Assembly (NCBI GenBank): GCA_963783335.1
Contig: CAWAND010000010.1
Location: 1,397,990 to 1,461,989 of the forward strand
Source of the DNA: an uncultured Chloroflexia bacterium
GTDB lineage: Bacteria; Chloroflexota; Anaerolineae; Anaerolineales; E44-bin32
DNA length: 64,000 bases
Direction of reading: 5' to 3'
The notes under the pieces are model-generated. The model was not told where the DNA came from and did no database searches. It saw only the letters and a list, made by a program, of their open reading frames with translations. Both the position numbers and the translations under genes were made by a program. Positions 1 to 64,000 of this stretch are shown in pieces; positions within the stretch are counted from its first letter, which is position 1, and every line of letters starts with the position of its first letter.

Positions 1-647
1 GCAAAGATGGTGTCAAGCTGACCGGTGTCGACGTCCAGCTGCAGCCCATCGTTGTACTTGAAGTTGCCGGGGAAATTGCCGAAGGCCCTGGTGTTCATCA
101 TCAGACGGTGCGTGCCCGGAATGAAGGCGATTTGAGAGACATCGTTGTGGTCGAAATTCTGCAGCGGGTAGAGCCCATCCCACTGCTGAGGCGTCATCAG
201 GGCGCGGTCGCCGGTCCCATCCCGATTGATCACCCGAACCTCGGAGGGCACGTTCTGGTTGGCGGGCCGTCTCAGGTAGACGATGCGTTCGCCATCGCTG
301 GAGATCAAGACCTTGTACGAGTTGCCGCTGGATGTCAGTTGGACGGGAGCCGCGTCGCCGTCGACGAGCCACACGTTCCCAGCGTCCGTGTAGACGATGC
401 GCAGCACAGGAGACGGCCCCAGCGGCGGCTGAGGTGCCGGCTCGGTGGCGGTGGCAGCCGCTTGAGTTGGCTCGGACGGGGGCTGAGTGGGGGTCGGTTG
501 GGCCGGGGCCAAGGCAGTGAGCGTCGCGGCCACGCCGGTGGCAAGGGCGTGTGACTGTGCTTCTGGTGTTGACGTGGAGCTGGGCAGTGCGCAGGCCAAA
601 CTCGCCACCAAAAGGACGATCGGTGCAAACCAAATCTTTGAGTTCAT
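1..647 (-). CDS. Secreted PD40/TolB-like beta-propeller protein, 5' part only (runs off left edge)
   Basis: Absent from ORF track because there is no stop inside the window. ATG at 647..645 with GAGGAAG just upstream. Translation gives MNSKIWFAPIVLLVASLACALPSS (signal peptide), a P/T/A-rich linker, then VLRIVYTDAGNVWLVDGD..LISSDGERIVYL..VINRDGTGDRAL blade-like repeats. Tracked ORFs 13..633(-) and 108..554(+) are R/P/G-rich shadow frames. Confidence 0.65.
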   Translation of the reverse strand, partial: MNSKIWFAPIVLLVASLACALPSSTSTPEAQSHALATGVAATLTALAPAQPTPTQPPSEPTQAAATATEPAPQPPLGPSPVLRIVYTDAGNVWLVDGDAAPVQLTSSGNSYKVLISSDGERIVYLRRPANQNVPSEVRVINRDGTGDRALMTPQQWDGLYPLQNFDHNDVSQIAFIPGTHRLMMNTRAFGNFPGNFKYNDGLQLDVDTGQLDTIF

Positions 648-797
648 AACTTCCTCTTTGTGAAAACTGTCACAAATGACCTCGGGCGGACAACCCGGGC
701 ATTGTACAAGACCTTGGTCGGGCCGGAAACTGGGCCAGCTTGAGAGGAAGTGTGAGTATGGCTTGCCTTGGCCCCTTCTTAGAAGCCGGTCACGCGC

Positions 798-1645
798 CTA
801 ATCGTAGGTGTAGAAGCCGCGGCCCGATTTGCGGCCCAGATAGCCGGCGTCTACCATCTTGCGCAGGAGCGGTGCCGGCCGGTACTTATCTTCGCCGAGG
901 TCCCGCTGCAGGACTTCCATGACATACAGCACCACATCCAGACCAACCAGGTCACACAGGGTCAGCGGACCCATCGGGTGGTTCATGCCCAGCTTCATCA
1001 CCGTGTCGATGGCCTCAGGCGTGCCAACTCCCTCCTGGAGCGCGAAAACGGCTTCGTTGATCATCGGACACAAGATGCGGTTGGATATGAAGCCAGGTGA
1101 ATCGGCGGCTTCAACGGGCTCCTTGCCCATCCGCCTCCCGACTTCGATGGCAAGCTTGGTGGTCTCATCCGACGTGGCCAGACCTCGCACCACTTCCAGC
1201 AGACGCATCAAGGGTACGGGGTTAAGAAGTGCATGCCCACCACGCGGTCCGGCCGCTTGGTGGCGGCGCCGATCCGGGTCAGCGAAATGGAAGATGTATT
1301 GGAAGCCAGGACGGCCTTTTCGGGTGCCAGGCTGTCCAGCTGAGTGAAAAGTTCGAGTTTCAGTTTCGGGTTTTCGGTGGCGGCCTCCACCACCAGATCG
1401 GCCTCACGCGCCGCTTCCATGTCGAGGGCTGTGGCGATGCTCAGGGCGGCCGCCTTCTGCTCTTCGTCGATCTTTCCCTTTTCGGCAAGCCGTGCCACGG
1501 ATTTGGCGATGGTCTCCTGGCCGCGGGCGACGGCGTCGGAGTCCACATCGGTCATGGTGACTTCGTAGCCGGAAACGGCGGCCGTCTGGGCGATGCCGTT
1601 GCCCATCGTGCCGGCACCAACTACGACGATCTTCCTGATGTCCAT
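798..1645 (-). pseudogene. hbd: 3-hydroxybutyryl-CoA dehydrogenase split into ORFs 1208..1645 and 798..1211 by an apparent 1-nt deletion near 1224-1229
   Basis: N-part is MDIRKIVVVGAGTMGNGIAQ (Rossmann GxGxxG)..[13 protein letters not shown]-part is (L)[41 protein letters not shown]. Coding strand reads CAC TTC TTA ACC CCG TAC CCT TGA. Moving one base gives AAC CCC GTA CCC TTG ATG CGT = NPVPLMR, the conserved HFFNPVPxMxLVE block. Confidence 0.85.
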
Positions 1646-1690
1646 TTGAAGCGGCTCCTCGTTGAATGGTGAAGTGTGCGGGTGAGGGGT

Positions 1691-2899
1691 CTATTCGATC
1701 TCTACGGCCAGGGCCACGGCTTCTCCGCCGCCCAAGCACAGGGTTGCCAGGCCGCGTTGGGCGCCGCGTCGACGCATGGCGAACAGCAGAGTGGTGAGGA
1801 TCCTGGCACCGGTTGCCCCCAGGGGGTGACCCAACGCAATGGCGCCACCGTGAACGTTCACCTTTTCCCAATCCCAGCCCTGGTCGGCCAAGGCATAGCC
1901 GTTGGCCAACGCCTGGGCGGCGAAGGCTTCGTTCAGCTCAATGAGGTCCACGTCTTCAAGCGTCCAACCCACTTTCTCGAGAAGTAGAGGGATTGCCAGT
2001 GCCGGAGCCGTGAACATCTCTTTGGGCGGAACAGCGGCCTGAGCGTAGCCGACAATACGCGCCATCGGAGCGAGGCCGCGGCCTTTGGCCCATGCCCGGC
2101 TGGAGAGAACCAAAGCGGCTGCGCCGTCGTTGAGGCCAGGGGCGTTGGCCGCTGTGACGCGACCGTCCTGTTTGAAGGCCGGTTTTAGTGCGGCAATCTT
2201 CTCCAATGAAGTGTCTCGCCGTGGTCCCTCGTCCTCGGCAAATGTATGTGTCCCGTCCTTTGCGATAGGCACATCCAGGGGGAGGATCTCGTCTTCGAAG
2301 GCCCCCGAGTCGATGGCCTGGAGGGCGCGCTGGTGGCTCTGCAGCGCGAGCCGGTCCATCGCTTCACGCGTGACTTCGAATTCGTCGGCGATCCACTCTG
2401 CGGCCATGCCCATCGACCAATTCTCGAACGGATCCCACAATCCATCGTGAAGCAAAGCATCCCGAAGCTGCTGGTCGCCGTATTTCAGGCCGCGCCGGCC
2501 GCTGACGAGGTGTGGGGTGTTGCTCATGCTCTCCATACCCCCGGCGACGAGCAGCTTCGCGTCGCCAGCCTTGATCGCCTGTGCCCCGATCATGCAAGCC
2601 TTGAGTCCCGAACCGCAAACCTTGTTGAGAGTCGTGGCGCCCACGCTGGTTGGAAGGCCAGCGCCAATGGCCGCCTGCCGGGCGGGGGCTTGGCCCAACC
2701 CGGCAGAGACAACGTTGCCCATGAGCACCTCATCGATCTCGTTGGGGGTGTCAATGCGAGCCCTGCGTACGGCTTCGCGCACCACCTCCGCGCCGAGATC
2801 GGTGGCCGACAGGCCAGATAGGCTCCCCTGAAACCGGCCGATGGGGGTTCGTACGGCGCTGAGAATGACGGGTTGGTTTTCGTCGACGGTGGAGGTCAT
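1691..2899 (-). CDS. Acetyl-CoA acetyltransferase (thiolase II)
   Basis: ORF 1691..2911. Motifs: VCGSGLKA (nucleophilic Cys), NVHGGAIALGHPLGATG, CLGGGEAVALAVE. ATG at 2899 (MTSTVDENQPVILSAVRTPIGRF) preferred over TTG at 2911. Same strand and directly upstream of hbd. Confidence 0.9.
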   Translation of the reverse strand: MTSTVDENQPVILSAVRTPIGRFQGSLSGLSATDLGAEVVREAVRRARIDTPNEIDEVLMGNVVSAGLGQAPARQAAIGAGLPTSVGATTLNKVCGSGLKACMIGAQAIKAGDAKLLVAGGMESMSNTPHLVSGRRGLKYGDQQLRDALLHDGLWDPFENWSMGMAAEWIADEFEVTREAMDRLALQSHQRALQAIDSGAFEDEILPLDVPIAKDGTHTFAEDEGPRRDTSLEKIAALKPAFKQDGRVTAANAPGLNDGAAALVLSSRAWAKGRGLAPMARIVGYAQAAVPPKEMFTAPALAIPLLLEKVGWTLEDVDLIELNEAFAAQALANGYALADQGWDWEKVNVHGGAIALGHPLGATGARILTTLLFAMRRRGAQRGLATLCLGGGEAVALAVEIE

Positions 2900-2953
2900 A
2901 GTTACTCTCAATGCCGCGGCTCAAATCCCAGGTGCTGGTGGGTTGTCCTGCGG

Positions 2954-3433
2954 TCAACCCCAACCCTGGCTGAGCCGGGAATAGGTCTCCTCGAGCAACT
3001 CGGGGAGCACACGTGTGTCCGATGTGGTCGACATGAAGTTCGTATCCCCGTTCCAGCGGGGGACGATGTGGACATGGACATGGTCTATGATCCCTGCGCC
3101 TGCGGCCTGGCCGATGTTAATTCCCAGGTTGAAGTCTTGGGTCTCATAGGTTTGGCGGATCTTTGCCAGGGCAAGATTGGAAAGCTGCATCAACTCAGCG
3201 AGCGTCCCATCGTCGAGCCGTTCAATGGACGGTTCGTGGGCGTTGGGAACAACCATGACGTGCCCGCTGGTGTACGGGTAGCGGTTAAGGATGATAAATG
3301 CCTTCTTGCCACGGTGGAGGATGAGGTTGCCGGGCCCGTCGGGTTGGCTCAAAGCTCTGCAGAACACGCAGACGTCACTCTTGGAGTCGTCCTCGATATA
3401 GGCCATTCGCCAGGGCGCCCAGACATGGTTCAT
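2954..3433 (-). CDS. HIT-family nucleotide hydrolase/transferase
   Basis: 159 aa with histidine triad HVHVHIVPRW and the N-terminal WAPWRMAYI typical of the GalT-like/Ap4A-phosphorylase HIT branch. Confidence 0.8.
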   Translation of the reverse strand: MNHVWAPWRMAYIEDDSKSDVCVFCRALSQPDGPGNLILHRGKKAFIILNRYPYTSGHVMVVPNAHEPSIERLDDGTLAELMQLSNLALAKIRQTYETQDFNLGINIGQAAGAGIIDHVHVHIVPRWNGDTNFMSTTSDTRVLPELLEETYSRLSQGWG

Positions 3434-3511
3434 GATCGGTTCCCCGATTCTAACATAACACGCTCATTCGACCTCATGGCACGCGGATTGCACCCAAGCT
3501 ACAATGCGATC

Positions 3512-4297
3512 ATGTTGACGGTTGAGAGATTACGTGCCGGGTTGCCCGTCGACGGGCTCGGGGAGCCGTTGTATTTCTTCAGCACTATCGGCTCTACGAG
3601 CCAATACGCGCGTGAACTGGCCGAGCAAGGGGCACCTCACGGCACGCTGGTGGTGGCCGATGAGCAGACGGCCGGGCGCGGCCGGGGGGAAAACCAATGG
3701 TCAACCCCACCTGAAAGCGCCATCGCCTTCAGTTTGGTCCTGCGGCCGGATGCGCTTGCCCCGGATCAGCTTGGTGGGATGAACGCCATCGGCGCCTTGG
3801 CCGTAGTGGAGGCCATACAGGGCCTGGGCGGCGAGGCCGAGATCAAGTGGCCCAATGATGTCTTGGTCCATGGGGCCAAAGTGGCGGGTGTACTGACCGA
3901 AGCGACCTGGCGCGGCAACGTACTTGAGTGCGTCTTGGTCGGTGTGGGTGTGAATGTCCACCCTGGATCGGTTCCCGATTCAGATACCATTGCCTTTCCG
4001 GCGACCTGTCTGGATGCTGAGCTCCATGCCAGGACCGATCGCCATCAATTTTTGATGGCGATCCTGGAGAATCTGGCCGAGACGGTAAGGGATCTGGGTT
4101 CCCCTGCACTGGTGCAGGCTTGGCATGACCATCTGGCATTTAAGGGTAAAGTCGTGAGAGTTGAGATTCCGTCAGGCGCTGTTGAAGGCCAGTTGGTGGG
4201 GCTCACGCCAGGCGGCTTTGTGAAGCTGGATATCGCGGGCTCTGGCCTGACCGAAATCGGCGGAGAAGGCGCCTCGCTGCGGCCGATTGACAGCTAG
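3512..4297 (+). CDS. birA: Biotin--[acetyl-CoA-carboxylase] ligase (no N-terminal HTH)
   Basis: C-terminal 262 aa of tracked ORF 2873..4297. Motifs GRGRGENQW (biotin loop), KWPNDV, GVGVNV. The first 213 codons of the tracked ORF are antisense to the HIT gene. In-frame ATGs at 3476 and 3512, start uncertain. Confidence 0.8.
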   Translation: MLTVERLRAGLPVDGLGEPLYFFSTIGSTSQYARELAEQGAPHGTLVVADEQTAGRGRGENQWSTPPESAIAFSLVLRPDALAPDQLGGMNAIGALAVVEAIQGLGGEAEIKWPNDVLVHGAKVAGVLTEATWRGNVLECVLVGVGVNVHPGSVPDSDTIAFPATCLDAELHARTDRHQFLMAILENLAETVRDLGSPALVQAWHDHLAFKGKVVRVEIPSGAVEGQLVGLTPGGFVKLDIAGSGLTEIGGEGASLRPIDS

Positions 4298-4354
4298 AGC
4301 GACTGGTTTAGACTGGTACGAAGTGGCGCACCCCTGAGAGGGGAGGAGCTCAAA

Positions 4355-4564
4355 ATGTATGATGATCTGCGGAACCTGACCGACCAGGAGGAATCTCCCT
4401 ACGAGGAGAAATCGATCGATTCGTACAACGAACCCACGCTCCAGAAGCGGATGTTTGGCATGACGGCCGGGCAGCGGTTGCTCCTGTCGGTGCTTTTGTT
4501 GGCGGCCGTGATCGTGATGGGCCTGATGGTCCTTCTGGTGACCCAGAAGATCTGGCCCTACTGA
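4355..4564 (+). CDS. Small single-pass membrane protein, unknown function
   Basis: 69 aa. GGGGAGGAG Shine-Dalgarno ending 7 nt before the ATG. Acidic N-terminus then one TM helix LLLSVLLLAAVIVMGLMVLLV. Confidence 0.55.
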   Translation: MYDDLRNLTDQEESPYEEKSIDSYNEPTLQKRMFGMTAGQRLLLSVLLLAAVIVMGLMVLLVTQKIWPY

Positions 4565-4649
4565 AGGTTAGGGGCTTGACCGAATCGATCAAGTCATCGA
4601 CGGCGGCGGGTGGGCATCGTCCTGGCCACTGCCATGGATTGCTCCCGCT

Positions 4650-5942
4650 TCATGATTCCTGGCGGGAGTTTTGCGTTTCGGCGACGAGAACTTCGTCAGG
4701 AATGGATAGGAAAACTTGCACGACCTTGGGGTCAAACTGAGTGCCGCTGTTGTCGCGAATAATCTGCCGGGCGGTTTCCAGAGGTTGGCCCTTGCGATAG
4801 GGACGATCTGATGTGATTGCATCAAACGTATCGGCCACGGCGAAAATTCGTGCACCGATTGGGATCTCCTCTCCGGCAAGACCCTCAGGATAGCCGGTGC
4901 CGTCATAGCGTTCCTGGTGCGCGTAGATCACGTCGAGGGGGCGTTTGAGAAACGGTATCCCAGCAAGCATACGCCGACCGAATTCCGGATGCTTGCGCAT
5001 AATCTCCCACTCATCATCGTCAAGGGGCCCTGGTTTGCGCAGTATCGCATCTGGAATGCCTATCTTTCCGATGTCGTGCAGCAGGGCTCCGCGCTGCAGG
5101 TTGTTGAGATCATCTTCGGGGTAGGCCATCTCGGCGGCGATGAGCAGGGCAATGCGCACCACACGCTGAGAATGCCCTTCGGTCTCCCGGTCCCGAGTGT
5201 CCAGCGCGGCGACCAGAGCATCGAGGGTCTGGTCGTACGCCTCCGCCAGTGCGTTGAACAAGCGTGCATTCTCAATCGCCACCGCGGCCTGATGGGCAAA
5301 CAACGTCAAGAGCGTGCGATCTTCTTCGTTGAACAAGCCCTCCTGGAGACGACTGTCGGCATACAAGACGCCGATCAGGCGATCCTTGGCCTTGAGAGGC
5401 ACGCACAGAATTGACCGCAGGCTGTAGGCGATGATGCTCTCCTGGGCGGAGAAGCGTGGGTCATCCAGGGCGTTGGTCGTCAAGATGGGTGTGGCGTGAG
5501 CCACCACCCAATCGACCACAGTGCGACTGACGTGAATCTCTTGGGCCTTGAGAGAGGCGCGCTCCCAGTTGCGGGCCACGCGTGTCTGTAACTCACCTGT
5601 CTCGTCCTTCAGCATCAGGAATCCGCGATCTGCCCCCGTCAGTCGGATGATTGTGTCCATTACCTCGCGCAGCACCGTTTGTAGATCGAGTGAGGAGTTG
5701 ACCATCCGGCTTATCTCAGCCAGGGCCAGCAGGTTGCCTCGCTGCTGCTCGGACTTGGCGACCTCAGACTGGATCCCCCTGAGCAGATGCGACATTTGGG
5801 TCAAGGATGTGAGAAGGTGCTGCGGCGCCTCTGCTCCTTGCGTGCGGGCAAAGGCCTCCAGCTCGGCCCGAAGCGCTTCGGCCTGCAAGCTGAGCCGTTC
5901 CAGATGCTGATCGGGGGTGGGGCGGATGGTGAGATCGCTCAT
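4650..5942 (-). CDS. GAF domain / HD-GYP domain protein (putative c-di-GMP phosphodiesterase)
   Basis: 430 aa. N-terminal coiled coil, GAF-like middle, then HD..LLHDIGKIGIPDAIL..HQERYDGTGYPEGL (HD-GYP signature). Confidence 0.8.
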   Translation of the reverse strand: MSDLTIRPTPDQHLERLSLQAEALRAELEAFARTQGAEAPQHLLTSLTQMSHLLRGIQSEVAKSEQQRGNLLALAEISRMVNSSLDLQTVLREVMDTIIRLTGADRGFLMLKDETGELQTRVARNWERASLKAQEIHVSRTVVDWVVAHATPILTTNALDDPRFSAQESIIAYSLRSILCVPLKAKDRLIGVLYADSRLQEGLFNEEDRTLLTLFAHQAAVAIENARLFNALAEAYDQTLDALVAALDTRDRETEGHSQRVVRIALLIAAEMAYPEDDLNNLQRGALLHDIGKIGIPDAILRKPGPLDDDEWEIMRKHPEFGRRMLAGIPFLKRPLDVIYAHQERYDGTGYPEGLAGEEIPIGARIFAVADTFDAITSDRPYRKGQPLETARQIIRDNSGTQFDPKVVQVFLSIPDEVLVAETQNSRQES

Positions 5943-5985
5943 GCTCTCACCTGAGGGTCTCCATCTTTGACCACCATTGTGCCAC

Positions 5986-8485
5986 TTATGGGCTCAGCGA
6001 AAGGTGGTCCGGTGCGGCTGATTCCACGGCCGACTTGGACCATGCGAAAGGCAGATACTTGATCTGCCGCCAGGCGTCCGTCTGATCGATGTAGTGAGGA
6101 CTGAAGGCATGGCCAGATTCGCCCGTGGTATGGATCCACAAGGCGTTGTCCCAGTTGGACAAGTCGTTAATGATGCGCATCGAAGGCAGGGAGGACACGT
6201 CGAATCCCTTGTCCACTTTCCAGGCCGTTGCGTTGACGATGGACGTGCCGCCGTTGACGGCGTACGGGCCCCGAATTCAATAACAACTCGATGGGGCCGA
6301 CCCCCGACTCGCCCAAACTCTGGTTTCTGAAGGTGGCGGTGTGAAGCTCGCCCCAGGTCCATCTTGAAGGATCTGATCCCATGATGGTTCTTCCTTGGTC
6401 GATGGCCTGCGAGAAAGCTGAGCGCAGGATGTCATCTCGCGTTTCGACGGGGTCGGTTGTGTGATCATCCCACCACGGACTGTTCGGCGCGGAAAGCAAC
6501 GTAGTGAAGACAGCGAAGGCGCGTGATCCGTCGGGGAGCGGGCCGTCGGGCAGCTCATCCGAAAAGGTTGAGAGAATCAATTGGCGCCAGAACAGATTGA
6601 ACACCGCCGCCTGGCTTGAGCCGAGTGTGTCCTGCTGGTCCCAATTCTTGAGGTTGTCCAATGCCCGACTGATGACCGGATCGTCAAAATGCAGCTTTGA
6701 CAAATAGGGAACAGCTATCGCCGCCCCAGGATCGAGATCGTCACCCTGGATGGCTTGAATGTCTTGCAGGGAGAGCTTGGGCTTGGCCTCAATCATCTGG
6801 ACGATGCGGGCGGCGCGGTATCCATAGTCCCAATCCCGGCTGATGAAATCAGGATATTGGCTGCCGACAACGGCATTGTTTGCGGTCGCGATGTAATCGT
6901 CACTTGGGTTGAAAGCCGACGGCAGTTGGTCGAAGGGGATCATGCCCGTCCAGTCGTAGTCCGTCGTCCAGCCTGGTGAGGGGAGCCAACCATCGCCGGC
7001 TGCGCGGATGGGCACTTTGCCCGGCATCTGGTAGCCGATGTTGCCTTGGGTGTCGGCGTAAACGAAGTTCTGGGAAGGAACGGCGAAATCTCTAAGGGCG
7101 TTGCGGAAGTCATCCCAATTCGAGGCGCGATCGTATTCCAGCACCGCCGCGAACACTCTAGAAGGCTGGAGCGCTGTCCATTGAAGCGATAAGGCGTAAG
7201 GTTCCGGCAGGTCAATTCCGGCATTGTCGGTGAAGTTCTCCAACTTGGCATAGGTGGTGCTCACAATCGGGCCGTGACGTGTGTAGCGGACCGTGAGGTC
7301 AACATCCTTTCCGCCTGCCACACGAACTGTCTCATGCACGATCTTCATATCCTGCCACTGCCCGTTGAATTCGTATTGGTCCGGATTGTCCGGATTGATC
7401 TTTTCAATGAAGAGATCCTGAACATCCGGGCCGACATTGGTCAGTCCCCAGGCGATATGATCGTTGTGCCCGATGATCACTCCGGGCGCACCGGCGAATG
7501 AGAATCCTCCAACTTCGTAGCGGCAGCTGGGGCTGAGGGTAAGGCAGTGTAGGCCGATTTGGTACCAGATCGAAGGCATCTGAATACCGAGATGGGGGTC
7601 GTTGGCCAGGATGGGCTGCCCCGATTGTGTTCGCTGACCGCCAACTACCCAGTTGTTTGATCCAATCCCGGGAAGGCCACCTCCCAGGAGCGTGTTGAGG
7701 CGGGATACCTTGCCGGAGAGAGACCTTAGAGCTGGTTCGGATTGCAGGATAGCGCTCATGCTTGCGCTTGGGATTTGAGCGCCGGCTGGCCCATAGTCCT
7801 TGACGATGACGGGGTGGTTGGGAGGGTAGGCCGGGTAAAGCTGGTTCAATTGCGCGGGCGAAAGGGTCTTCAAGAGCTGGGCCCGCTCGATCTCACCGTC
7901 CATGTTCCCGCCCAGGTCCCAGGCCATAGCCTTGGCCCAAGTCAAGGTGTTAATGGGGGCCCACGGGGCCGGTTGGTAGCTGGGGCTGAGCAGCTTCAAG
8001 ATCCCGTACTCGACCGAGAGCGCGGTGCCCGTGTGATCGGCCAGATAGGCGTTCACGCCGTCGGCATACGCCTGAAGTATCGTCAGCGTGTCAGGGTCCA
8101 TCTGCTCCAATTCTTGCTGTGCCACACGTTCCCACCCCATGGTCCGGATGAACTTGTCGGTGTCGACTTGCGAAGCGCCGAACATTTCGGCCAGGCGGCC
8201 GGCACCGACGTGGCGCCAGAAATCCATCTGCCAAAAGCGATCTTGGGCCGTGACGTAGCCTTGTGCCATGAAGAGATCGTGTTCGTCGGAGGCGTAGATG
8301 TTGGGAATGCCGGATGCGTCGCGGTAGACATCGACCTGTTCATGCAAGCCCGGCACGGTCAGGTTTCCCTGCACGATGGGCATCGACCGCTGGACGGCCA
8401 TCCATCCAAGCCCTCCCAAAATGATCGCCAAGATGACGATGACCGACAGCCCACCAAGCAGCCAACGACGTGTTCGTTCAGGCAT
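5986..8485 (-). pseudogene. Penicillin/AHL acylase (Ntn hydrolase) family, broken by a frameshift at 6271-6279
   Basis: ORF 6167..8557 carries a TM/signal segment (MPERTRRWLLGGLSVIVILAIILGG from ATG 8485, GGAGG 5 nt upstream) and the beta-chain nucleophile GSNNWVVGG. Its tail degenerates (SGPVRRQRRHVHRQ). ORF 5986..6216 encodes the family C-terminus (FDVSSLPSMRIINDLSNWD..TGESGHAFSPHY). Coding strand is TTG AAT TCG GGG. Removing one T gives LN RGPYAVNGGTSIVNATAWKVDKGF. Confidence 0.85.
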
Positions 8486-8741
8486 CAAAGCCTCCAAATC
8501 TTGGGGAAGAGTACGAGTTCTAGCATCAGGACGGCGGCTTGTCAATTCGGAGGGCAAGTCCAGCCGTTTTGAGGCCGAAAATTCGGCCTCGTGCCGGTTG
8601 TCGAAAATAGAACAAATGGGCTGAAATAGGCTTGTTCAAAGGGCGAAATCGGGCCCGCCGCGGTATAATTAGGAGGTTAAGAATCTGGCCCCCCGACCGG
8701 GGCAAATTTGGTCCCGAAATCACCCGAAAGAACAGGCATTC

Positions 8742-11369
8742 ATGGAAATTGGAACCGTTCGACAAGTCGACATCGACGAACAGATGCGGGGTGCCTATCT
8801 CGATTACGCGATGAGCGTGATCGTCTCGCGGGCCATCCCCGATGCGTCGGACGGCTTAAAGCCCGTACAGCGCCGAATCTTGTATGCGATGCACGATATG
8901 GGCATCCGGGCGAACTCCTCCTATAGGAAATCGGCCCGCATTGTCGGCGATGTGCTGGGCAAGTTCCACCCTCACGGCGATTCGGCCATCTATGATGCCA
9001 TGGCCCGGATGGCGCAGGACTTCTCGATGCGCTATCCGCTGGTCGACGGTCAGGGCAATTTCGGCTCGATTGATGGCAATTCACCGGCGGCCATGCGGTA
9101 CACCGAGGCGCGTCTGGCTCGAATCGCAGAAGAACTCCTGGTAGATATCGACAAGAACACGGTAGATTTTTCCGACAACTTCGATGGCTCCCTCCAGGAG
9201 CCGAATATCCTGCCGGCTCAGCTCCCCAATCTGCTCCTGAATGGCGCATCTGGCATCGCTGTGGGCATGGCGACCAATATTCCACCCCACAATCTTCGGG
9301 AGCTGGCCCAAGCGATCAACTTCATGATCGAGCGCGATGACGATCAAGACTCGGTCACCGTCGAGGATTTGATGCAGTTTGTCACCGGCCCTGATTTTCC
9401 CACCGGCGGCATGATTGTCGGGATCGAAGGGGTCAAGCAGGCGTACAGCACGGGCCGGGGCAGGATTGTGATGCGGGCAGTGGCGCACATCGAGGAGATG
9501 GCGGGCAATCGCTTCAAGATCGTCATCACCGAGATCCCGTACCAGGTCAACAAGGCCGGTCTGATCGAGCGGATCGCCCAACTTGTACGCGATGGCCGGC
9601 TGGACGAGATCTCCGACCTACGGGATGAATCCGATCGCCGGGGCATGAGCGTGGTGGTGGAACTCAAGCGCGGCGCTCAACCGAAGAAGGTCCTCAATCA
9701 GCTCTTCAAATACACTGCCCTTCAAAGCACGTTTGGGGTTCAACTCCTGGCTCTGGTCGATGGGGAACCTCGGCTTCTGACGCTGAAGAAGTCACTCCAG
9801 ATTTACATCACCCATCGGCAGAGGGTCATCACGCGGCGCTCGGAGTACGAACTGGAGAAGGCGCGTGCGCGCGGCCACATCCTGGAAGGCTTGCTGATTG
9901 CCCTGGCTAATCTGGACGCCGTGATCAAGACCATTCGGCAATCCGAAGATGCTGACGTCGCCAAAGAGAACTTGATGAACAAGTTCAAGCTTTCCGAGCC
10001 CCAGGCTCAGGCCATCCTTGACATGCAGCTCCGCCGTCTGGCGGCGCTCGAGCGCGAAAAGATTGAGAACGAACACAAGGACATTGTCAAACAGATCAAA
10101 TATCTGGAAGACCTGCTGGCGCACCCCAAGAAGATGCTCAAGCTCGTCAAGGAAGAGCTCGATCAGGCGGTCGAAAAGTACGGCGACGAACGGCGAACTC
10201 GGATCGCACCCGACGCAAGCGAGGAATTCAACGAGGAGGATCTTGTCGCGGACGAAGCCGTGCTGGTCAGCGTGACCGAGCGGGGCTACGTCAAGCGGGT
10301 GGCCGCCTCGACCTATCGGCGCCAAGGGCGGGGTGGACGCGGCTTGATAGGACATACGATGCGCGATGAGGACGAAGTGGTCATGCTCGTTCCGGCGCGG
10401 TCGTTGGACACCATGTTGTTCTTCTCCGACAAGGGGAAGGTGTACTCGGAGCGCGTCTATCAAATCCCGGACGCGGACCGAACAGCTCGCGGCATTCCGA
10501 TGGTGAATATCCTGAGCATGGATGCGGACGAAACCATCACCGCCATCACCGTGGTTGCGGACTTTGATGAGGCCAGTTTCTGTACTCTGGCCACACGAAA
10601 AGGCAAGATCAAGCGCGTGGCGCTGTCTGAGTTTTCGTCCGTGCGGCCGTCGGGGCTGATTGCTATGAACCTTGCCAAGGGGGACACGCTGGGGTGGGCA
10701 CGGCTGACCAGCGGCAAGGACGACATCATCCTTGTGACCGCCAATGGCCAGGCGCTTCGCTATCACGAGAAGAACGTGCGTGCCATGGGCCGGCCGGCAG
10801 CGGGCGTGAAATCAATTGGTCTGCGCAAGGGGGATTATGTGGCTTCAATGGATGTTGTGGACAAGAAGGCGGATCTGCTTGTCGTCACCGAGAATGGGTT
10901 TAGCAAGCGCACGCCTCTCTCCGAATATCCAACCAAGGGGCGCGGCACGTATGGTGTTCTGACCCTCAGCCGGGACAAAATCAAGCAGACCGGCAAGGTT
11001 GTGGCGGCGCGGGTTGTCGAAATCGATGATGATTTGAGCATCATCTCCTCCGGCGGCATCATCTTGCGCACCAAGGTTCGCACCATCAGCCAGACGGGGC
11101 GGGCGACGATGGGTGTGCATGCCATCGACCTGAAGAAGGGTGAGACGGTAGCCGGCGTGGCCAGGATCTCGGCTCGGGAACTCGAACAAGCCGGGGTGCA
11201 AGAAGGGGCCGAATCAGGGGACGCCAAGCAAGGCCAGGCCGCCGCGTCAGGGGATGGGGAAGATGAAGGGGGCAAAGCCAAAGGCATAGGAAAGCCAGCT
11301 GCCAAGAAGAAGGCGGCAGCCAAGAAGAACAAGCCGGCCAAGAAACCCCGCTCGGGTAAAGAGAGCTGA
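8742..11369 (+). CDS. gyrA: DNA gyrase subunit A
   Basis: 875 aa. [28 protein letters not shown], active-site [10 protein letters not shown], six-bladed CTD, then a Lys/Ala/Pro-rich basic tail. Confidence 0.97.
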
Positions 11370-11397
11370 AGCCTCTCGAGCCAACGCTCGAATCTCG

Positions 11398-11433
11398 CTG
11401 CCGGCCCGACGTACGGGCCGGCAGTTTCTTTTT
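11398..11433 (+). terminator. Rho-independent terminator of gyrA
   Basis: CTGCCGGCCCG-ACGTA-CGGGCCGGCAG perfect 11-bp stem followed by TTTCTTTTT, 29 nt after the gyrA stop. Confidence 0.85.
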
Positions 11434-11473
11434 GCTGCCTGAGGGGAAATCGGCAAGTGCGTAGGGGCCTAGA

Positions 11474-12301
11474 TTAGTCGGCCAGAACCAGGCTGCCGTC
11501 ACCATCCCATTTGGCCCGCCTACGCGACCCGCTGGCGCCGATCAGCCGTTGGGCAAGGACAGCTAGGTGATCAGCATCATCGGAAGAGACAAAGGTAAGT
11601 GATCCTGGCGCCCCCTCGGCGACAAGCAGGCCATGCGAGTCGAGCAGGCGGCGCGTTTGCCGGGCGACGGCAGGGGCAGGATCGATGACCTTCACGGCCG
11701 GCCCCACGATCTCTTGTAGCAGCGGGATGATGAAGGGGTAGTGGGTACACCCCAGGACCAGCGTGTCAATGCTATCCGCCAGAAGCGGCCTGACGGCATT
11801 GGCCAGGATCTCGCGAGTGGACCGGCTCGAGAGGTCACCAGCCTCGATCCGCTCCACCAGTCCGGGGGCCGTGGCCTGATGGATATCGAGGCCCTCGCCA
11901 AAGCGTTCGACCAGCGATGAAAACAACTGCCCTTGAAAGGTGGCTGGGGTCGCCAGCACCCCGATGTGGCCGCTCTTCGTGACCTTGGCCGCAGGCTTGA
12001 CGGCCGGTTCCATGCCGACAAACGGCACATCGGGCAGTCGTTCTCGCAACCCCTTCAAAGCGGCAGCTGAGGCCGTATTGCAGGCGACAACGATGAGCTT
12101 GGCGTCAAGCGCGAGCAGGAGGTGGGTGATACCCAGGCTGAAGCTGGCCACTTCCTCCAGCGATCGGGGGCCGTAGGGGACGTGGGCCTGATCGGCAAAG
12201 TAGAGGATGTTTTCGGCCGGGAGTGACCGCCGGATGGCCGCCAGGATGGAGAGACCGCCGACACCCGAATCGAAAACACCAATTGGCCGCGGATCGCTCA
12301 T
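11474..12301 (-). CDS. murI: Glutamate racemase
   Basis: 275 aa. IGVFDSGVGGLSIL, VVACNTASA and LGCTHYP catalytic-Cys motifs. Confidence 0.93.
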   Translation of the reverse strand: MSDPRPIGVFDSGVGGLSILAAIRRSLPAENILYFADQAHVPYGPRSLEEVASFSLGITHLLLALDAKLIVVACNTASAAALKGLRERLPDVPFVGMEPAVKPAAKVTKSGHIGVLATPATFQGQLFSSLVERFGEGLDIHQATAPGLVERIEAGDLSSRSTREILANAVRPLLADSIDTLVLGCTHYPFIIPLLQEIVGPAVKVIDPAPAVARQTRRLLDSHGLLVAEGAPGSLTFVSSDDADHLAVLAQRLIGASGSRRRAKWDGDGSLVLAD

Positions 12302-12393
12302 GACAGATGGTGGGCAAGCGGGGCGAACCGTCGTTTGGTCCCGGACGACCCGTGTGCTGTGTTTGGCATAAGCAGCAGGTTAACAGGAGAGCC

Positions 12394-12426
12394 AGAAAAA
12401 GAAAAGGTGCAGCCGGCGGCTGCACC
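12394..12426 (-). terminator. Rho-independent terminator of rplS
   Basis: On the minus strand GGTGCAGCC-loop-GGCTGCACC followed by TTTTCTTTTTCT, about 20 nt after the rplS stop. Confidence 0.8.
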
Positions 12427-12447
12427 TGGTCGAATTCTTGGGGGAGA

Positions 12448-12825
12448 TTAGGCCTTGCGCTTTTCCTTGAGGCGGGCGCGCTTTCCGGTCCGCTCACGGA
12501 GGTAGTAGAGCTGGCCTCGGCGCACGCGTGCGTTGCGCTCGATTTCAACCTTTTCGAGCAGCGGCGAGCGCACCATGAAGGTCCGCTCGACGCCAATACC
12601 GTGAGAGGCGATACGGCGCACGGTAAAATTGGCGCTGTTGCCGCCCTTCCTGATGCGAATCACCGTGCCACGGAACTCCTGGATACGCTCCCGGTCGCCT
12701 TCTTTGATGCGGACATGGACGTTCACGCTGTCGCCAGGGTGTAGTTGGGGGATGTTCTCGTTGTCCGGCGCCACCGGCACACGCACCGGGGCGTTGCTGT
12801 CAGTCTGGTCGCTCATGGTCTTCAC
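12448..12825 (-). CDS. rplS: 50S ribosomal protein L19
   Basis: GDSVNVHVRIKEGDRERIQEFRGTVI..FTVRRIASHGIGVERTF..SPLLEKVEI is the L19 core. Start may be the ATG at 12816 (MSDQTD). Confidence 0.93.
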   Translation of the reverse strand: MKTMSDQTDSNAPVRVPVAPDNENIPQLHPGDSVNVHVRIKEGDRERIQEFRGTVIRIRKGGNSANFTVRRIASHGIGVERTFMVRSPLLEKVEIERNARVRRGQLYYLRERTGKRARLKEKRKA

Positions 12826-13004
12826 CCTTATGCCTGGTGTTCAGATAGTCGGCCGCCCTTTGCGGGCGGCACAAGAGACGAGTATAACACAGGCTCGGCG
12901 AGGACGTCCACGGGGTCTTTGCGCTGGCGCGGCAGCTCGACGGTGTCTCCGGCACATGCCGGCGCGACATTCGCCGGACCCAATGTGTATGATGGATAGG
13001 AAGA

Positions 13005-13559
13005 ATGCCCGAGCTGACGGACCAAGCCCTGGTGTTGGGCGCCCTGCGCGGAGAGGTCCAGGCGTACGGGGAGCTGGTGCGACGCTACCAGACGTCGGTA
13101 TACAATGTCTGTTATCGCTTGATGGGTGAGCGTCAAAGCGCCGAAGACCGGGCCCAAGATGCCTTTGCGCGGGCCTACCGACGCCTGGAGACATTTGACG
13201 TCGAACGGCCCTTCGGCCCCTGGATCCGACGGGTGGCGACCAATGTGTGCCTCAATCACCTCAACCGCGCTGATCCTGCCACAGCCCCTCTTGAAGAGGA
13301 GTTTGGCGAGTACGCGGTCGCCAGCCTGGGGGAGCCAGAGAAGGAGCTGCAGCGGGCAGAAAGGGCGCAGAGCGTGAGGGCAGCGCTGCAAACGCTGCCT
13401 CCGCACTACCAAGCGGTCATCGAGCTGCGCCATTATCAAGACCTGAGCTACGCCGAGATTGGAAGGGCGCTGGGGTTGACCATGAGCGAAGTCAAAACGC
13501 ACCTGTATCGGGCCCGCAAGGCGCTGGGCGAGCGGTTGAGATCGGAAGGACTGGGATGA
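13005..13559 (+). CDS. ECF-type RNA polymerase sigma-70 family factor
   Basis: 184 aa. Region 2 AEDRAQDAFARAYRRL..FGPWIRRVATNVCLNHL, region 4 LSYAEIGRALGLTMSEVKTHLYRARKAL. Confidence 0.9.
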   Translation: MPELTDQALVLGALRGEVQAYGELVRRYQTSVYNVCYRLMGERQSAEDRAQDAFARAYRRLETFDVERPFGPWIRRVATNVCLNHLNRADPATAPLEEEFGEYAVASLGEPEKELQRAERAQSVRAALQTLPPHYQAVIELRHYQDLSYAEIGRALGLTMSEVKTHLYRARKALGERLRSEGLG

Positions 13560-14146
13560 GCCATGTCAGCGCTGCCGAGCTCCAGGCCTTCCTTGACCAT
13601 GAACTCAACGACACCCAGCGCAGCCTGGTTTCTGAGCATGTGGAGGCGTGTCCGGCTTGCAGGGCGAGGCTGGGGGAGTTCCAGAGCCTGTTTGCAGACA
13701 TCGAATCCATGCCGGAGGTGCCTTTGCACGCGGACCTTGTTCCCGGGGTTCTGTCTCGCCTGGCGCCCCAGTCAGTTATCAGCCGCGGCGTACGGTGGTT
13801 CCTGCTGGCCGAGCTGGCCCTGGGCGGCGGCGCGATGATGGCGGCTTTGCGTTGGCTGAACTTGACCCTGCCGACATGGACTGAAGGGCTGGGTCCATCA
13901 TGGCAGGCGTGGATCCGTCCTGAGGCTCTGGCGATGTGGCTGCGTTCTTTGACGACGCCGGTCTTGGATGGGCTCTCCACGCTCGGATCTTTCTCGACAA
14001 GCGCCACGGCCCCGTTGTCTACCGCGCTTCCGGTGACCGGCTGGCTGGTGATCCTGGCAGGATCGCTTGTGGCGGGTCTGGCCGCCAACGGCTTGCTCCT
14101 CACCCGGACCATCCAGCCCCGGCGTGAGAAGCGAGGATCGGCATGA
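13556..14146 (+). CDS. Anti-sigma factor (zf-HC2 N-terminus, membrane-spanning)
   Basis: ATGA overlap with the sigma gene. HxxxCxxC motif HVEACPACRARL, followed by TM segments. Confidence 0.75.
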   Translation: MSHVSAAELQAFLDHELNDTQRSLVSEHVEACPACRARLGEFQSLFADIESMPEVPLHADLVPGVLSRLAPQSVISRGVRWFLLAELALGGGAMMAALRWLNLTLPTWTEGLGPSWQAWIRPEALAMWLRSLTTPVLDGLSTLGSFSTSATAPLSTALPVTGWLVILAGSLVAGLAANGLLLTRTIQPRREKRGSA

Positions 14147-14168
14147 CTGGTTCCCAACGGAGATTAAC

Positions 14169-14672
14169 ATGAACAACGGTGCCTCCATAGTATTGATGAC
14201 CCTTGCCATCGGGATCACACTGGTGGCCCTGTTTGCTGTGATGGCGGCGCTCTTCTCGGCTGCGATCGCACGCACGCGTCGCAGCATGGAGGCTTCTGCC
14301 GGTGCTTCCTTTGCCGTCGGCCTGGTCAACACCTTCTTTATGGGCGGGATTGTGGCGGCGCTAGCTGGGCTGGCGGACGGATTGGACTTTGCACTCTTGC
14401 GTGCACCGGCTTTGGCCCTGCTTGTCATTCTGATCGTCCTGCTGATGTTTGGGCTGGCCGGATCAGCCCTGATGGTGGGTGGCAGGCTGTTTCCCGAACG
14501 ATCCGCAACCGGCCAGGTCTTGCTTGGAGGAACCGCATTGGTGCTTGCCTGCCTGACACCGTTTGTGGGCTGGTTTGGGCTCTTTCCCTACGTCAGCTTC
14601 TTGGGGATCGGCGGCTTCATCCTCAGCCTGTTTCGCAAAGGGGCCGACGCGCTCCCGCAGGCGGACGGCTGA
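14169..14672 (+). CDS. Polytopic membrane protein, paralogue of 15472..16020
   Basis: ATG 14169 inside tracked ORF 14067..14672. About 4 TM helices. Shares an ordered pattern with the 15472 protein (R-rich loop, AF-x-GL, GGRL-x-E, L/FxGWxxxxP, SLFxK/LLKW). Confidence 0.6.
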   Translation: MNNGASIVLMTLAIGITLVALFAVMAALFSAAIARTRRSMEASAGASFAVGLVNTFFMGGIVAALAGLADGLDFALLRAPALALLVILIVLLMFGLAGSALMVGGRLFPERSATGQVLLGGTALVLACLTPFVGWFGLFPYVSFLGIGGFILSLFRKGADALPQADG

Positions 14673-14830
14673 ACCCCCGACTTATCCTTGTGCCAGCCTC
14701 AATGTCTTGTCTCACCCTGACCTCACGCAGTTGATCGACCCACATCTACCTACCCCCACGCAGGGGCGGCAATCGTCGGTCGGGTAGGCAATGCTTGGCT
14801 GAAATCCTATGCGTGTGGGTAGTTTGCCTA

Positions 14831-14859
14831 TTGATATTGGGCCGAATCCATGCTACTCT
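14831..14859 (+). promoter_or_regulatory. Sigma-70-like promoter TTGATA-N17-TACTCT with TGc extended -10
   Basis: TTGATA 14831-14836, 17-nt spacer ending TGC, TACTCT 14854-14859. Sits 21 nt upstream of the 23-codon ORF. Confidence 0.4.
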
Positions 14860-14879
14860 GGAGTCAGATTGGAGGACGT

Positions 14880-14951
14880 ATGACCATCATTGTGGTCGTT
14901 CTGTTCTTCTTGGCGTGCGCTCTGCTCCTGCCGCAGCCCGTTCTAGAATAG
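14880..14951 (+). CDS. Candidate 23-aa hydrophobic micro-protein (MTIIVVVLFFLACALLLPQPVLE)
   Basis: GGAGGA 4 nt before the ATG. Own promoter-like element upstream and own terminator downstream. Too short for the ORF track. No homology claim possible. Confidence 0.35.
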   Translation: MTIIVVVLFFLACALLLPQPVLE

Positions 14952-15008
14952 GCCAGTTGGCACGCGCATAGAGCGTCAGAACAGACCTGAATCAAGCAAA
15001 TTTCACGT

Positions 15009-15057
15009 CTCCCGGACAGCTTGGATTCCCATTCAGGCGGTCTGGGAGTTGTTTTTT
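15009..15057 (+). terminator. Rho-independent terminator after the micro-ORF
   Basis: CTCCCGGAC (15009-15017) pairs with GTCTGGGAG (15040-15048) over 9 bp including one G-U, followed by TTGTTTTTT. Confidence 0.55.
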
Positions 15058-15471
15058 GGCGATAGACCAGATCCATCTTGCGTCTGCCAGCCATCCACCT
15101 GAGACCCTGAAAGACACCAGTTTGGCACAGCCTACCCGACAGGGTGGTCATCTTGGGCTGGTCGCCCGGAGGGGCGCCAGAAGAAACCTGCCCGGTCTCC
15201 TTTGATTCTCGCCCGGTGCACGCCGGGGTTGAACATATCCGCCCCATCCAGACCAGCGGACGGACGGCATGCCGCGCCTGGAACAAGCCTTCAATTCCAG
15301 GTGAGCCCAGCCGGCATGATCCAAGCCGAGCCGATCAGACAACGCGGCAGGGCCAGGGACCATGGAGCAGCTGGATGATTGGTGGGCGCGTGAAACGCGA
15401 CAATCAGGCCCCGAAGGCTGTAGTTAACGGCAGGGGACGCTGGACGAGCGAACGATCGCAAGGAGGTTCTG

Positions 15472-16020
15472 ATGGCCGACGTGTATGCAGTGTTCGGAAC
15501 GCTTTTGGCCCTGGGCATCGTGTTTCCAGGGATGCTGATGGCGTGGTGGCTGCTGTTTCCAAGCGTCGTCGACCGGGCTCAGAGGCGGCTGAGTGAGACT
15601 CCGGGGCGGGCCTTCGCCTTGGGACTGGCGGGTGCTTTGGTGATCGGCCTGCCCACCATGATTCTGTTGGCTCTGCCCTTTGGCCCGGCCAAACTCATCG
15701 CCAGCCTGCTTCTGATGGCGACCCTCCTCCTGGCGAGTTTTGGCGCAGCCGGATTGGCGGCTTCGATGGGTGGACGCCTTGCGGAGAAGGCGGGCTGGGG
15801 CCGCCCAGATGTGAAAGCGTTCCTGGGTGGGGCGCTGGCGCTCGAGTTGGCAGCAGCCTTCCCTCTTCTGGGTTGGTTGATTGTGATCCCTTTCACAATC
15901 GTCACTTGTCTGGGGGCCAGTTTGTTCTCCCTGTTGAAGTGGATGCCGGGGCCAGAAGGCGAAATCGAGAACGCGATGGTTGTCGAAGGGAGCCTGGCTG
16001 GTGAGCCTCAGTCGGCGTGA
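15472..16020 (+). CDS. Polytopic membrane protein, paralogue of 14169..14672
   Basis: 182 aa, AAGGAGG 5 nt upstream of the ATG, 4-5 TM helices. 3' end overlaps the DUF1800 gene start. Confidence 0.65.
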   Translation: MADVYAVFGTLLALGIVFPGMLMAWWLLFPSVVDRAQRRLSETPGRAFALGLAGALVIGLPTMILLALPFGPAKLIASLLLMATLLLASFGAAGLAASMGGRLAEKAGWGRPDVKAFLGGALALELAAAFPLLGWLIVIPFTIVTCLGASLFSLLKWMPGPEGEIENAMVVEGSLAGEPQSA

Positions 16021-17488
16021 CTTCCTGCGGTTGACCGGCTGGGTGGCTGGGTCGGCCGCCGTGACCGCTTGTGCCCCCGCCTACGATCGGCTCTCCCAAA
16101 TCGGGGCGGCCAGACAGATACGCCCGGCAGCCAACGAAACCATCTTTCGCAAGCTCGGACGATTATCGTACGGCCCTCTGCCAGATGAACGCCAACAAGC
16201 GGCGGACCACGGATTGGCGGCCTGGATCGAGGCACAGCTGGCTCCAGAGTCGCTGGATGATGCACGGGCGGAGATTCGGCTGCGTCCCTACGATGCGCTT
16301 GCCCTGGAAGCGGATGTGCTGGCCGATTGGGAACAAGATACTGTGGTCGATCAACTGCGCCGGGCCACGTTGCTCAGGCGTCAATACAGCCACCGCCAGC
16401 TCTACGAGAGGATGGTCGAATTCTGGACCGACCATTTCAACATCTATGTTGCCAAAGGTGATTGCTGGTTCCTGAAAGTCGTAGACGACCGGGAAGTGGT
16501 CCGGGCTCACGCGTTGGGCAACTTTCGAGATCTTCTGCTGGCATCCGCCCATTCACCGGCCATGCTTGTCTATCTGGACAACCAGGCCAATGAAAAGGAA
16601 GCCCCCAACGAGAACTACAGCCGAGAAGTCATGGAGCTGCATACCCTGGGCGTGGGCAGCGGTTACACCCAAACGGATGTCATGCAGCTGGCCCGCTGCC
16701 TCACCGGATGGGGAGTGAAGGGACACTTCTGGCGCGGCCAGTTCACGTTTGACGCCGACCAACATGCCGGTGGGGTGAAGCGGGTGCTGGGGCAGGTGGT
16801 CCCACCGGGAGGTGAGGCCGAGGCCGAGCAAGTGCTGGCGAGGCTGGCCTTGCATCCCGCGACAGCACATCACCTCGCTGCCGAGCTTGTCGAAAGATTC
16901 GTCGTGGACCATCCGCTGACTGCCGCCCCAAATTTGGTGGCGGCGGCCGCCGATGCATTCTTGAAGTCGGGCGGTGAAATCAAGTCGATGCTCCAGGTAA
17001 TTTTGCTGGATGGATTGGCCCGGTCCGATTTCGACCTGCCGTCCAAGTTCAAACGACCATCCGACTATGTCTCTTCCGCCCTCCGGCTGCTGCAGGTGGA
17101 GAACGATGGCGGTCCGGCTGTGCAGTCCCATCTGTCGGCCATGGGCCAGGGCTTGTTCGAATGGCCGACGCCAGATGGACCGCCAGACGTTGAAGAAGCC
17201 TGGGCCTCCAATCTGCTCCCCCGCTGGTCATTCGCCATTGAATTGGCCCAGGACGAGCTCGAGGGAAGTCGGGCGAACCTGCCGGGGCTGATCGAATCCG
17301 AAGCGGCCTCATCGCCAGGCGACATCCTGACGGCCTTGAGTCTGCTGCTTTTGGGAAGGGCGCCGGAACCTGGGATCGCCAACACCCTCGCCGACGGCCT
17401 CCGTCAATCCGGCGCCGATACGTCGGAGGAGGTCACGGCGATCATGGCGGCTGGACTGCTGGCATCTCCCGCCTTTCAATGGAGGTAA
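16001..17488 (+). CDS. DUF1800 family protein with Tat signal
   Basis: Tracked ORF 15980..17488. GTG 16001 gives VSLSRRDFLRLTGWVAGSAAVTACAP (twin-arginine motif). Body has DUF1800-type blocks (FWTDHFN, NENYSREVMELHTLGV). Start is 15980 or 16001. Confidence 0.75.
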   Translation: MSLSRRDFLRLTGWVAGSAAVTACAPAYDRLSQIGAARQIRPAANETIFRKLGRLSYGPLPDERQQAADHGLAAWIEAQLAPESLDDARAEIRLRPYDALALEADVLADWEQDTVVDQLRRATLLRRQYSHRQLYERMVEFWTDHFNIYVAKGDCWFLKVVDDREVVRAHALGNFRDLLLASAHSPAMLVYLDNQANEKEAPNENYSREVMELHTLGVGSGYTQTDVMQLARCLTGWGVKGHFWRGQFTFDADQHAGGVKRVLGQVVPPGGEAEAEQVLARLALHPATAHHLAAELVERFVVDHPLTAAPNLVAAAADAFLKSGGEIKSMLQVILLDGLARSDFDLPSKFKRPSDYVSSALRLLQVENDGGPAVQSHLSAMGQGLFEWPTPDGPPDVEEAWASNLLPRWSFAIELAQDELEGSRANLPGLIESEAASSPGDILTALSLLLLGRAPEPGIANTLADGLRQSGADTSEEVTAIMAAGLLASPAFQWR

Positions 17489-17492
17489 ACCT

Positions 17493-18755
17493 ATGAGCTG
17501 GTCCGCTGGCAGAGAACAGGTGCTTGAATGTTGCGTGCACTTGCCCGAACAGACCAACTGGCCGGGTTGGCTGCCGCGCATGGCCTTTGCGCCGCGCGGC
17601 AAGGCCCCCCGAGGGGATGTGCTCCTGGTGGTCTTCCTGCGCGGGGCCGCCGATATGCTGAACGTGGTCGTCCCGCATGGGGAAGAAGCTTACTACCAGA
17701 TGCGACCAACCTTGGCGATCCCTCGCCCGGATGACCAGCGTGCCAAGGCGACCGAAAGGGTGATTGATCTGGACGGATTCTTCGGGCTTCACCCGTCGAT
17801 GTCCCCGCTCCTTCCCGCGTGGCGGGCGGGTCACCTTGGTATCGTCCATGCCTGCGGCGCGCCAGACGAGTCACGCAGCCACTTCCGGGCGATGGAGCTG
17901 ATGGAGCGGGGGGTGACCGATGAGCGGGGACCCGCCTCCGGTTGGGTGGGCCGCCATCTGGCCAGTCTCGATACGGGAAACGCCTCCCCGCTCAGAGCGA
18001 TTGGCCTGGGTGAACAAGCTCCGCGCAGTTTGAGGGGCCGGGTCCCGGTGACCGCACTGAAGTCGATCGCCGATTTTCACCTGCGAGGCGATTTGCGGGC
18101 GACGTCCAGGATGCAGACGATCCTTTCAAGCCTGTACCAGGACGACGAGGCTCTGTCCGGGGTGGCCATTGAGACCCTGGACGTCCTGCATACCCTAAAG
18201 AAGCTCGACCCGGCGAGCTATGTGCCCTCCGGCGGGGCGCGCTATCCGGGAACGGATTTCGGGATGGGTCTGAAGCAGGTGGCCATGCTGATCAAATCTG
18301 ACGTGGGTCTCGAAGTGGCGGCCATTGATCTGGGAGGATGGGATACCCATTTCTCGCAGGGGGGCAGCCAGGGGCTGATGTCGGGCCTGATGGATGACCT
18401 GGCGGCGGGCCTGGCGGGTCTGCATGCGGATCTCGGCTTGGCCATGGGGGCCGTGTCGATCGTGGTGATGTCCGAATTCGGCCGGCGAGCCTATGAGAAT
18501 GCCAGCTTAGGAACGGATCATGGTCATGGGGGTGCGCTGTTGTTGTTGAGCGGCCAAGTGCGTGGTGGGGAGGTGCACGGAAGCTGGCCCGGGATGGCAG
18601 ACGGCCAACTCTTCGGCCCGGGAGATCTGGCTGTGACGACCGACTACCGCGACGTCCTGAGTGAACTGTGCCGAAAGCGGCTTAACAACCCGGCTGTGAA
18701 TCAAGTGTTTCCTGACTTCGCGGCCAAGGAGACCAACATGTTCACGTCAAGCTAA
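17493..18755 (+). CDS. DUF1501 family (sulfatase-like fold) protein
   Basis: 420 aa, GGAGG 7 nt upstream. VVFLRGAADMLNVVVP, GGWDTH, SEFGRR..NASLGTDHGHGG blocks typical of DUF1501, the usual partner of DUF1800. Confidence 0.75.
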   Translation: MSWSAGREQVLECCVHLPEQTNWPGWLPRMAFAPRGKAPRGDVLLVVFLRGAADMLNVVVPHGEEAYYQMRPTLAIPRPDDQRAKATERVIDLDGFFGLHPSMSPLLPAWRAGHLGIVHACGAPDESRSHFRAMELMERGVTDERGPASGWVGRHLASLDTGNASPLRAIGLGEQAPRSLRGRVPVTALKSIADFHLRGDLRATSRMQTILSSLYQDDEALSGVAIETLDVLHTLKKLDPASYVPSGGARYPGTDFGMGLKQVAMLIKSDVGLEVAAIDLGGWDTHFSQGGSQGLMSGLMDDLAAGLAGLHADLGLAMGAVSIVVMSEFGRRAYENASLGTDHGHGGALLLLSGQVRGGEVHGSWPGMADGQLFGPGDLAVTTDYRDVLSELCRKRLNNPAVNQVFPDFAAKETNMFTSS

Positions 18756-18820
18756 GTGCCCTAGGCCGTTCAAGGGGCCCCCGAACAACTTACAGAAACG
18801 TGTCAAACGACCCGTGGTGG

Positions 18821-18849
18821 TGGTCAAAAGCACCGCCATTCGTTACAAT
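18821..18849 (+). promoter_or_regulatory. Candidate promoter TGGTCA-N17-TACAAT upstream of the kinase
   Basis: TACAAT at 18844-18849, 54 nt before the kinase ATG. Confidence 0.35.
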
Positions 18850-18902
18850 ACTTTCGTCATACGCCACTGAGAGCCTCGGACCACCCACGGGTTGAATTCT
18901 GA

Positions 18903-20928
18903 ATGCCGCTAAAAGTCGGCGAAATGCTGAGGCAACGCTACCGCATCGAAGAAACCCTCGGCCAGGGGGGCATGGGCGCTGTCTACCGTGCCACCGATGT
19001 CAACCTGGGAGTGCAGGTCGCCGTCAAAGAAAACCTCTTCACCACCGAAGAGTACGCCCGCCAATTCCGACGCGAAGCTACTATCCTGGCCAGCCTACGC
19101 CACAGCGCCCTGCCACGCGTGACGGATCACTTCGTCATCGAAGGCGAAGGCCAGTACCTGGTGATGGACTTCATCGAGGGGGAAGACCTGCGGGAACGGC
19201 TCGAACGCGACGGGCCGGTTCAAGAGGACATGGCCATCCGCTGGTTTGTTGAGGTCTGCGACGCGTTGGCCTATCTGCATACGCGCACACCTCCCATCGT
19301 CCACCGCGACATCAAACCAGGAAACATCAAGATCACACCCGACGATCACGCCGTGCTGGTTGACTTCGGTTTGGCCAAGGTGCTTGAGGAAAGTGGAAGC
19401 ACAACGACCGGAGCCAAGGCGATGACACCGGGCTTCTCACCGCCCGAGCAGTACGGAGCAGGTCGGACGGATCCGCGCACCGATATCTATGCCCTGGCTG
19501 CCACACTGTACACTGCGTTGACGGCTTCCATTCCGGAGGATTCTCTCGAACGGGCCATGGGGCGAGCGAGCCTCACCCCAATTCGTCGGCGGAACCCCAA
19601 GGTCTCATCAGCTCTGTCGCGGGCGATCGAACGGGCGCTGGCGTTGGAGCCGGATGAACGCTTCCAGACCATGAGCGAATTTGCTGCGGCTTTAGCAGCC
19701 AGTGGTTCGGCGACCAGTCCGGCCAACACCAAGGGTTATCCCTATCTGGAACGGACGGTGGTTCCGGCTGCCAAGACTGTGGTGGGGTCGTCCCCGGTGC
19801 CGGCGTTCAAGCCGAGAACCGAAAACCGCCGGTGGCCGATCTACGGTCTCGTGATGGTGACGGTGGTCACCATCGCCGCCGGAGCTATCTACGCGCTGCC
19901 CGGCCTTGGCCGTGGTCGCAATGGTCCGCCGGCGACCAGCAGCGGGGTGGTGGCCACACAAGTCGGCCAGTCACCTGATGGGACGCCGGCGGCCACGCAG
20001 TCCGGGGGGGGCGGTTCCCCCACTTCGACGGTCGTAGATGTGGTTCAGCCGACACGCGTGTCGGCTCCGACGCCGACCCCACCCGGTGGGGGCATAGGTC
20101 AGTTGGCGTTTGCATCCAATCGCGATGGGCTGCCCCAGGTCTATGTAATGAACATCGACGGCACGGGAGTGCACAAAGTCACCGACCTTTCGGATGGTGC
20201 CTGCCAGCCGGCCTGGTCGCCGGACGGCCAAAAGCTGGCGTTCACATCTCCCTGTCGGTCCAATCGGAGCCTGTATCCGGGCTCGAGCGTCTGGATCATC
20301 AACGCGGATGGCAGCGGGCTGAGGGCTCTCGCCTCCGCACCGGGCGGTGATTTCGATCCGTCCTGGTCGCCGATCGGCGACAAAGTCGCCTTCACCTCGC
20401 TGGAAGACGGACACCCACAGATTTACGTGATGAATGTGGATGGCAAGGACCGCACCAATCTGAGCAACAACCGCGCCAGTGACAGCGACCCAAGCTGGTC
20501 CCCGTCGGGGAGCCAGATCATCTTCACCTCCATCCGCAACAAGGTGGCGGAGGTATGGATTATGCCGGCTGATGGGGGGGATGCTGCCCGCTTCTCGCGC
20601 AGCGGAGGGCGAGAGGATTCCCAACCCAGCTGGTCGCCAGATGGCAAGTACGTTGCATTTGATCAAGTTGTCGGAGGCGTATCGCGCCTGGTGGCAATGC
20701 AGTACAAAGAGGGCGACTTGCCCGAGTTCGCGCATATGCCCTGAGGGGCCGCTCTCGGTTCAGCCAATGGCCGAGCCGGCTTGGTCCCCCGACGGGCAGT
20801 GGCTGGCGTTTGAAACGTGGCCAACTGGTGTCGATCACGAGATCGCGCTGGTCACGTCAAGTTGTGCCAACTACACCGAACTGACATCGCACACCGGGCT
20901 CAACTTTGACGCAGCGTGGCGGCCCTGA
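18903..20928 (+). pseudogene. Ser/Thr protein kinase - TM - PD40 beta-propeller fusion, last blade displaced by a frameshift near 20724-20730
   Basis: Hanks kinase motifs (GQGGMGAVY, VAVK, HRDIKPGNI, DFGLAK, TPGFSPPE), one TM (WPIYGLVMVTVVTIAAGAIYAL), then repeated WSPDG blades. ORF ends ..DLPEFAHMP*. The +1 frame (tail of ORF 20479..20928) continues RICPEGPLSVQPMAEPAWSPDGQWLAFETW..AAWRP. Confidence 0.85.
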
Positions 20929-20961
20929 CTTCGCCACGCCCAAACCAAGAAGGTGAACAAG

Positions 20962-21843
20962 ATGACTGCGAAATTGATCGACGGAACGGCCCTGGCGGCT
21001 GAGATTCGGGCCGATGTGGCGCGCCAGGTGGAGGCGTTGGTGGCAAAGGGCATGCCCAAGCCCGGCCTGGCGACGGTCCTGGTCGGAGATGACCCGGCCT
21101 CGCACAGGTACGTGCGCTCCAAGCGAAAGGCGTGCGAGGAAGTCGGGATCGAATCCATCCATCATGAACTCCCAGCTGACACGCCCCAAGAGAAGATTAT
21201 CGAGCTGGTCCGCGACCTCAACGCAGATGAGCGCGTGCACGGGATCCTGGTTCAGCTGCCGCTGCCTCCGGGCAATGACGAAGAGGCTGTGCTCACCACG
21301 GTCAGTGTGGACAAGGATGTGGATGGATTCCATCCGGTAAACCTCGGCCGCCTGGCCCAGAAAGGCCGGGAGCCGTCTTTTGTCCCTTGCACGCCAGCCG
21401 GCTGCATCGAATTGCTCAAGCACGCCGGGGCCAAGCTGGAGGGCGCCAACGCGGTGGTCGTCGGCCGCTCCAATATCGTGGGCATGCCTGTTTCCCTGCT
21501 GCTGGTCCGCGAGAACGCCACAGTCACCATCTGCCACTCGCGAACGCGGGACCTGCCCGATGTATGCCGCCGGGCCGACGTCCTGATCGCGGCCATCGGA
21601 CGCGGTGAGATGATCCGGGGCGACTGGATTAAGCCCGGTGCGTACGTGGTCGATGTGGGGATCGATCACGTTGACGATCCGACCAAAAAGAAGGGCTATC
21701 GTCTGACCGGCGATGTGGCCTTTGATGAAGCTCTAGAGGTGGCAGGGGCGATTACCCCCGTACCGGGAGGCGTCGGACCCATGACGATCGCCATGCTGCT
21801 GAAGAGCACGCTGAACGCCGCAAAAAGAGCGTCTTCAGGCTGA
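20962..21843 (+). CDS. folD: Bifunctional methylenetetrahydrofolate dehydrogenase/methenyl-THF cyclohydrolase
   Basis: MTAKLIDGTALAAEIR..GLATVLVGDDPASHRYVRSKRKACEEVGI..VQLPLP..VVGRSNIVGMP..PVPGGVGPMTIAML. Confidence 0.95.
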   Translation: MTAKLIDGTALAAEIRADVARQVEALVAKGMPKPGLATVLVGDDPASHRYVRSKRKACEEVGIESIHHELPADTPQEKIIELVRDLNADERVHGILVQLPLPPGNDEEAVLTTVSVDKDVDGFHPVNLGRLAQKGREPSFVPCTPAGCIELLKHAGAKLEGANAVVVGRSNIVGMPVSLLLVRENATVTICHSRTRDLPDVCRRADVLIAAIGRGEMIRGDWIKPGAYVVDVGIDHVDDPTKKKGYRLTGDVAFDEALEVAGAITPVPGGVGPMTIAMLLKSTLNAAKRASSG

Positions 21844-21886
21844 TACTGGGTCCGCAAAGATGGGGACGAATGTCATGTGTGGGTTG

Positions 21887-21928
21887 AATTGTCAGACAAT
21901 TGACGCACACTTCTGCCGGTGCTAGACT
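21887..21928 (+). promoter_or_regulatory. Promoter TTGACG-N17(TGc)-TAGACT overlapped by the perfect palindrome AATTGTC-A-GACAATT
   Basis: Palindrome 21887-21901. -35 at 21900-21905, -10 at 21923-21928. CCAGGAGG RBS, then ATG 21953. The GT-N3-AC core resembles GntR/HutC-type operators, and a GntR gene lies in the operon. Confidence 0.55.
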
Positions 21929-21952
21929 GAATCTACATTCCCAGGAGGCGCT

Positions 21953-23332
21953 ATGCCTACGCTTCTGGTCCGCAACGCCTCGGTCATGGTCACCATGGAC
22001 GAGGAGCGTCGGGAGATTGCCAACGGTGGGCTTTTCGCCAAGGATGGGTGGATCGAACAGGTCGGCCCGTCCGATGAGCTGCCCGACGGGGCCGATATTG
22101 TGGTCGACGCCCAGGATCACCTGGTGCTGCCCGGCCTGATCAACACACATCACCATCTGTACCAAACTCTCACTCGGGCAGTCCCGGCGGCCCAGGATTC
22201 CAATCTCTTCGGTTGGCTCAAGACGCTGTATCCGATCTGGGCCCGCATGTCGGCGGAAGACATCCGCCTTTCCACCCAGCTTGGATTGGCTGAGCTTGCG
22301 CTCTCCGGCTGCACAACCGCCTCGGATCATCTGTACATCTTTCCCAATGATTGCCGGCTGGATGACGAGATACTGGCCGCACGCGATATTGGGCTGCGGC
22401 TGCACGCCTCACGTGGGTCGATGAGTCTGGGCGAAAGCCAAGGCGGCTTGCCGCCGGACCGGGTGGTGGAAGATGAAGATGCCATCCTGCAGGACACTCA
22501 ACGTGTAATTGAGACTTATCACCAATCGGAACCGGGTGCCATGGTCCAGTTGGTGGTGGCGCCCTGCTCGCCGTTTTCGGTGACGCCAGACCTGATGCGC
22601 CAATCCGCCGACCTGGCCAGATCTGCCGGGGTGCATCTGCACACACACCTGGCTGAGACCTTGGATGAAGAGTCGTTTTGCCTTGAGAGCTTCGGCTACC
22701 GGCCGTTGGCCTTTGTGGAACGGTTGGACTGGGCGGGCGATGACGTGTGGTTTGCCCATGCGGTGCACATCAACTCGGAGGAAGTCGGCCGAATGGCGAG
22801 CGCCGGAAGCGGGGTGGCCCACTGTCCGGGTTCCAACATGCGCTTGGCGAGTGGGCTGGCACCGGTCAGACGATATCGGAAGGCTGGCGTGAATGTGGGT
22901 CTGGGCGTGGATGGCTCAGCCAGCAACGATAGCTCCCACCTGCTGGCGGAAGCTCGCCTAGCAATGCTCCTCTCGCGCGTCGGATCGGCAATAGCGCCCG
23001 AGGTCGATCCGGGCGAGGGATTGCTGACCGCTCGGCAGGCGCTGGAAATGGCCACGCTGGGCGGGGCGGCCGTCCTTGGGCGAAAGGACATCGGGGCGTT
23101 GGCGCCAGGGATGTGCGCGGATTTCATCGGCATCGATTTGGGTCAAATCGCCTATGCCGGCGGTTTGCACGATCCAGCAGCCGCGGCGGTTTTCTGCACG
23201 CCGACGAATGTGTCATTCAACTACGTGCACGGTAGGCCCGTAGTATCAGAAGGCCAGGTGACCGGCGTCGACATGAATGTGTTGATCGAAAAACACAACC
23301 GGGCGGCCTTGGCCTTGATTCGGGGCGACTGA
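21953..23332 (+). CDS. Amidohydrolase of the 8-oxoguanine deaminase / AtzB-like clade
   Basis: 459 aa. LLVRNASVMVTMD..PGLINTHHHLYQTLTRAVPAAQDSNLFGWLKTLYPIW is the block I associate with 8-oxoguanine deaminase-type enzymes. Metal ligands HxH, H, H, D present. Confidence 0.75.
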   Translation: MPTLLVRNASVMVTMDEERREIANGGLFAKDGWIEQVGPSDELPDGADIVVDAQDHLVLPGLINTHHHLYQTLTRAVPAAQDSNLFGWLKTLYPIWARMSAEDIRLSTQLGLAELALSGCTTASDHLYIFPNDCRLDDEILAARDIGLRLHASRGSMSLGESQGGLPPDRVVEDEDAILQDTQRVIETYHQSEPGAMVQLVVAPCSPFSVTPDLMRQSADLARSAGVHLHTHLAETLDEESFCLESFGYRPLAFVERLDWAGDDVWFAHAVHINSEEVGRMASAGSGVAHCPGSNMRLASGLAPVRRYRKAGVNVGLGVDGSASNDSSHLLAEARLAMLLSRVGSAIAPEVDPGEGLLTARQALEMATLGGAAVLGRKDIGALAPGMCADFIGIDLGQIAYAGGLHDPAAAAVFCTPTNVSFNYVHGRPVVSEGQVTGVDMNVLIEKHNRAALALIRGD

Positions 23333-23371
23333 TGTCTGCCCCTTTTACCGTTGTCTTCATGAGGTGTTTGC

Positions 23372-25171
23372 ATGTCTGATCGTGATTGGAGTGAGATCTC
23401 GCGTGAGCTGACCGATGTCGCCATGGGGCGCATCCCGGCGGACATGATCATTCGCAAGGGGAAATGGGTTTGTGTCCAATCGGGTGAAATCATCGACGAG
23501 ATCGACGTCGCCATCAAGGGCGAACGCATTGCCTACGTCGGTCAGGGCAGCCAGCATTGTGAGGGGCCAGAAACGCAAATCATCGACGCCGAAGGCCGCT
23601 ATCTGGTGCCTGGCTTGATCGACGGCCACATGCACGTCGAATCGGGCATGGTCACGGTCACCGAGTTCGTGCGGGCCGTCCTACCCCATGGGACGACGGC
23701 GATGTTCATTGACCCCCACGAAATCGCCAACGTGTTCGGCCTGAAGGGTGTTCGAATGATGGTGGATGAAGCCGCCATCCAGCCCGTGCATGTCTGGGTC
23801 GAAATGCCCTCATGTGTCCCGTCCGCGCCCGGCCTTGAAACGCCGGGCGCCGTGTTAGGGCCAGATGATGTGGCCGAAGCCATGACCTGGCCAGGGATCG
23901 TTGGGTTGGGTGAGATGATGAACTTTCCCGGCGTGTTTAACAGCGACGAGAAGATGCACGCAGAGATGGCGCGCACTCGGGAGGCGGGCAAGGTCATCGG
24001 CGGCCATTATGCAGCTCTCGATCTGGGGCTTCCCTTCCACGGCTACGTCGCTGGGGGGGCGGAAGACGATCATGAAGGCACGCGGGTCGAGGACGCGGTG
24101 GCCAGGGTCAGGCAGGGGATGAAAGCCATGCTTCGCTTGGGCTCGGCGTGGCACGATGTCGCTGCGCAACTCCCGGCGATCACCGAACTGGGGCTGGACC
24201 CGCGGCACTTCATCCTGGTCACGGACGATTCTCACTCAGGAACCTTGGTGCACGACGGGCATATGGACCGCGTCGTGCGGCATGCCATCGATCTAGGCCT
24301 CGATCCGATGATCGCCCTGCAGATGGCGACATTGAACCCGGCTGAGCATTTCGGTCTGGCGCGCGACATCGGGCAGATCGCACCCGGCCGGTACGCGGAT
24401 GTTGTGCTGGTCCAGGACCTTAAAGATTTCCATGCCGATCAAGTTGTTGCCAGAGGCCAGCTGGCGGCCAGCGGGGGCGAGCTCCTGTTGGATGTCCCCC
24501 AATTCAGCTACCCAGCCGAAGTCAAGGCCTCGGTCCGCCTGGGGCGACAGCTGACCGCCGGTGATTTCGCAGTGCCCACCCGGGCCGAGGGCAGCGTAGA
24601 AGTCAATGTGATCGGCGTCATCGAGAATCAAGCACCGACCAGGCACTTGCGGCTGGAACTGCCTGTGGCTGATGGCCAGGTGCTGTGCGACAACGACCAG
24701 AATGTGGCCAAGGTGGCGCTCGTTGAACGGCATCGCGGCACCGGGGAGGTGCAGGTCGGCTTCGTGCAGGGCTTTGGGATCAATACAGACTGCGCATTTG
24801 GCTCGACCGTGGCACACGATTCCCACCACATGCTCATTGTGGGCACCAAGGATGAGGACATGGCCATTGCCGCCAACGAACTCGCCCGCGTCGGCGGCGG
24901 ACAGATTGTGGTGCGTGAGGGGAACGGTGAGGCGTTGGTCGAGCTGCCCATCGCTGGCCTTATGTCCAACGAGCGCGCCGAGATCGTGGCTGATAAGGCT
25001 GAATCGGTGCTGGCGGCGATGAGGGACTGCGGTTGTGATTTGAACAACGCCAATATGCAGCTCAGCCTTTTGGCCCTGGTCGTGATTCCAGAGCTGCGCA
25101 TCTCCGATCGCGGCCTGGTGGACGTCGAAACCTTTGCAGTTATCCCGGTGATCGCCGAGGAGGCTGACTAA
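23372..25171 (+). CDS. ade: Adenine deaminase
   Basis: 599 aa. PGLIDGHMHVESGMVT..HGTTAMFIDPHEIANV..and the C-terminal Ade-specific domain (NLCDNDQNVAKVALVERH..GFVQGFG..STVAHDSHH). Confidence 0.88.
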   Translation: MSDRDWSEISRELTDVAMGRIPADMIIRKGKWVCVQSGEIIDEIDVAIKGERIAYVGQGSQHCEGPETQIIDAEGRYLVPGLIDGHMHVESGMVTVTEFVRAVLPHGTTAMFIDPHEIANVFGLKGVRMMVDEAAIQPVHVWVEMPSCVPSAPGLETPGAVLGPDDVAEAMTWPGIVGLGEMMNFPGVFNSDEKMHAEMARTREAGKVIGGHYAALDLGLPFHGYVAGGAEDDHEGTRVEDAVARVRQGMKAMLRLGSAWHDVAAQLPAITELGLDPRHFILVTDDSHSGTLVHDGHMDRVVRHAIDLGLDPMIALQMATLNPAEHFGLARDIGQIAPGRYADVVLVQDLKDFHADQVVARGQLAASGGELLLDVPQFSYPAEVKASVRLGRQLTAGDFAVPTRAEGSVEVNVIGVIENQAPTRHLRLELPVADGQVLCDNDQNVAKVALVERHRGTGEVQVGFVQGFGINTDCAFGSTVAHDSHHMLIVGTKDEDMAIAANELARVGGGQIVVREGNGEALVELPIAGLMSNERAEIVADKAESVLAAMRDCGCDLNNANMQLSLLALVVIPELRISDRGLVDVETFAVIPVIAEEAD

Positions 25172-25172
25172 C

Positions 25173-25919
25173 TTGGCACGCAGAAAACGGGGCAAGCGGA
25201 CCCGACCCCTGTACCAGAAGACGGCCGACGCATTGGAGAAGATGCTGGCGGGACTCTCGCCGGGTACCTTCCTCCCGTCCGAGCCTGATTTGGCCAAAAA
25301 GCTGGGGGTTTCACGCGCCACGCTGCGGGAGGCAATGCGACCACTGGAGGCGAAGGGGCGTGTGGTCCGCCGTCAGGGCGTGGGGACATATGTCGTTGAG
25401 CCGCCCCAGGTGATCGAAACCGGCCTGGAAGTGCTGACCAGCATCCAGGCTTTGGCCTCGCGCATGGGGATGACTGTTGAAATGACGGATCTAAACGTCA
25501 CCGTGCGGCGCATCGACGGGCCCGATGACAGCCCGCTCCAGAGCCCGCAAGGGGGGCGCGTGGTGGACGTCTCCCGGGTCATCGTCGCCACCGACAGGCC
25601 GGTCGCCTACCTTGTGGACACCGTGCCTGAGGATATCCTCTCCGCCGAATCGCTTAGGGAAGACTTCGACGGTTCGGTGCTCGAGATCCTCCAAATGCGC
25701 GGCGAGCCGGAACTCGATCGGTCTCAGGCCGAGATCACAGCCACGACCGCCACCTCCAAGATCGCCAAGAGTCTCGGCATCCAGCGGGGTGACGTCCTCT
25801 TGTATCTGGAAGCCTGCCTGTACGACTCATCCGGCCGTGTTGTCGACCATTCACGCAGTTATTTCTTGCCCGGCACTTTTCGTTTTCATGTTGTACGCCG
25901 GGTGGACCAAGCAATGTAG
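25173..25919 (+). CDS. GntR-family (HutC/UTRA subfamily) transcriptional regulator
   Basis: TTG start 1 nt after the ade stop. wHTH LPSEPDLAKKLGVSRATLREAMRPLEAKGRVVRRQGVGTYV plus a UTRA-like effector domain. Confidence 0.85.
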   Translation: MARRKRGKRTRPLYQKTADALEKMLAGLSPGTFLPSEPDLAKKLGVSRATLREAMRPLEAKGRVVRRQGVGTYVVEPPQVIETGLEVLTSIQALASRMGMTVEMTDLNVTVRRIDGPDDSPLQSPQGGRVVDVSRVIVATDRPVAYLVDTVPEDILSAESLREDFDGSVLEILQMRGEPELDRSQAEITATTATSKIAKSLGIQRGDVLLYLEACLYDSSGRVVDHSRSYFLPGTFRFHVVRRVDQAM

Positions 25920-25949
25920 CTCAGGGAGGAGGCGGCAAAGAGCACGATT

Positions 25950-25965
25950 TGTGAATTCTTTCACA
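25950..25965. promoter_or_regulatory. CRP/FNR-type palindrome TGTGA-N6-TCACA
   Basis: TGTGAATTCTTTCACA, perfect 5-bp arms with a 6-nt spacer, centred about 71 nt upstream of the carbamoyltransferase ATG. Confidence 0.4.
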
Positions 25966-26028
25966 TAGTGACGCCCAGTGCGTCTCGAACGATAGAGAGC
26001 ATCAATCCAGAATAGAGGAGAATGCACG

Positions 26029-26979
26029 ATGAGAAGTTTTGCAGGACGCGACATTCTGTCGCTTAAGGAATTTGAACGTGAAGAGTTCTTCCGGGTGTTC
26101 GAAGTTGCCGATGAATTGGCGCCGTTCGCCCGTGATCGACGCAATACCGACCTCTTGGCCCACAAGACCATGCTGACGGCCTTCTACCAGCCGAGCACGC
26201 GAACTCGCATGGCGCACGAAGCCGCCATGCACCGCTTGGGCGGGCATGTGCTCGGGTTCGCCGATGTCAAGAACACGCGCGCCGGGGACTTCTATCAAGA
26301 GTCGATCAAAGACACCGTCCACATGTTGGAGTTCTACGGCGATGTGATCGTGATGCGCCACTTCCAACAGGGTGCGCCGGCCGAGGCGGCCCGTTGGGCG
26401 AGCATCCCCATCATCAATGCCGGCGACGGTTGGGGTGAACATCCCACCCAGGTGCTGACCGACATGTACACCATCTACAAGGAGCGGGGCACACTCGATG
26501 GCCTGCATTTCCTCTTGGTGGGTGACATGCGCATGCGCACAATGCATTCCATGAGCTATGCCATGTCGCAGTTTGACATCGAGGCGACATACATTTCGCC
26601 GCCGGAAATGTCGCTGACCGATGAGTTCAAGGCCGAGATCGACAAGCTCAACTTGCGCTATCGCGAGGTTGATCACATCAACGAGGCCATCGCAGATGCG
26701 GACGTGATCTACATGGAGCCCGTGGTGCAGCCGGACTACACGAAGGCGCGCGACGAGCGGTCCGGCGACGTCGGCCTCACGCCGGCCAACTATCAGGTCA
26801 CTTTGGACGTGATGAAGAAGGCCAAGCCAGACTCGATCATTCTGCATTCACTGCCGCGGATGGACGAGCTCCTTCCAGAAGTCGACGCCACACGTCATGC
26901 CCGCTATTGGGTGGAAGCGTTCAACGGCGTTGTGATGCGCATGTCGCTGTTGGCTCTGGTTCTGGGGATGATGGAGTAG
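26029..26979 (+). CDS. Aspartate-carbamoyltransferase-like transcarbamylase with divergent second-substrate loop
   Basis: 316 aa. STRTR, GEHPTQ and HSLPRMDEL motifs as in PyrB. The usual S-x-x-KGE-x-x-DT loop reads KNTRAGDFYQESIKDT. Confidence 0.7.
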   Translation: MRSFAGRDILSLKEFEREEFFRVFEVADELAPFARDRRNTDLLAHKTMLTAFYQPSTRTRMAHEAAMHRLGGHVLGFADVKNTRAGDFYQESIKDTVHMLEFYGDVIVMRHFQQGAPAEAARWASIPIINAGDGWGEHPTQVLTDMYTIYKERGTLDGLHFLLVGDMRMRTMHSMSYAMSQFDIEATYISPPEMSLTDEFKAEIDKLNLRYREVDHINEAIADADVIYMEPVVQPDYTKARDERSGDVGLTPANYQVTLDVMKKAKPDSIILHSLPRMDELLPEVDATRHARYWVEAFNGVVMRMSLLALVLGMME

Positions 26980-27039
26980 CGTGCCATGCGGGCCGCGGGG
27001 TGATGCCCCGGTGGTCCCTGACATGAGCAGGAGGTGATG

Positions 27040-28020
27040 ATGCAAACCAATCTTCGTGGTCGCGATCTGATAAGCGACCTTGATTTCAGCCGGGAAGAGG
27101 TCGAAACTGTCCTCGACGTGGCATTTGACATGAAGCGCAAGCGGGCACTGGGCGAGCCGCATGCCTATCTGCGCGACAAGGTGCTGGCCATGCTGTTCTT
27201 CTTCAGCAGCACCCGCACGCGTGGGTCGTTCGAAGCCGGAATGGCACAACTGGGTGGCCACGCGGCGTTCATCGAATCGCGCACAACCCAGATTTCACAC
27301 GGTGATACCGAAAAGGAAATGGGCGAGATTTTCGGCCGCTATTTCGACGGCATCGCAATCCGGCACGTCGATTGGGGGATCGGCAACCGGTACCTCAATC
27401 TGGTGGCTGAGGCTTCACGAGTGCCTGTGCTCAATATGCAGTGCGAGTTCTACCATCCCCATCAGATCTTGGCCGATTTGATGACGATCATAGAGAAGAA
27501 GGGCCGCGATCTGCGCAAGAAGAAGATGGTTGTCTCTTGGGCATACGCTTCCTCGTACTTGAAGCCAATCTCCGTGCCCCAATCCCTGATCTTGCAGATG
27601 CCACGCTTTGGATTGGACATCACCCTGGCCCATCCTCCGGAGTTTAAACTGATGCCGGACATCATGGACCAGGCGCGAGAGCAGGCCAAACGATTTGGCA
27701 CCGGCTTTGATGTGACCGACAATATGGAAGAAGCCTTCAAAGATGCCGACGTGGTCTATGCCAAATCTTGGGGTCCGCTGCTTACAACGCAAGACACGGA
27801 GAAGGGCAAGGAGATTCAGGACCGCTACAAGGACTGGATCACTGACGAGAAGAAGATGGCGCTGGCGAAATCGGATGCCATCTACATGCACCCGCTGCCG
27901 GCGGATCGCAACGTCGAAGTCACCGATGGCGTGATCGATGGCCCACACAGCGTGGTGTTCGATGAGGCTGAGAACCGTTTGCATGCCCAGAAGGCCGTTA
28001 TGGCCTTGACGATGGCTTGA
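27040..28020 (+). CDS. Ornithine-carbamoyltransferase-family transcarbamylase, specificity unknown
   Basis: FFFSSTRTRGSFEAG, YHPHQILADL, MHPLPADRNVEVT, FDEAENRLHAQKAVM. The ornithine motif DxxxSMG reads DVVYAKSWG. AGGAGG at 27029-27034. In-frame starts at 27034, 27037 and 27040. Confidence 0.75.
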   Translation: MQTNLRGRDLISDLDFSREEVETVLDVAFDMKRKRALGEPHAYLRDKVLAMLFFFSSTRTRGSFEAGMAQLGGHAAFIESRTTQISHGDTEKEMGEIFGRYFDGIAIRHVDWGIGNRYLNLVAEASRVPVLNMQCEFYHPHQILADLMTIIEKKGRDLRKKKMVVSWAYASSYLKPISVPQSLILQMPRFGLDITLAHPPEFKLMPDIMDQAREQAKRFGTGFDVTDNMEEAFKDADVVYAKSWGPLLTTQDTEKGKEIQDRYKDWITDEKKMALAKSDAIYMHPLPADRNVEVTDGVIDGPHSVVFDEAENRLHAQKAVMALTMA

Positions 28021-28028
28021 GGAGACCC

Positions 28029-28989
28029 ATGGAACAATCAAACAACGAGCGGAAGCTGGCGGTGGTGGCCGTCGGGGGCAACTCCCTGATCAAGGATAAG
28101 GCCCACCAGACGATCCCGGATCAGTACGCTGCAGCCGGCGAATCCATGGCCCACTTGGCTGACATGATCGAAGCCGGCTGGGACGTGGTGATCACCCATG
28201 GGAACGGACCCCAAGTGGGCTTCATCCTGCGGCGTTCAGAACTGTCCATTGACGAGCTCCACCCTGTCCCGCTGGACTACTGCGGTGCGGATACGCAGGG
28301 AGCCATCGGTTACATGTTCCAGCGGGCGCTGCACAATGAGTTCAAGTCCCGTGGTCTGAACCGCCAGGCGGCGACTGTGGTCACTCAGGTGGAGGTCGAC
28401 CGAGAAGATCCGGCCTTCCAGAATCCGAGCAAGCCAATCGGCACCTTCATGGACGAGACGACTGCCAAGCAGCACGCGCGAGGATGAAGGTTGGGCGGTG
28501 GTGGAGGATTCTGGGCGCGGGTGGCGGCGGGTGGTCCCGTCGCCGAATCCCAAGCGGATCGTCGAGCGCGACGCCATCGAAACCCTAATCAAGGCAGGCT
28601 TCATCGTGGTCAGTGTGGGCGGTGGGGGAATCCCCGTTGTCGCTGACGAGGCTGGGGCATTGAAGGGGGTTGAAGCGGTCATCGACAAAGACTTCGCCTC
28701 CTCTCTTATGGCCTCGAGTATCGGCGCAGACTTGCTCCTGATCTCGACTGCCGTTGAACAGGTGGCGCTCAACTTCAACAAGCCAGACGAGAAGAAGCTG
28801 GACCGCATGACACTGGCGGAAGCCAAGACCTACCTGGCTGAAGGGCATTTCGCCAAAGGCAGCATGGAACCCAAGATACGAGCGGTCATCGGTTTCTTAG
28901 AGCGCGGAGGCAAGGAAGCCTTGATTACCGACCCGCCCAACATCCGGCGGGCTTTGCAGGGAGAAACTGGGACACGGATTGTCCCCTAG
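28029..28989 (+). pseudogene. arcC: Carbamate kinase, split (28017..28487 / 28498..28989) by a frameshift in the CG run at 28474-28482
   Basis: N-part KLAVVAVGGNSL..VVITHGNGPQVG..SKPIGTFMDETTAKQHARG*. The +1 frame continues EDEGWAVVEDSGRGWRRVVPSPNPKRIVE..VVSVGGGGIPVV..AVIDKD. The KPIG-to-GRGW distance matches the family if one base of CACGCGCGAGG is removed. Confidence 0.88.
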
Positions 28990-29088
28990 TCTGTTGTTTG
29001 GCTGAGCGAAAGGAGGCCCACGGCAAATCGATCTATGATCAATCGGAGTACGCCCAATCTTGATCTCTCGAACAAGGAGGAGCGATAA

Positions 29089-30384
29089 ATGAGTAGCACC
29101 ATGAAATGGCGAGTCCTCGGAGGGCTGATGATCGCTGCCATGCTGGTGGCGGCCTGCGGCCCGGCGGCGACGCCGACCCAGGCGCCACCTCCAGCAACGA
29201 CGTCGTCGGAAGCCACGATGGCACCGGAAGCCACGATGGCATCTGAGGCCACGTCGGCCCCCGCTGCCAAGGCGCCTGTGCTCGGTCTGCTGATGGTCGG
29301 CCCTTACAACGACCACGGCTGGAGCCAAGCGCATTACGATGGCGCGCAGTACGTGGCCGACAACTTGCCCGGGTTTGACTTTGTCTATATCGACAAGGCA
29401 AACTCGGCGGACCGCCCCGGCACGACGCCGGCTCAGCTGGCTGAGAGCCTGCTCTCCCAGGGCGCCACAGTCATCGACTTCAGTTCGGATGACATGAAGG
29501 ACAGCGCCAACGAGTTCGCTCAGGCCCACCCCGACGTCCCCGTGATCATGGCTTCTGGTGACCAGGCTTGGAAGGATGGCAAGGACTTCCAAGACCTTCC
29601 GAACATGACCAACACCATGGGCAAGATGATCTACGGCAAGATGATCGCAGGCTGCGCTGCTGCTCTGACCACGCAAACGGGCCAGATCGGCTACCTCGGT
29701 CCCCTGATCAACGATGAGACGCGCCGCTTGGCGTCTTCCGTCTATCTGGGCGCCAAGTACTGCTGGACCAACTACATGAACAAGGACGCAGCTGACCTGC
29801 AGTTCAAGGTCACGTGGATCGGCTTTTGGTTCAATATCCCTGGCGTGACGTCCGACCCCACGCAGGTGGCGGATGACTTCTTCAACAGCGGCTACGATGT
29901 GGTGGTGTCGGGCATCGACACGACCGAAGCGTTGGTGGAAGCCAACAAGTTCGCCGGCCAGGGGAAGAATGTCTGGGCAGTCTCATACGACTACAAAGAC
30001 GGCTGCGCCGAAGCCCCCAGCGTCTGCTTGGGTGTCCCGTACTTCAACTGGGGCCCGAGCTATCTGAGTATTATCAAGTCGATCCAGGATGGGTCGTTCA
30101 AGCCAAGCTTTACTTGGACCGCACCTGATTGGGCCGACATCAACAACCCAGACACCTCGGCCGTTGGCTTTGCCAAGGGCGAGGGTTTGAGCTCCGATGC
30201 GTCCGCTTCTCTGGACAAGTTCATCGGCGAGCTGGGATCGGGTCTGGATCTGTGGACCGGCCCGATCAACCTGCAGGACGGCACGGCCTATCTCCAGGAC
30301 GGTGAGAAGGCCACCGATCAGCAGATCTGGTACCTGCCTCAGCTCTTGGAGGGCATGCAAGGCCAGAGCGTCCCGTCGAACTAG
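29089..30384 (+). CDS. BMP-family (PnrA-like) ABC substrate-binding lipoprotein, probable nucleoside/purine binder
   Basis: 431 aa. Lipobox LVAAC, Thr/Ala/Pro linker, then a BMP-type body (LLMVGPYNDHGWSQAHYDG..GYLGPLINDETRR..WNYGP-like FNWGPSY). Confidence 0.8.
   Translation: MSSTMKWRVLGGLMIAAMLVAACGPAATPTQAPPPATTSSEATMAPEATMASEATSAPAAKAPVLGLLMVGPYNDHGWSQAHYDGAQYVADNLPGFDFVYIDKANSADRPGTTPAQLAESLLSQGATVIDFSSDDMKDSANEFAQAHPDVPVIMASGDQAWKDGKDFQDLPNMTNTMGKMIYGKMIAGCAAALTTQTGQIGYLGPLINDETRRLASSVYLGAKYCWTNYMNKDAADLQFKVTWIGFWFNIPGVTSDPTQVADDFFNSGYDVVVSGIDTTEALVEANKFAGQGKNVWAVSYDYKDGCAEAPSVCLGVPYFNWGPSYLSIIKSIQDGSFKPSFTWTAPDWADINNPDTSAVGFAKGEGLSSDASASLDKFIGELGSGLDLWTGPINLQDGTAYLQDGEKATDQQIWYLPQLLEGMQGQSVPSN
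29209..29253 (+). repeat. 18-nt coding tandem repeat (2.5 copies) in the lipoprotein linker
   Basis: GAAGCCACGATGGCACCG / GAAGCCACGATGGCATCT / GAGGCCACG encoding EATMAP-EATMAS-EAT. Confidence 0.9.
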
Positions 30385-30403
30385 ACGGACGGATGAACCG
30401 CCA

Positions 30404-30435
30404 GGGGGTGGGCCGGCCTTCGGCCGCCCACCCCC
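30404..30435 (+). other. GC-rich intercistronic hairpin after the binding-protein gene
   Basis: GGGGGTGGGCCGGCC-TT-CGGCCGCCCACCCCC (about 14 bp, one bulged C), no U-tract. Lies between the SBP stop (30384) and the ATPase start (30454). Confidence 0.6.
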
Positions 30436-30453
30436 TCTCCCCTTGGGGCAATC

Positions 30454-31944
30454 ATGAAAGTCGAATTGCGAGATATCCATAAGTCCTTCGGGCCGGTCCA
30501 TGCCAATGATGGGATCACCCTGGATATCCCAGCGGGGACAATCCAGGGCCTGCTTGGAGAAAACGGCGCTGGAAAGAGCACCTTAATGAAGTCTCTTTCC
30601 GGCTTCATGGAACCGGACAGCGGGCAGATCTTGCTGGACGGGAAGCCGGTCAGCATGAAATCTCCTGCCGACGCCATCGCCCACGGCGTCGGCATGCTTC
30701 ACCAGGATCCTCTTGATTTTCCTCCTATGCGGGTGATCGACAATTTCCTCATCGGGGGTGATCCGTCACTGTTGCCGAAGCGTGGCAAGGCGCGTCGAGC
30801 GCTCCGTGAACTGGGAAATCAGTTTGGTTTCTCGCTGGATCCAAATGCCTACGTGGACACCTTGACCGTCGGCGAACGGCAGCAGCTTGAAATCCTGCGC
30901 CTTCTTTGGCTCGGGGTTCGGGCGATGATCCTCGACGAGCCGACGACCGGGATCAGTGCACCTCAGCGTGAAAAGCTGTTCAAGACTCTCAAGCGCCTGG
31001 CGGAAGAAGGCCGAACGATCATTTTCGTCTCCCACAAGTTGGAAGAGGTTGAGGATCTCTGCCACCGTGTGGCCGTCTTGCGCGAGGGGCGGCTTGTAGG
31101 CGAGGCGGAGGCGCCGTACACAACTTCCAAATTGGTGGGCATGATGTTTGGCAAAGAGGTCGCCCTGATCCCACGCACGCCGAGCTACGGCGAGACACCG
31201 GTACTGCAACTTCAGGGGGTATCTATCGAAGACCCGCGGCTGAGTATTGAGGATGTCAATCTGGACGTCCGCGAAGGGGAAGTGATCGGCCTAGCGGGCA
31301 TGGAGGGGAGCGGTCAGCGACTGTTCCTGCAAACTTGTGCCGGGCTTGTGCGCCCGGTCGCCGGTAGGATCTTGCTGGACGGCGATGACATGGCCGGGCG
31401 GCACTACCATGACTTCAAATCGAAGGGCTGTGCCTTTATGCCGGCCTCGCGTTTGGAAGAGGGCCTGATCCCCGGCATGACCCTCACTGAGCACTTCATT
31501 TTGACGCGCCCCGCCAAGGGGCTCTTTGTCAACTGGGAGAAGGGGCGCGCCAGCGCGCGGGAAGGGATAGCGGAATTCTCGGTGCGAGGTGAACCGTATT
31601 CGACGGTTAAGTCGCTGTCGGGAGGCAATCAGCAGCGTGCCCTGCTTGCTTTGTTGACATCGAACCTCCGATTGCTGCTGATGGAGCAGCCGACTCGCGG
31701 GCTGGACATGGAGTCGGCGATCTTCACCTGGGAGAAGCTGAAGGAGCGCTGTCAGGAGGGAACGGCTGTGGTGTTTGTGTCATCCGATCTAGAAGAGCTC
31801 CTGCACTACAGTGACCGGGTGCTGGTATTTTTCGCGGGCAAGGTCTCTCAGCCCCTCGAATCTCGGGATGTCAGCGTCGAGCGTTTGGGGGAGCTCATTG
31901 GAGGCATAGGGCTGGACCAGCCCAATGGGGCGCATGATGAATAA
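30454..31944 (+). CDS. ABC transporter ATP-binding protein (duplicated ATPase, CUT2/nucleoside type)
   Basis: 496 aa. Walker A GENGAGKST, signature LTVGERQQLEI, Walker B MILDEPT, and a degenerate second cassette (LSGGNQQR, LLLMEQPTRGLD). Confidence 0.9.
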   Translation: MKVELRDIHKSFGPVHANDGITLDIPAGTIQGLLGENGAGKSTLMKSLSGFMEPDSGQILLDGKPVSMKSPADAIAHGVGMLHQDPLDFPPMRVIDNFLIGGDPSLLPKRGKARRALRELGNQFGFSLDPNAYVDTLTVGERQQLEILRLLWLGVRAMILDEPTTGISAPQREKLFKTLKRLAEEGRTIIFVSHKLEEVEDLCHRVAVLREGRLVGEAEAPYTTSKLVGMMFGKEVALIPRTPSYGETPVLQLQGVSIEDPRLSIEDVNLDVREGEVIGLAGMEGSGQRLFLQTCAGLVRPVAGRILLDGDDMAGRHYHDFKSKGCAFMPASRLEEGLIPGMTLTEHFILTRPAKGLFVNWEKGRASAREGIAEFSVRGEPYSTVKSLSGGNQQRALLALLTSNLRLLLMEQPTRGLDMESAIFTWEKLKERCQEGTAVVFVSSDLEELLHYSDRVLVFFAGKVSQPLESRDVSVERLGELIGGIGLDQPNGAHDE

Positions 31945-32995
31945 TCAAAGTTCACGCTGGTTTGACCTTAGCTTCAGATTTGGGGCTGTCATCCTGGCCT
32001 TTGTGTTTACTGTGGCAGTTCTCATCTTTTCCGGAGCCCCTCCGCTCGAGGCGTTTGGCCAACTGGCACTTGGTGCGTTTGGGTCGGTTGAGAACTTCGC
32101 CAACGTGATGGTCGCCTGGGTGCCTCTGCTCCTGGCAACAGCCGGGCTGCTGGTGACATTCGCCGCCGGGCTTTGGAACATCGGCATGGAGGGCCAGATC
32201 ACGCTGGGGGCCATTTTCGCCACGGGGGTGCTGCGCATGATGCAAGACAGCGGCCTCCCCCCGATGGTTATGATCTTGGTCGCCATCTTGGCGGGTGCGA
32301 TCGGAGGCGCGCTGTGGGCTGGCCTTGCCGGTGCTTTGAAAACATTCGGTGGCGTGAATGAAATCTTCGGCGGGCTTGGCCTCGACTTCGTCGCCACGGC
32401 CATCACCCTGTGGCTGATTTTCGGGCCATGGAAGCGGCCGGGGATCGGCTCGATGAGCGGCACGGTGCCGTTCCCGCGAGAGATGTGGATGCCGATGCTG
32501 CCCCATCTGCGCTTGAGCCTGTGGGCATTGATCATCGGCATCTTGGGAACGATCGCCGTCTATTTCCTCTTGCAGGGCACCTACTTTGGACTCCGCCTCA
32601 AAGCGGTCGGCCGTAACAGACGAGCGGCCAATCTGGCGGGCATCCCAACCTCTACATACATGATGAACGCGTTCCTGATTTGCGGTCTGTTCGCGGGTGT
32701 GGCGGGAGCAATTCAGGTGACTTCCGTCTATCATCGGCTGATCCCATCGATTTCGAGCAACTATGGATGGTTGGGGCTGTTGGTGGCCATGCTGATCAAT
32801 TACCAGCCTGTGTGGGCGGCACCGGTGTCCTTATTCTTCGCCGCGCTCAACATTGGGAGCATCCAGCTTCCCATTGTCCTCAAACTGGACTCTTCCCTGT
32901 CTGGCGTTCTTCAGGGCGCCCTGGTGCTCGCGTTTCTGATGATGGAAGGCGCCCGGCGCAAACTTACCAGAGGGCAAGGGGAGACGCAGTCATGA
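31925..32995 (+). CDS. ABC transporter permease 1
   Basis: 356 aa, about 9 TM helices, overlaps the ATPase stop. Alternative in-frame ATGs at 31934 and 31937. Confidence 0.85.
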   Translation: MGRMMNNQSSRWFDLSFRFGAVILAFVFTVAVLIFSGAPPLEAFGQLALGAFGSVENFANVMVAWVPLLLATAGLLVTFAAGLWNIGMEGQITLGAIFATGVLRMMQDSGLPPMVMILVAILAGAIGGALWAGLAGALKTFGGVNEIFGGLGLDFVATAITLWLIFGPWKRPGIGSMSGTVPFPREMWMPMLPHLRLSLWALIIGILGTIAVYFLLQGTYFGLRLKAVGRNRRAANLAGIPTSTYMMNAFLICGLFAGVAGAIQVTSVYHRLIPSISSNYGWLGLLVAMLINYQPVWAAPVSLFFAALNIGSIQLPIVLKLDSSLSGVLQGALVLAFLMMEGARRKLTRGQGETQS

Positions 32996-33990
32996 CCACA
33001 GCCGCCATTCTTACCGGCCTGGCCGGCGTCCTGGCTTCGGCCGCCCCGATCGTGTTCGCCACCATCGGTGAGACGCTCACCGAACGGGCCGGTGTTATCA
33101 ACCTGTCTGTCAACGGAACCATTGTGTTTTCCGCCATGACGTCCTTCGCTGTGGCCGTGACCACCGACAGCATCTGGTTGGGCTTTTTAGCCGGCATGCT
33201 GACCGGAGCCCTGGTGGCACTGGTTCTGGCCTTCACGAGCCTGACCCTCAAGCAATCGCAGGTTGCCGTGGGCTATGTTCTGGCGTTGATGACCCTGAGC
33301 CTGGCATACTTCCTCGGCAACCCATTTGTCGGGATACAAGGACCAAGAGTGCCCTCCCTGCCCATACCCCTCCTGAGCGGAATTCCAATCGTCGGCCCCC
33401 TGTTCTTCAATCAAAACGCCCTTGTCTACATCAGCTTTGTGCTGATCTTCGCCGCCTGGTTCTGGGTGTTTCGAACGAGACCGGGGTTGATGCTCCGCGG
33501 CATTGGTGAACGGCCAGCGGCGGCCTTTGTGCGCGGCGCCAATGTCCCACTGATGCGCTACACATACACCATGATCGGTGGTGCGCTGGTCGGCCTGGCG
33601 GGTCCGACATTCTCGCTCAGCGTCAAGGCCGGCTGGAAGGGGACCATCAGCGGGCTGGATGGCTTCGGTTGGATCGCGTTGGCCCTGGTGATCTTTGGGG
33701 GCTGGGATCCCATCCGGGGTGCCGTTGGCGCGTATCTGTTTGGGCTGCTTCAATGGCTGGGTGTGGTGCTGCAACCGAGTCTGCCCAACGTGCCTTCCCA
33801 AGTGCTGCAGGTGGCACCATTCCCGCTCATGATCTTGACGCTGTTGCTGGTCAATATCGGCAACGCCGACTGGGTCGATCGCACGTTGGCTGGATTGCCG
33901 CCGGATGCCAGGCGAGTCGCAGCCAGTGTCCTGCGCTCGATGCGCGTTTCGCCTCCGGCTGCGCTGGGTACAACTTTCGAGAAGGATTGA
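32992..33990 (+). CDS. ABC transporter permease 2
   Basis: ATGA overlap with permease 1. MTTAAILTGLAGVLASAAPIVFATIGETLTERAGVINL. The tracked ORF 32680..33990 has a spurious 104-codon N-extension. Confidence 0.85.
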   Translation: MTTAAILTGLAGVLASAAPIVFATIGETLTERAGVINLSVNGTIVFSAMTSFAVAVTTDSIWLGFLAGMLTGALVALVLAFTSLTLKQSQVAVGYVLALMTLSLAYFLGNPFVGIQGPRVPSLPIPLLSGIPIVGPLFFNQNALVYISFVLIFAAWFWVFRTRPGLMLRGIGERPAAAFVRGANVPLMRYTYTMIGGALVGLAGPTFSLSVKAGWKGTISGLDGFGWIALALVIFGGWDPIRGAVGAYLFGLLQWLGVVLQPSLPNVPSQVLQVAPFPLMILTLLLVNIGNADWVDRTLAGLPPDARRVAASVLRSMRVSPPAALGTTFEKD

Positions 33991-33998
33991 ATCTGAAA

Positions 33999-35267
33999 AT
34001 GGCTTTTGAAGCTGGTTACCGCTGCTCAGAATGCGGCCGAGAGTACTCATTTGCTGAACCGATATACACCTGCCCCGAGGACGGGGCTAATCTGGACATT
34101 GTGTTCGACTATCAGGCGCTGGGTCATTCCACGACCCCGGCTTCAATCGGAGAGTCTGCTGAGGCCTCCATCTGGCGCTATCTGCCTCTGCTGCCCGTCT
34201 CCGCTCCGGGTCATTTCGGGACCGCGCTGCGTGCCGTCGGTATGACCCCGCTTTTGGGACCGCCGGCGCTTCGGCAAGCCCTCGACCTGCCCGACCTATG
34301 GGTCAAGGATGATGGCCGCAACCCCACGGCTTCGTTCAAGGATCGTGCCAGTGCTGTAGTGGTGCGCAGGGCGGAGGAAATCAAGGCGTCGATCGTAGTG
34401 ACCGCCTCGACGGGCAACGCTGGTGCTGCACTGGCGGGGATGGGGGCGGCGGCTGGCATGCCGACCGTCATCCTGGCGCCAAAGACGGCCCCGCGAGCTA
34501 AGGTCGCCCAGCTGCTGATGTTCGGCGCCCGGGTCATCTTGGTGGACGGCACCTACGATGATGCCTTCGATCTCTCCGTTCAGGCGTCAAACACCTTCGG
34601 CTGGTACTGCCGCAATACTGGCTACAATCCATTCACGGCCGAGGGAAAGAAGACGGCCGCCTTCGAGATCTGCGAGCAGCTCGGTCGAGCCTCCAACTCG
34701 TCCAGCCGAGCAACCTGGAAGGCGCCCGACGTGGTGTTTGTCTCTGTGGGGGATGGCAACATCATCAGTGGGCTGCACAAGGGCTTTGTGGATTTGCTTG
34801 CCCTTGGGTGGATTTCAAAGGTCCCCCGACTGATTGGGGTTCAGGCGAAAGGCTCATCGGCCATCTACAATGCATTCGCCAGCGGATCGGACAAGATTCA
34901 ACCGGTGAAAGCAGATACCTTGGCCGACAGCATCTCTGTCGATTTGCCGCGAGACGGGCAGCGTGCGTTGCGCGCCGCTCGCCAGTCCGGCGGGGCCTAT
35001 GTCCAGGTCGAAGATGACGACATCCTGGCCGCCATGCGCCAACTGGGACGCCAGGCGGCTGTCTTCGCTGAGCCCGCCGGCGCCACGGCCCAGGCCGGGC
35101 TGCTCCAGGCGCTGGACGCCGGACTGGTCACGCCGGAGGAGCAGATTGTCGTGATGGTCACGGGCAGTGGCCTGAAGGATGTGGACGCTGCCATGCAGGC
35201 CACCGGCGAGGCGCAGGTGATCGAACCCAACCTTGATGCCCTGTCGGAGGTGGTGGAGCGCTCATGA
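33999..35267 (+). CDS. Threonine-synthase-like fold-type-II PLP enzyme with N-terminal Cys-rich ribbon
   Basis: ATG 33999 inside tracked ORF 33669..35267, 8 nt after the permease stop. YRCSECGREY..TCPEDG, PLP lysine in NPTASFKDRAS, GNAGAALA, glycine loop VSVGDGNI. Confidence 0.7.
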   Translation: MAFEAGYRCSECGREYSFAEPIYTCPEDGANLDIVFDYQALGHSTTPASIGESAEASIWRYLPLLPVSAPGHFGTALRAVGMTPLLGPPALRQALDLPDLWVKDDGRNPTASFKDRASAVVVRRAEEIKASIVVTASTGNAGAALAGMGAAAGMPTVILAPKTAPRAKVAQLLMFGARVILVDGTYDDAFDLSVQASNTFGWYCRNTGYNPFTAEGKKTAAFEICEQLGRASNSSSRATWKAPDVVFVSVGDGNIISGLHKGFVDLLALGWISKVPRLIGVQAKGSSAIYNAFASGSDKIQPVKADTLADSISVDLPRDGQRALRAARQSGGAYVQVEDDDILAAMRQLGRQAAVFAEPAGATAQAGLLQALDAGLVTPEEQIVVMVTGSGLKDVDAAMQATGEAQVIEPNLDALSEVVERS

Positions 35268-35283
35268 GAGACGTGCCCAACCC

Positions 35284-36252
35284 ATGATTGATCAGAGAAG
35301 TACGACCTTCTCGATCATCGCTCCTGTCTTCAATGAAGCCAACTCGGTGGACACACTCCATCAGAGGGTTGAGGCCGTAATGGAGGGGTTGGGTGAGCCA
35401 TGGGAGCTTCTATTGGTGGACGATGGGTCGCGCGACGGCTCCCGGGAGCGGATTCTCCAACTCGCCCAGGAAGATCGCCACGTGCGTCCGATCATCTTCT
35501 CGCGCAACTTCGGCCACCAGATCGCCGTGACAGCCGGACTTGACTACAGTCTCGGTGAGGCGGTCGTGATCATCGATGCAGACCTCCAGGATCCGCCCGA
35601 GGTGATTCCGGAGCTGGTCGAAAAATGGCGTGAGGGGTTTGAGGTTGTCTACGCCGTCCGCGCCGAACGCAAGGGCGAGACGTGGTTCAAACGTGCAACG
35701 GCTTCGTTGTTCTACCGCCTGATCTACCGGATCACCGACGTCGAGATACCTGTGGACACGGGCGACTTTCGCCTGATCGACCGCAAGGTGGTCGATGCGC
35801 TGAAGCAAATGAAGGAACGCCATCGGTTTCTCCGGGGCATGGCGGCGTGGGTTGGCTTTCGTCAAATCGGCGTCCCGTACACGCGCCAGGCCCGCACGGC
35901 GGGCGAGACCAAATACACTCTTGGTAAGATGGTCCGCTTCGCATTGAACGCCGTCACCGGCTTTTCGTACTTCCCTCTGCAAATTGCCACCTACCTGGGT
36001 TTCGTCAGCGCAGGAATCAGCGCCGTCGCAATTCCAGTGGTGATCGTCCTGCGCCTGATGGGCAATCAGGCCTTCTTCGGACAGGCCTCAACGCTGCTGG
36101 CGGTGCTTTTCCTGGGCGGAGTTCAACTGATCTCCCTCGGTATTCTCGGTGAATACATCGGTCGCCTGTACGACGAAGCCAAGGGGCGGCCGCTCTACAT
36201 CATCAGCCACGGGCCCGAAAACGGGCCACAAAATCCCATATCACAGGAGTAG
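35284..36252 (+). CDS. Family-2 glycosyltransferase (polyprenyl-phosphate glycosyltransferase type) with two C-terminal TM helices
   Basis: FSIIAPVFNEANS..LLVDDGSRDGS..VIIDADLQDPPE (DxD) ..FRLIDRKV. ATG 35284 inside tracked ORF 35233..36252. Confidence 0.8.
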   Translation: MIDQRSTTFSIIAPVFNEANSVDTLHQRVEAVMEGLGEPWELLLVDDGSRDGSRERILQLAQEDRHVRPIIFSRNFGHQIAVTAGLDYSLGEAVVIIDADLQDPPEVIPELVEKWREGFEVVYAVRAERKGETWFKRATASLFYRLIYRITDVEIPVDTGDFRLIDRKVVDALKQMKERHRFLRGMAAWVGFRQIGVPYTRQARTAGETKYTLGKMVRFALNAVTGFSYFPLQIATYLGFVSAGISAVAIPVVIVLRLMGNQAFFGQASTLLAVLFLGGVQLISLGILGEYIGRLYDEAKGRPLYIISHGPENGPQNPISQE

Positions 36253-36259
36253 TACTCGA

Positions 36260-37721
36260 ATGATCGACCTCACCATTGACAAAGCACGACGCGAGCATGC
36301 CATCCAGCGGGCGAAAGAGCGCGGCATTCGCGTTCCTACGTTCGCTCAGATGAAAGACCCCTCGCTGGTGCCAGACGACATCAAGGAACAGCTCGGAAGT
36401 ATTGGGCTTTGGGATGTCGACCCGCGCAATCTCTTTCGCATCACCTGGAAGAACGAACCGGTGGAGAAAGGCGGTGGCTACGGCGGCGTCAACTACATGG
36501 AGCTTCCAACCAGCCTGACCGGCGTGGAAGCCAGGATCATTGCCCTGGTTGGAAAGTGGTTCCCAACCGGCGCTCATAAGGTCGGGGCGGCCTTCGGCTG
36601 CCTGGTCCCCAGACTGGTCACTGGCCAGTTCGATCCGACCACCCAGAAGGCCGTCTGGCCCTCGACAGGCAACTACTGCCGGGGCGGCGCCTACGACTCG
36701 GCCCTCCTGGCGACGGAGTTGATCGCCATCCTTCCCGAGGGGATGAGCAAGGAGCGCTTCGAGTGGCTGGCCAACATCGCCGGGGAAACGATCAAGACAC
36801 CCGGGAGTGAGTTCGAACGTCAAGGAAATCTTTGATAAGTGCAAGGAACTGCGAGCCTCGGGCCAGGATCTGATGATATTCAATCAGTTCGAGGAATTCG
36901 GGAACTACCTATGGCACTATGAAGTGACAGGCCATGCCATGCAGGATGTCTTGGAGCGCGAGCTGGGAGGCAAGGGCAACTACCGGGGTGTGGTCCTTAC
37001 GACGGGCTCGGCCGGGACCATCGCATGCGGAGACTATCTGAAGCAGGTCTTTCCGACCAGCAAGGTCGCCGCTGGGGAAGCCTGGCAGTGCCCGACTCTG
37101 CTTGAGAATGGCTTCGGCGCACATCGCATTGAGGGAATCGGGGACAAGCACGTGCCCTGGATCCACAATGTTAAGAACACCGACCTGATCGTCGACATCG
37201 ACGATGCCACCGTGGTCAATCTGGCCCGCCTATTCAATGAGCCAGTTGGGCGTGCCTATCTGGCAGGGGAAGGCGTGACCGAAGATTTGGTTTCACAACT
37301 CGGGCTGCTGGGTTTCTCCGGTATTGCCAATCTGACCATGGCGATCAAGTTCGCCAAGTATTATGAGCTGGGTCCCGATGACGTCGTGCTGACGGTTCTG
37401 ACGGACTCGATGGATCTCTACCAAAGTCGGTTGAAGGAAATGCACGCCGAGATCGGCGAGTTCAAGGAACGCGATGCAGCCGCGGTTCATGGCCAGTATC
37501 TGGCCGGAATTACCACCGACCACATGCAAGAACTGCGCTACCCAGACCGTAGGCGGGTGCACAACCTCAAGTACTACACATGGGTTGAACAGCAAAGTCG
37601 AACTTTCGAAGAGATCACCGATCAGTGGTACACACCGGACTACTGGAAGGGTTTCCAGGGGCAGGTGGACGCGATCGACGAACTCATCGAAGCCTTCAAT
37701 GCTGACGTTGAGGCCGCCTGA
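36260..37721 (+). pseudogene. Cysteine-synthase-like fold-type-II PLP enzyme (long form), split by a frameshift at 36808-36814
   Basis: N-part MIDLTIDKARREH..GKWFPTGAHKVGAAFG (PLP Lys)..TPGSEFERQGNL*. The +1 frame continues SNVKEIFDKCKEL..LTTGSAGTIA..HRIEGIGDKH... Coding strand is GGG AGT GAG TTC GAA. Removing one T gives GSE SNVKEIF. Confidence 0.75.
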
Positions 37722-37756
37722 GCGCATTCCATCTCTCGGAGACTGTCTGACCCTTT

Positions 37757-37790
37757 GGACCTGGAGCCCACGGCGCCAGGTCCTTTGCTT
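37757..37790 (+). terminator. Probable terminator after the PLP gene
   Basis: GGACCTGG-11 nt-CCAGGTCC perfect 8-bp stem followed by TTTGCTT, 36 nt after the stop. Confidence 0.5.
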
Positions 37791-37933
37791 GGCGGCCAAT
37801 TTGAGGGTTGAGTCAATCGTGATGAAGCCGGCTGTGCTATGGTTGCCATGCAAGTGAGAGGCGAGCTGCCTCCCATCTTCGCAGTGCGGCAGACTCCATG
37901 CAGAGGCACGACTGATGGCCAAGGGGGTGAGAC

Positions 37934-38419
37934 ATGGCCATGCAAGCTGACGACCTGGTGCTGGTGGCAATCGTCAAAGCTCCTAGAGATCTTGAAATTG
38001 CGCGTATGCTCGGTTGGTACCGCATTCCACTGCAGACGGCGCCCAAGACCGTGCGCGTCGACTGGCTGGCCTTCTACCAGACCGGAGCCTTCGGTGACGA
38101 ACGCTGGAGCGTGCGCTACGCGGCCCCCGTGCGCGGCTTTGAGCTCACGACGCGGGGCGACCTCTTGCGAGACGAGCCGGACCATCCTCGAGCAGACGAG
38201 CCCTACTATCGCATCCAGATTGGGGGCCTTGAGAGACTGCCAAAACCGATTCTGAGCGGGGGCTGGAGACGTTTCACATTCTTGTTTACGACCGGAAAAC
38301 GTCTGCTGGCCGCTGAGACACTGGGAGACCTGACCGTGTCCCGATCCGCCGATCGGGATCAGCTCTGGCGATTGTTGGAAGAAGAGGGGGGTACTAGGAG
38401 GCTCGACAGCCTTCTGTGA
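37934..38419 (+). CDS. Hypothetical protein (161 aa)
   Basis: Balanced composition and C/G-ending codons like neighbouring genes. The competing antisense ORF 37640..38452 is S/P/A/R-rich. No family recognised. Confidence 0.5.
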   Translation: MAMQADDLVLVAIVKAPRDLEIARMLGWYRIPLQTAPKTVRVDWLAFYQTGAFGDERWSVRYAAPVRGFELTTRGDLLRDEPDHPRADEPYYRIQIGGLERLPKPILSGGWRRFTFLFTTGKRLLAAETLGDLTVSRSADRDQLWRLLEEEGGTRRLDSLL

Positions 38420-38493
38420 CGCGTGTATCATTGCCATGATTTTGAGGCGCAACGCCTCGAGATCTCGTCAACTCAAAGGATGTGAGGCCCTCT

Positions 38494-40371
38494 ATGCGAA
38501 AACTGCGTCTGCTCGTATTGGCGCTCATTGCGACTCTGCTCCTCGCACCGAACATTCAGGCCCGCGCACAATCTAAGACCCTGGTTTGGGACCGCTACGA
38601 CGTCTCGATGACCATCCAATCCAACGGGGATGTGCGGGTGGTGGAGCACCAGCAGATAACTTTTACTTCAGGCACTTTCACCCACGGCTACCGGGTGATC
38701 CCCCTGGATAAGACCAGTGGGATAAGTGATGTGAGCATCAGCGAGCCCGGCGGGCAGACCTACCAACAGGTTGGGTACGGCGGCACACCGTACACATTCA
38801 CAGCTGAGCAAAGCGGGGGCAATCTCGAGATCTATTGGTATTTCCCACAGCTAAGCAACACCACGCGAACCTACGACATCGCCTACACGGTCCATGGCGG
38901 AGTGCGGATCTACGACAGCGGTGACAAGCTCCAATGGTTCGCCATCGACAACCAACGCGACTTCCCAATCAAAGAAGCAAGCGCACGGGTGTTCCTACCC
39001 CCGGGCGCCAAGTTCATGACGATCGACTCGGCAGGAGTCAAGACGCACTGGCAGCAGAGTCCCGACGGGACTTCGGTCACTTTTGTGGCCGATAACGGTA
39101 TGTCGACCAGCGACCAGATGGAGATCGGTGTCGAGTTCACGCACGGGATCATCCCGGCTAAGCCACCCGCCTGGCAGGCAAAAGTGGACATGACCGAGTC
39201 CTTCGACCGGACCGTCCGGCCAGTGCTCAACCTGCTGGTTGGGCTTGTGGCCGTGTTGTTGGCCTTAGGCGGCCCTCTGGGAGTCTACCTGCTGTGGTAC
39301 ACGCGGGGTCGGGATCCCAAGGTCGGTGACATCCCGGAATATGTCACAGAGCCGCCTGGCGATCTTCCGCCTGGAATCCTGGGCACGCTGATCGACGAGC
39401 GCGCGGACATGCAGGACGTCGTGGCCAGCATTGTCGATTTGGCACGCCGAGGCTACCTGACGATCGAAGAAACCGAGACATCCGGATTCCTCGGATTGGG
39501 TTCGACCGACTTTGTGTTCCACAAAACGAAGGACAACTTGAGCGATCTCTTGGATTATGAGCGCGAGATCATGCGTGGAATCTTTACCGGTTCCTCAACC
39601 GAGCGCGAACTGAGCGACCTGAAGAACAAGTTCTATACTCGGCTACCTGATATCCAGAAAGACCTCTACAAGCAGCTTGTCTCGCATGGCTTTTTCAAGG
39701 CCAGCCCGAACAGCACGCGCAGAAAGTGGATTGGCATCGGGATCGGTGTCCTGGCCCTCGCATTCGTCTCCGGCATTTTGTTCTTCCCGATGGCGACCTA
39801 CGCCGGCGCCCTGGCCTGCTTGCCGTTGGCCCTTGGCGTTTCCGGTGTTGCGGCGCTGGTGGCGGGTAACTTCATGCCGGCCAAAACCAGGGAGGGCGCC
39901 GAGGCGGCCGAACGCTGGAAGGCCTTCAAGAACTACCTGTCGCGCATCGATCAACTGGACGACATCAAACAATCGAGCGATCTCTTCGAGCGCTTCTTGC
40001 CATACGCGATTGCTTTCGGCATGAACCAGTCCTTTGTTCACAAGTTCTCGACCATGACGAATACCCCAGCCCCCGGTTGGTACATTCCGTATGGCATCCC
40101 GTATGGCACCGGCGGCGGCGGCCGACCCGGGGGTCTGGCCAGCGCTACGCCAGCCATGACCGGATCGGGGAGCGGTGGACTGCAGGGAATGTCCGATAAC
40201 CTGTCGGGCGGGTTGCAGAGCATGAGCGACGGCTTGACACAGATGCTTAACAGCACCGGCCGCGTCTTGGGTTCGGCACCGTCTTCCAGTGGAAGTGGCG
40301 GCGGCGGGTTTAGCAGCGGTGGTTTCAGTGGTGGAGGCGGCGGTGGGGGCGGCAGCGCCGGCTTTGGATAA
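38494..40371 (+). CDS. DUF2207 family membrane protein with Gly-rich C-terminal tail
   Basis: Signal peptide MRKLRLLVLALIATLLLAP, extracellular domain (WDRYDVSMTIQSNGDVRVVEHQQITF), TM cluster, tail GSGGGGFSSGGFSGGGGGGGGSAGFG. GAGG 6 nt before ATG 38494. Confidence 0.75.
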   Translation: MRKLRLLVLALIATLLLAPNIQARAQSKTLVWDRYDVSMTIQSNGDVRVVEHQQITFTSGTFTHGYRVIPLDKTSGISDVSISEPGGQTYQQVGYGGTPYTFTAEQSGGNLEIYWYFPQLSNTTRTYDIAYTVHGGVRIYDSGDKLQWFAIDNQRDFPIKEASARVFLPPGAKFMTIDSAGVKTHWQQSPDGTSVTFVADNGMSTSDQMEIGVEFTHGIIPAKPPAWQAKVDMTESFDRTVRPVLNLLVGLVAVLLALGGPLGVYLLWYTRGRDPKVGDIPEYVTEPPGDLPPGILGTLIDERADMQDVVASIVDLARRGYLTIEETETSGFLGLGSTDFVFHKTKDNLSDLLDYEREIMRGIFTGSSTERELSDLKNKFYTRLPDIQKDLYKQLVSHGFFKASPNSTRRKWIGIGIGVLALAFVSGILFFPMATYAGALACLPLALGVSGVAALVAGNFMPAKTREGAEAAERWKAFKNYLSRIDQLDDIKQSSDLFERFLPYAIAFGMNQSFVHKFSTMTNTPAPGWYIPYGIPYGTGGGGRPGGLASATPAMTGSGSGGLQGMSDNLSGGLQSMSDGLTQMLNSTGRVLGSAPSSSGSGGGGFSSGGFSGGGGGGGGSAGFG

Positions 40372-40402
40372 GGCCCGCGACCAACAACGGAGCATACTTG
40401 CC

Positions 40403-40921
40403 ATGAGAAGCGGACGTTTGATGGGAATACTCTTGATCGGTGGCGGCCTGGCCCTGGCGATCATCGGAGTTCTGTGGCTTGTCACCAGCGTCAGCGGCGG
40501 CCGGCTGCAGGTGACAGGAGCCGTGCTGGGCGGCGGCTTTCTAGCCATTGTTGTCCTGCCTCTAATTGGGGCGGGTATCTTCCTGCTGGTCCGCAGCGGC
40601 CGGGAGGCGGCGGAAGACGCCCAGCGTATGGAGCTGCGGCGCATCCTGGATGAGGTCAAGAGCCGGGGCCAGGTGCCGATCAGCGATCTGGTGCTTGAGC
40701 TCGGCTCAAGCCGTGACCAGGTGCAGAAGGAGATCCACTCGTTGGTGGGCATGGGTCTTTTCGCCGGCTTCATCAACTGGGATGAGGGCGTGCTGTACTC
40801 GCAGGACGCCTCCGCCTTGCGCGAACTTGACAAGTGCAAAAACTGCGGCGGCGAGCTCAAACTGGTGGGGAAGGGCGTTGTGACCTGCCCCTACTGCGGC
40901 ACGGAGTACTTCTTGAACTAG
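40403..40921 (+). CDS. Two-TM protein with cytoplasmic winged-helix-like segment and C-terminal zinc ribbon
   Basis: ATG 40403 inside tracked ORF 40289..40921. MGILLIGGGLALAIIGVLWLV and FLAIVVLPLIGAGIFLLV helices. CKNCGG..CPYCG. Confidence 0.55.
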   Translation: MRSGRLMGILLIGGGLALAIIGVLWLVTSVSGGRLQVTGAVLGGGFLAIVVLPLIGAGIFLLVRSGREAAEDAQRMELRRILDEVKSRGQVPISDLVLELGSSRDQVQKEIHSLVGMGLFAGFINWDEGVLYSQDASALRELDKCKNCGGELKLVGKGVVTCPYCGTEYFLN

Positions 40922-41068
40922 GGACGTCAGTTGCTTCCTCTAAGGGCAGCCTCCGGGCTGCTCTTTGGATTCTGTCAGCCATCGCTCAGGCGACTCTCCT
41001 TTCGGAAGTCCTATAATGTGAGAGCCCGCCATTACCGATTTCAACCTGCCCGGGCAGAGGAGAGGCGC

Positions 41069-42493
41069 ATGGGAAACAAAGTGATCAAAGGGGGGACCCT
41101 GATCACCGCTGAGGAGACGTTCAGCGCGGACATTCTGATAACCGACGAGCGGATCACCGCAATCGCCGAGCAGTTCGACGGTGTGGAGGCGGAAGTGATC
41201 GACGCCACAGACAAGCTCGTGCTGCCCGGCGGCATCGATCCGCATACCCATTTCAATCTTCCCATGTTCGACACGGTGTCATCTGATGACCACTACACCG
41301 GACACAAGGCAGCCGCCTTTGGCGGAACCACCACCGCTCTCGACTTTGTGCCTCAGCTTGACGAGGGAAGCTTGCGAGCTGGCGTCGATGAATGGCACGA
41401 GCGGGCGGACAGCCGGGCGGCCATCGATTTTGGATTCCACGCCAACATCACCCAACTCGATAAGGCTGTGTTGGATGAAATCCCTTCGCTGGTTGATCAG
41501 GGCATCACAACCCTGAAGGTGTTCACGGCCTACAATGGCCGTCTCAGACTCCAGGACGGCGAGATCTTCCAGGTGATGCGAAAAGGTGCCGAGCATGGGA
41601 TGCTGACCATGCTGCACGCAGAAAACGGGGACGTGATCGACGTGCTTGTGCGTGAGGCACTTGCCGCCGGCCACACATCGGCAGAGTTCCATGCGCGCAC
41701 CCGGCCCGCCTGGGGAGCCGTAGAGGCATTCCTGCGGGCGGTTGCCCTGGCGGCTCAAGCTGAATCCCCCCTGTATGTGGTGCACATGAACACGGCTGGG
41801 GAGGTCGATCAATTGGCCTATGCGAGGGCAAAGGGCTTGCCGGTGATGGGTGAGACATGCCCCCAGTACCTCTTTTTCAGCGACGATCTGCTGGCGCGTC
41901 CGGACGGCGCCAATTGGGTCTGTTCACCGCCGCTTCGGACTCCCGAAGATCAACGCGGCCTGTGGCAGGGCCTTAGCCACGACGTCATACAGACGGTGGG
42001 CACCGACCACTGTCCCTTCTTCTCGGATGGCTCCCGGCCGATCGAATACGAAGGCAAGCCGGTTGCCATCCCCGGAAAGGAACTCGGCGCCGGTGATTTC
42101 ACCAAGATCCCCAACGGCTTGCCAGGGGTAGGGGACCGACTCCCGATTCTGTGGTCCTACGGCGTGGGCCAGGGACGCCTGACACCCAACCAGTTCGTGG
42201 CACTGACAAGCACGAATCCGGCCAAGATCTTCGGCCTGTATCCCCGCAAGGGCACGCTGGTGCCGGGCGCGGACGCCGATATTGCCATCTGGGATCCTGA
42301 AGAGCGGCTGACCTACGGAGTGGCCCACGCCAAACATCGCACAGACTACAACTTGTACGAAGGCTGGGAACTTAAGGGGTTCCCGGAGAAGGTCTTTCTG
42401 CGTGGGCAGATGATTGTCGATGGAGATCGCTGGCTAGGCAAGGCTGGGATGGGCCGCTTTCAACATCGGCTTCCGGGCGCTGCCGTCCTCTAG
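41069..42493 (+). CDS. hyuA: D-hydantoinase / dihydropyrimidinase-type cyclic amidohydrolase
   Basis: 474 aa from ATG 41069 (AGAGGAGAGG upstream). GGIDPHTHF, carbamylated-Lys block GITTLKVFTAY, LHAENGD, YVVHMN, ETCPQYL, SPPLR, GTDHCPF. Confidence 0.88.
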   Translation: MGNKVIKGGTLITAEETFSADILITDERITAIAEQFDGVEAEVIDATDKLVLPGGIDPHTHFNLPMFDTVSSDDHYTGHKAAAFGGTTTALDFVPQLDEGSLRAGVDEWHERADSRAAIDFGFHANITQLDKAVLDEIPSLVDQGITTLKVFTAYNGRLRLQDGEIFQVMRKGAEHGMLTMLHAENGDVIDVLVREALAAGHTSAEFHARTRPAWGAVEAFLRAVALAAQAESPLYVVHMNTAGEVDQLAYARAKGLPVMGETCPQYLFFSDDLLARPDGANWVCSPPLRTPEDQRGLWQGLSHDVIQTVGTDHCPFFSDGSRPIEYEGKPVAIPGKELGAGDFTKIPNGLPGVGDRLPILWSYGVGQGRLTPNQFVALTSTNPAKIFGLYPRKGTLVPGADADIAIWDPEERLTYGVAHAKHRTDYNLYEGWELKGFPEKVFLRGQMIVDGDRWLGKAGMGRFQHRLPGAAVL

Positions 42494-42520
42494 TTGCGTG
42501 CCTGCGGGGTTGGGCTGGGA

Positions 42521-42549
42521 TTGTTGACGACAAGCCGGCATGCTAGAAT
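42521..42549 (+). promoter_or_regulatory. Strong extended -10 promoter (TGcTAGAAT) upstream of ssnA
   Basis: TAGAAT 42544-42549 preceded by TGC. -35 candidates are TTGTTG (17-nt spacer) and TTGACG (14-nt spacer). Leaves a leader of about 330 nt before ATG 42887. Confidence 0.55.
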
Positions 42550-42886
42550 GGCGCGAGGCGAGGATTCTTGCCTCCCTCCTGCCCCAGCGGCGTGCTTGAA
42601 GGTCTTTGGCCAAAGGTTGAATTCGCCCTCCGGCCCGGCGCTGGTGTTCACCACGCATCAACGCGTGCTTGGGACGAGAACGAGCACGCCACGAGGCCCG
42701 AATTGTTGAAAGTGTACGGTCTGGCACAACGACCATTGGCGGGGGAACAATGACACCCCTTGCCTTTGTCTATCGTTGGCAGCCACCCATTCAAAAGCCC
42801 AACCAGTACCTTGATCCTTTGGCCGAGACGAGACCTTTTGGACGGAGGCTTCGCCTTGGCGAAAGACGCACCGTACCGAGGAGTCG

Positions 42887-44245
42887 ATGATGCTCATCAC
42901 CAACGCCCATTTGATCACCTGGGATCAACCCAATCAAATCCTCGAAGACCATGCCCTACTTGTGAAAAGTGGCACAATCGACGCCTTGGGTCCCACCGCA
43001 GAAATGGTCCAAGCGAATCCTGATGAGGAGACTCTGGACGCGGGTGGACAGTGGTTGATGCCCGGCAATATCTGTGCCCACACGCACTTTTATGGGGCCT
43101 TCGCCCGTGGGATGGCCATACCCGGCCGTCCGCCGCGTGACTTCCCGGACGTGCTTCGTAAGCTCTGGTGGCCGCTGGACAAGTCATTGGACAGCGAAGA
43201 TGTGCGCTACTCGGCGCTGGTATGTCTGGTGGATGCCATTCGCCACGGCACCACGACCCTGATCGATCATCATGCCTCCCCCAACGCCATCGATGGCTCG
43301 CTCGACACGATCGCGGATGCCGTCGATCGTTCCGGTTTGCGGGCCGTCCTGTGTTACGAGGTCACCGATCGCGATGGCGAGGCCAAATCCGCTGCCGGAC
43401 GAGACGAAAATGTGCGCTTCATTGAGCGCTGCGCCGATGGTCCCGTTGCCGGAGGGCGCGTGGCGGCGGCTTTCGGTCTGCACGCTAGCCTGACTTTATC
43501 GGACGGGACATTGGATGCCTGTCGAAAGGTCGCCCCCGCCGGCTCCGCTTTTCACATCCACATTGCCGAGCACGAGGCCGATGAATATGACAGCCTGCGG
43601 AAGTCGGGACTGCGCATCGTTGACCGGCTGCTTGAGCACGGCATTCTTGACGAACGATCGATTGTGGCGCACGCTATTCACGTCGATGGCCGTGAAATGG
43701 AATTGTTGGCAGAGTCCGGATCCTGGGTGACCCACCAACCGCGCTCCAACATGAACAATGGCGTCGGCGTGGCGGATGTTGACTCGCTTCTGCGCATGGG
43801 CGTGCGCGTCTGCTTGGGCAACGATGGGTTTTCTAACGCCATGTGGGAGGAGTGGAAGACAGCCTACTTGCTGCACAAAGTCTGGCACCGAGATCCGCGC
43901 CGAATGCCGGCCGACAAGCTGGCGGAGATGGCTGTGGTCAACAACGCTGCTTTGGCCGAAGGCTTCTTCCCCGGGGCACCGCTTGGGACCATCCGCCCCG
44001 GCGCCAGGGCTGACCTGATTCTGGTGGACTACCATCCAACGACACCTGTCCATGAAGGCAATCTCCCATGGCATATTGTGTTTGGCTTCCACGAATCGAT
44101 GGTGACCGCCACCATGGTTGATGGCCGACTTCTGATGCGGAACCGCGAGCTGCTGACCCTGGACGAGGCCGAGATCACGGCCAAGGCACGCGAGCGTGTC
44201 CCAGCGGTTTGGGAACGCTACAAGGAGAACGTACCGTCCGACTGA
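42887..44245 (+). CDS. ssnA: SsnA-type amidohydrolase (putative selenium-associated aminohydrolase)
   Basis: 452 aa. MLITNAHLITWD..LMPGNICAHTHFYGAFARGM..DFPDVLRKLWWPLD..HGTTTLIDHHASPN..FHIHIAEH..AHAIH matches the SsnA pattern as I know it. Confidence 0.8.
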   Translation: MMLITNAHLITWDQPNQILEDHALLVKSGTIDALGPTAEMVQANPDEETLDAGGQWLMPGNICAHTHFYGAFARGMAIPGRPPRDFPDVLRKLWWPLDKSLDSEDVRYSALVCLVDAIRHGTTTLIDHHASPNAIDGSLDTIADAVDRSGLRAVLCYEVTDRDGEAKSAAGRDENVRFIERCADGPVAGGRVAAAFGLHASLTLSDGTLDACRKVAPAGSAFHIHIAEHEADEYDSLRKSGLRIVDRLLEHGILDERSIVAHAIHVDGREMELLAESGSWVTHQPRSNMNNGVGVADVDSLLRMGVRVCLGNDGFSNAMWEEWKTAYLLHKVWHRDPRRMPADKLAEMAVVNNAALAEGFFPGAPLGTIRPGARADLILVDYHPTTPVHEGNLPWHIVFGFHESMVTATMVDGRLLMRNRELLTLDEAEITAKARERVPAVWERYKENVPSD

Positions 44246-44271
44246 TCCGTCGGGCGAGATCTGGAGGCTGA

Positions 44272-44940
44272 ATGAGTGAAGATCGTTTGATTCTGACCCT
44301 GGCAATCCTAGGAGGCACCGGGCAGTCGGGGCCCGCGCTGGCAAGTCGCTGGGCCAAGGCCGGCTACCAGGTGTTGATCGGATCGCGACAGGCAGAAAAA
44401 GCTGAAGGCGTGGCGGCTGAACTCAACCAAGAACTTGGGCTGGAAACCATTCGGGGATTGGAGAACGCAAATGCGGCACGCCAGGCCGACATCGCCGTGC
44501 TCACCGTGGAATACACGGCCCATGATGCCGCGCTGGAGAGCCTGAAAGACAGTCTGCAAGGCAAGATTCTGGTGGATACGACGGCCCGGGTTGATTTTCG
44601 CGATGCCCAGCCGCCAGGTCCACCGTCTGCGGCGCGCACAGCCCAGGAAATCTTGGGGGATGGCGTGCGCGTGGTGGCGGGGTTCCAAACCGCGCCGGCG
44701 TTCGTTTTGAAGAAGAATCCCGATCAAAGGGTCGATGTAGACGTGTTGATCTGCGCCGACGACGAAGCCGCGGCCGAAGAAGTCATCAAACTGGCTGAGG
44801 GGGCCGGGATGAACGGCTACTACGCGGGCGGCCTGGACAACGCGGTGGTTGTCGAGGGGCTGACGGCCGTGATCATCCGTATGAACAAGCACTACAAGTC
44901 CCTGCGCGGATCGATCAAGGTGGTTGGACTGAAGAAGTGA
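44272..44940 (+). CDS. fno: NADPH-dependent F420 reductase
   Basis: LAILGGTGQSGPALASRWAKAGYQVLIGSR Rossmann start and NpdG/Fno-length (222 aa). Starts 26 nt after the ssnA stop. Confidence 0.8.
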   Translation: MSEDRLILTLAILGGTGQSGPALASRWAKAGYQVLIGSRQAEKAEGVAAELNQELGLETIRGLENANAARQADIAVLTVEYTAHDAALESLKDSLQGKILVDTTARVDFRDAQPPGPPSAARTAQEILGDGVRVVAGFQTAPAFVLKKNPDQRVDVDVLICADDEAAAEEVIKLAEGAGMNGYYAGGLDNAVVVEGLTAVIIRMNKHYKSLRGSIKVVGLKK

Positions 44941-45719
44941 CGTCCCCACATCAACTCACACTCACGGCTCTGCCTGACGTGCCGCTGGTGCAGCCGGGGG
45001 ATGACTTGGCGACCCTGGTACAAACGTCGCTGGAGGCTGGCGGCATTTCCCTCCGTTCCGGTGATGTCCTCGTGGTCGCCCAAAAAGTGGTTTCTAAGGC
45101 CGAGGGGCGGCTGGTGTGCCTCAACGATGTCCATCCTTCTTCGCGAGCGGTGGAGCTGGGGAGCGAGATCGGCAAGGATCCACGCCTGGTGGAAGTGATC
45201 CTTGGGGAAAGCTCCGAGATCGTCAGGTCCCGGCCCGGACTTCTGGTGGTTGAGCATCGCTTGGGTTTCGTCAGCGCCAATGCCGGAGTGGACCATTCCA
45301 ATGTGGCTGCCGAACCCGGCCGGGAGTCGGAGCCGTGGGTCCTGCTGCTGCCCGTGGATCCAGATGCCTCGGCCCGGCGCCTCGGAAAAGCGCTCGAAGA
45401 AAGCACAGGCACCGAGATCGCCGTCCTGATCATCGATTCGCATGGGCGCGCTTGGCGGATGGGAACGGTGGGGGTGGCGATAGGTGTCTACCACTTTCCC
45501 GCGCTGTTGGACCTGAGGGGCCACCCGGACCTCTTTGGTGAGCCGCTCAAGATCACCGAGGTGGGCCTGGCGGATGAGATTGCTGCGGCTGCTTCGGCGC
45601 TGATGGGGCAGGCCGACGAGGGGCAGCCGTTCGTTCATGTGCGAGGTCTCCCCTATCCTCTGAGAGACGGCTCTCTGGCCGAACTCCTGCGGCCCAAGTC
45701 ACAAGATCTGTTCCGATAG
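44937..45719 (+). CDS. cofE: Coenzyme F420-0:L-glutamate ligase
   Basis: GTGA overlap with fno. GDVLVVAQKVVSKAEGR..GFVSANAGVDHSNV..IIDSHGRAWR. Confidence 0.85.
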   Translation: MTSPHQLTLTALPDVPLVQPGDDLATLVQTSLEAGGISLRSGDVLVVAQKVVSKAEGRLVCLNDVHPSSRAVELGSEIGKDPRLVEVILGESSEIVRSRPGLLVVEHRLGFVSANAGVDHSNVAAEPGRESEPWVLLLPVDPDASARRLGKALEESTGTEIAVLIIDSHGRAWRMGTVGVAIGVYHFPALLDLRGHPDLFGEPLKITEVGLADEIAAAASALMGQADEGQPFVHVRGLPYPLRDGSLAELLRPKSQDLFR

Positions 45720-45856
45720 GGGGAGACAAAGGGGTGATTAAGGTCGCGGCGGCAATCCGTTAGAATAGGAGATGCCGGTGCCCATGAGGGCCGGCACCAT
45801 TGTGGACGGGCAACCACCCACCTTGAGCGTACGTTGGTTTTGGAGGTTCTCGCTGT

Positions 45857-46255
45857 ATGGATATTCCAGACTCCGTTCAGGATCTGCTGTCGTTTGACAC
45901 CAAGGCGTTCGCTGTGTTGGCGACAGTCATGCCCGACGGACGTCCGCAGGCGACACCGGTTTGGTTTGATGTCAAGCAGGGTGATTTCAGGGTTAACACG
46001 GCTCGTGGCCGGGTCAAAGACCTGAACATGCGTAAACGCGGGGCCGTGGCCCTGACTGTTCTCGACCCCGATGATCCTTACCGATACCTTCAGGTTCGGG
46101 GCGAAGTCGTGGCACAATCCGAGCAGGATGCGAAGGCTCATCTTGACCAGCTGGCCCTGAAATACCATGGAGTCGAGCGCTACCCGGGCTCGACCGAAGG
46201 ACAAACCCGGGTCATCTACACCATCAAGGCGAACTCGTTCTTCACCAACAAGTGA
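45857..46255 (+). CDS. PPOX-class (FDOR) probable F420-dependent oxidoreductase
   Basis: 132 aa split-barrel. AVLATVMPDGRPQATPVWFDVKQGDFRVNTARGRVKDLNMRKRGAVALTVLDPDDPYRYLQVRGEV. Confidence 0.75.
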   Translation: MDIPDSVQDLLSFDTKAFAVLATVMPDGRPQATPVWFDVKQGDFRVNTARGRVKDLNMRKRGAVALTVLDPDDPYRYLQVRGEVVAQSEQDAKAHLDQLALKYHGVERYPGSTEGQTRVIYTIKANSFFTNK

Positions 46256-46866
46256 CCGAAACACAGAACGCATACCAGGAGCTCGTCGAAACCCGGCGCT
46301 CCATCCGCAAGTTCACCGGCCAACCGGTACCCCGGGCGGCCCTGCAGCGACTCCTGGAAGCCGCATGTATGGCCCCGTCGGCCCACAACCGGCAGCCGTG
46401 GCGTTTCGTCGTGCTGCAGGATTATGACCTCCGCCAGCAGCTGATTTCGGAAATGTCAGAACCATTTCGAGCCGATCTTGCCAAAGATGGCATGCCGCAA
46501 GACGAGATCGAACGGGCTGTGGAACGTGGACGGGATCGAATGTTGGGCGCGGCTGCAGTGGTCCTACTCTTCCTCACAATGGAAGGGATGGATAGCCATG
46601 TGGACAGCGTCAGACAAGCTGCCGAGCACACCATGGCCGTCCAGAGTGTATCGCTGGCGGCTGGTCAGCTGCTTTTGGCGGCCCACGCCGCCGGGCTTGG
46701 TGCATGCTGGGTGTGCTCGCCATTGTTTACACCGACGATTGTGCGGCGTGTCTTGGGGCTCCCGGCTTCCTGGGAGGCGCAGGGCATGATCGCGTTGGGC
46801 TATCCGGATGAAGAGGGGCGGGATCGCGACCGCAAAGCGCTCCGTGAGGTCGTATTGTGGCGCTGA
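46252..46866 (+). CDS. Nitroreductase-fold protein resembling the FbiB C-terminal (dehydro-F420-0 reductase) domain
   Basis: [28 protein letters not shown]. Overlaps both neighbours and sits between cofE and cofD. Confidence 0.7.
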
Positions 46867-47810
46867 AGGTAACAGCCCTGGCCGGGGGTGTGGGAGGGGC
46901 CAAGCTGTTGGATGGCCTGGCGGCTGTGCTTCCGCCCGGACACCTGACGGCTGTGGTCAACACGGGGGATGATTTCGACCACCTGGGGCTCCGCATCTGC
47001 CCCGACCTGGATACGGTCTTGTATACGCTGGCCGGGATCGCCAATCCCAAGACCGGGTGGGGGCGAGTCAACGAAAGCTGGAACTTCATGGCCAGCGTCA
47101 GGGACTACGGCGGCGCCGACTGGTTTCAATTGGGGGACAAGGACGTGGCCCTGCACGTCCTCAGGACTCAGGCTCTGCGCCAGGGGACGCCGTTGAGCCG
47201 CTTCACGCAGCGCATGTCGCAGGCCTTGGGTGTGACCGTCCCAATCCTGCCGATGAGTGATGATCCGGTGCCGACCGTTGTTGAAACCGGCGAAGGCGAC
47301 CTCCCATTTCAGACCTATTTTGTGGCTCGCGGCTGCGAACCCGAAGTGAAAGGCTTTCGCTTTGAAGGCGCTTCCAGGGCAAGACCTGCGCCCGGTGTAT
47401 TGGAATCGCTGTTGCAGGCCGACCTGGTTGTACTGTGCCCTTCCAACCCGTGGGTAAGTCTGGACCCCATCCTGGCCGTCCCTGGTGTGCGCGAGGCCGT
47501 TGCCTCACGGCCCGTCGTTGGCGTTTCTCCCATTGTGGGGGGGAAGGCGCTCAAAGGGCCCGCCGCAAAGATGTTCCAGGAGCTCGGGTTGAAAGCTGAA
47601 GCAGGGGCCGTCGCCGAGCATTTCGAAGACTTGCTGGATGGGTTTGTGATTGACAATCAAGACAGGGATCAGGCCGACTCTGTACGAGATATGGGAATTC
47701 AGACGCTCGTGACGGCCACCGTGATGTTCGACGTTGCGGCACGCGCATCGCTGGCCGAAGACGTGCTTGGCCTGGGAAGAACCCTGACGAGAATGGAGAC
47801 AATTGCGTGA
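46857..47810 (+). CDS. cofD: 2-phospho-L-lactate (or EPPG) transferase
   Basis: GTG start. [54 protein letters not shown]. Confidence 0.88.
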
Positions 47811-48442
47811 CAATTTGGGCCATTGTGCCTGTCAAACCGCTGCGCCGCTCCAAGTCCCGGCTTTCCGGAGTGCTCTCGGTAGAAGAGCGGGCCCTCCTCA
47901 GCAAGGAGCTTCTGACCCACACCTTGGATGTGCTGCGAGAGGTGCCAGACGTCGAACACACGCTGGTGATCAGCCGGGATTCGATGGCGCTCTCCGTGGC
48001 TCGCGACTTCGGTGCACGGACCGTCCAGGAAAACGGAACCCCCGAACTCAACCGGGCCCTGATCAGGGCTACCCTGGTGGCGCGGGGCTATGGCGTATCG
48101 CGTGTGCTCATCCTGCCAGCGGACCTTCCGCTCCTTTCGCGGGCTGACGTAGAGCGCTTGCTCTCCCTCGCTCATGACCCTCCGGTGGTCGTCGTCGCCC
48201 CAGATCGTCATGGCACTGGGACGAACGCTCTGCTGTCGGCTCCGCCTGGTTTGATAGAATATGACTTCGGACCGAATAGCTTCTCCAGACACGTTGCTCG
48301 GGCCAAAGCGTCTGGAGCCAGGCTGGAAGTTTGCGAACTGCCATCGCTCGCACTTGATGTGGATCTACCTGAGGACCTAGAAATCCTCAGATCTGAGCAA
48401 GGACAGCCGATCAAAGCCGCCGAGGAGATCCTAGGAACATGA
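47807..48442 (+). CDS. cofC: Phospholactate/PEP guanylyltransferase
   Basis: [40 protein letters not shown]. Confidence 0.85.
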
Positions 48443-49437
48443 AGCGAGTAGCACTCTATCTTCAAGACGCACACGACCTGCGCGATGGATTGGACTACGT
48501 ACGCTACGCGGAAGAGAAGGGGTTTGAGGCCGTCTGGCAGGCCGAATCCCGCCTGGTCCGGGACGCCATCGTCCCGATGGCAGCCTATGCGGCTGTCACC
48601 GAGAAGATCAAAGTCGGCTCGGGCGTGATCAACAATTGGACCCGCAATATTGGCCTCCTCGCGTCTACCTTCCTGACCCTCGACGATTTGGCGCCAAATC
48701 GTGTGATTTGTGGCATCGGAGCTTGGTGGGATCCGCTGGCAAAGAACGTCGGCATCGACCGAAGGAAGCCTCTGACAGCCATGAGGGAGACGGTTGAAGT
48801 GCTGCGCAGGCTGCTCAGTTTGGAGCGCGTGACTTTTCATGGCGAGTTTCACCATGTGGAGGGCATTGAGCTGGACGTAGTCCACGGGCGTCGTGAACCG
48901 CGCAACGTGCCAATCTACATCGGGGCGACCGGTCCAAAGATGATGGAGTTGGCTGGCGAAATCGCCGACGGCGTGGTGATGAACTACTGCGTTCCCCCTG
49001 CCTACAACGATCCTGCCATGGAGCAGCTCGAGGCAGGTGCAGCCAAGGCGGGCCGTACGCTGGAAAGCATCGATCGACCTCAGCTGGTGGTGGCCTCGGT
49101 AGACAATGATCGGGCGAAGGCGCTCGATACGAGCCGGGAGCTGCTCACCCAGTACCTCGCCCAGCAGCCGCACATTGCCAAGGCCAGCGGCGTATCGCAG
49201 GACGTGGTCGACAAGATACAGGCAATCCTTGGCTGGCCGGCGACCCATGAGCAGATCCAGCAAGCCAAGCACCTCGTACCAGACGACCTGGTTGAGAGGA
49301 TCACGGCCTCGGGAACGCCTGAGGATGCCCGACGCAAGGTTCAGGAGTACATTGATCATGGCTGCACTTGCCCGATCCTGTACCCTGTTGGTGGCAGCGT
49401 TGAGCTTCTGATCGATACTTTCAGCCCGTCTGTTTGA
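48439..49437 (+). CDS. LLM-class (luciferase-like) probable F420-dependent oxidoreductase
   Basis: 332 aa TIM-barrel LLM pattern ([38 protein letters not shown]..). ATGA overlap with cofC. Confidence 0.75.
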
Positions 49438-49489
49438 CCGGGGTGGCATGCATCCATCGCCACCCTCAACATGAATTCGAGGGTGAAAG

Positions 49490-50014
49490 ATGGCTAGACA
49501 ACCTGAGCCGCACGGTGAACACGGCGGGTCCGTGAAGCAGCCGAATTCCCGCAACTGCTTCGCCTGCGGTCTTGAGAATCCATTTGGGCTGGGGCTGACG
49601 TTTTACGAAATCGGCCCCGACCGTCTTGAGTCCCACTACACTGTTCCCGAGCATTTTGAGGGATACCCCGGCGTGGTCCACGGCGGCATCATCGCATCCA
49701 TGTTGGATGAGATGGTCAGCCGGGCGGCGATGATCGGCCAGCACAATCGTTTCATGATGACCGCTAAGCTGGAGATCCGCTACCGCAAGCCGGTCCCGAC
49801 CGGTGAGGAACTGCACTTGCAGGCCCAGCTGACGCGGCCAGCCGGCAGGGTGGCCACGGCCAATGCCCGGATCACGCTTCTTGATGGATCCGTGGCGGCC
49901 GAGGCGGAAGCCACCCTGGCGCCGATGCCCGGGGGTCCAAAAGATGAGTCCTTGCTCGACTCCTTGGGGTGGAGGTTGTATCCTGATAATCCGACCGAGG
50001 CATCGGAAGGCTGA
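49490..50014 (+). CDS. PaaI/hotdog-fold thioesterase
   Basis: NCFACGLENPFGLGL..PGVVHGGIIASMLDE. Confidence 0.75.
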   Translation: MARQPEPHGEHGGSVKQPNSRNCFACGLENPFGLGLTFYEIGPDRLESHYTVPEHFEGYPGVVHGGIIASMLDEMVSRAAMIGQHNRFMMTAKLEIRYRKPVPTGEELHLQAQLTRPAGRVATANARITLLDGSVAAEAEATLAPMPGGPKDESLLDSLGWRLYPDNPTEASEG

Positions 50015-50067
50015 GCCGCCCAGGACCTGCGGATTCGAAAGGCCTGCCTTGCGAGGCGGATAGAAGC

Positions 50068-51411
50068 ATGAACAAAACGTATGTCGTTGGGCATGTGAAT
50101 CCGGACACAGATGCGATCGCATCCGCTGTGGGGTATGCGTGGCTGTTGAACGCTACAAACGGGGATCAAGTGCTGGCGGCACGGGCGGGAAACATCAACC
50201 GTCAGACGGCCTGGGTTCTCGATCGCCTCGGTCTCGTTACGCCCGAGCTGCTGGCGGATGCATCCCCCAGGTTCGGTGACGTCGCCAGGCGGTTGGACAG
50301 CGTTCTTCCCAGCCAGCCGCTGAGGGAAGCCTGGGCCATCGCCGGTCGCACCGGTTTCGCCGCTCCCGTGGTCGATGCCGATGGCATGCCTTATGGGTTG
50401 ATCACCGCGTTCAGCCTGTTTCGTCATCTCAGCCAGCTGGTGGGGGAACGCCCAGAGCAGCCTCAACAAAGGCTGGCTGAAATCTTCAATGAACCCAGCG
50501 ATGCGGCCGCGGACAAGGGCGTCCCGAAATTCCAGGCAAGCTGGAGGATCAGGGATCTCCTGCCCCGGATCCTGCGCGAGGAGCGCAACGAATTCTGGGT
50601 CATCAATGAGAGCGGCGCGTACCAGGGAGTCTGCCGCCAGCGAGACCTGCTCAATCCCCCGCGCATGCGCATTATCCTGGTTGACCACAATGAAGCCAAG
50701 CAGTCAGTCCGGTCTCTGAACGAAGCCGAGTTAATCGAAGTCGTTGATCACCATCGCCTGGACAATCCGGCCACGCGCACGCCGATTCGATTCTGGATTG
50801 AGCCCGTGGGAAGCACAAGCACCCTGGTGGCGGAGCGTATTCAGGAATCGGGCCTCAGCGCGCCACCGCCGCAAGCCGGCCTGCTGTTGGCCGGGATGCT
50901 TTCCGACACCTTGATCCTGGCATCACCCACCACCACCGACCGCGATCGCCGGACCGCGGAGGTTTTGGCGCGTTGGGCCTTCGTCGGCGGGGGCCCTCTG
51001 GCAGGTGAGACGATTGACAGCTTCGGGCGAGAGCTCCTTCAAGCCGGGGCTGGCTTGGTATCACGTGATCCAGAGGCGGTCGTCAACGGCGACCTGAAGG
51101 TCTACGAGGAGGGTCGGCAGAAATTCGCCATCTCCCAGGTTGAAGTCACCGATCACCTGGAATTGGCTGATCACCTCGAAGGATTGCGGGGCGCCCTGGA
51201 AACGCTACGAAAGGAGCATGGCCTGGATTTCGCCATGCTGATGATCACCGATGTGGTCGGCGGCTCCAGCCGACTGGTCCTTCAATCGGCACCGCCGGCG
51301 TTGGACGAGCTTCCGTTTCCCCATCTCCCGGACGGCACGCTGGATGCCAAAGGCGTCGTCTCACGCAAGAAACAGCTGCTGCCGACCGTGCTGGCTTTGC
51401 TCGAGGGATAG
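50068..51411 (+). CDS. ppaC: CBS-domain-containing family II (DHH) inorganic pyrophosphatase-like protein
   Basis: VVGHVNPDTDAIASAVGYAWL, CBS insert, ILVDHNE, VVDHHRL, DHHA2-like C-terminus. Confidence 0.75.
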   Translation: MNKTYVVGHVNPDTDAIASAVGYAWLLNATNGDQVLAARAGNINRQTAWVLDRLGLVTPELLADASPRFGDVARRLDSVLPSQPLREAWAIAGRTGFAAPVVDADGMPYGLITAFSLFRHLSQLVGERPEQPQQRLAEIFNEPSDAAADKGVPKFQASWRIRDLLPRILREERNEFWVINESGAYQGVCRQRDLLNPPRMRIILVDHNEAKQSVRSLNEAELIEVVDHHRLDNPATRTPIRFWIEPVGSTSTLVAERIQESGLSAPPPQAGLLLAGMLSDTLILASPTTTDRDRRTAEVLARWAFVGGGPLAGETIDSFGRELLQAGAGLVSRDPEAVVNGDLKVYEEGRQKFAISQVEVTDHLELADHLEGLRGALETLRKEHGLDFAMLMITDVVGGSSRLVLQSAPPALDELPFPHLPDGTLDAKGVVSRKKQLLPTVLALLEG

Positions 51412-52239
51412 ATGAGCATCTACTCTCGCTTGGCGGCACTGGAAGCCCAAGGAAAAGAAGCCGTTCTGGTCACCGTGGTGGCGGCTCGCGGATCGGTTCC
51501 CCGGCATGAAGGAAGCAAGATGCTTGTCCTGCCCGACGGCTCGATCGAGGGCACGATTGGCGGCGGAGAGATGGAACATCGTGTCATCGAAGAGGCGCTG
51601 GCAGCGCTTAAGGATGACCGTCTACGAGTCCAAGAGTACACATTCCAAGACCCAGCACAGGGTGACGTCGGGGTTTGTGGAGGAGAAATCCAAGTGGTGA
51701 TCGAGCCGGTCAAACCCAGTCCAAGTCTGCTGGTGATCGGGGCGGGCCATGTCGGCAATGCGGCTGCCCACCTGGGAAAGTGGTTGGGATTCGAAGTGAC
51801 GGTTGTGGATGACCGACCTGAGTTCGCTGAATCCGACGAGGTGCCAGACGTCGATCGCGTGGTAGCCTGCCCAATGGAAGATATCACCGACTGCGTGGAT
51901 GTTCATTCCCAGACGTATGTGTTGATGACAACCCGAGGCGTCGATTTGGATGTTGAGAGCTTACCCAAGCTTCTGGCCACGCCGGCTGCCTACATTGGTG
52001 TGATCGGGTCCAGACGCCGATGGGAGACCACGGTCGCGCAGCTCAGGCAGGCCGGAATCTCCGAAGAACAGATTTCGCGTGTGACCTCGCCGATGGGATT
52101 AGAATTGAACGCTGAAACACCAGAAGAAATCGCCGTTAGCGTGCTTGGGCAGGTGATCATGCTGCGCCGAGGAGGATCAGGAGATCCGATGGCGCACAAG
52201 CCCGCCCAACGCCGCAGCAAGGGAGCCGAGTCAGAATGA
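51412..52239 (+). CDS. xdhC: XdhC/CoxI-family Mo-cofactor insertion/sulfuration accessory protein
   Basis: ATG directly abuts the ppaC stop. AVLVTVVAARGSVPRHEGSKMLV..GTIGGGEMEH..LLVIGAGHVG. Confidence 0.85.
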   Translation: MSIYSRLAALEAQGKEAVLVTVVAARGSVPRHEGSKMLVLPDGSIEGTIGGGEMEHRVIEEALAALKDDRLRVQEYTFQDPAQGDVGVCGGEIQVVIEPVKPSPSLLVIGAGHVGNAAAHLGKWLGFEVTVVDDRPEFAESDEVPDVDRVVACPMEDITDCVDVHSQTYVLMTTRGVDLDVESLPKLLATPAAYIGVIGSRRRWETTVAQLRQAGISEEQISRVTSPMGLELNAETPEEIAVSVLGQVIMLRRGGSGDPMAHKPAQRRSKGAESE

Positions 52240-53681
52240 ATCTGTGGGACCGCTACCTCACCCCAACCAGCCTGGATGAGGCGATCCAGGCCCTTCACGA
52301 TAACCAGGGTAACGCCCGAATCGTTGCCGGCGCGACCGATTTGATTTTGGAGCTCGAACGCGGCCAGCGCCCGAACGTGACCACGTTGATTGACATCACC
52401 CGGATCCCGGGACTGGACATGATCCGGCAGGATGATGGCGTGGTCCACATGGGTCCGCTGGTGACACACAATCACTGTGCGACATCTTCCTTGATCGTTG
52501 ACCGAGCCTACGTACTTGCTCGAGCTTGTTGGGAAGTTGGGGCGCCCCAGATCCGCAACCGGGGTACCGTGGCTGGCAATCTGATCACTGCCTCTCCGGC
52601 CAACGACTCCATTCCAGCATTGATGGCCCTCGGCGCCCAGGTTCTCCTGCGTTCATATGAGGCTGAACGCCTCGTCCCCCTGGCAGACTTTTATGAAGGG
52701 GTGCGGAAGACCGTGATGCGGCCGGATGAGATGCTGGTGGACATTTCGTTCTCCCTGCCCGGCTCAAACTCCCGCAGCACCTTCCTCAAGCTCGGATTGC
52801 GTCGGGCGCAGGCCATCTCAATTGTCAATACCGCCGTTGTGCTCGAGATGAACGGTCAGATCGTTGATCGGGCGAGCATAACCCTGGGCTCTGTCGCCCC
52901 GACGATCGTAAATGCCGAAGCGGCTGAAGCCTCGCTCAGCGGCGTTTCGCTAACTCCGGAAACCATCGAACGGGCCGCCATAGCCGCCCAGTATGCTGCC
53001 CATCCGATTGACGACGTGCGCGGAAGCAGCGCCTATCGCGCGCAAATGGTCAAGACCATCGTCGGCCGTGCCCTTCGCAGCCTGGCAGCCGGAGACGAGC
53101 GTCAAGGCTACCCAGAACATCCGGTGACCCTGTGGGGTCCCGCCGAGTACCACTGGACCCGTGAGCTCGAAGCGGTTGAAGAGCATGATGCTCATCGGCC
53201 AATTCATACAACCATCAACGGCAAGCAGTATGTGTTCGACACTGGCCAGGGCAAGACGCTCCTGCGTCTCTTGCGTGAAGAAGGCGAGCTGATCGGCACC
53301 AAGGAAGGCTGCGCCGAGGGCGAATGTGGCGCATGCACCGTATTCTTGGACGGTATGGCGGTCATGGCATGCATGGTGCCCGCACCAAGGGCTCACGGGG
53401 CTGACATCATCACCGTTGAGGGTCTGGCCCACGGCGATCAGCTTCATCCCATTCAGCAGGCGTTTCTGGATCAAGGAGCGGTACAGTGCGGCTACTGTAC
53501 GCCGGGCTTTTTGATGTCGGGAGCGAAGCTCTTGGAGGAGCGCCAGCAACCGACTCGATGGGATATTCAGCAGTCGCTGACTGGAAATCTATGCCGTTGC
53601 ACCGGCTACTACAAGATTGTTGACGCCGTCGAACAGGCAGCCAGGGAAAGCGACCGATCGCTCCGATCGGCAGCTGACTAA
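52236..53681 (+). CDS. Xanthine-dehydrogenase-type hydroxylase, fused FAD-binding (CoxM-like) and 2x[2Fe-2S] (CoxS-like) subunit
   Basis: N-half RIVAGATDLILELERG..AGNLITASPANDS. C-half TINGKQY..GCAEGECGACTV..QCGYCTPGF..NLCRCTGY. Confidence 0.9.
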   Translation: MNLWDRYLTPTSLDEAIQALHDNQGNARIVAGATDLILELERGQRPNVTTLIDITRIPGLDMIRQDDGVVHMGPLVTHNHCATSSLIVDRAYVLARACWEVGAPQIRNRGTVAGNLITASPANDSIPALMALGAQVLLRSYEAERLVPLADFYEGVRKTVMRPDEMLVDISFSLPGSNSRSTFLKLGLRRAQAISIVNTAVVLEMNGQIVDRASITLGSVAPTIVNAEAAEASLSGVSLTPETIERAAIAAQYAAHPIDDVRGSSAYRAQMVKTIVGRALRSLAAGDERQGYPEHPVTLWGPAEYHWTRELEAVEEHDAHRPIHTTINGKQYVFDTGQGKTLLRLLREEGELIGTKEGCAEGECGACTVFLDGMAVMACMVPAPRAHGADIITVEGLAHGDQLHPIQQAFLDQGAVQCGYCTPGFLMSGAKLLEERQQPTRWDIQQSLTGNLCRCTGYYKIVDAVEQAARESDRSLRSAAD

Positions 53682-53736
53682 TCTGAGCGGAGCCAGCTTT
53701 TCGGCCAGGGCCGGAAACGGCCCGAAGGGACAGCTC

Positions 53737-54129
53737 ATGGGACGCGAATCATATCGCTACCGACAGCTTGACAAACAGCGAGAAGAACGCCAGCGGATGA
53801 ATCCGATCTGGCGCGGCGTGGGCTGCCTCATGATGGTGGCTTTCGCCGTGGCAGGATATGCGTTTTCGGGCTGGTTCCTGGCGGCTAACGCTCGCAACGG
53901 CTGGGTTTACCTCCCGCCGGCGGCTGTTCAGCCTCCATTCTTGCCTTCATGGCTGCCGTACGGATTGACGCCCCGGCTTGTGGTCGGGTTCCTGTTCCTG
54001 CTCTTGGGATTCGGCTTGGTGAGCTTCGTGTATGCCATCATGTTCCCGATCAAACCCAGTGAAACGGATGCCCCAACGCCCAAGCGCAGGAAGCAGAAGC
54101 GCGGGGTCTACCGGAGCAGAGGGCGCTAG
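53737..54129 (+). CDS. Small two-TM membrane protein with basic termini
   Basis: AAGGGA 6 nt before ATG 53737 (inside tracked ORF 53617..54129). GVGCLMMVAFAVAGYAF and LVVGFLFLLLGFGLVSFVYAIMF helices. Confidence 0.5.
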   Translation: MGRESYRYRQLDKQREERQRMNPIWRGVGCLMMVAFAVAGYAFSGWFLAANARNGWVYLPPAAVQPPFLPSWLPYGLTPRLVVGFLFLLLGFGLVSFVYAIMFPIKPSETDAPTPKRRKQKRGVYRSRGR

Positions 54130-54135
54130 GCCGAT

Positions 54136-55884
54136 ATGGATCGGACAGTTCCTCGCACTGGCTCAGAGGAAATCGAGCTTTACATCCGAACCTACTATTC
54201 CCTGCTGCGATCAACAGCCGATGTAGAGATTCGCACCTTGGAAGAAGTCCACGCCAGCATGGGTTCGCCACTCCATCCGGGAGCGCGCGCTGCGCTGCCG
54301 GATTTCTCGGCCTTTATCTACAGCTCGCTTCGCCTTCCACAGTGTATGGCCAAGGTAGAAAGGGTGATCCTCGGCCAGAGCCAGGACGTGTTTCGTTTGA
54401 AGGGTATCGGAGACGTTGAGGCGTGGACGCCGGCGGCGGCGAGAGCACGGCGCCGGTTGAGCTACTTCAACGGTGAGGACACGCTCGCCTGTTACATCGC
54501 TAGCCGTTCCGACATCGACGATATCATCCCGCTGCTGACTTCCTTTCAGATTGAGTGGAACAAGCTCCACCGTCTGATGGCTGGTGGGCAGGTGCGCAGC
54601 TATCTGGCCCAAGCCAAGGACGGAGATGATGATGTGGCCGTGTTCGCCCAAGGCCTGGGAGTGGACGCGGAAGAGATGGAACGCCTGCGAAGGGTGTGGG
54701 GAGAGGCTTTCTGGCCTCTCATGCGGGCGATTGCGGAGGGCGGGAAACGTCTGAAGGTGCGTCTCCTTTCGAGTTCTTTGAACGAATACCGGCGGGCCAC
54801 ACAGCTGTGGTGGGAACGAGTCGAGGAGTTGGAGCCGACATTGCTCAACCGGCCGGTCTACTTCGTCTCCAGCAACACGCACAGTCTGGCCAACTTGGTC
54901 TCCGGCTTTGCGCTGCGCCATGAAGATGAATTGATCCGCTTTGTGGACGACACGGGCCAGCCCGACTTGCAGGCGGAATGGCAGGGGATCGAGGCCGAGC
55001 AGGTGCGTTCCAGTCGCGAGAACTTCCTCTACTACGCGTTCAAACGATATATGGACTCGGATGACCCGTTTGGCCTGGTGGCCGGTCTGGCTGATGACGA
55101 AAGAAAGTCTGGTATCCTTCGCGTCCCCAGCGAGCACAGCTTTGATCTAGAAGCCCAGGTCTTCAACTTGTCTGAGATTCAACCCGGTTGGGTAGATCCG
55201 AGATTGGCAGATGAAGAGCTGGATCTGCTCAAACACAGCGACGCCCTGGTTGTGAACATTGACTACCCGCTTGGGATGGCGGCCTACCTCGTATTGGCCT
55301 ATGTCGCCACAAGGGTAGGCGAGCTGCGAGGCGTGTACGTCTTGGGGAAAGCAGCCACTCTCAACGCCATCGTGGGGGATGTCATGATCCCTCAGGTTAT
55401 CTACGATGAGCAGTCACTGAATACCTATCTGTTCGAGAATTGCTTCAAGGCTTCCGATGTCGATCAGGAGCTGATGTATGGGACCGTCCTCGACAATCAG
55501 AAGGCCGTCAGTGTGCGAGGGACCTTCTTGCAGACACCCAGGTACATGGACGTCTTCTATCGCGAAGGCTACACCGACATCGAAATGGAAGCCGGTCCCT
55601 ATCTTTCGGCGATTTACGAACTTGCTCGACCCAAACGCTACCCCGACAATGAGATTGTCAATCTGCACGAGCTTCCCTTCGAGCTGGGCATCCTGCACTA
55701 CGCATCAGATACCCCGTTGAGCAAAGGGCGCAATCTCGGTGCCGGGACGCTTTCCTACTATGGAATGGATCCAACCTATGCCACCAGCCTGGCCGTCCTG
55801 AGGCGCATTTTTCGATCTGAAATCAGGCGTCTTGGGCCCCGCCGGGCTCAGATGGGCGAGGCGGCGGCATCAACACATCAATGA
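54136..55884 (+). CDS. Two-domain protein: unrecognised ~380-aa N-domain + AMP-nucleosidase-like nucleoside phosphorylase-I catalytic domain
   Basis: C-domain has VVNIDYPLGMAAY..VLGKAATLNAIVGDVMIPQVIYDE..TDIEMEAGPY. This parallels the Amn/PNP-UDP pattern (NIGVGPSNA..GHCGGL..GDYVL..VEMES). Confidence 0.65.
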   Translation: MDRTVPRTGSEEIELYIRTYYSLLRSTADVEIRTLEEVHASMGSPLHPGARAALPDFSAFIYSSLRLPQCMAKVERVILGQSQDVFRLKGIGDVEAWTPAAARARRRLSYFNGEDTLACYIASRSDIDDIIPLLTSFQIEWNKLHRLMAGGQVRSYLAQAKDGDDDVAVFAQGLGVDAEEMERLRRVWGEAFWPLMRAIAEGGKRLKVRLLSSSLNEYRRATQLWWERVEELEPTLLNRPVYFVSSNTHSLANLVSGFALRHEDELIRFVDDTGQPDLQAEWQGIEAEQVRSSRENFLYYAFKRYMDSDDPFGLVAGLADDERKSGILRVPSEHSFDLEAQVFNLSEIQPGWVDPRLADEELDLLKHSDALVVNIDYPLGMAAYLVLAYVATRVGELRGVYVLGKAATLNAIVGDVMIPQVIYDEQSLNTYLFENCFKASDVDQELMYGTVLDNQKAVSVRGTFLQTPRYMDVFYREGYTDIEMEAGPYLSAIYELARPKRYPDNEIVNLHELPFELGILHYASDTPLSKGRNLGAGTLSYYGMDPTYATSLAVLRRIFRSEIRRLGPRRAQMGEAAASTHQ

Positions 55885-55899
55885 AATGAGGTCAGACGC

Positions 55900-58128
55900 A
55901 TGCCCGTGATCGGTCAATCCCTCCCACGGTTGGACGCCAAGGATAAAGTCATCGGAAAAGCGCTCTATCCTGGCGACATCAATCGCCCCAACCAGGCCAT
56001 GGCCAAGATCCTTTTCGCCGGCCGGCCCCACGCCCGAATCACACGACTGGATTCAACCAAGGCGGAATCCATGCCGGGCGTCATAGCCGTGTTTACCGCC
56101 AAAGACGTGCCGGTCAACGAATACGGTCTGATCATGCCCGACCAACCCGTCCTGTGTGGGCCGGGTTCAAGCAAGGCAGACGCCGACCACGTGCGCTTTG
56201 TTGGCGATCAAGTTGCTTTGGTTGTCGCGGAAACTGAAACCCAAGCCGAGGCGGCTGTGAAGGAAATCGAGGTTGAGTACGAAGATCTTCCGGTGCTCAC
56301 CGACCCCCTCCAGGCACGGGAAGAAGGCGCCTTCCAGATCCATCCCGATCGGGAGCACAACATCTTCTGTGAGTATCACATCCGGCATGGGGATGTCGCC
56401 TCCGGCTTTGAACAGGCAGACATCATTGTTGAAGGTGAATATCGCACTCCGGCCCAAGAACACGCTTTCCTTCAACCCGAAGCTGGCCTTGCCTACATCG
56501 ATGAACAGGGGCGGGTCACAGTGGAGGTCGGGGGCCAGTGGACCCACGAGGACCGAGAGCAGATCGCCCATGCACTGGATCTCCCCGACGAAGACGTCCG
56601 GATCGTCTATCCCGCCATCGGCGGTGCTTTCGGCGGGCGGGAGGACATGTCGATCCAGATCGTGCTCGCGCTGGCTGCGTGGCGACTTCACCAGAAGGGC
56701 ATCGAACGACCGGTGAAGATCATCTGGTCCCGGGAAGAGTCAATCATTGGGCACCACAAGCGGCATCCCTTTGTCATAAGAGCCAAGTGGGGAGCCACCA
56801 AGGAAGGCAAGGTCGTGGCGGCCGAGATGGAGGTCGTTCAGGACGGCGGTGCCTATGCCTACACGTCCACCAAAGTCTTGGGTAATGCCACATTGATGTG
56901 CAGCGGACCCTACGAGATCCCGAACGTCAAGGTCGACGCCTACAGCATCTACACCAACAACATTCCCGGCGGCGCATTTCGCGGCTTTGGCGCCCCCCAA
57001 GGGATCTTCGCTGCCGAAACGCAAATTGCGCGACTGGCTGAAGCACTCGATATGGACCCGGTTGAGATTCGCATGCGCAATGCGCTAACCGAGTCATCCA
57101 TCCTTCCCGTGGGCACAAAGCTCCCCGGGGGGGTCTCGATGAAGACCGTGATCCAGCGTTGTGCAGAGGAGGCTGGGTGGCGAGAGACGGACGAAGGCTG
57201 GACAGCGCCATCTGCGGATTCGCTTGGAGAACCGTCCGCGCCGCATCTCAAACGCGGGATCGGGTTTGCCTGCGGCTACAAGAACGTCGGCTTTTCTTTC
57301 GGAGCGCCTGAAAGCTGCGAGGCGCGTGTCGAACTCCGGGGAGGCGGCGAGATTGAAGAGCTGTGGGTGCGCCATGCCGGTGCCGACGTCGGGCAGGGCT
57401 CGCACACCGCCATCGCCCAAATGGCCGCTGAGGCAGCAGGGGTCCCGATTGAACGAGTTAGGCTGGAGATGTCCGATACCGCCTCTTCTGGCGATTCCGG
57501 CTCCGCCTCGGCCTCCCGTATGACATTTATGGCTGGCAACGCGGTCCAAGGCGCTGTCGAGGCAGCCTTGCGGCAATGGGAGGCCGAAGACCGGCCGGCC
57601 ATTGGCCAATTCGTCTATCACCCCCCGAAGACGAGTATGCTCGATCCGAAGACGGGAGAGTCCATGCCCAACTTCGCCTACGGCTACGTGGCCGAGGCCG
57701 CCACGGTGGATGTAGACGCTGAGACGGGCCAGTTGCACGTCTTGAACGTGGTTTGCGCCGACGATGTGGGCAAAGCCATCAATCCCGAATTGGTCAAGGG
57801 GCAGATCGAAGGCGCTGTGGTTCAGGCTGCCGGCTATGGCATTCTAGAGAACTTCGTCCAGCAGGATGGCTACGTCCAATCCGCCCATTTCTCGACCTAT
57901 TTGATCCCCGGTATTCTCGACATCCCTGACACGGTCAAGAGCGTGATTGTCGAGTATCCAGACCCTCGGGGCCCATGGGGGGCGCGCGGTATGGCCGAAA
58001 TGCCGTTCATTCCCCTGGCGGCAGCCCTGACAGCGGCGGTGCACAATGCGGCTGGCGTCTGGTTTCACGCCTTCCCGCTCACGCCGGAGAGGGTGCTGGC
58101 GGGCATTCGGCCCTTGAAGGACCAATGA
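55900..58128 (+). CDS. Xanthine-dehydrogenase-type hydroxylase, molybdopterin-binding large subunit
   Basis: 742 aa. RLDAKDKVIGKALYPGD, GGAFGGRED, GFGAPQG, ARGMAEMP blocks of the XDH/aldehyde-oxidase/CoxL family. Confidence 0.92.
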   Translation: MPVIGQSLPRLDAKDKVIGKALYPGDINRPNQAMAKILFAGRPHARITRLDSTKAESMPGVIAVFTAKDVPVNEYGLIMPDQPVLCGPGSSKADADHVRFVGDQVALVVAETETQAEAAVKEIEVEYEDLPVLTDPLQAREEGAFQIHPDREHNIFCEYHIRHGDVASGFEQADIIVEGEYRTPAQEHAFLQPEAGLAYIDEQGRVTVEVGGQWTHEDREQIAHALDLPDEDVRIVYPAIGGAFGGREDMSIQIVLALAAWRLHQKGIERPVKIIWSREESIIGHHKRHPFVIRAKWGATKEGKVVAAEMEVVQDGGAYAYTSTKVLGNATLMCSGPYEIPNVKVDAYSIYTNNIPGGAFRGFGAPQGIFAAETQIARLAEALDMDPVEIRMRNALTESSILPVGTKLPGGVSMKTVIQRCAEEAGWRETDEGWTAPSADSLGEPSAPHLKRGIGFACGYKNVGFSFGAPESCEARVELRGGGEIEELWVRHAGADVGQGSHTAIAQMAAEAAGVPIERVRLEMSDTASSGDSGSASASRMTFMAGNAVQGAVEAALRQWEAEDRPAIGQFVYHPPKTSMLDPKTGESMPNFAYGYVAEAATVDVDAETGQLHVLNVVCADDVGKAINPELVKGQIEGAVVQAAGYGILENFVQQDGYVQSAHFSTYLIPGILDIPDTVKSVIVEYPDPRGPWGARGMAEMPFIPLAAALTAAVHNAAGVWFHAFPLTPERVLAGIRPLKDQ

Positions 58129-58943
58129 ACGGGGTCGGGCCAAGGACCCTGATTCGTGGAGGCGGGGACCTGGCGACCGGTGTCGCCTACCGGCTGCATC
58201 AAGCTGGCTTCGCCGTGGTGGTCGCAGAGACAGAACAACCGCTGGCCGTTCGACGATTGGTGGCCCTGGCCGAGGCGATCTATGCCGGATCGGTGGAAAT
58301 CGAAGGACTGCGCGGCGTCCGCGTTTTCGATGAAGGCGAAATTCAGGCTGCGCTGAAGGCCGGCGAGGTTCCGGTGATTGTCGACCCAGAGGCAGGTTTG
58401 CTGTCGAGCGGCCATTGGATCGCACTTATCGATGGGCGGATGAGAAAACGCCCCCCCGAACTCCCCCTTTCCTCTGCGCCCATGGTGATCGGCTTGGGCC
58501 CCGGGTTTACGGCAGGCAAGGATTGCCATGCTGTCGTTGAGACGAACCGTGGGCACCGCATGGGCCGCGTCTATTGGGAAGGCTCGGCGGAAGCTGACAC
58601 GGGGGTCCCCGAGGCGGTGCTTGGATATGATGTGGATCGCGTCTTGCGTGCCCCTGCCGAGGGTGTCCTCATGTCGCATGTGGCACTGGGTAAGCAGGTA
58701 CATCGAGGCGAGACCATTGCCACGGTGGACGGCCATGAAGTGACAGCTGCCTTCGATGGCGTGCTGAGAGGGCTGATCCACGATGGTCTGCCCGTGCATG
58801 AGGCTATGAAGATAGGCGATCTGGATCCGCGCCGAAATCCCAGTTACTGCACCCAAATCTCTGACAAGTCACTGGCCGTTGGAGGAGGGGTTTTGGAGGC
58901 TATGCTGTCGAGTCCGAAAATCCGGCGGCAGTTGGCGGCTTGA
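58125..58943 (+). CDS. YqeB/EF2563-type selenium-dependent molybdenum hydroxylase system protein
   Basis: ATGA overlap with the Mo subunit. TLIRGGGDLATGVAYRLHQAGFAVVVAETEQPLAVRRLVALAEAIYAG matches my recollection of the short YqeB-family maturation protein. The tracked ORF 57975..58943 has a spurious N-extension. Confidence 0.6.
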   Translation: MNGVGPRTLIRGGGDLATGVAYRLHQAGFAVVVAETEQPLAVRRLVALAEAIYAGSVEIEGLRGVRVFDEGEIQAALKAGEVPVIVDPEAGLLSSGHWIALIDGRMRKRPPELPLSSAPMVIGLGPGFTAGKDCHAVVETNRGHRMGRVYWEGSAEADTGVPEAVLGYDVDRVLRAPAEGVLMSHVALGKQVHRGETIATVDGHEVTAAFDGVLRGLIHDGLPVHEAMKIGDLDPRRNPSYCTQISDKSLAVGGGVLEAMLSSPKIRRQLAA

Positions 58944-60281
58944 GTGCTGCTGTCCAAAGCACTCCGAACCGCTGCCGGCACAACCATCTCCTTCACTGGA
59001 GCTGGCGGCAAGTCCGGCGCGCTGCGTAGACTGGCCGGAGAAACCTCGCCTGACATCCCTGTTCTGCTGACCACAACAACCCACCTTGGCCTCGACCAGG
59101 CCGATTTGGCCGCGTCGCACATTGTGCTGACCGGGCGGATTGATATGGACCGAGCACGAGAAGGGTTGGGGCACACCGGCAGCCTGCTCGTCACCGGCCC
59201 GCCCCTGGAAGACCGGTCCCGCTGGTCCTCGCCTGGCGAAGCCAACCTGATCCTGCTCCATGAGCTCGCCCAGCAGGCCGGGGCGGTGCTGGTGATTGAA
59301 GCTGACGGGGCGCGCGGTAAAAGCCTCAAGGCGCCGGCTGAACACGAGCCACTTGTGCCGAATTTCACAAATATACTTGTGCCCGTCGTGGGGGCGTCCG
59401 TCTTTGGACTCCCGCTTACGGCGGACTTTGTCCATCGGCCGGAGGTGGCCGCCCAGGTTCTAGGTGAGCCCTTGGGGGTGGACCTTACCCCCGGGCGTGT
59501 TGCCAGACTGGTTGGATCCTCGGATGGGGGCCTCAAAGGACGACCGGAGGGGGCCGAGCTGCGCGTTCTCATCTCTCAGGTGGATGAAGCGGGCCGCCGG
59601 GAGGCGGCTCTGGATTGCGCCGCGCAGCTGTTGTTGGCCTCGGATGTGAACTCGGTCATTCTTGCATCTCTGGCGGCCGCCGACCCGGTGGAACAGGTTG
59701 TCGGGCGGACGGCGGGCGTGATCCTGGCAGCCGGCGGCTCAAAACGCTTGGGACGTCCCAAGCTGCTCGAGAACTGGAAAGGGAAGCCGCTGGTTCGCTT
59801 TGCTGTGCAAGCCGCCCTTGCAGGGGGCCTGGCCCCGGTGGTCGTGGTGCTGGGTGACCACGCTCATGAGGTCAGCCGGGCGATCGATGATTTGCCGGTG
59901 CGCACTCTGGTCAATGATCAGTGGGAGATCGGGCAATCGTCGTCCATGCGCCTAGGGCTGGCCGCCGTCCGGGTCAAGGCGGAGGCTGCCATGTTCTTGC
60001 TGGCGGATATGCCGCTGGTCGAACCGAAGCTCATCCGTTCCATTGTCCGGACCCACTGGGCCAGTCTGGCGCCGATTGTCCTTCCACATGCGGAGGGGAA
60101 GCGGGGAAATCCGGTGCTTTTTGATCGATCGACCTTCGATGCCCTGGCGCAAGTCGAGGGGGACACGGGAGGCCGGGCCATTTTCAATCAATTCGAGACA
60201 CAGATTGTGGAAGCTGATGCTCGAGGGTTTTTCGATCTGGATACCCAACAGGACCTGAAGTGGCTGGAGGGCCAGTCATAA
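58944..60281 (+). CDS. Fusion of YqeC-like P-loop protein and MocA/YgfJ-like molybdenum-cofactor nucleotidyltransferase
   Basis: GTG directly after the previous stop. N-half TISFTGAGGKSGALRRLA..VLLTTTTHL (YqeC-type). C-half GVILAAGGSKRLGRPKLL..LLADMPLV (MobA-like NTP transferase). Confidence 0.65.
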   Translation: MLLSKALRTAAGTTISFTGAGGKSGALRRLAGETSPDIPVLLTTTTHLGLDQADLAASHIVLTGRIDMDRAREGLGHTGSLLVTGPPLEDRSRWSSPGEANLILLHELAQQAGAVLVIEADGARGKSLKAPAEHEPLVPNFTNILVPVVGASVFGLPLTADFVHRPEVAAQVLGEPLGVDLTPGRVARLVGSSDGGLKGRPEGAELRVLISQVDEAGRREAALDCAAQLLLASDVNSVILASLAAADPVEQVVGRTAGVILAAGGSKRLGRPKLLENWKGKPLVRFAVQAALAGGLAPVVVVLGDHAHEVSRAIDDLPVRTLVNDQWEIGQSSSMRLGLAAVRVKAEAAMFLLADMPLVEPKLIRSIVRTHWASLAPIVLPHAEGKRGNPVLFDRSTFDALAQVEGDTGGRAIFNQFETQIVEADARGFFDLDTQQDLKWLEGQS

Positions 60282-60315
60282 GCAAGAACATGGGTGGGCG
60301 ACAGAAACGGGTTCA

Positions 60316-60344
60316 TTGCTGGGCCGTTGGGGGTCAGGTATACT
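60316..60344 (+). promoter_or_regulatory. Candidate promoter TTGCTG-N17-TATACT upstream of the receiver gene
   Basis: -35 at 60316-60321, -10 at 60339-60344, 26 nt before ATG 60370. Confidence 0.4.
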
Positions 60345-60369
60345 CCGGTCTCTGGCATGAGTTGGTGCC

Positions 60370-60771
60370 ATGGAGGTCTTCTTGGACGACTTGACCATCC
60401 TGATCGTGGACGACGAAGCGACCACGGCCGAAATGTTCAGTCTGATGCTTGAGAACGAGGGCTATCAAACTGCGGTTGTGCACGGCACCGGGACGGCGAT
60501 CCGAGCCATTCAGCAGCATCGCCCCAACTTGGTGCTGGTGGATGTGATGATGCCCGGACTTTCTGGGCTGGAGTTCTGCAGGTTCATTCGCCGCGAGCCG
60601 GATTTGAGGGATCTTCCCATCATCATCGCCTCGGCCATGAGCCAGCCCGAGGATGTGCAGGCCGGTATGGATGCGGGAGCCGATGTCTATCTCATGAAGC
60701 CGATTTCCAAAGCGGATCTGATGGAAGGCGTGGAAGCTGCGCTTCAGTCTTCGGATGGTCCGGCGCGTTGA
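60370..60771 (+). CDS. Stand-alone response-regulator receiver (CheY-like)
   Basis: ILIVDDE, phospho-acceptor LVLVDVMMPGLSG, IIASA, conserved K in YLMKP. Confidence 0.88.
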   Translation: MEVFLDDLTILIVDDEATTAEMFSLMLENEGYQTAVVHGTGTAIRAIQQHRPNLVLVDVMMPGLSGLEFCRFIRREPDLRDLPIIIASAMSQPEDVQAGMDAGADVYLMKPISKADLMEGVEAALQSSDGPAR

Positions 60772-60797
60772 CCGACGCAGAATGCGGATGCTATAAT
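60768..60797 (+). promoter_or_regulatory. Near-consensus promoter TTGACC-N18(TGc)-TATAAT for the aspS leader
   Basis: -35 at 60768-60773 overlaps the receiver stop codon. TATAAT at 60792-60797 preceded by TGC. Confidence 0.65.
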
Positions 60798-60976
60798 CGC
60801 GTGCATCAGAAAGTCACTCTCATGAGGCTGATTTCGATGGCGCAGAAGCCCAACGCGAATACGAATCCCCGGCGGCGGAAGGCGGGCACCCCCGCAGAGT
60901 AACCTCGTGGGTGATGACCCCTCCGCCGCCCGAACGCGACATCTCGGGCGGCGCCTTTTTTTGATCGGGAGGCAGC
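60798..60976 (+). promoter_or_regulatory. aspS 5' leader with mutually exclusive antiterminator/terminator (attenuator, possible divergent T-box)
   Basis: GGCGGCGGAAGG (about 60877-60889) can pair with CCTCCGCCGCC (60919-60929), which overlaps the 5' arm of the terminator. A GGGTGATGACC element lies where a T-box GGGUGGUACC would be. Confidence 0.5.
60924..60962 (+). terminator. Intrinsic terminator inside the aspS leader
   Basis: CGCCGCCCGA-ACGCGACATC-TCGGGCGGCG perfect 10-bp stem, then CCTTTTTTT. Ends 14 nt before the GGGAGG RBS/ATG of aspS. Confidence 0.8.
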
Positions 60977-62780
60977 ATGTACAAGTCCCAAAACTGCGGA
61001 GAACTCACTGCCGAACACGCCGGCGATCAAGTCGTCCTTGCAGGATGGGTTCACCGACGCCGGGATCACGGTGGCGTGACATTCCTTGACCTCAGGGACC
61101 GATCCGGCCTGGTTCAGGTGGTGGCAAATCCCGACCTCTCAGCCGAGGCGCATCGCCACGCCGAACAGGTCCGGCCGGAATGGGTGATTCAGGTCACGGG
61201 CAAGGTCCGCCGTCGGCCCGCGGGCAGCGAGAACCCCGACATGCCGACCGGGGAAGTTGAGGTCGAAGCGCAAGAGTTGAACATTCTCAACCCTGCCAAG
61301 ACGCCCCCATTCCCGATCAACGAAGAGACCGAGGTCGACGAAACCGTTCGTCTCAAGTACCGCTACCTTGACTTGCGGCGAGAGCGGCTTCAGCGGAACC
61401 TGGAACTTCGCCACCGGGTTATCAAGTACATCCGAGACGCGCTTGATGCCCGGGGTTTTTGGGAGGTTGAGACTCCAATTCTGTTCAAGACGACGCCCGA
61501 AGGGGCTCGCGACTATCTTGTGCCCTCCCGGCTCTATCCGGGCGAGTTTTACGCCCTGCCGCAGTCCCCGCAACAGCTCAAACAGCTGCTGATGGTGGCC
61601 GGGGTAGAGCGATACTTTCAAATCGCCCGCTGTTTTCGGGATGAGGATCAGCGCGGAGATCGCCAACCGGAGTTCACGCAGCTGGACATCGAAATGTCTT
61701 TTGTGCAGCGGGAAGATATTCTGGACTTGGTGGAGCCCATCTACACGTCACTGGTGGAAGAGCTTGTGCCGCACAAGCGCTTGCTGGCCTCGCCATGGCC
61801 CCGGTTGACGTACGCTGAGGCGATGAATCGGTTTGGGAAGGACAATCCCGACCTGCGTTTTGGTATGGAACTCATCGATCTGACCGACTTGGCCGAATCG
61901 AGCGGATTTCAAGTCTTCGAGAAGGCAGCCGCGAACGGTGGGCATGTGCGCTGCATCAACGCACGCGGCTGCGGCGGGTACAGTCGGCGCCAAATCGATG
62001 AGTTGACTGAGTATCTCGCGCCGTTTGGTGCCAAGGGGCTGGCCTACCTGGCTATCGACGAGCAGGGGAAGGAGCGCTCTTCCTTCGCAAAATTCCTCTC
62101 CGAAGACACCTTGCGCGAGCTGCGGGCTCGGACGGATCTCCAGCCAGGTGACCTGCTGCTGTGTGTTGCCGATCAACCGAAGATTGTGTTCGAATCCCTC
62201 GGGAGGCTGCGTGAGCACTTGGGAGACATGCTGGATCTACGGGATCCAGAGGTGCTGGCATTCTGCTGGGTGATCGATTTCCCGCTCATGACTTGGAACG
62301 GGGACGAGTTCCAGATGGGATCCCAGCCAGCACCAATTCACCATGCCTGTTGATGAGGACATTCCCCTGCTTGATTCAGATCCGGGCGCGGTGCGGGGCT
62401 CCCAGTACGATATGATTCTGAACGGCAATGAGGTGGCAGGAGGCAGCATCCGCATTCACGATCGCCAGCTCCAGGAGAAGATCTTTCCGTTGATTGGGCA
62501 GAAGCTGGAAACGGCGCGTGAGCTGTTCGGGCATATGTTGGAGGCCTTTGAGTACGGCGCGCCACCGCATGGCGGCATCGCCTCCGGCCTCGATCGTTTG
62601 GTCATGCTCCTGGCAGATGAACCAAACATCCGTCAGGTGATCGCCTTCCCCAAGAATCAGGCTGCCAGGGATGTGATGGCAGCCGCGCCCTCTCCAGCCA
62701 CCTCCGAACAACTGGACGAATTGCACCTGGAGGTCAACGCGCCGGACGACAACGCTGGTTCCATTGCCAACCCGAAATGA
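60977..62780 (+). pseudogene. aspS: Aspartate--tRNA ligase, split (60977..62353 / 62343..62780) by a frameshift at 62305-62312
   Basis: N-part [74 protein letters not shown]... The +1 frame continues [44 protein letters not shown]. Coding strand is GAC GAG TTC CAG ATG. Removing one T gives [15 protein letters not shown]. Confidence 0.92.
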
Positions 62781-63010
62781 GTCGTGGTATACATAGAGTC
62801 AATCCCTGCCGTGTTCGTGATGCGGCATATCGTTTTGAGCCAACAGTAATTAAGAGGGAACCGATCTTCAGTGTGTGACGCGATAGGCTGCGGCCAAGGC
62901 GGAACTCACGAGTAGGTCCCCACCTGCGAATGCAGGTTCAAAACCTGGCGGCACACGGCATGGCGGGGGCTTTCTCAAAAACGACAAGAGTATCTGGTGG
63001 CCTCGCGTAA

Positions 63011-63040
63011 GGGATGCGAAACAGCTCGCATCCCTTTTTT
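63011..63040 (+). terminator. Rho-independent terminator 230 nt downstream of aspS
   Basis: GGGATGCGA-AACAGC-TCGCATCCC perfect 9-bp stem followed by TTTTTT. Confidence 0.8.
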
Positions 63041-63143
63041 GGTCCTTCGCGCCGGTGGAACGGGGCCGTGTCTTGCGCTGGCTTTTGATCTCAGGTAGAC
63101 TTCCCATATTGGGTTGTAATAAGAGGTGTTTTAGTCTCTTCCT

Positions 63144-64000
63144 ATGTCCACAGAACGCGAAAAAGCTCTTGATGCAGCCGTAGATCGCATCAAGAAACAG
63201 TACGGCGACGGTGCGGTGATGCGGCTGGGGGAGTCGGCGCATCAGGCGGTGGCGGCGATTCCGACGGGGTCGCTGGCGCTGGATCTTGCGCTGGGCGTGG
63301 GGGGCATCCCGCGGGGCCGGGTGACGGAGATCTATGGGCCGGAAGCGTCAGGGAAGACGACGCTGTGCCAGCATATCGTGGCCGAAGCGCAGAAGCTGGG
63401 GGGCGTGTGCGCCTACATCGACATGGAGCATGCGTTGGACCCGACGTATGCCAAGCGGTGCGGGGTGGACATTGACAATCTGTACATCTCGCAGCCGGAC
63501 ATGGGGGAGCAGGCGCTGGAGATCGCCGAGACGCTGGTGAGGAGCGGTGCGGTGGATGTGGTGGTGATCGACTCGGTGGCGGCGTTGGTGCCGCGAGCGG
63601 AGATTGAGGGGGACATGGGGGACGCCACGATGGGGGCGCAGGCGCGGCTGATGAGTCAGGCGCTGCGGAAGCTGTCGGGGGCGATCAAGCAGACGAATAC
63701 AGCCGTGATCTTCACCAACCAGCTGAGGCAGAAGATCGGGGTGATGTTTGGGAACCCGGAGACGACGACGGGAGGGGTGGCGTTGAAGTACTACTCGTCG
63801 GTGAGGCTGGATGTGAGGCGGATCGAGAGCATCAAAGTGGGGCAGGAGATCACAGGGAACCGGGCGCGAGTGCGGGTGGTGAAGAACAAGGTGGCGCCGC
63901 CATTTCGAGTGGCGGAGTTTGACATCATGTACAACGAAGGGATCTCGAAAGCCGGGGATCTGTTGGACATTGGGGTGGAGACGGAGTTGATTGAAAAGCG
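63144..64000 (+). CDS. recA: Recombinase A, 5' 285 codons (runs off right edge)
   Basis: Absent from ORF track because there is no stop in the window. ATG 63144. [47 protein letters not shown] (Walker A)..[45 protein letters not shown]. Confidence 0.95.

Follow-up and report, generated by a model that had tools for sequence, protein, structure and literature searches.

A probable F420-linked purine-ring reductase encoded beside ssnA in Anaerolineae

The window, the whole 64,000-nucleotide stretch of DNA from an Anaerolineales MAG analysed here, carries an Anaerolineae variant of the anaerobic cluster for reductive degradation of uric acid (via 2,8-dioxopurine, 'isoxanthine'). Its features are listed below, all on the forward strand.

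27034-28989 (+): YgeW/OTC-like carbamoyltransferase and carbamate kinase, with which the pathway ends and yields ATP (NCBIfam matches)
40931-42493 (+): hyuA-like hydantoinase/dihydropyrimidinase, which in reductive urate degradation opens the second ring (TIGR02033, 514.8 bits, cut-off 393)
42540-42548 (+): promoter-like motif of extended -10 type, TGCTAGAAT, some 340 nt before ssnA
42887-44245 (+): ssnA, amidohydrolase opening the reduced 2,8-dioxopurine ring
44272-44940 (+): fno/npdG, NADPH:F420 oxidoreductase that recharges F420H2 (TIGR01915)
44937-45719 (+): cofE, single-domain F420-0:gamma-glutamyl ligase (TIGR01916, PF01996)
45857-46255 (+): PPOX-class (FDOR-B, Rv1155-type) F420-dependent oxidoreductase (TIGR03618)
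46252-46866 (+): NTR, stand-alone nitroreductase like the FbiB C-terminal domain, candidate dehydro-F420-0 reductase (TIGR03553, below cut-off)
46857-47810 (+): cofD, 2-phospho-L-lactate (or EPPG) transferase (TIGR01819)
47807-48442 (+): cofC, guanylyltransferase (TIGR03552)
48439-49437 (+): LLM, Mer-like luciferase-family F420-dependent oxidoreductase (PF00296, 230 bits)
49490-50014 (+): hotdog-fold (PaaI-like) thioesterase (PF03061, TIGR00369)
50068-51411 (+): CBS-DHH family II inorganic pyrophosphatase, PPase (PF01368, PF02833, PF00571, NF011443)
51412-52239 (+): XdhC-like maturation factor, corresponding to the N-terminal half of E. coli YqeB (NF045664, TIGR02964)
52236-53681 (+): fused FAD and 2Fe-2S subunit of xanthine-dehydrogenase type (TIGR02963, NF043083, NF043084)
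53737-54129 (+): small predicted membrane protein within the xdh operon, in the same position in relatives
54136-55884 (+): DUF6909 protein, its fold resembling that of nucleoside phosphorylases/nucleosidases (PF21850, 729 bits)
55900-58128 (+): molybdopterin subunit, XdhA/PucD-like (TIGR03196, 585.7 bits, below its cut-off)
57975-58943 (+): yqeB, selenium-dependent Mo-cofactor maturation (TIGR03309, 315.8 bits, cut-off 220)
58944-60281 (+): yqeC-mocA fusion, selenium cofactor protein and MoCo cytidylyltransferase (TIGR03172, TIGR03310)

The genes from fno to LLM are tightly packed, and fno follows ssnA after 26 nt. In the longest ORFs there are five overlaps of 4-10 nt within this block; gene callers chose later starts for cofE and cofC on identical metagenome contigs, which turns two of the five overlaps into gaps of 38 and 59 nt. 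Just one internal gap exceeds 60 nt, the 137 nt at 45720-45856. Downstream, LLM and the thioesterase are separated by 52 nt, the thioesterase and PPase by 53 nt, and PPase and xdhC by none. A preliminary description of this DNA had reported these ORFs, junctions, overlaps and gaps (downstream ones of 55 nt or less), and all of them were reproduced on re-computation; its gene names from ssnA to LLM likewise agree with the profile matches.

Scores are compared here with the NCBIfam model cut-offs. SsnA, 33% identical to E. coli SsnA, exceeds those of NF005540 (500.8 bits against 444) and TIGR03314 (470.9 against 455.5), and the same holds for Fno (168.1 against 149.8), CofE (267.3 against 180.65), CofD (317.7 against 257.45), CofC (167.8 against 105) and PPOX (99.2 against 79). 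The FbiB C-terminal domain is a dehydro-F420-0 reductase (Bashiri et al. 2019, PMC6450877). NTR aligns to positions 252-448 of the full-length FbiB model NF009810 and scores 167.9 bits with TIGR03553, under the cut-off of 249.55. LLM similarly stays under both Mer models, with 183.5 and 181.3 bits against 276 and 348.7, respectively. Its top NCBIfam matches are all F420-dependent, and so are its nine best PDB relatives (9/9), Mer being first (6e-43), followed by Fgd and Adf.

Of 19 homologous hyuA-ssnA spacers, 9 contain the exact 9-mer TGCTAGAAT, far over chance, among them those of relatives with 69-71% SsnA identity. A promoter upstream of ssnA, previously placed at 42544, is plausible. With its -35 spacing of just 14 nt, the motif escapes a sigma-70 scan. 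Between 42300 and 61000, the search for terminators and promoters remained at chance level (14 terminator-like sites, 14.0 expected). It is plausible that one transcript runs from 42544 to 60281, yqeC-mocA being the final gene of the co-directional block.

Over 468 aa, the hyuA product is 39% identical to E. coli HyuA, and the carbamoyltransferase is 35% identical to YgeW; the carbamate kinase is split by a frameshift, E. coli YqeA matching in two frames. The XdhC-like factor is 37% identical to residues 1-264 of E. coli YqeB. The start of yqeB itself is probably near 58125; on identical contigs its predicted product has 272 aa. The yqeC-mocA product scores 135.1 bits with TIGR03172 (cut-off 73) and 148.2 bits with TIGR03310, below its cut-off. 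A family profile search with the small membrane protein (53737-54129) gave no match. For the DUF6909 protein, the 50 best Foldseek hits of the AF2 model (pLDDT 76.8) are all MTAN, AMP nucleosidase, PNP or UP. The PPase could pull the PPi-releasing reactions of CofC and MocA. A folD gene is also present elsewhere in the window.

The preliminary description placed an xdh operon downstream of the F420 genes. XDH-type genes are indeed there, but the enzyme is XdhA/PucD-like, not an XdhD/YgfM urate reductase. The molybdopterin subunit is 29-31% identical to both E. coli XdhA and XdhD, and an XdhD-type assignment was rejected as the XdhD-specific insertion with E606 is missing. Comparison with the E. 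coli proteins revealed no XdhD/YgfM pair in the window, and none of the best 120 matches is a close XdhD homologue on its 1.86-Mb contig. In most relatives, this pair lies between the thioesterase and PPase.

In the current dataset of 160 related loci, including ssnA-centred metagenome loci and LLM-centred loci from species genomes, the order ssnA-fno-cofE-(PPOX-NTR)-cofD-cofC-LLM is almost invariant; the same order was found again in about 150 independent loci, which is beyond chance. The synteny is reciprocal: fno is immediately 3' of ssnA in 58/63 ssnA-centred metagenome loci, LLM, fno, cofE and cofC are present in each of the 30 ssnA-centred loci whose flank measures at least 6.5 kb, and 55 of the 59 LLM-centred loci have ssnA upstream. 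Thus the adjacency of ssnA and cof genes, for which a co-occurrence check had been proposed, is not unique to this genome. LLM is split from ssnA in a few genomes (L014, L082). While the core is constant, its flanks vary: the upstream side may hold hyuA, an additional XDH or an M20 peptidase, the downstream side XdhD/YgfM, PPase or genes that are unrelated. In 56 related loci ssnA precedes the block and a ygfM-like/xdhD-like pair comes after it; the thioesterase follows LLM in 65, and PPase is kept downstream in relatives. The best-conserved protein of the block is LLM, with 80-88% identity across 80 species genomes as against 55-75% for SsnA. More distant LLM relatives (48-52% identity) again adjoin cofC or a translationally overlapping TRZ/ATZ amidohydrolase, or sit between hyuA-like and ssnA-like genes; the amidohydrolases beside those at 48-50% score under the SsnA family cut-off. 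All 160 loci come from one class, therefore the synteny could be partly inherited rather than selected.

PPOX, detected in 66/160 loci, travels with NTR: both are present in 44 loci and neither in 31, which points to a cofactor-maturation cassette, and an optional one (PPOX is found in 23/59 LLM-centred and 22/30 ssnA-centred loci).

Two absences noted in the preliminary description stand. A tblastn search with E. coli YgfK found nothing in the window and ygfK in 0/160 related loci. No radical-SAM FO-synthase-like ORF is among the annotated long ORFs of the window, and no FbiC or CofGH is encoded within 10 kb of LLM in 80 related genomes.

YgfK, the Fe-S flavoprotein of the E. coli cluster, reduces 2,8-dioxopurine, the product having been detected only with SsnA also present (Li et al. 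2025, PMC12507026), while YgfK alone gave conversion in another study (Liu et al. 2025, bioRxiv 10.1101/2025.04.24.650524); both report that it uses NAD(P)H. Since the F420 module and a Mer-like enzyme occupy the place of YgfK in the cluster, F420 probably drives the ring reduction, and on these sequence comparisons LLM with F420H2 is the probable, if putative, 2,8-dioxopurine reductase. CofC, CofD and CofE would build F420 from the deazaflavin FO, with NTR and its PPOX partner added to the cofactor supply in many lineages, and FO would have its source in another part of the genome or in the environment. Fno would recharge F420H2 using NADPH, and LLM would transfer the hydride from F420H2 onto 2,8-dioxopurine. 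SsnA would hydrolyse the dihydro product, pulling an otherwise unfavourable reduction, and HyuA, the carbamoyltransferase and carbamate kinase would complete the pathway. The product of YgfK plus SsnA, ureidomethyl-hydantoin, would require hydride addition at C6, an imine-type step like that of Mer. We infer the substrate of LLM, F420 production in these organisms and the supply of FO; no demonstration of F420 in Anaerolineae was found in the literature searched. Replacement of YgfK's reduction by F420H2, the main suggestion of the preliminary description, is thus supported by comparative genomics, with a near-universal ssnA-F420-LLM block and no ygfK. Its emphasis on low potential is misplaced: as YgfK uses NAD(P)H and Fno ties F420 to NADPH, the driving force would be similar. 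The missing XdhD/YgfM pair, which would make 2,8-dioxopurine from urate, counts against this reading in the present species. So do the lack of an FO synthase near LLM, the lack of YgeY and YgeX homologues in the window, the single class behind all loci and the low SsnA-family scores of the amidohydrolases beside LLM relatives at 48-50%.

An unlikely alternative is that fno-cofE-cofD-cofC-LLM is a general F420 operon of Anaerolineae, beside ssnA by inherited order, with LLM acting on another substrate such as a C1-pterin. The Mer models are the best family matches of LLM, folD occurs elsewhere in the window, LLM is apart from ssnA in L014 and L082, and shared ancestry within one class adds to the synteny. 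However, LLM falls below both Mer cut-offs, folD is not near the block in related loci, and the core remains linked though both flanks are reshuffled. Moreover, SsnA needs a reductase ahead of it, yet none of the loci has ygfK, and LLM relatives at 48-50% identity again adjoin cyclic amidohydrolases. Just as doubtful is a role of F420 as redox partner of the Mo hydroxylases, F420H2 donating to XdhD/YgfM or F420 accepting from XDH, with LLM or Fno as the coupling enzyme instead of a ring reductase. The physiological electron donor of the clostridial 2,8-dioxopurine dehydrogenase is not established (Liu et al. 2025, bioRxiv 10.1101/2025.04.24.650524), ygfM-like/xdhD-like genes follow LLM in about 38/60 loci, and L014 keeps LLM with ygfM-xdhD while ssnA is absent from the flank. 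But ssnA-F420-LLM is intact in the window species and in the Pelolinea clade, neither of which has XdhD/YgfM, and the linkage to ssnA (55/59; 30/30) is tighter than that to xdhD (38/60). The YgfM-like and FAD/Fe-S subunits already offer a nicotinamide-type entry, E. coli XdhD-YgfM using NADH (PMC12507026), and LLM-fold F420 enzymes transfer hydride directly to the substrate (review table).

Least credible, and very improbable, is that the PPOX/FDOR protein (45857-46255) rather than LLM is the F420H2-dependent purine-ring reductase. It passes the cut-off of an F420-dependent PPOX family, and FDORs are reductases of activated C=C and C=N bonds in heterocycles (review table). The preliminary description ranked the two proteins equally. 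Only LLM is universal, however. PPOX is absent from 36/59 LLM-centred loci, including those of cultured Pelolinea and of Anaerolinea and Bellilinea MAGs, the PPOX-less loci still have ssnA and lack ygfK, and its co-variation with NTR also speaks against this role.

The core idea is not new, because Li et al. 2025 (PMC12507026) have proposed an F420-linked step from an SsnA sequence-similarity network, having found in Chloroflexota, no more than 15 genes away from ssnA, a PF00296 'putative F420-dependent reductase'; the earlier statement that no F420-linked purine catabolism had been described is therefore superseded. Their Chloroflexota variant is the same feature, of which the window is an Anaerolineales example. 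That proposal concerned the co-localised luciferase-family gene only, whereas fno-cofE-cofD-cofC (with PPOX/NTR) is documented here. New are the whole F420 tail pathway and Fno embedded in a purine cluster, the lack of FO synthase in the neighbourhood, the reciprocal conservation counts, the variable hydroxylase complements, and a species without the XdhD/YgfM pair common to most relatives.

The E. coli ygeW-xdhD uricolytic cluster shares with the window SsnA (over the equivalog cut-off), HyuA, a YgeW-like carbamoyltransferase, carbamate kinase and YqeB/YqeC/MocA. It differs in that the window has the F420 module and LLM in place of YgfK, contains no YgeY or YgeX homologues and has only the XdhA/PucD-like XDH; moreover, two separate genes correspond to YqeB, and yqeC and mocA form a single fused gene. 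The position is a further likeness: ygfK-ssnA-ygfM-xdhD are adjacent in E. coli, and in Anaerolineae relatives ssnA and ygfM-xdhD flank the F420 block. The mycobacterial F420 system (FbiD/FbiA/FbiB/FbiC; PMC6450877) has orthologues of CofC, CofD and CofE and a homologue of NTR in the FbiB C-terminal domain. In the window, by contrast, CofE and NTR are separate genes, NTR and PPOX form the optional cassette, FbiC/CofGH is missing from the neighbourhood as described above, and the F420 genes are embedded in a catabolic cluster. The closest solved homologue of LLM is Mer (PDB 8QQ8, 1Z69, 1F07; residues 19-325 aligned), the F420-dependent methylene-tetrahydromethanopterin reductase. The fold is shared and presumably the cofactor as well, and the hydride acceptor in the Mer reaction is a C=N-type centre within an N-heterocycle, as in the reaction proposed for LLM; LLM differs in its scores below both Mer cut-offs and in being bacterial, with ssnA as its context. 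Finally, in C. difficile the PydA-like UacX has been proposed as the ring reductase (Li et al. 2025, PMC12507026). That enzyme contains FMN, has the dihydroorotate/dihydropyrimidine dehydrogenase fold and is presumably linked to ferredoxin, whereas the candidate in the window is a TIM-barrel LLM using F420H2. The UacX variant indicates that evolution can exchange the enzyme for ring reduction and still retain SsnA and HyuA.

In the window, an F420 gene block follows ssnA, and our open reading frame table reproduces every coordinate that the preliminary description had assigned to it:

42887-44245, + strand: ssnA, SsnA family, followed by a 26-nt gap
44272-44940, + strand: fno, TIGR01915
44937-45719, + strand: cofE, above its NCBIfam cut-off, followed by a 137-nt gap
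45857-46255, + strand: PPOX, an FDOR-B protein of the Rv1155 type, above its NCBIfam cut-off
46252-46866, + strand: NTR, a stand-alone nitroreductase resembling the FbiB C-terminal domain, TIGR03553, below cut-off
46857-47810, + strand: cofD, above its NCBIfam cut-off
47807-48442, + strand: cofC, above its NCBIfam cut-off
48439-49437, + strand: LLM, a Mer-like luciferase-family oxidoreductase, PF00296

Of the five overlaps claimed between adjacent genes, two hang on the choice of start codon, cofE and cofC being called later on identical metagenome contigs. The gaps 3′ of LLM measure 52 nt at a thioesterase, 53 nt at a CBS-DHH pyrophosphatase (PPase) and 0 nt at an xdhC-like gene, and all genes from hyuA (40931) to yqeC-mocA (60281) run in the same direction. 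The identities proposed for SsnA, Fno, CofE, CofD, CofC and PPOX stand in profile searches, each beating a curated NCBIfam cut-off. SsnA scores 500.8 bits against NF005540 (cut-off 444) and 470.9 bits against TIGR03314 (cut-off 455.5), Fno scores 168.1 bits against the TIGR01915 equivalog (cut-off 149.8), and all three of CofC, CofD and CofE exceed their equivalog cut-offs. NTR reaches 167.9 bits against TIGR03553, under the cut-off of 249.55, and the next family, BluB, follows at 98 bits.

The conservation of this arrangement was followed in two reciprocal scans, on whose loci the window proteins were placed by tblastn. The LLM scan used one genome per species and kept the best 80 of at least 563 matches as loci; the SsnA scan yielded 80 loci from metagenome contigs. 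The co-occurrence of ssnA with cof genes, which the preliminary description had suggested looking at, is borne out: fno, cofE, cofC and LLM are present at all 30 ssnA-centred loci with at least 6.5 kb downstream, together with cofD at 28, NTR at 26 and PPOX at 22 of them. Immediately 3′ of ssnA lies fno at 58 of 63 ssnA-centred loci. Viewed from the other end, ssnA is found 5′ of LLM at 55 of 59 LLM-centred loci, and fno, cofE and cofC at 57-58 of 59. Spacers between the core genes are short everywhere (medians 12-118 nt, taken from alignment edges), and the flanks are variable. The 5′ side of ssnA may carry hyuA, an extra FAD/Mo hydroxylase pair or a divergent M20 dipeptidase, and the 3′ side of LLM the thioesterase, ygfM/xdhD-like genes, the PPase or unrelated genes. 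Within the block, identity is highest for LLM (80-88%, versus 55-75% for SsnA and 38-65% for Fno). The best 80 LLM matches all belong to Anaerolineae or unclassified Chloroflexota, with the block present where the flank suffices, and an LLM of identical sequence is annotated in an Anaerolineales MAG and occurs on 19 contigs. One locus comes from a cultured strain, Pelolinea submarina MO-CFX1, and others come from MAGs placed in Anaerolinea thermophila, Bellilinea and Levilinea.

The surroundings of the block are those of a purine-catabolic region: 8-oxoguanine deaminase, adenine deaminase, a GntR regulator, a Bmp-type ABC transporter, two carbamoyltransferases, carbamate kinase, a hyuA-like hydantoinase, ssnA, and a xanthine dehydrogenase (XDH) adjoining the selenium-type maturation genes yqeB, yqeC and mocA. 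The E. coli ygeW-xdhD cluster has homologues in the window for YgeW, HyuA, YqeA, YqeB, YqeC, SsnA and XDH, but none for its YgfK, YgeY and YgeX. HyuA scores 514.8 bits against TIGR02033 (cut-off 393) and is 39% identical to E. coli HyuA. The carbamoyltransferase shares 35% identity with YgeW and scores 189.5 versus the YgeW equivalog cut-off of 500; carbamate kinase is clearly present, split by a frameshift. Beside the hydroxylase, the genes for selenium-dependent Mo hydroxylases comprise YqeB (TIGR03309, 315.8 bits, cut-off 220), YqeC (TIGR03172, 135.1 bits, cut-off 73) and MocA (TIGR03310, 148.2, under the cut-off of 186); no selD was seen in the window. E. coli YgfK as a tblastn query gave no match in the window or at any of the 160 related loci (0/160). 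The annotations show no PF01180-type gene that could represent UacX, the proposed C. difficile counterpart of YgfK. YgeY has no match in the 64-kb window, and a YgeX query gave only a 42-bit match there, to a ThrC-like PLP enzyme, which might stand in place of the missing YgeX. The latter, 532 aa with a long N-terminal extension (TIGR00260, 196 bits, cut-off 167), is encoded with a GT2 glycosyltransferase at 33669-36252 (+ strand), and the two are kept 5′ of hyuA-ssnA in several relatives. Further upstream, 21953-25919 (+ strand) encodes the 8-oxoguanine deaminase (NF006055, 663 bits, cut-off 532), the adenine deaminase and the GntR-family regulator, and the nucleoside-like Bmp-type transporter lies 3′ of this group at 29089-33990. 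The deaminases and transporter are likely feeder steps, and the GntR protein a likely candidate regulator of the purine cluster.

According to two 2025 studies (Li et al. 2025, PMC12507026; Liu et al. 2025, bioRxiv 10.1101/2025.04.24.650524), the E. coli/Clostridium cluster constitutes a reductive urate pathway. Urate loses its 6-oxo group to XdhD-YgfM, or to clostridial XdhAC, and becomes 2,8-dioxopurine; YgfK reduces this compound at the expense of NAD(P)H, SsnA hydrolyses what YgfK makes, and HyuA, YgeW/YqeA, YgeY and YgeX carry out the later steps to pyruvate, ammonia and ATP. In the assays of Li et al. (PMC12507026), product was formed only with YgfK and SsnA together; Liu et al. (bioRxiv 10.1101/2025.04.24.650524) report that YgfK alone converts 2,8-dioxopurine. 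The preliminary description knew of no F420-linked purine catabolism, but the discussion of Li et al. (PMC12507026) had already proposed a putative reductase 'relying on coenzyme F420'. No other publication in the literature searched ties F420 to urate degradation. A 2021 F420 review contains neither the word 'purine' nor 'Anaerolinea', and neither the occurrence of F420 in Anaerolineae nor the scavenging of FO turned up in that literature. The central idea of the preliminary description, that F420H2 may act in YgfK's place, is thus a sound inference and is already in print as a bioinformatic remark.

The best candidate for such a reductase is the LLM, which scores 230 bits against PF00296 and whose first 16 NCBIfam matches all belong to F420 LLM families. 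Its PDB ranking is headed by Mer (E 6e-43), Fgd and Adf, all F420-dependent, followed by FMN enzymes. The protein combines the fold of the luciferase-like hydride transferases (LLHT), which is settled by sequence similarity to Mer, with nearest kin that depend on F420. Its own use of F420 is putative, with indirect support from the co-operonic F420 genes. It does not qualify as a Mer (methylene-H4MPT reductase) equivalog, scoring 183.5 against NF002619 (cut-off 276) and 181.3 against TIGR03555 (cut-off 348.7). Beyond these, 1.8 billion cluster representatives were searched, and the relatives that come next are 43-52% identical to the LLM. Those with readable contexts adjoin cofC and a DUF6909 gene (L168), overlap a TRZ/ATZ-family amidohydrolase gene (L169) or sit between hyuA-like and ssnA-like genes (L171). 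The amidohydrolases beside the 48-50% relatives cannot be taken as bona fide SsnA, scoring under the SsnA cut-off, and these contexts are therefore only suggestive.

We propose the following route. CofC, CofD and CofE, with or without NTR and PPOX, would convert FO, the deazaflavin precursor, to F420. Electrons would pass from NADPH through Fno to F420H2 and then by way of the LLM as a hydride onto 2,8-dioxopurine. Since the product of YgfK and SsnA is ureidomethyl-hydantoin, the hydride would go to C6, an imine-type reduction of the Mer-like kind. Hydrolysis by SsnA would pull the reduction, and the pyrophosphatase may pull the PPi-releasing reactions of CofC and MocA. The preliminary description cast F420H2 as a low-potential donor. 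This part does not hold: YgfK itself uses NAD(P)H, and through Fno the F420 pool comes into equilibrium with NADPH, so that F420 is better regarded as an alternative hydride carrier.

Other explanations of the block account for the conservation less well, and in our comparison none of the three fits it as well as reduction of 2,8-dioxopurine by the LLM. The block could be a general F420 operon that stands next to ssnA merely by descent, but the ssnA junction is retained in both scans while both flanks vary. F420 could instead be a redox partner of the hydroxylases, which are frequent neighbours on the 3′ side, though less tightly linked to the LLM than ssnA is. The PPOX protein, a member of the FDOR-B group, could itself be the ring reductase, but it is not universal, and among the candidates the LLM alone is.

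The distribution of PPOX points to a different role. PPOX and NTR are two overlapping genes between cofE and cofD, and NTR was detected at 26 of 59 LLM-centred loci with sufficient flank. Among loci having both cofE and cofC (L007-L167), 44 carry PPOX and NTR, 31 neither, 13 NTR alone and 4 PPOX alone, a pattern suggesting a single optional cassette gained and lost together. Because the FbiB C-terminal domain performs FMNH2-dependent reduction of dehydro-F420-0, and a separate 'CofX' is expected in some bacteria (Bashiri et al. 2019, PMC6450877), cofactor maturation seems a better reading of the cassette than purine reduction. The cassette could provide a free-standing 'CofX'-type dehydro-F420-0 reductase together with a dedicated partner that reduces flavin.

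As the preliminary description stated, FO synthase (CofG plus CofH, or FbiC) is missing from the annotated open reading frames of the window. No conserved candidate occurs within 10 kb of LLM in 80 genomes, and the conserved unknown genes around 80 loci include no radical-SAM pair. The sole adjacent pair of fitting size looks, by eye, more like glycolate oxidase GlcE/GlcF. Such a pair (FAD-binding and Cys-rich Fe-S proteins, by eye) follows LLM at L063 (12416-14854) and at three other loci, where it might bear on F420, for instance through lactate/2-PL supply, or on purine breakdown. A bolder proposal, which we regard as improbable, is that F420 tail assembly and recharging in Anaerolineae form a private supply for essentially one step, 2,8-dioxopurine reduction, with no FO made by the cell and the head group obtained from nearby FO producers such as methanogens, PPOX and NTR being the long-sought stand-alone 'CofX' system. 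If this were true, anaerobic purine breakdown by very common digester and sediment bacteria would hang on cofactor cross-feeding.

The hydroxylase complement varies. At 56 related loci, the genes 3′ of LLM include one for a YgfM-like FAD protein. The product of the gene after it, about 1000 aa long, aligns over its whole length with E. coli XdhD at 36-40% identity and has the XdhD-specific insertion with Glu606, a residue implicated in substrate orientation by Li et al. (PMC12507026). XdhD-like proteins occur in 38 and YgfM-like proteins in 37 of 60 relatives. The pair is missing in the window and also in the close relatives L088 and L089. The downstream xdh genes are not of the XdhD type (DOPDH) with YgfM: the Mo subunit, part of the sole hydroxylase in the window, is XdhA/PucD-like, lacks the E606 insertion and is 29-31% identical to E. 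coli XdhA and XdhD. When the E. coli cluster was compared with the window, XdhD matched this subunit alone, at 28% identity. Nine other genomes, Pelolinea submarina included, share the layout with this window-type XDH only. In most relatives (compare L008, L009, L013 and L093), the YgfM-like and XdhD-like genes lie between thioesterase and PPase; the window (49437-51412), L088 and L089 have a 53-nt spacer alone at this place, and in Pelolinea submarina, with no thioesterase, the PPase directly follows LLM. Among the best 120 matches (at least 77% identity) to a close relative's XdhD-like protein, none lies on the window's contig. The 2,8-dioxopurine of the window species might thus come from an XdhD encoded elsewhere in the genome, from a resident XDH of wider specificity, or from other cells by cross-feeding.

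A consensus scan found promoter-like and terminator-like sites within the block at the chance rate only, and a TAGAAT in the cofE-PPOX gap recurs in just 11 of 60 homologous spacers, which makes no case for internal promoters or terminators. The promoter of the preliminary description, an extended -10 TGCTAGAAT at 42540-42548, fared better: the 9-mer is found again in 9 of 19 homologous hyuA-ssnA spacers, distant relatives among them. This recurrence makes a genuine promoter probable, with a leader of about 340 nt behind it. The leader 5′ of ssnA is conserved in close relatives only. A riboswitch or leader RNA there or in the 137-nt gap was also rejected: Rfam applied to 42400-46000 with E up to 1 gave no family for either, and the gap folds no better than its shuffles (z -0.25). 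At the gathering threshold, Rfam matched nothing in the whole window apart from a 6S RNA just 3′ of aspS (62800-62973, + strand, RF00013, 83.7 bits, E 5e-15).

Several neighbouring genes deserve mention. The PaaI-like hotdog thioesterase (49490-50014, + strand) comes straight after LLM at 65 related loci, although neither the known urate pathway nor F420 synthesis has a step that calls for a thioesterase. A small predicted membrane protein (53737-54129, + strand) without family match lies between the FAD/Fe-S subunit and the DUF6909 and Mo subunit genes; its position is kept in relatives, and it is odd within a soluble-type XDH operon. DUF6909 (54136-55884, + strand, 582 aa, IEMEAGP motif), inside the xdh operon, has no sequence match in the PDB. 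Its AF2 model (pLDDT 76.8, pTM 0.80) gave 50 top Foldseek matches in the PDB that all belong to the nucleoside phosphorylase/MTA nucleosidase/AMP nucleosidase superfamily (E 9e-4 to 1e-2, TM about 0.5 on the target). On this model a fold of that superfamily is predicted, and the protein may supply the hydroxylase with purine bases released from nucleosides or nucleotides. DUF6909 is widespread in Anaerolineae, yet an optional insert in the xdh operon. Three genes look frameshifted or cut short: carbamate kinase (28017-28487 and 28498-28989), aspS (60977-62353 and 62343-62780) and a cysK-like fragment without N-terminus (36807-37721). This suggests errors of long-read MAG assembly rather than true pseudogenes.

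If the proposed route is true, F420 gains a role in primary purine catabolism, its first physiological role in a very abundant bacterial class, as foreseen by Li et al. (PMC12507026). This can be tested, for the cultured Pelolinea submarina MO-CFX1 has the cluster. The trait could affect how nitrogen and purines are turned over in digesters, sediments and soils, because at least 563 species-level genomes encode an LLM relative. The compact NADPH-Fno-F420-LLM module might also interest engineers of uricolytic probiotics. This analysis adds the cofactor pathway embedded in the cluster, the conservation counts from reciprocal scans, the optional PPOX and NTR cassette, the variable hydroxylase complement and, as far as comparison of loci can tell, the recognition that SsnA's constant companion is the LLM and not PPOX. 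It also adds, within the DNA searched, the lack of FO synthase near the block and of XdhD in the window species.

The block is real and strongly conserved, and the most apt name for it is a variant, remarked on in one 2025 paper, of a known pathway cluster. The typical order in Anaerolineae is ssnA-[fno cofE cofD cofC LLM]-(thioesterase)-ygfM-xdhD, whereas that of E. coli is ygfK-ssnA-ygfM-xdhD. Should the LLM prove to be the reductase, it would be a third and mechanistically distinct answer, after YgfK and UacX, to the dearomatising step of the anaerobic urate pathway.

Follow-up and report, generated by a model that had tools for sequence, protein, structure and literature searches.

The duplicate genes tufA and tufB of Salmonella and E. 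coli undergo concerted evolution by gene conversion (PMC5485169). The two recA loci described here resemble this pair in that distant housekeeping copies are near-identical within a genome and diverge between genomes, and in that the converted tracts end sharply; the tuf twins of the source genome itself, which are 99.6% identical, behave alike. In contrast to tufA and tufB, the pair consists of recA genes, the core alone is converted while the promoters and both protein termini are paralog-specific, and the converted tract carries a private set of G-ending codons. Enterobacterial tuf genes use ordinary high-expression codons. Duplicate recA genes, recA1 and recA2, have been described in Myxococcus xanthus (PMC7029660). 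The present case shares with it the presence of two recA genes per genome, the regulation of which probably differs between the copies here, and departs from it in that the recA cores are not free to diverge. GC-biased gene conversion (gBGC) offers a further comparison. It has been proposed for eukaryotes and bacteria and is still debated in the latter; in its ordinary form, it would be expected to favor C over T wherever a codon ends in a pyrimidine. The recA cores resemble its products in the loss of A and T at silent sites (four-fold A+T of 0.07, compared with 0.26 in the flanks) and in a GC excess that rises with the recency of conversion, but the enrichment is strand-asymmetric, C is not favored over T, and the polarity varies by locus and lineage. 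Gene conversion of the recA pair is firmly supported and is a known kind of process in a new gene; what it leaves to be accounted for is the maintained, tract-limited G dialect. The literature that we searched, with incomplete coverage, contains no account of converted paralogs in bacteria that have a G-ending dialect of their own.

The window, by which we mean the whole stretch of 64,000 nucleotides that was analyzed (C10:1397990-1461989), is internal to a 1,864,348-bp contig (1.86 Mb) of an Anaerolineales metagenome-assembled genome (MAG) of 3.72 Mb, which comprises 10 contigs and is 89.6% complete. The recA1 gene has 340 codons and is cut by the window end, with its first 285 codons lying inside. 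Its translation matches the RecA profile PF00154 with an E value of 6.4e-135 over profile positions 1–262 of 262, and contains the P-loop GPEASGKTT. The next ORF carries RecX_HTH1 and RecX_HTH2 domains and is followed by an rny-like gene. In the reference collection, the RecA loci nearest to it come from Anaerolineales and Anaerolineae MAGs. No obvious SOS box or LexA-like box is present upstream of recA1. The original prediction had offered a chimeric join or strain collapse at the contig end as one source of the unusual codons; this explanation fails, since the locus is internal to the contig, recX and rny follow it, and the independent assemblies of relatives agree. The features discussed below are collected in Table 1.

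Table 1. Coordinates of the recA1 locus and of related sequences in the source genome. Plain numbers are window positions; C10 and C2 are contigs.
Feature	Position	Strand	Remarks
recA1 CDS	63144..64000, stop at 64166 (genome-equivalent)	+	Heads recA1-recX-rny, downstream of aspS
recA1-specific 5' end, codons 1-19	63144..63200	+	Ordinary codon usage; unrelated to the recA2 5' end
Shared recA core (conversion tract and G dialect)	63201..64000, on to ~64091 (C10:1461190-1462080)	+
Long antisense open frame, 216 codons	63348..63998	-	Not a gene; from the ORF list and frame arithmetic
recA2	C10:1757659-1758778 (L035:2660-3779)	+
tuf twins	C10:1102772-1103974 and C10:1775843-1777045	+	99.6% identical; G4 0.80
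IS110-type transposase genes, two identical	C10:1832660-1833805 and 1845211-1846356	+	G-coded throughout; G3 0.55
Integrase-type (IS481-like) transposase, two copies	C10:674303-675250 and C2:66468-67517

Over the whole gene, recA1 has G at 0.60 of its third positions (G3) and C at 0.21 (C3). The mean G3 of the 2,713 long ORFs of the genome is 0.33 (SD 0.05). Among them, recA1 ranks first both for G3 and for the third-position skew (G-C)/(G+C), with a z score of about 5.3, which lies well outside what chance would produce. The per-gene comparison of third-position G and C that the original prediction had proposed bears it out. The prediction had also described the codon dialect as unlike that of every other gene in the window, and this holds as well: the 42 other long ORFs have a mean G3 of 0.346 (SD 0.04) and a maximum of 0.456. 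Its hand counts of codons prove essentially right on a recount of the core, in which Gly is encoded by GGG 24 times, Ala by GCG 23 times and by GCC 8 times, and Thr by ACG 12 times. The third letters are mixed over codons 1–23; from there almost all are G until about codon 315, after which a mixture returns for the rest of the gene. The unbroken G run starts at codon 24 (window position ~63213), in rough agreement with the predicted switch about 50 nt into the gene, and the dialect is switched off at about codon 315, past the window end and 25 codons ahead of the stop.

The composition of the core (codons 22–313) specifies the direction of this shift. Its four-fold sites contain G, C, A and T at 0.83, 0.09, 0.06 and 0.02, respectively, compared with 0.34, 0.40, 0.11 and 0.14 in the genome, and the combined A+T of 0.07–0.08 contrasts with 0.25–0.26 in the flanks and genome. 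At purine-ending two-fold codons G rises to 0.88 (genome, 0.68), while at pyrimidine-ending two-fold codons C is unchanged at 0.60 (genome, 0.65). Since only the sites with a synonymous G shift and the pyrimidine-ending codons do not, the effect is directed toward G and is not a general shift in GC content. Ordinary gBGC is a misfit for the same data, in which C drops from 0.40 to 0.09 at four-fold sites and C/(C+T) stands at 0.60 against 0.65. The dialect has one mechanical by-product. Each G at sense position 3 puts a C at the first position of an antisense codon, where it precludes a stop; the antisense frame of recA1 listed in Table 1 stays open for this reason, and its candidacy as a gene was rejected. 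Such a frame may be reported by ORF callers. In tuf, the same antisense-frame effect hid one copy in an ORF screen.

A second recA gene, recA2, lies 296 kb downstream of recA1 on the same strand and in the same replichore. The recA1 core (~890 nt) is 99.9% identical to C10:1757740-1758643. The alignment of the two genes has 99% identity over 904 nt and 99.9% over gene nt 64–939; outside gene nt ~58–948, identity is about 43%, and over nt 1–57 it is ~44%, which is chance level. The edges of the identity tract and of the G tract agree within four codons at both ends. At the 5' end, perfect identity begins at nt 58 and the G run at nt 70, 12 nt later; at the 3' end, identity ceases around nt 948, and within two codons of that point, at about codon 315, the G run ceases too. 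The private N- and C-termini of both copies have ordinary codons, and the dialect is limited to the converted tract. The G dialect marks a core of ~890 nt that gene conversion repeatedly transfers from one recA gene to the other, and it therefore represents neither misassembly nor DNA of foreign origin.

The two copies differ outside the core. The N-terminus of recA2 is longer than that of recA1, and its C-tail is long and acidic. Its promoter reads TTGACA ... GAACACTTGTGC ... TATACT, and a putative LexA-like box of the Cheo type, with one mismatch, lies between the -35 and -10 elements. The catalytic cores of recA1 and recA2 are identical as proteins, and any division of labor is therefore confined to the termini and promoters. 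The LexA-like box and acidic tail of one copy and the recX neighborhood of the other suggest that their regulation probably differs. Both halves of recA2 match PF00154, and the second half also matches RecA_C, but the frame is broken by the 1-nt insertion GATCG(A)ACTC at ~C10:1758123. The identical insertion occurs in both recA copies of the congener G002, and in the congener G001 both copies lack one G of a G7 run at about codon 50. These frameshifts in recA2 of the source genome, in G002 and in G001 are probably systematic long-read consensus errors and not inactivation; the shared indels make it doubtful that recA2 is a true pseudogene. The insertion falls at a GATC site.

The same arrangement is found in relatives. 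Two recA loci are present in three congeners (G001, G002 and G003) and in a genome of another genus (G007). Within these genomes the two cores are 99.5%, 96.5%, 99.9% and 100% identical, respectively, values that polishing of long-read assemblies may have inflated slightly. Across the five genomes including the source, core identity is 84–93% between genomes and 96.5–100% within a genome. All five pairs have ~40% identity outside gene nt ~58–948, and their tract boundaries lie at matching places. The type-1 locus keeps its aspS/recX/rny context in conserved synteny among the relatives, and the type-2 locus has a conserved gene for an ABC-transporter binding protein on one side, with ahcY adjoining it in the source genome, G008 and G009. 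The flanking genes have ordinary codons in seven genomes. Cores of G009 and G016 are also G-coded (G3 0.70), in assemblies that break in or at the repeat. In a tree of the core protein, the paralogs pair by genome, even for the diverged pairs of G022 and G036. The excess of within-genome over between-genome identity, the private termini and the pairing by genome together demonstrate concerted evolution of the recA core by gene conversion, in which the core evolves as a single sequence within each genome.

Comparison among lineages provides information on the age of the dialect. Between genera, the identity of the core at four-fold sites is 0.76–0.83, and independent draws at the same base composition would be expected to give 0.70–0.77. 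The four-fold G of the core is nevertheless 0.82–0.89 in every lineage. The silent sites have thus nearly turned over with G still high, and the dialect is maintained and is not the decaying relic of a transfer. Within the genus, young lineage-specific synonymous changes comprise 35 from G to another base and 6 to G, a count in which ascertainment disfavors the changes to G. With composition stable, this imbalance hints that departures from G are later removed, so that the bias toward G would act at fixation and not at mutation. A polarization of singletons across seven taxa (25 changes from G and 3 to G) was set aside as too ascertainment-biased.

A frame-aware scan of all genome ORFs of at least 80 codons detected the G dialect, beyond recA1, only in recA2, both tuf genes, two IS110 genes and part of an integrase-type transposase. 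In tuf, the dialect ends 22 codons ahead of the stop and identity runs to within 8 nt of it. The flanking fusA and rpsJ have ordinary codons; fusA, directly upstream of tuf, is C-leaning with a four-fold G (G4) of 0.31. Across the str, S10, spc and alpha operons, 30 pooled genes have G4 of 0.38 and C4 of 0.41. Together with fusA, these 30 ribosomal-operon genes reject a codon preference of highly expressed genes as the source of the dialect. The recA genes represent a second gene family, unrelated to tuf, with the dialect exactly over a conversion tract. The IS481-like transposase is G-coded only over about codons 40–130 of its C10 copy. The proposition that all repeats are G-coded was rejected, as about a dozen other repeat families of 88–99% identity have ordinary codons. 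The cumulative GC skew of C10 has its minimum near 0.8 Mb, where the replication origin likely lies. Both recA genes, both tuf genes and both IS110 copies are located at 1.1–1.85 Mb of C10 on the + strand. With an origin near 0.8 Mb, they would all be co-directional with replication, each pair forming a direct repeat within one replichore. In the replichore of the window, the + strand is the leading strand, which is consistent with the long run of + strand genes there.

To extend the comparison to the class, 250 of its genomes were sampled and 19 further two-recA pairs were fetched, and 28 two-recA genomes were analyzed. Across these 28 genomes, the more alike the two recA copies are, the more strongly a single base dominates their four-fold sites (rho 0.87) and the further their GC content exceeds that of the flanks (rho 0.68); both correlations are phylogenetically uncorrected and partly mechanical. 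In G036, G008 and G022, the recA pairs have diverged to 73–75% identity (73% in G036) and are not G-coded. The tuf pair of G036 is still converted and G-rich (G3 0.55), and G008 (0.66) and G022 (0.52) also have G-rich tuf, with one full-length copy assembled in each. In G038 and G035, a single tuf hit was obtained per genome, neither being G-rich.

The favored base varies within the class. In family f64, the converted recA cores of G164 (L088 and L089) and G129 (L090 and L091) are C-dominated, with four-fold C of 0.69–0.75. In G143 (L054 and L055) and G228 (L078 and L079), the first half of recA is C-rich and the second half G-rich, and the bias of the recA pairs is mild in G218 and G283. The idea that conversion always gives G was rejected on the basis of these C-dominated and mixed converted pairs. 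In G164, recA is C-rich while tuf is G-leaning; in G287, recA is G-leaning while the converted tuf pair is C-leaning. This opposite polarity of recA and tuf within one genome argues against a genome-wide cause in tRNAs or expression and for a tract-local cause. The extreme G-rich recA cases all belong to one clade and are effectively one evolutionary event.

On balance, we consider it probable, with some reserve, that the G dialect of the two converted recA paralogs stems from a fixation bias tied to conversion. Our best guess for the origin of the G preference is a strand-asymmetric bias of the conversion itself. The cores of recA1 and recA2 keep overwriting one another via non-reciprocal homologous recombination, and under such a bias the repair of heteroduplex between the copies would show a slight disparity between the strands. 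Over repeated conversion, this disparity would build up to the near-fixation of one base at silent sites. The favored base would here be G on the coding strand, which is also the leading strand, and the polarity may be set by the invading strand, giving G-rich, C-rich or switching tracts according to the locus. The dialect is kept in equilibrium at ~83–88% G at four-fold sites, under a persistent force that spares the termini, the neighbors and other highly expressed genes. Crossing-over between the direct repeats would delete hundreds of kb, so presumably only non-crossover conversion is tolerated. If strand disparity is the cause, the occurrence of the dialect in recA besides tuf would make it a property of converted DNA in general. 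The broader statement, that long-term conversion between paralogs with a strand-specific disparity drives silent sites to one base wherever DNA is converted, is put forward tentatively, as a possibility about which we are somewhat doubtful. Two observations fit a conversion bias poorly: the tuf dialect gives out 22 codons short of where the two copies cease to be identical, and several recent repeats in the genome have ordinary codons.

Among the alternatives, selection on RNA or translation survives best, and we regard it as unlikely. Here RecA and EF-Tu would be tuned to NNG codons, for instance to suit a certain subset of tRNAs during stress or to give the mRNA some property, and conversion would merely spread the sequence. 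Such tuning could explain a dialect that is stable over long times, would likewise predict the removal of young changes away from G, and agrees with the very high expression of EF-Tu and with the mildly higher G4 (0.47–0.50) of secY, adk, map and a 129-aa ribosomal-protein-like ORF. It is contradicted by the private recA termini, which lie on the same mRNAs and are not G-coded, by the C-leaning fusA within the tuf gene cluster, by the dialect of the IS110 transposase, and by the opposite polarities of recA and tuf inside G164 and inside G287.

Less likely still is a G-rich coding strand selected to promote recombination through Chi-like motifs, R-loops or G-quadruplexes. Runs of at least three G are twice as dense as in the genome, where they number 16 per kb; the recA core has 35 per kb and tuf has 27. 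No canonical quadruplex motif (loops of 1–7) was found in recA or tuf. Both genes show a 5- to 15-fold enrichment of the words GGTGG, GTGGTG and GGTGGCG, but this enrichment follows from Val-Val and Gly codons with a third-position G. The leading strand, on which Chi sites are oriented in model bacteria, carries every strong G tract; for Chloroflexota, a Chi sequence is not known. The C-dominated converted pairs elsewhere in the class also speak against this explanation.

An old horizontal replacement, in which the recA core (and tuf) came from a donor with G-ending codons and was then copied to both loci, is improbable to a greater degree. It would account for the sharp boundaries and the foreign-looking composition, and IS elements, which are often foreign, carry the dialect too. 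Yet in the protein tree the core falls within the family to which the organism itself belongs, and the 80 RecA loci of the reference collection that are closest to it include none with a recA G4 of at least 0.6 or flanks above 0.52. Moreover, the four-fold sites are near-randomized with G at ~0.85 and no amelioration toward the host value of 0.34, and even a relic would have to be upheld by some force. The original prediction had named a recent horizontal replacement of most of recA as its other possible explanation. What stands of it is the mosaic, in which most of the gene has been overwritten between sharp recombinational boundaries. The foreign source does not stand, since the overwriting sequence is the organism's own second recA and both the nesting of the protein and the 80 loci argue otherwise; nor does the recent date, given a dialect kept through near-saturating synonymous divergence. 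Finally, an assembly or polishing artefact, in which reads of another abundant organism or cross-mapped paralog reads overwrote both recA cores, is hardly credible, even for a MAG in which 1-nt indels of the kind common in long-read consensus recur. All the changes are synonymous and leave the protein intact, which sequencing error cannot achieve, and the locus is internal to its 1.86-Mb contig. Four other assemblies show the structure with a core of their own each; one of them, from another genus, is a MAG of 200 contigs that resembles a short-read assembly. The G002 copies differ by 3.5% and are hence resolvable, and the 80 closest RecA loci include no donor with the G dialect.

When a codon island of foreign appearance begins and ends abruptly in a core gene, it is normally taken as horizontal transfer or misassembly. 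The recA pair indicates that composition-based detectors of horizontal transfer and chimeras will misfire on converted paralogs. It also makes the recombinase gene itself a substrate of concerted evolution. The design of recA in these organisms is modular: each copy has its own promoter and tails, while the catalytic core is common to both, and two RecA forms can thereby differ only in regulation and terminal control elements. With recA, the idea of a conversion bias becomes testable in a second gene family besides tuf. If the monotony of silent sites is caused by conversion, it would allow the bias of conversion in bacteria, and its strand polarity, to be inferred from sequence alone. If true, bacteria would have a strand-polar process akin to biased gene conversion, legible straight from the genome sequence.
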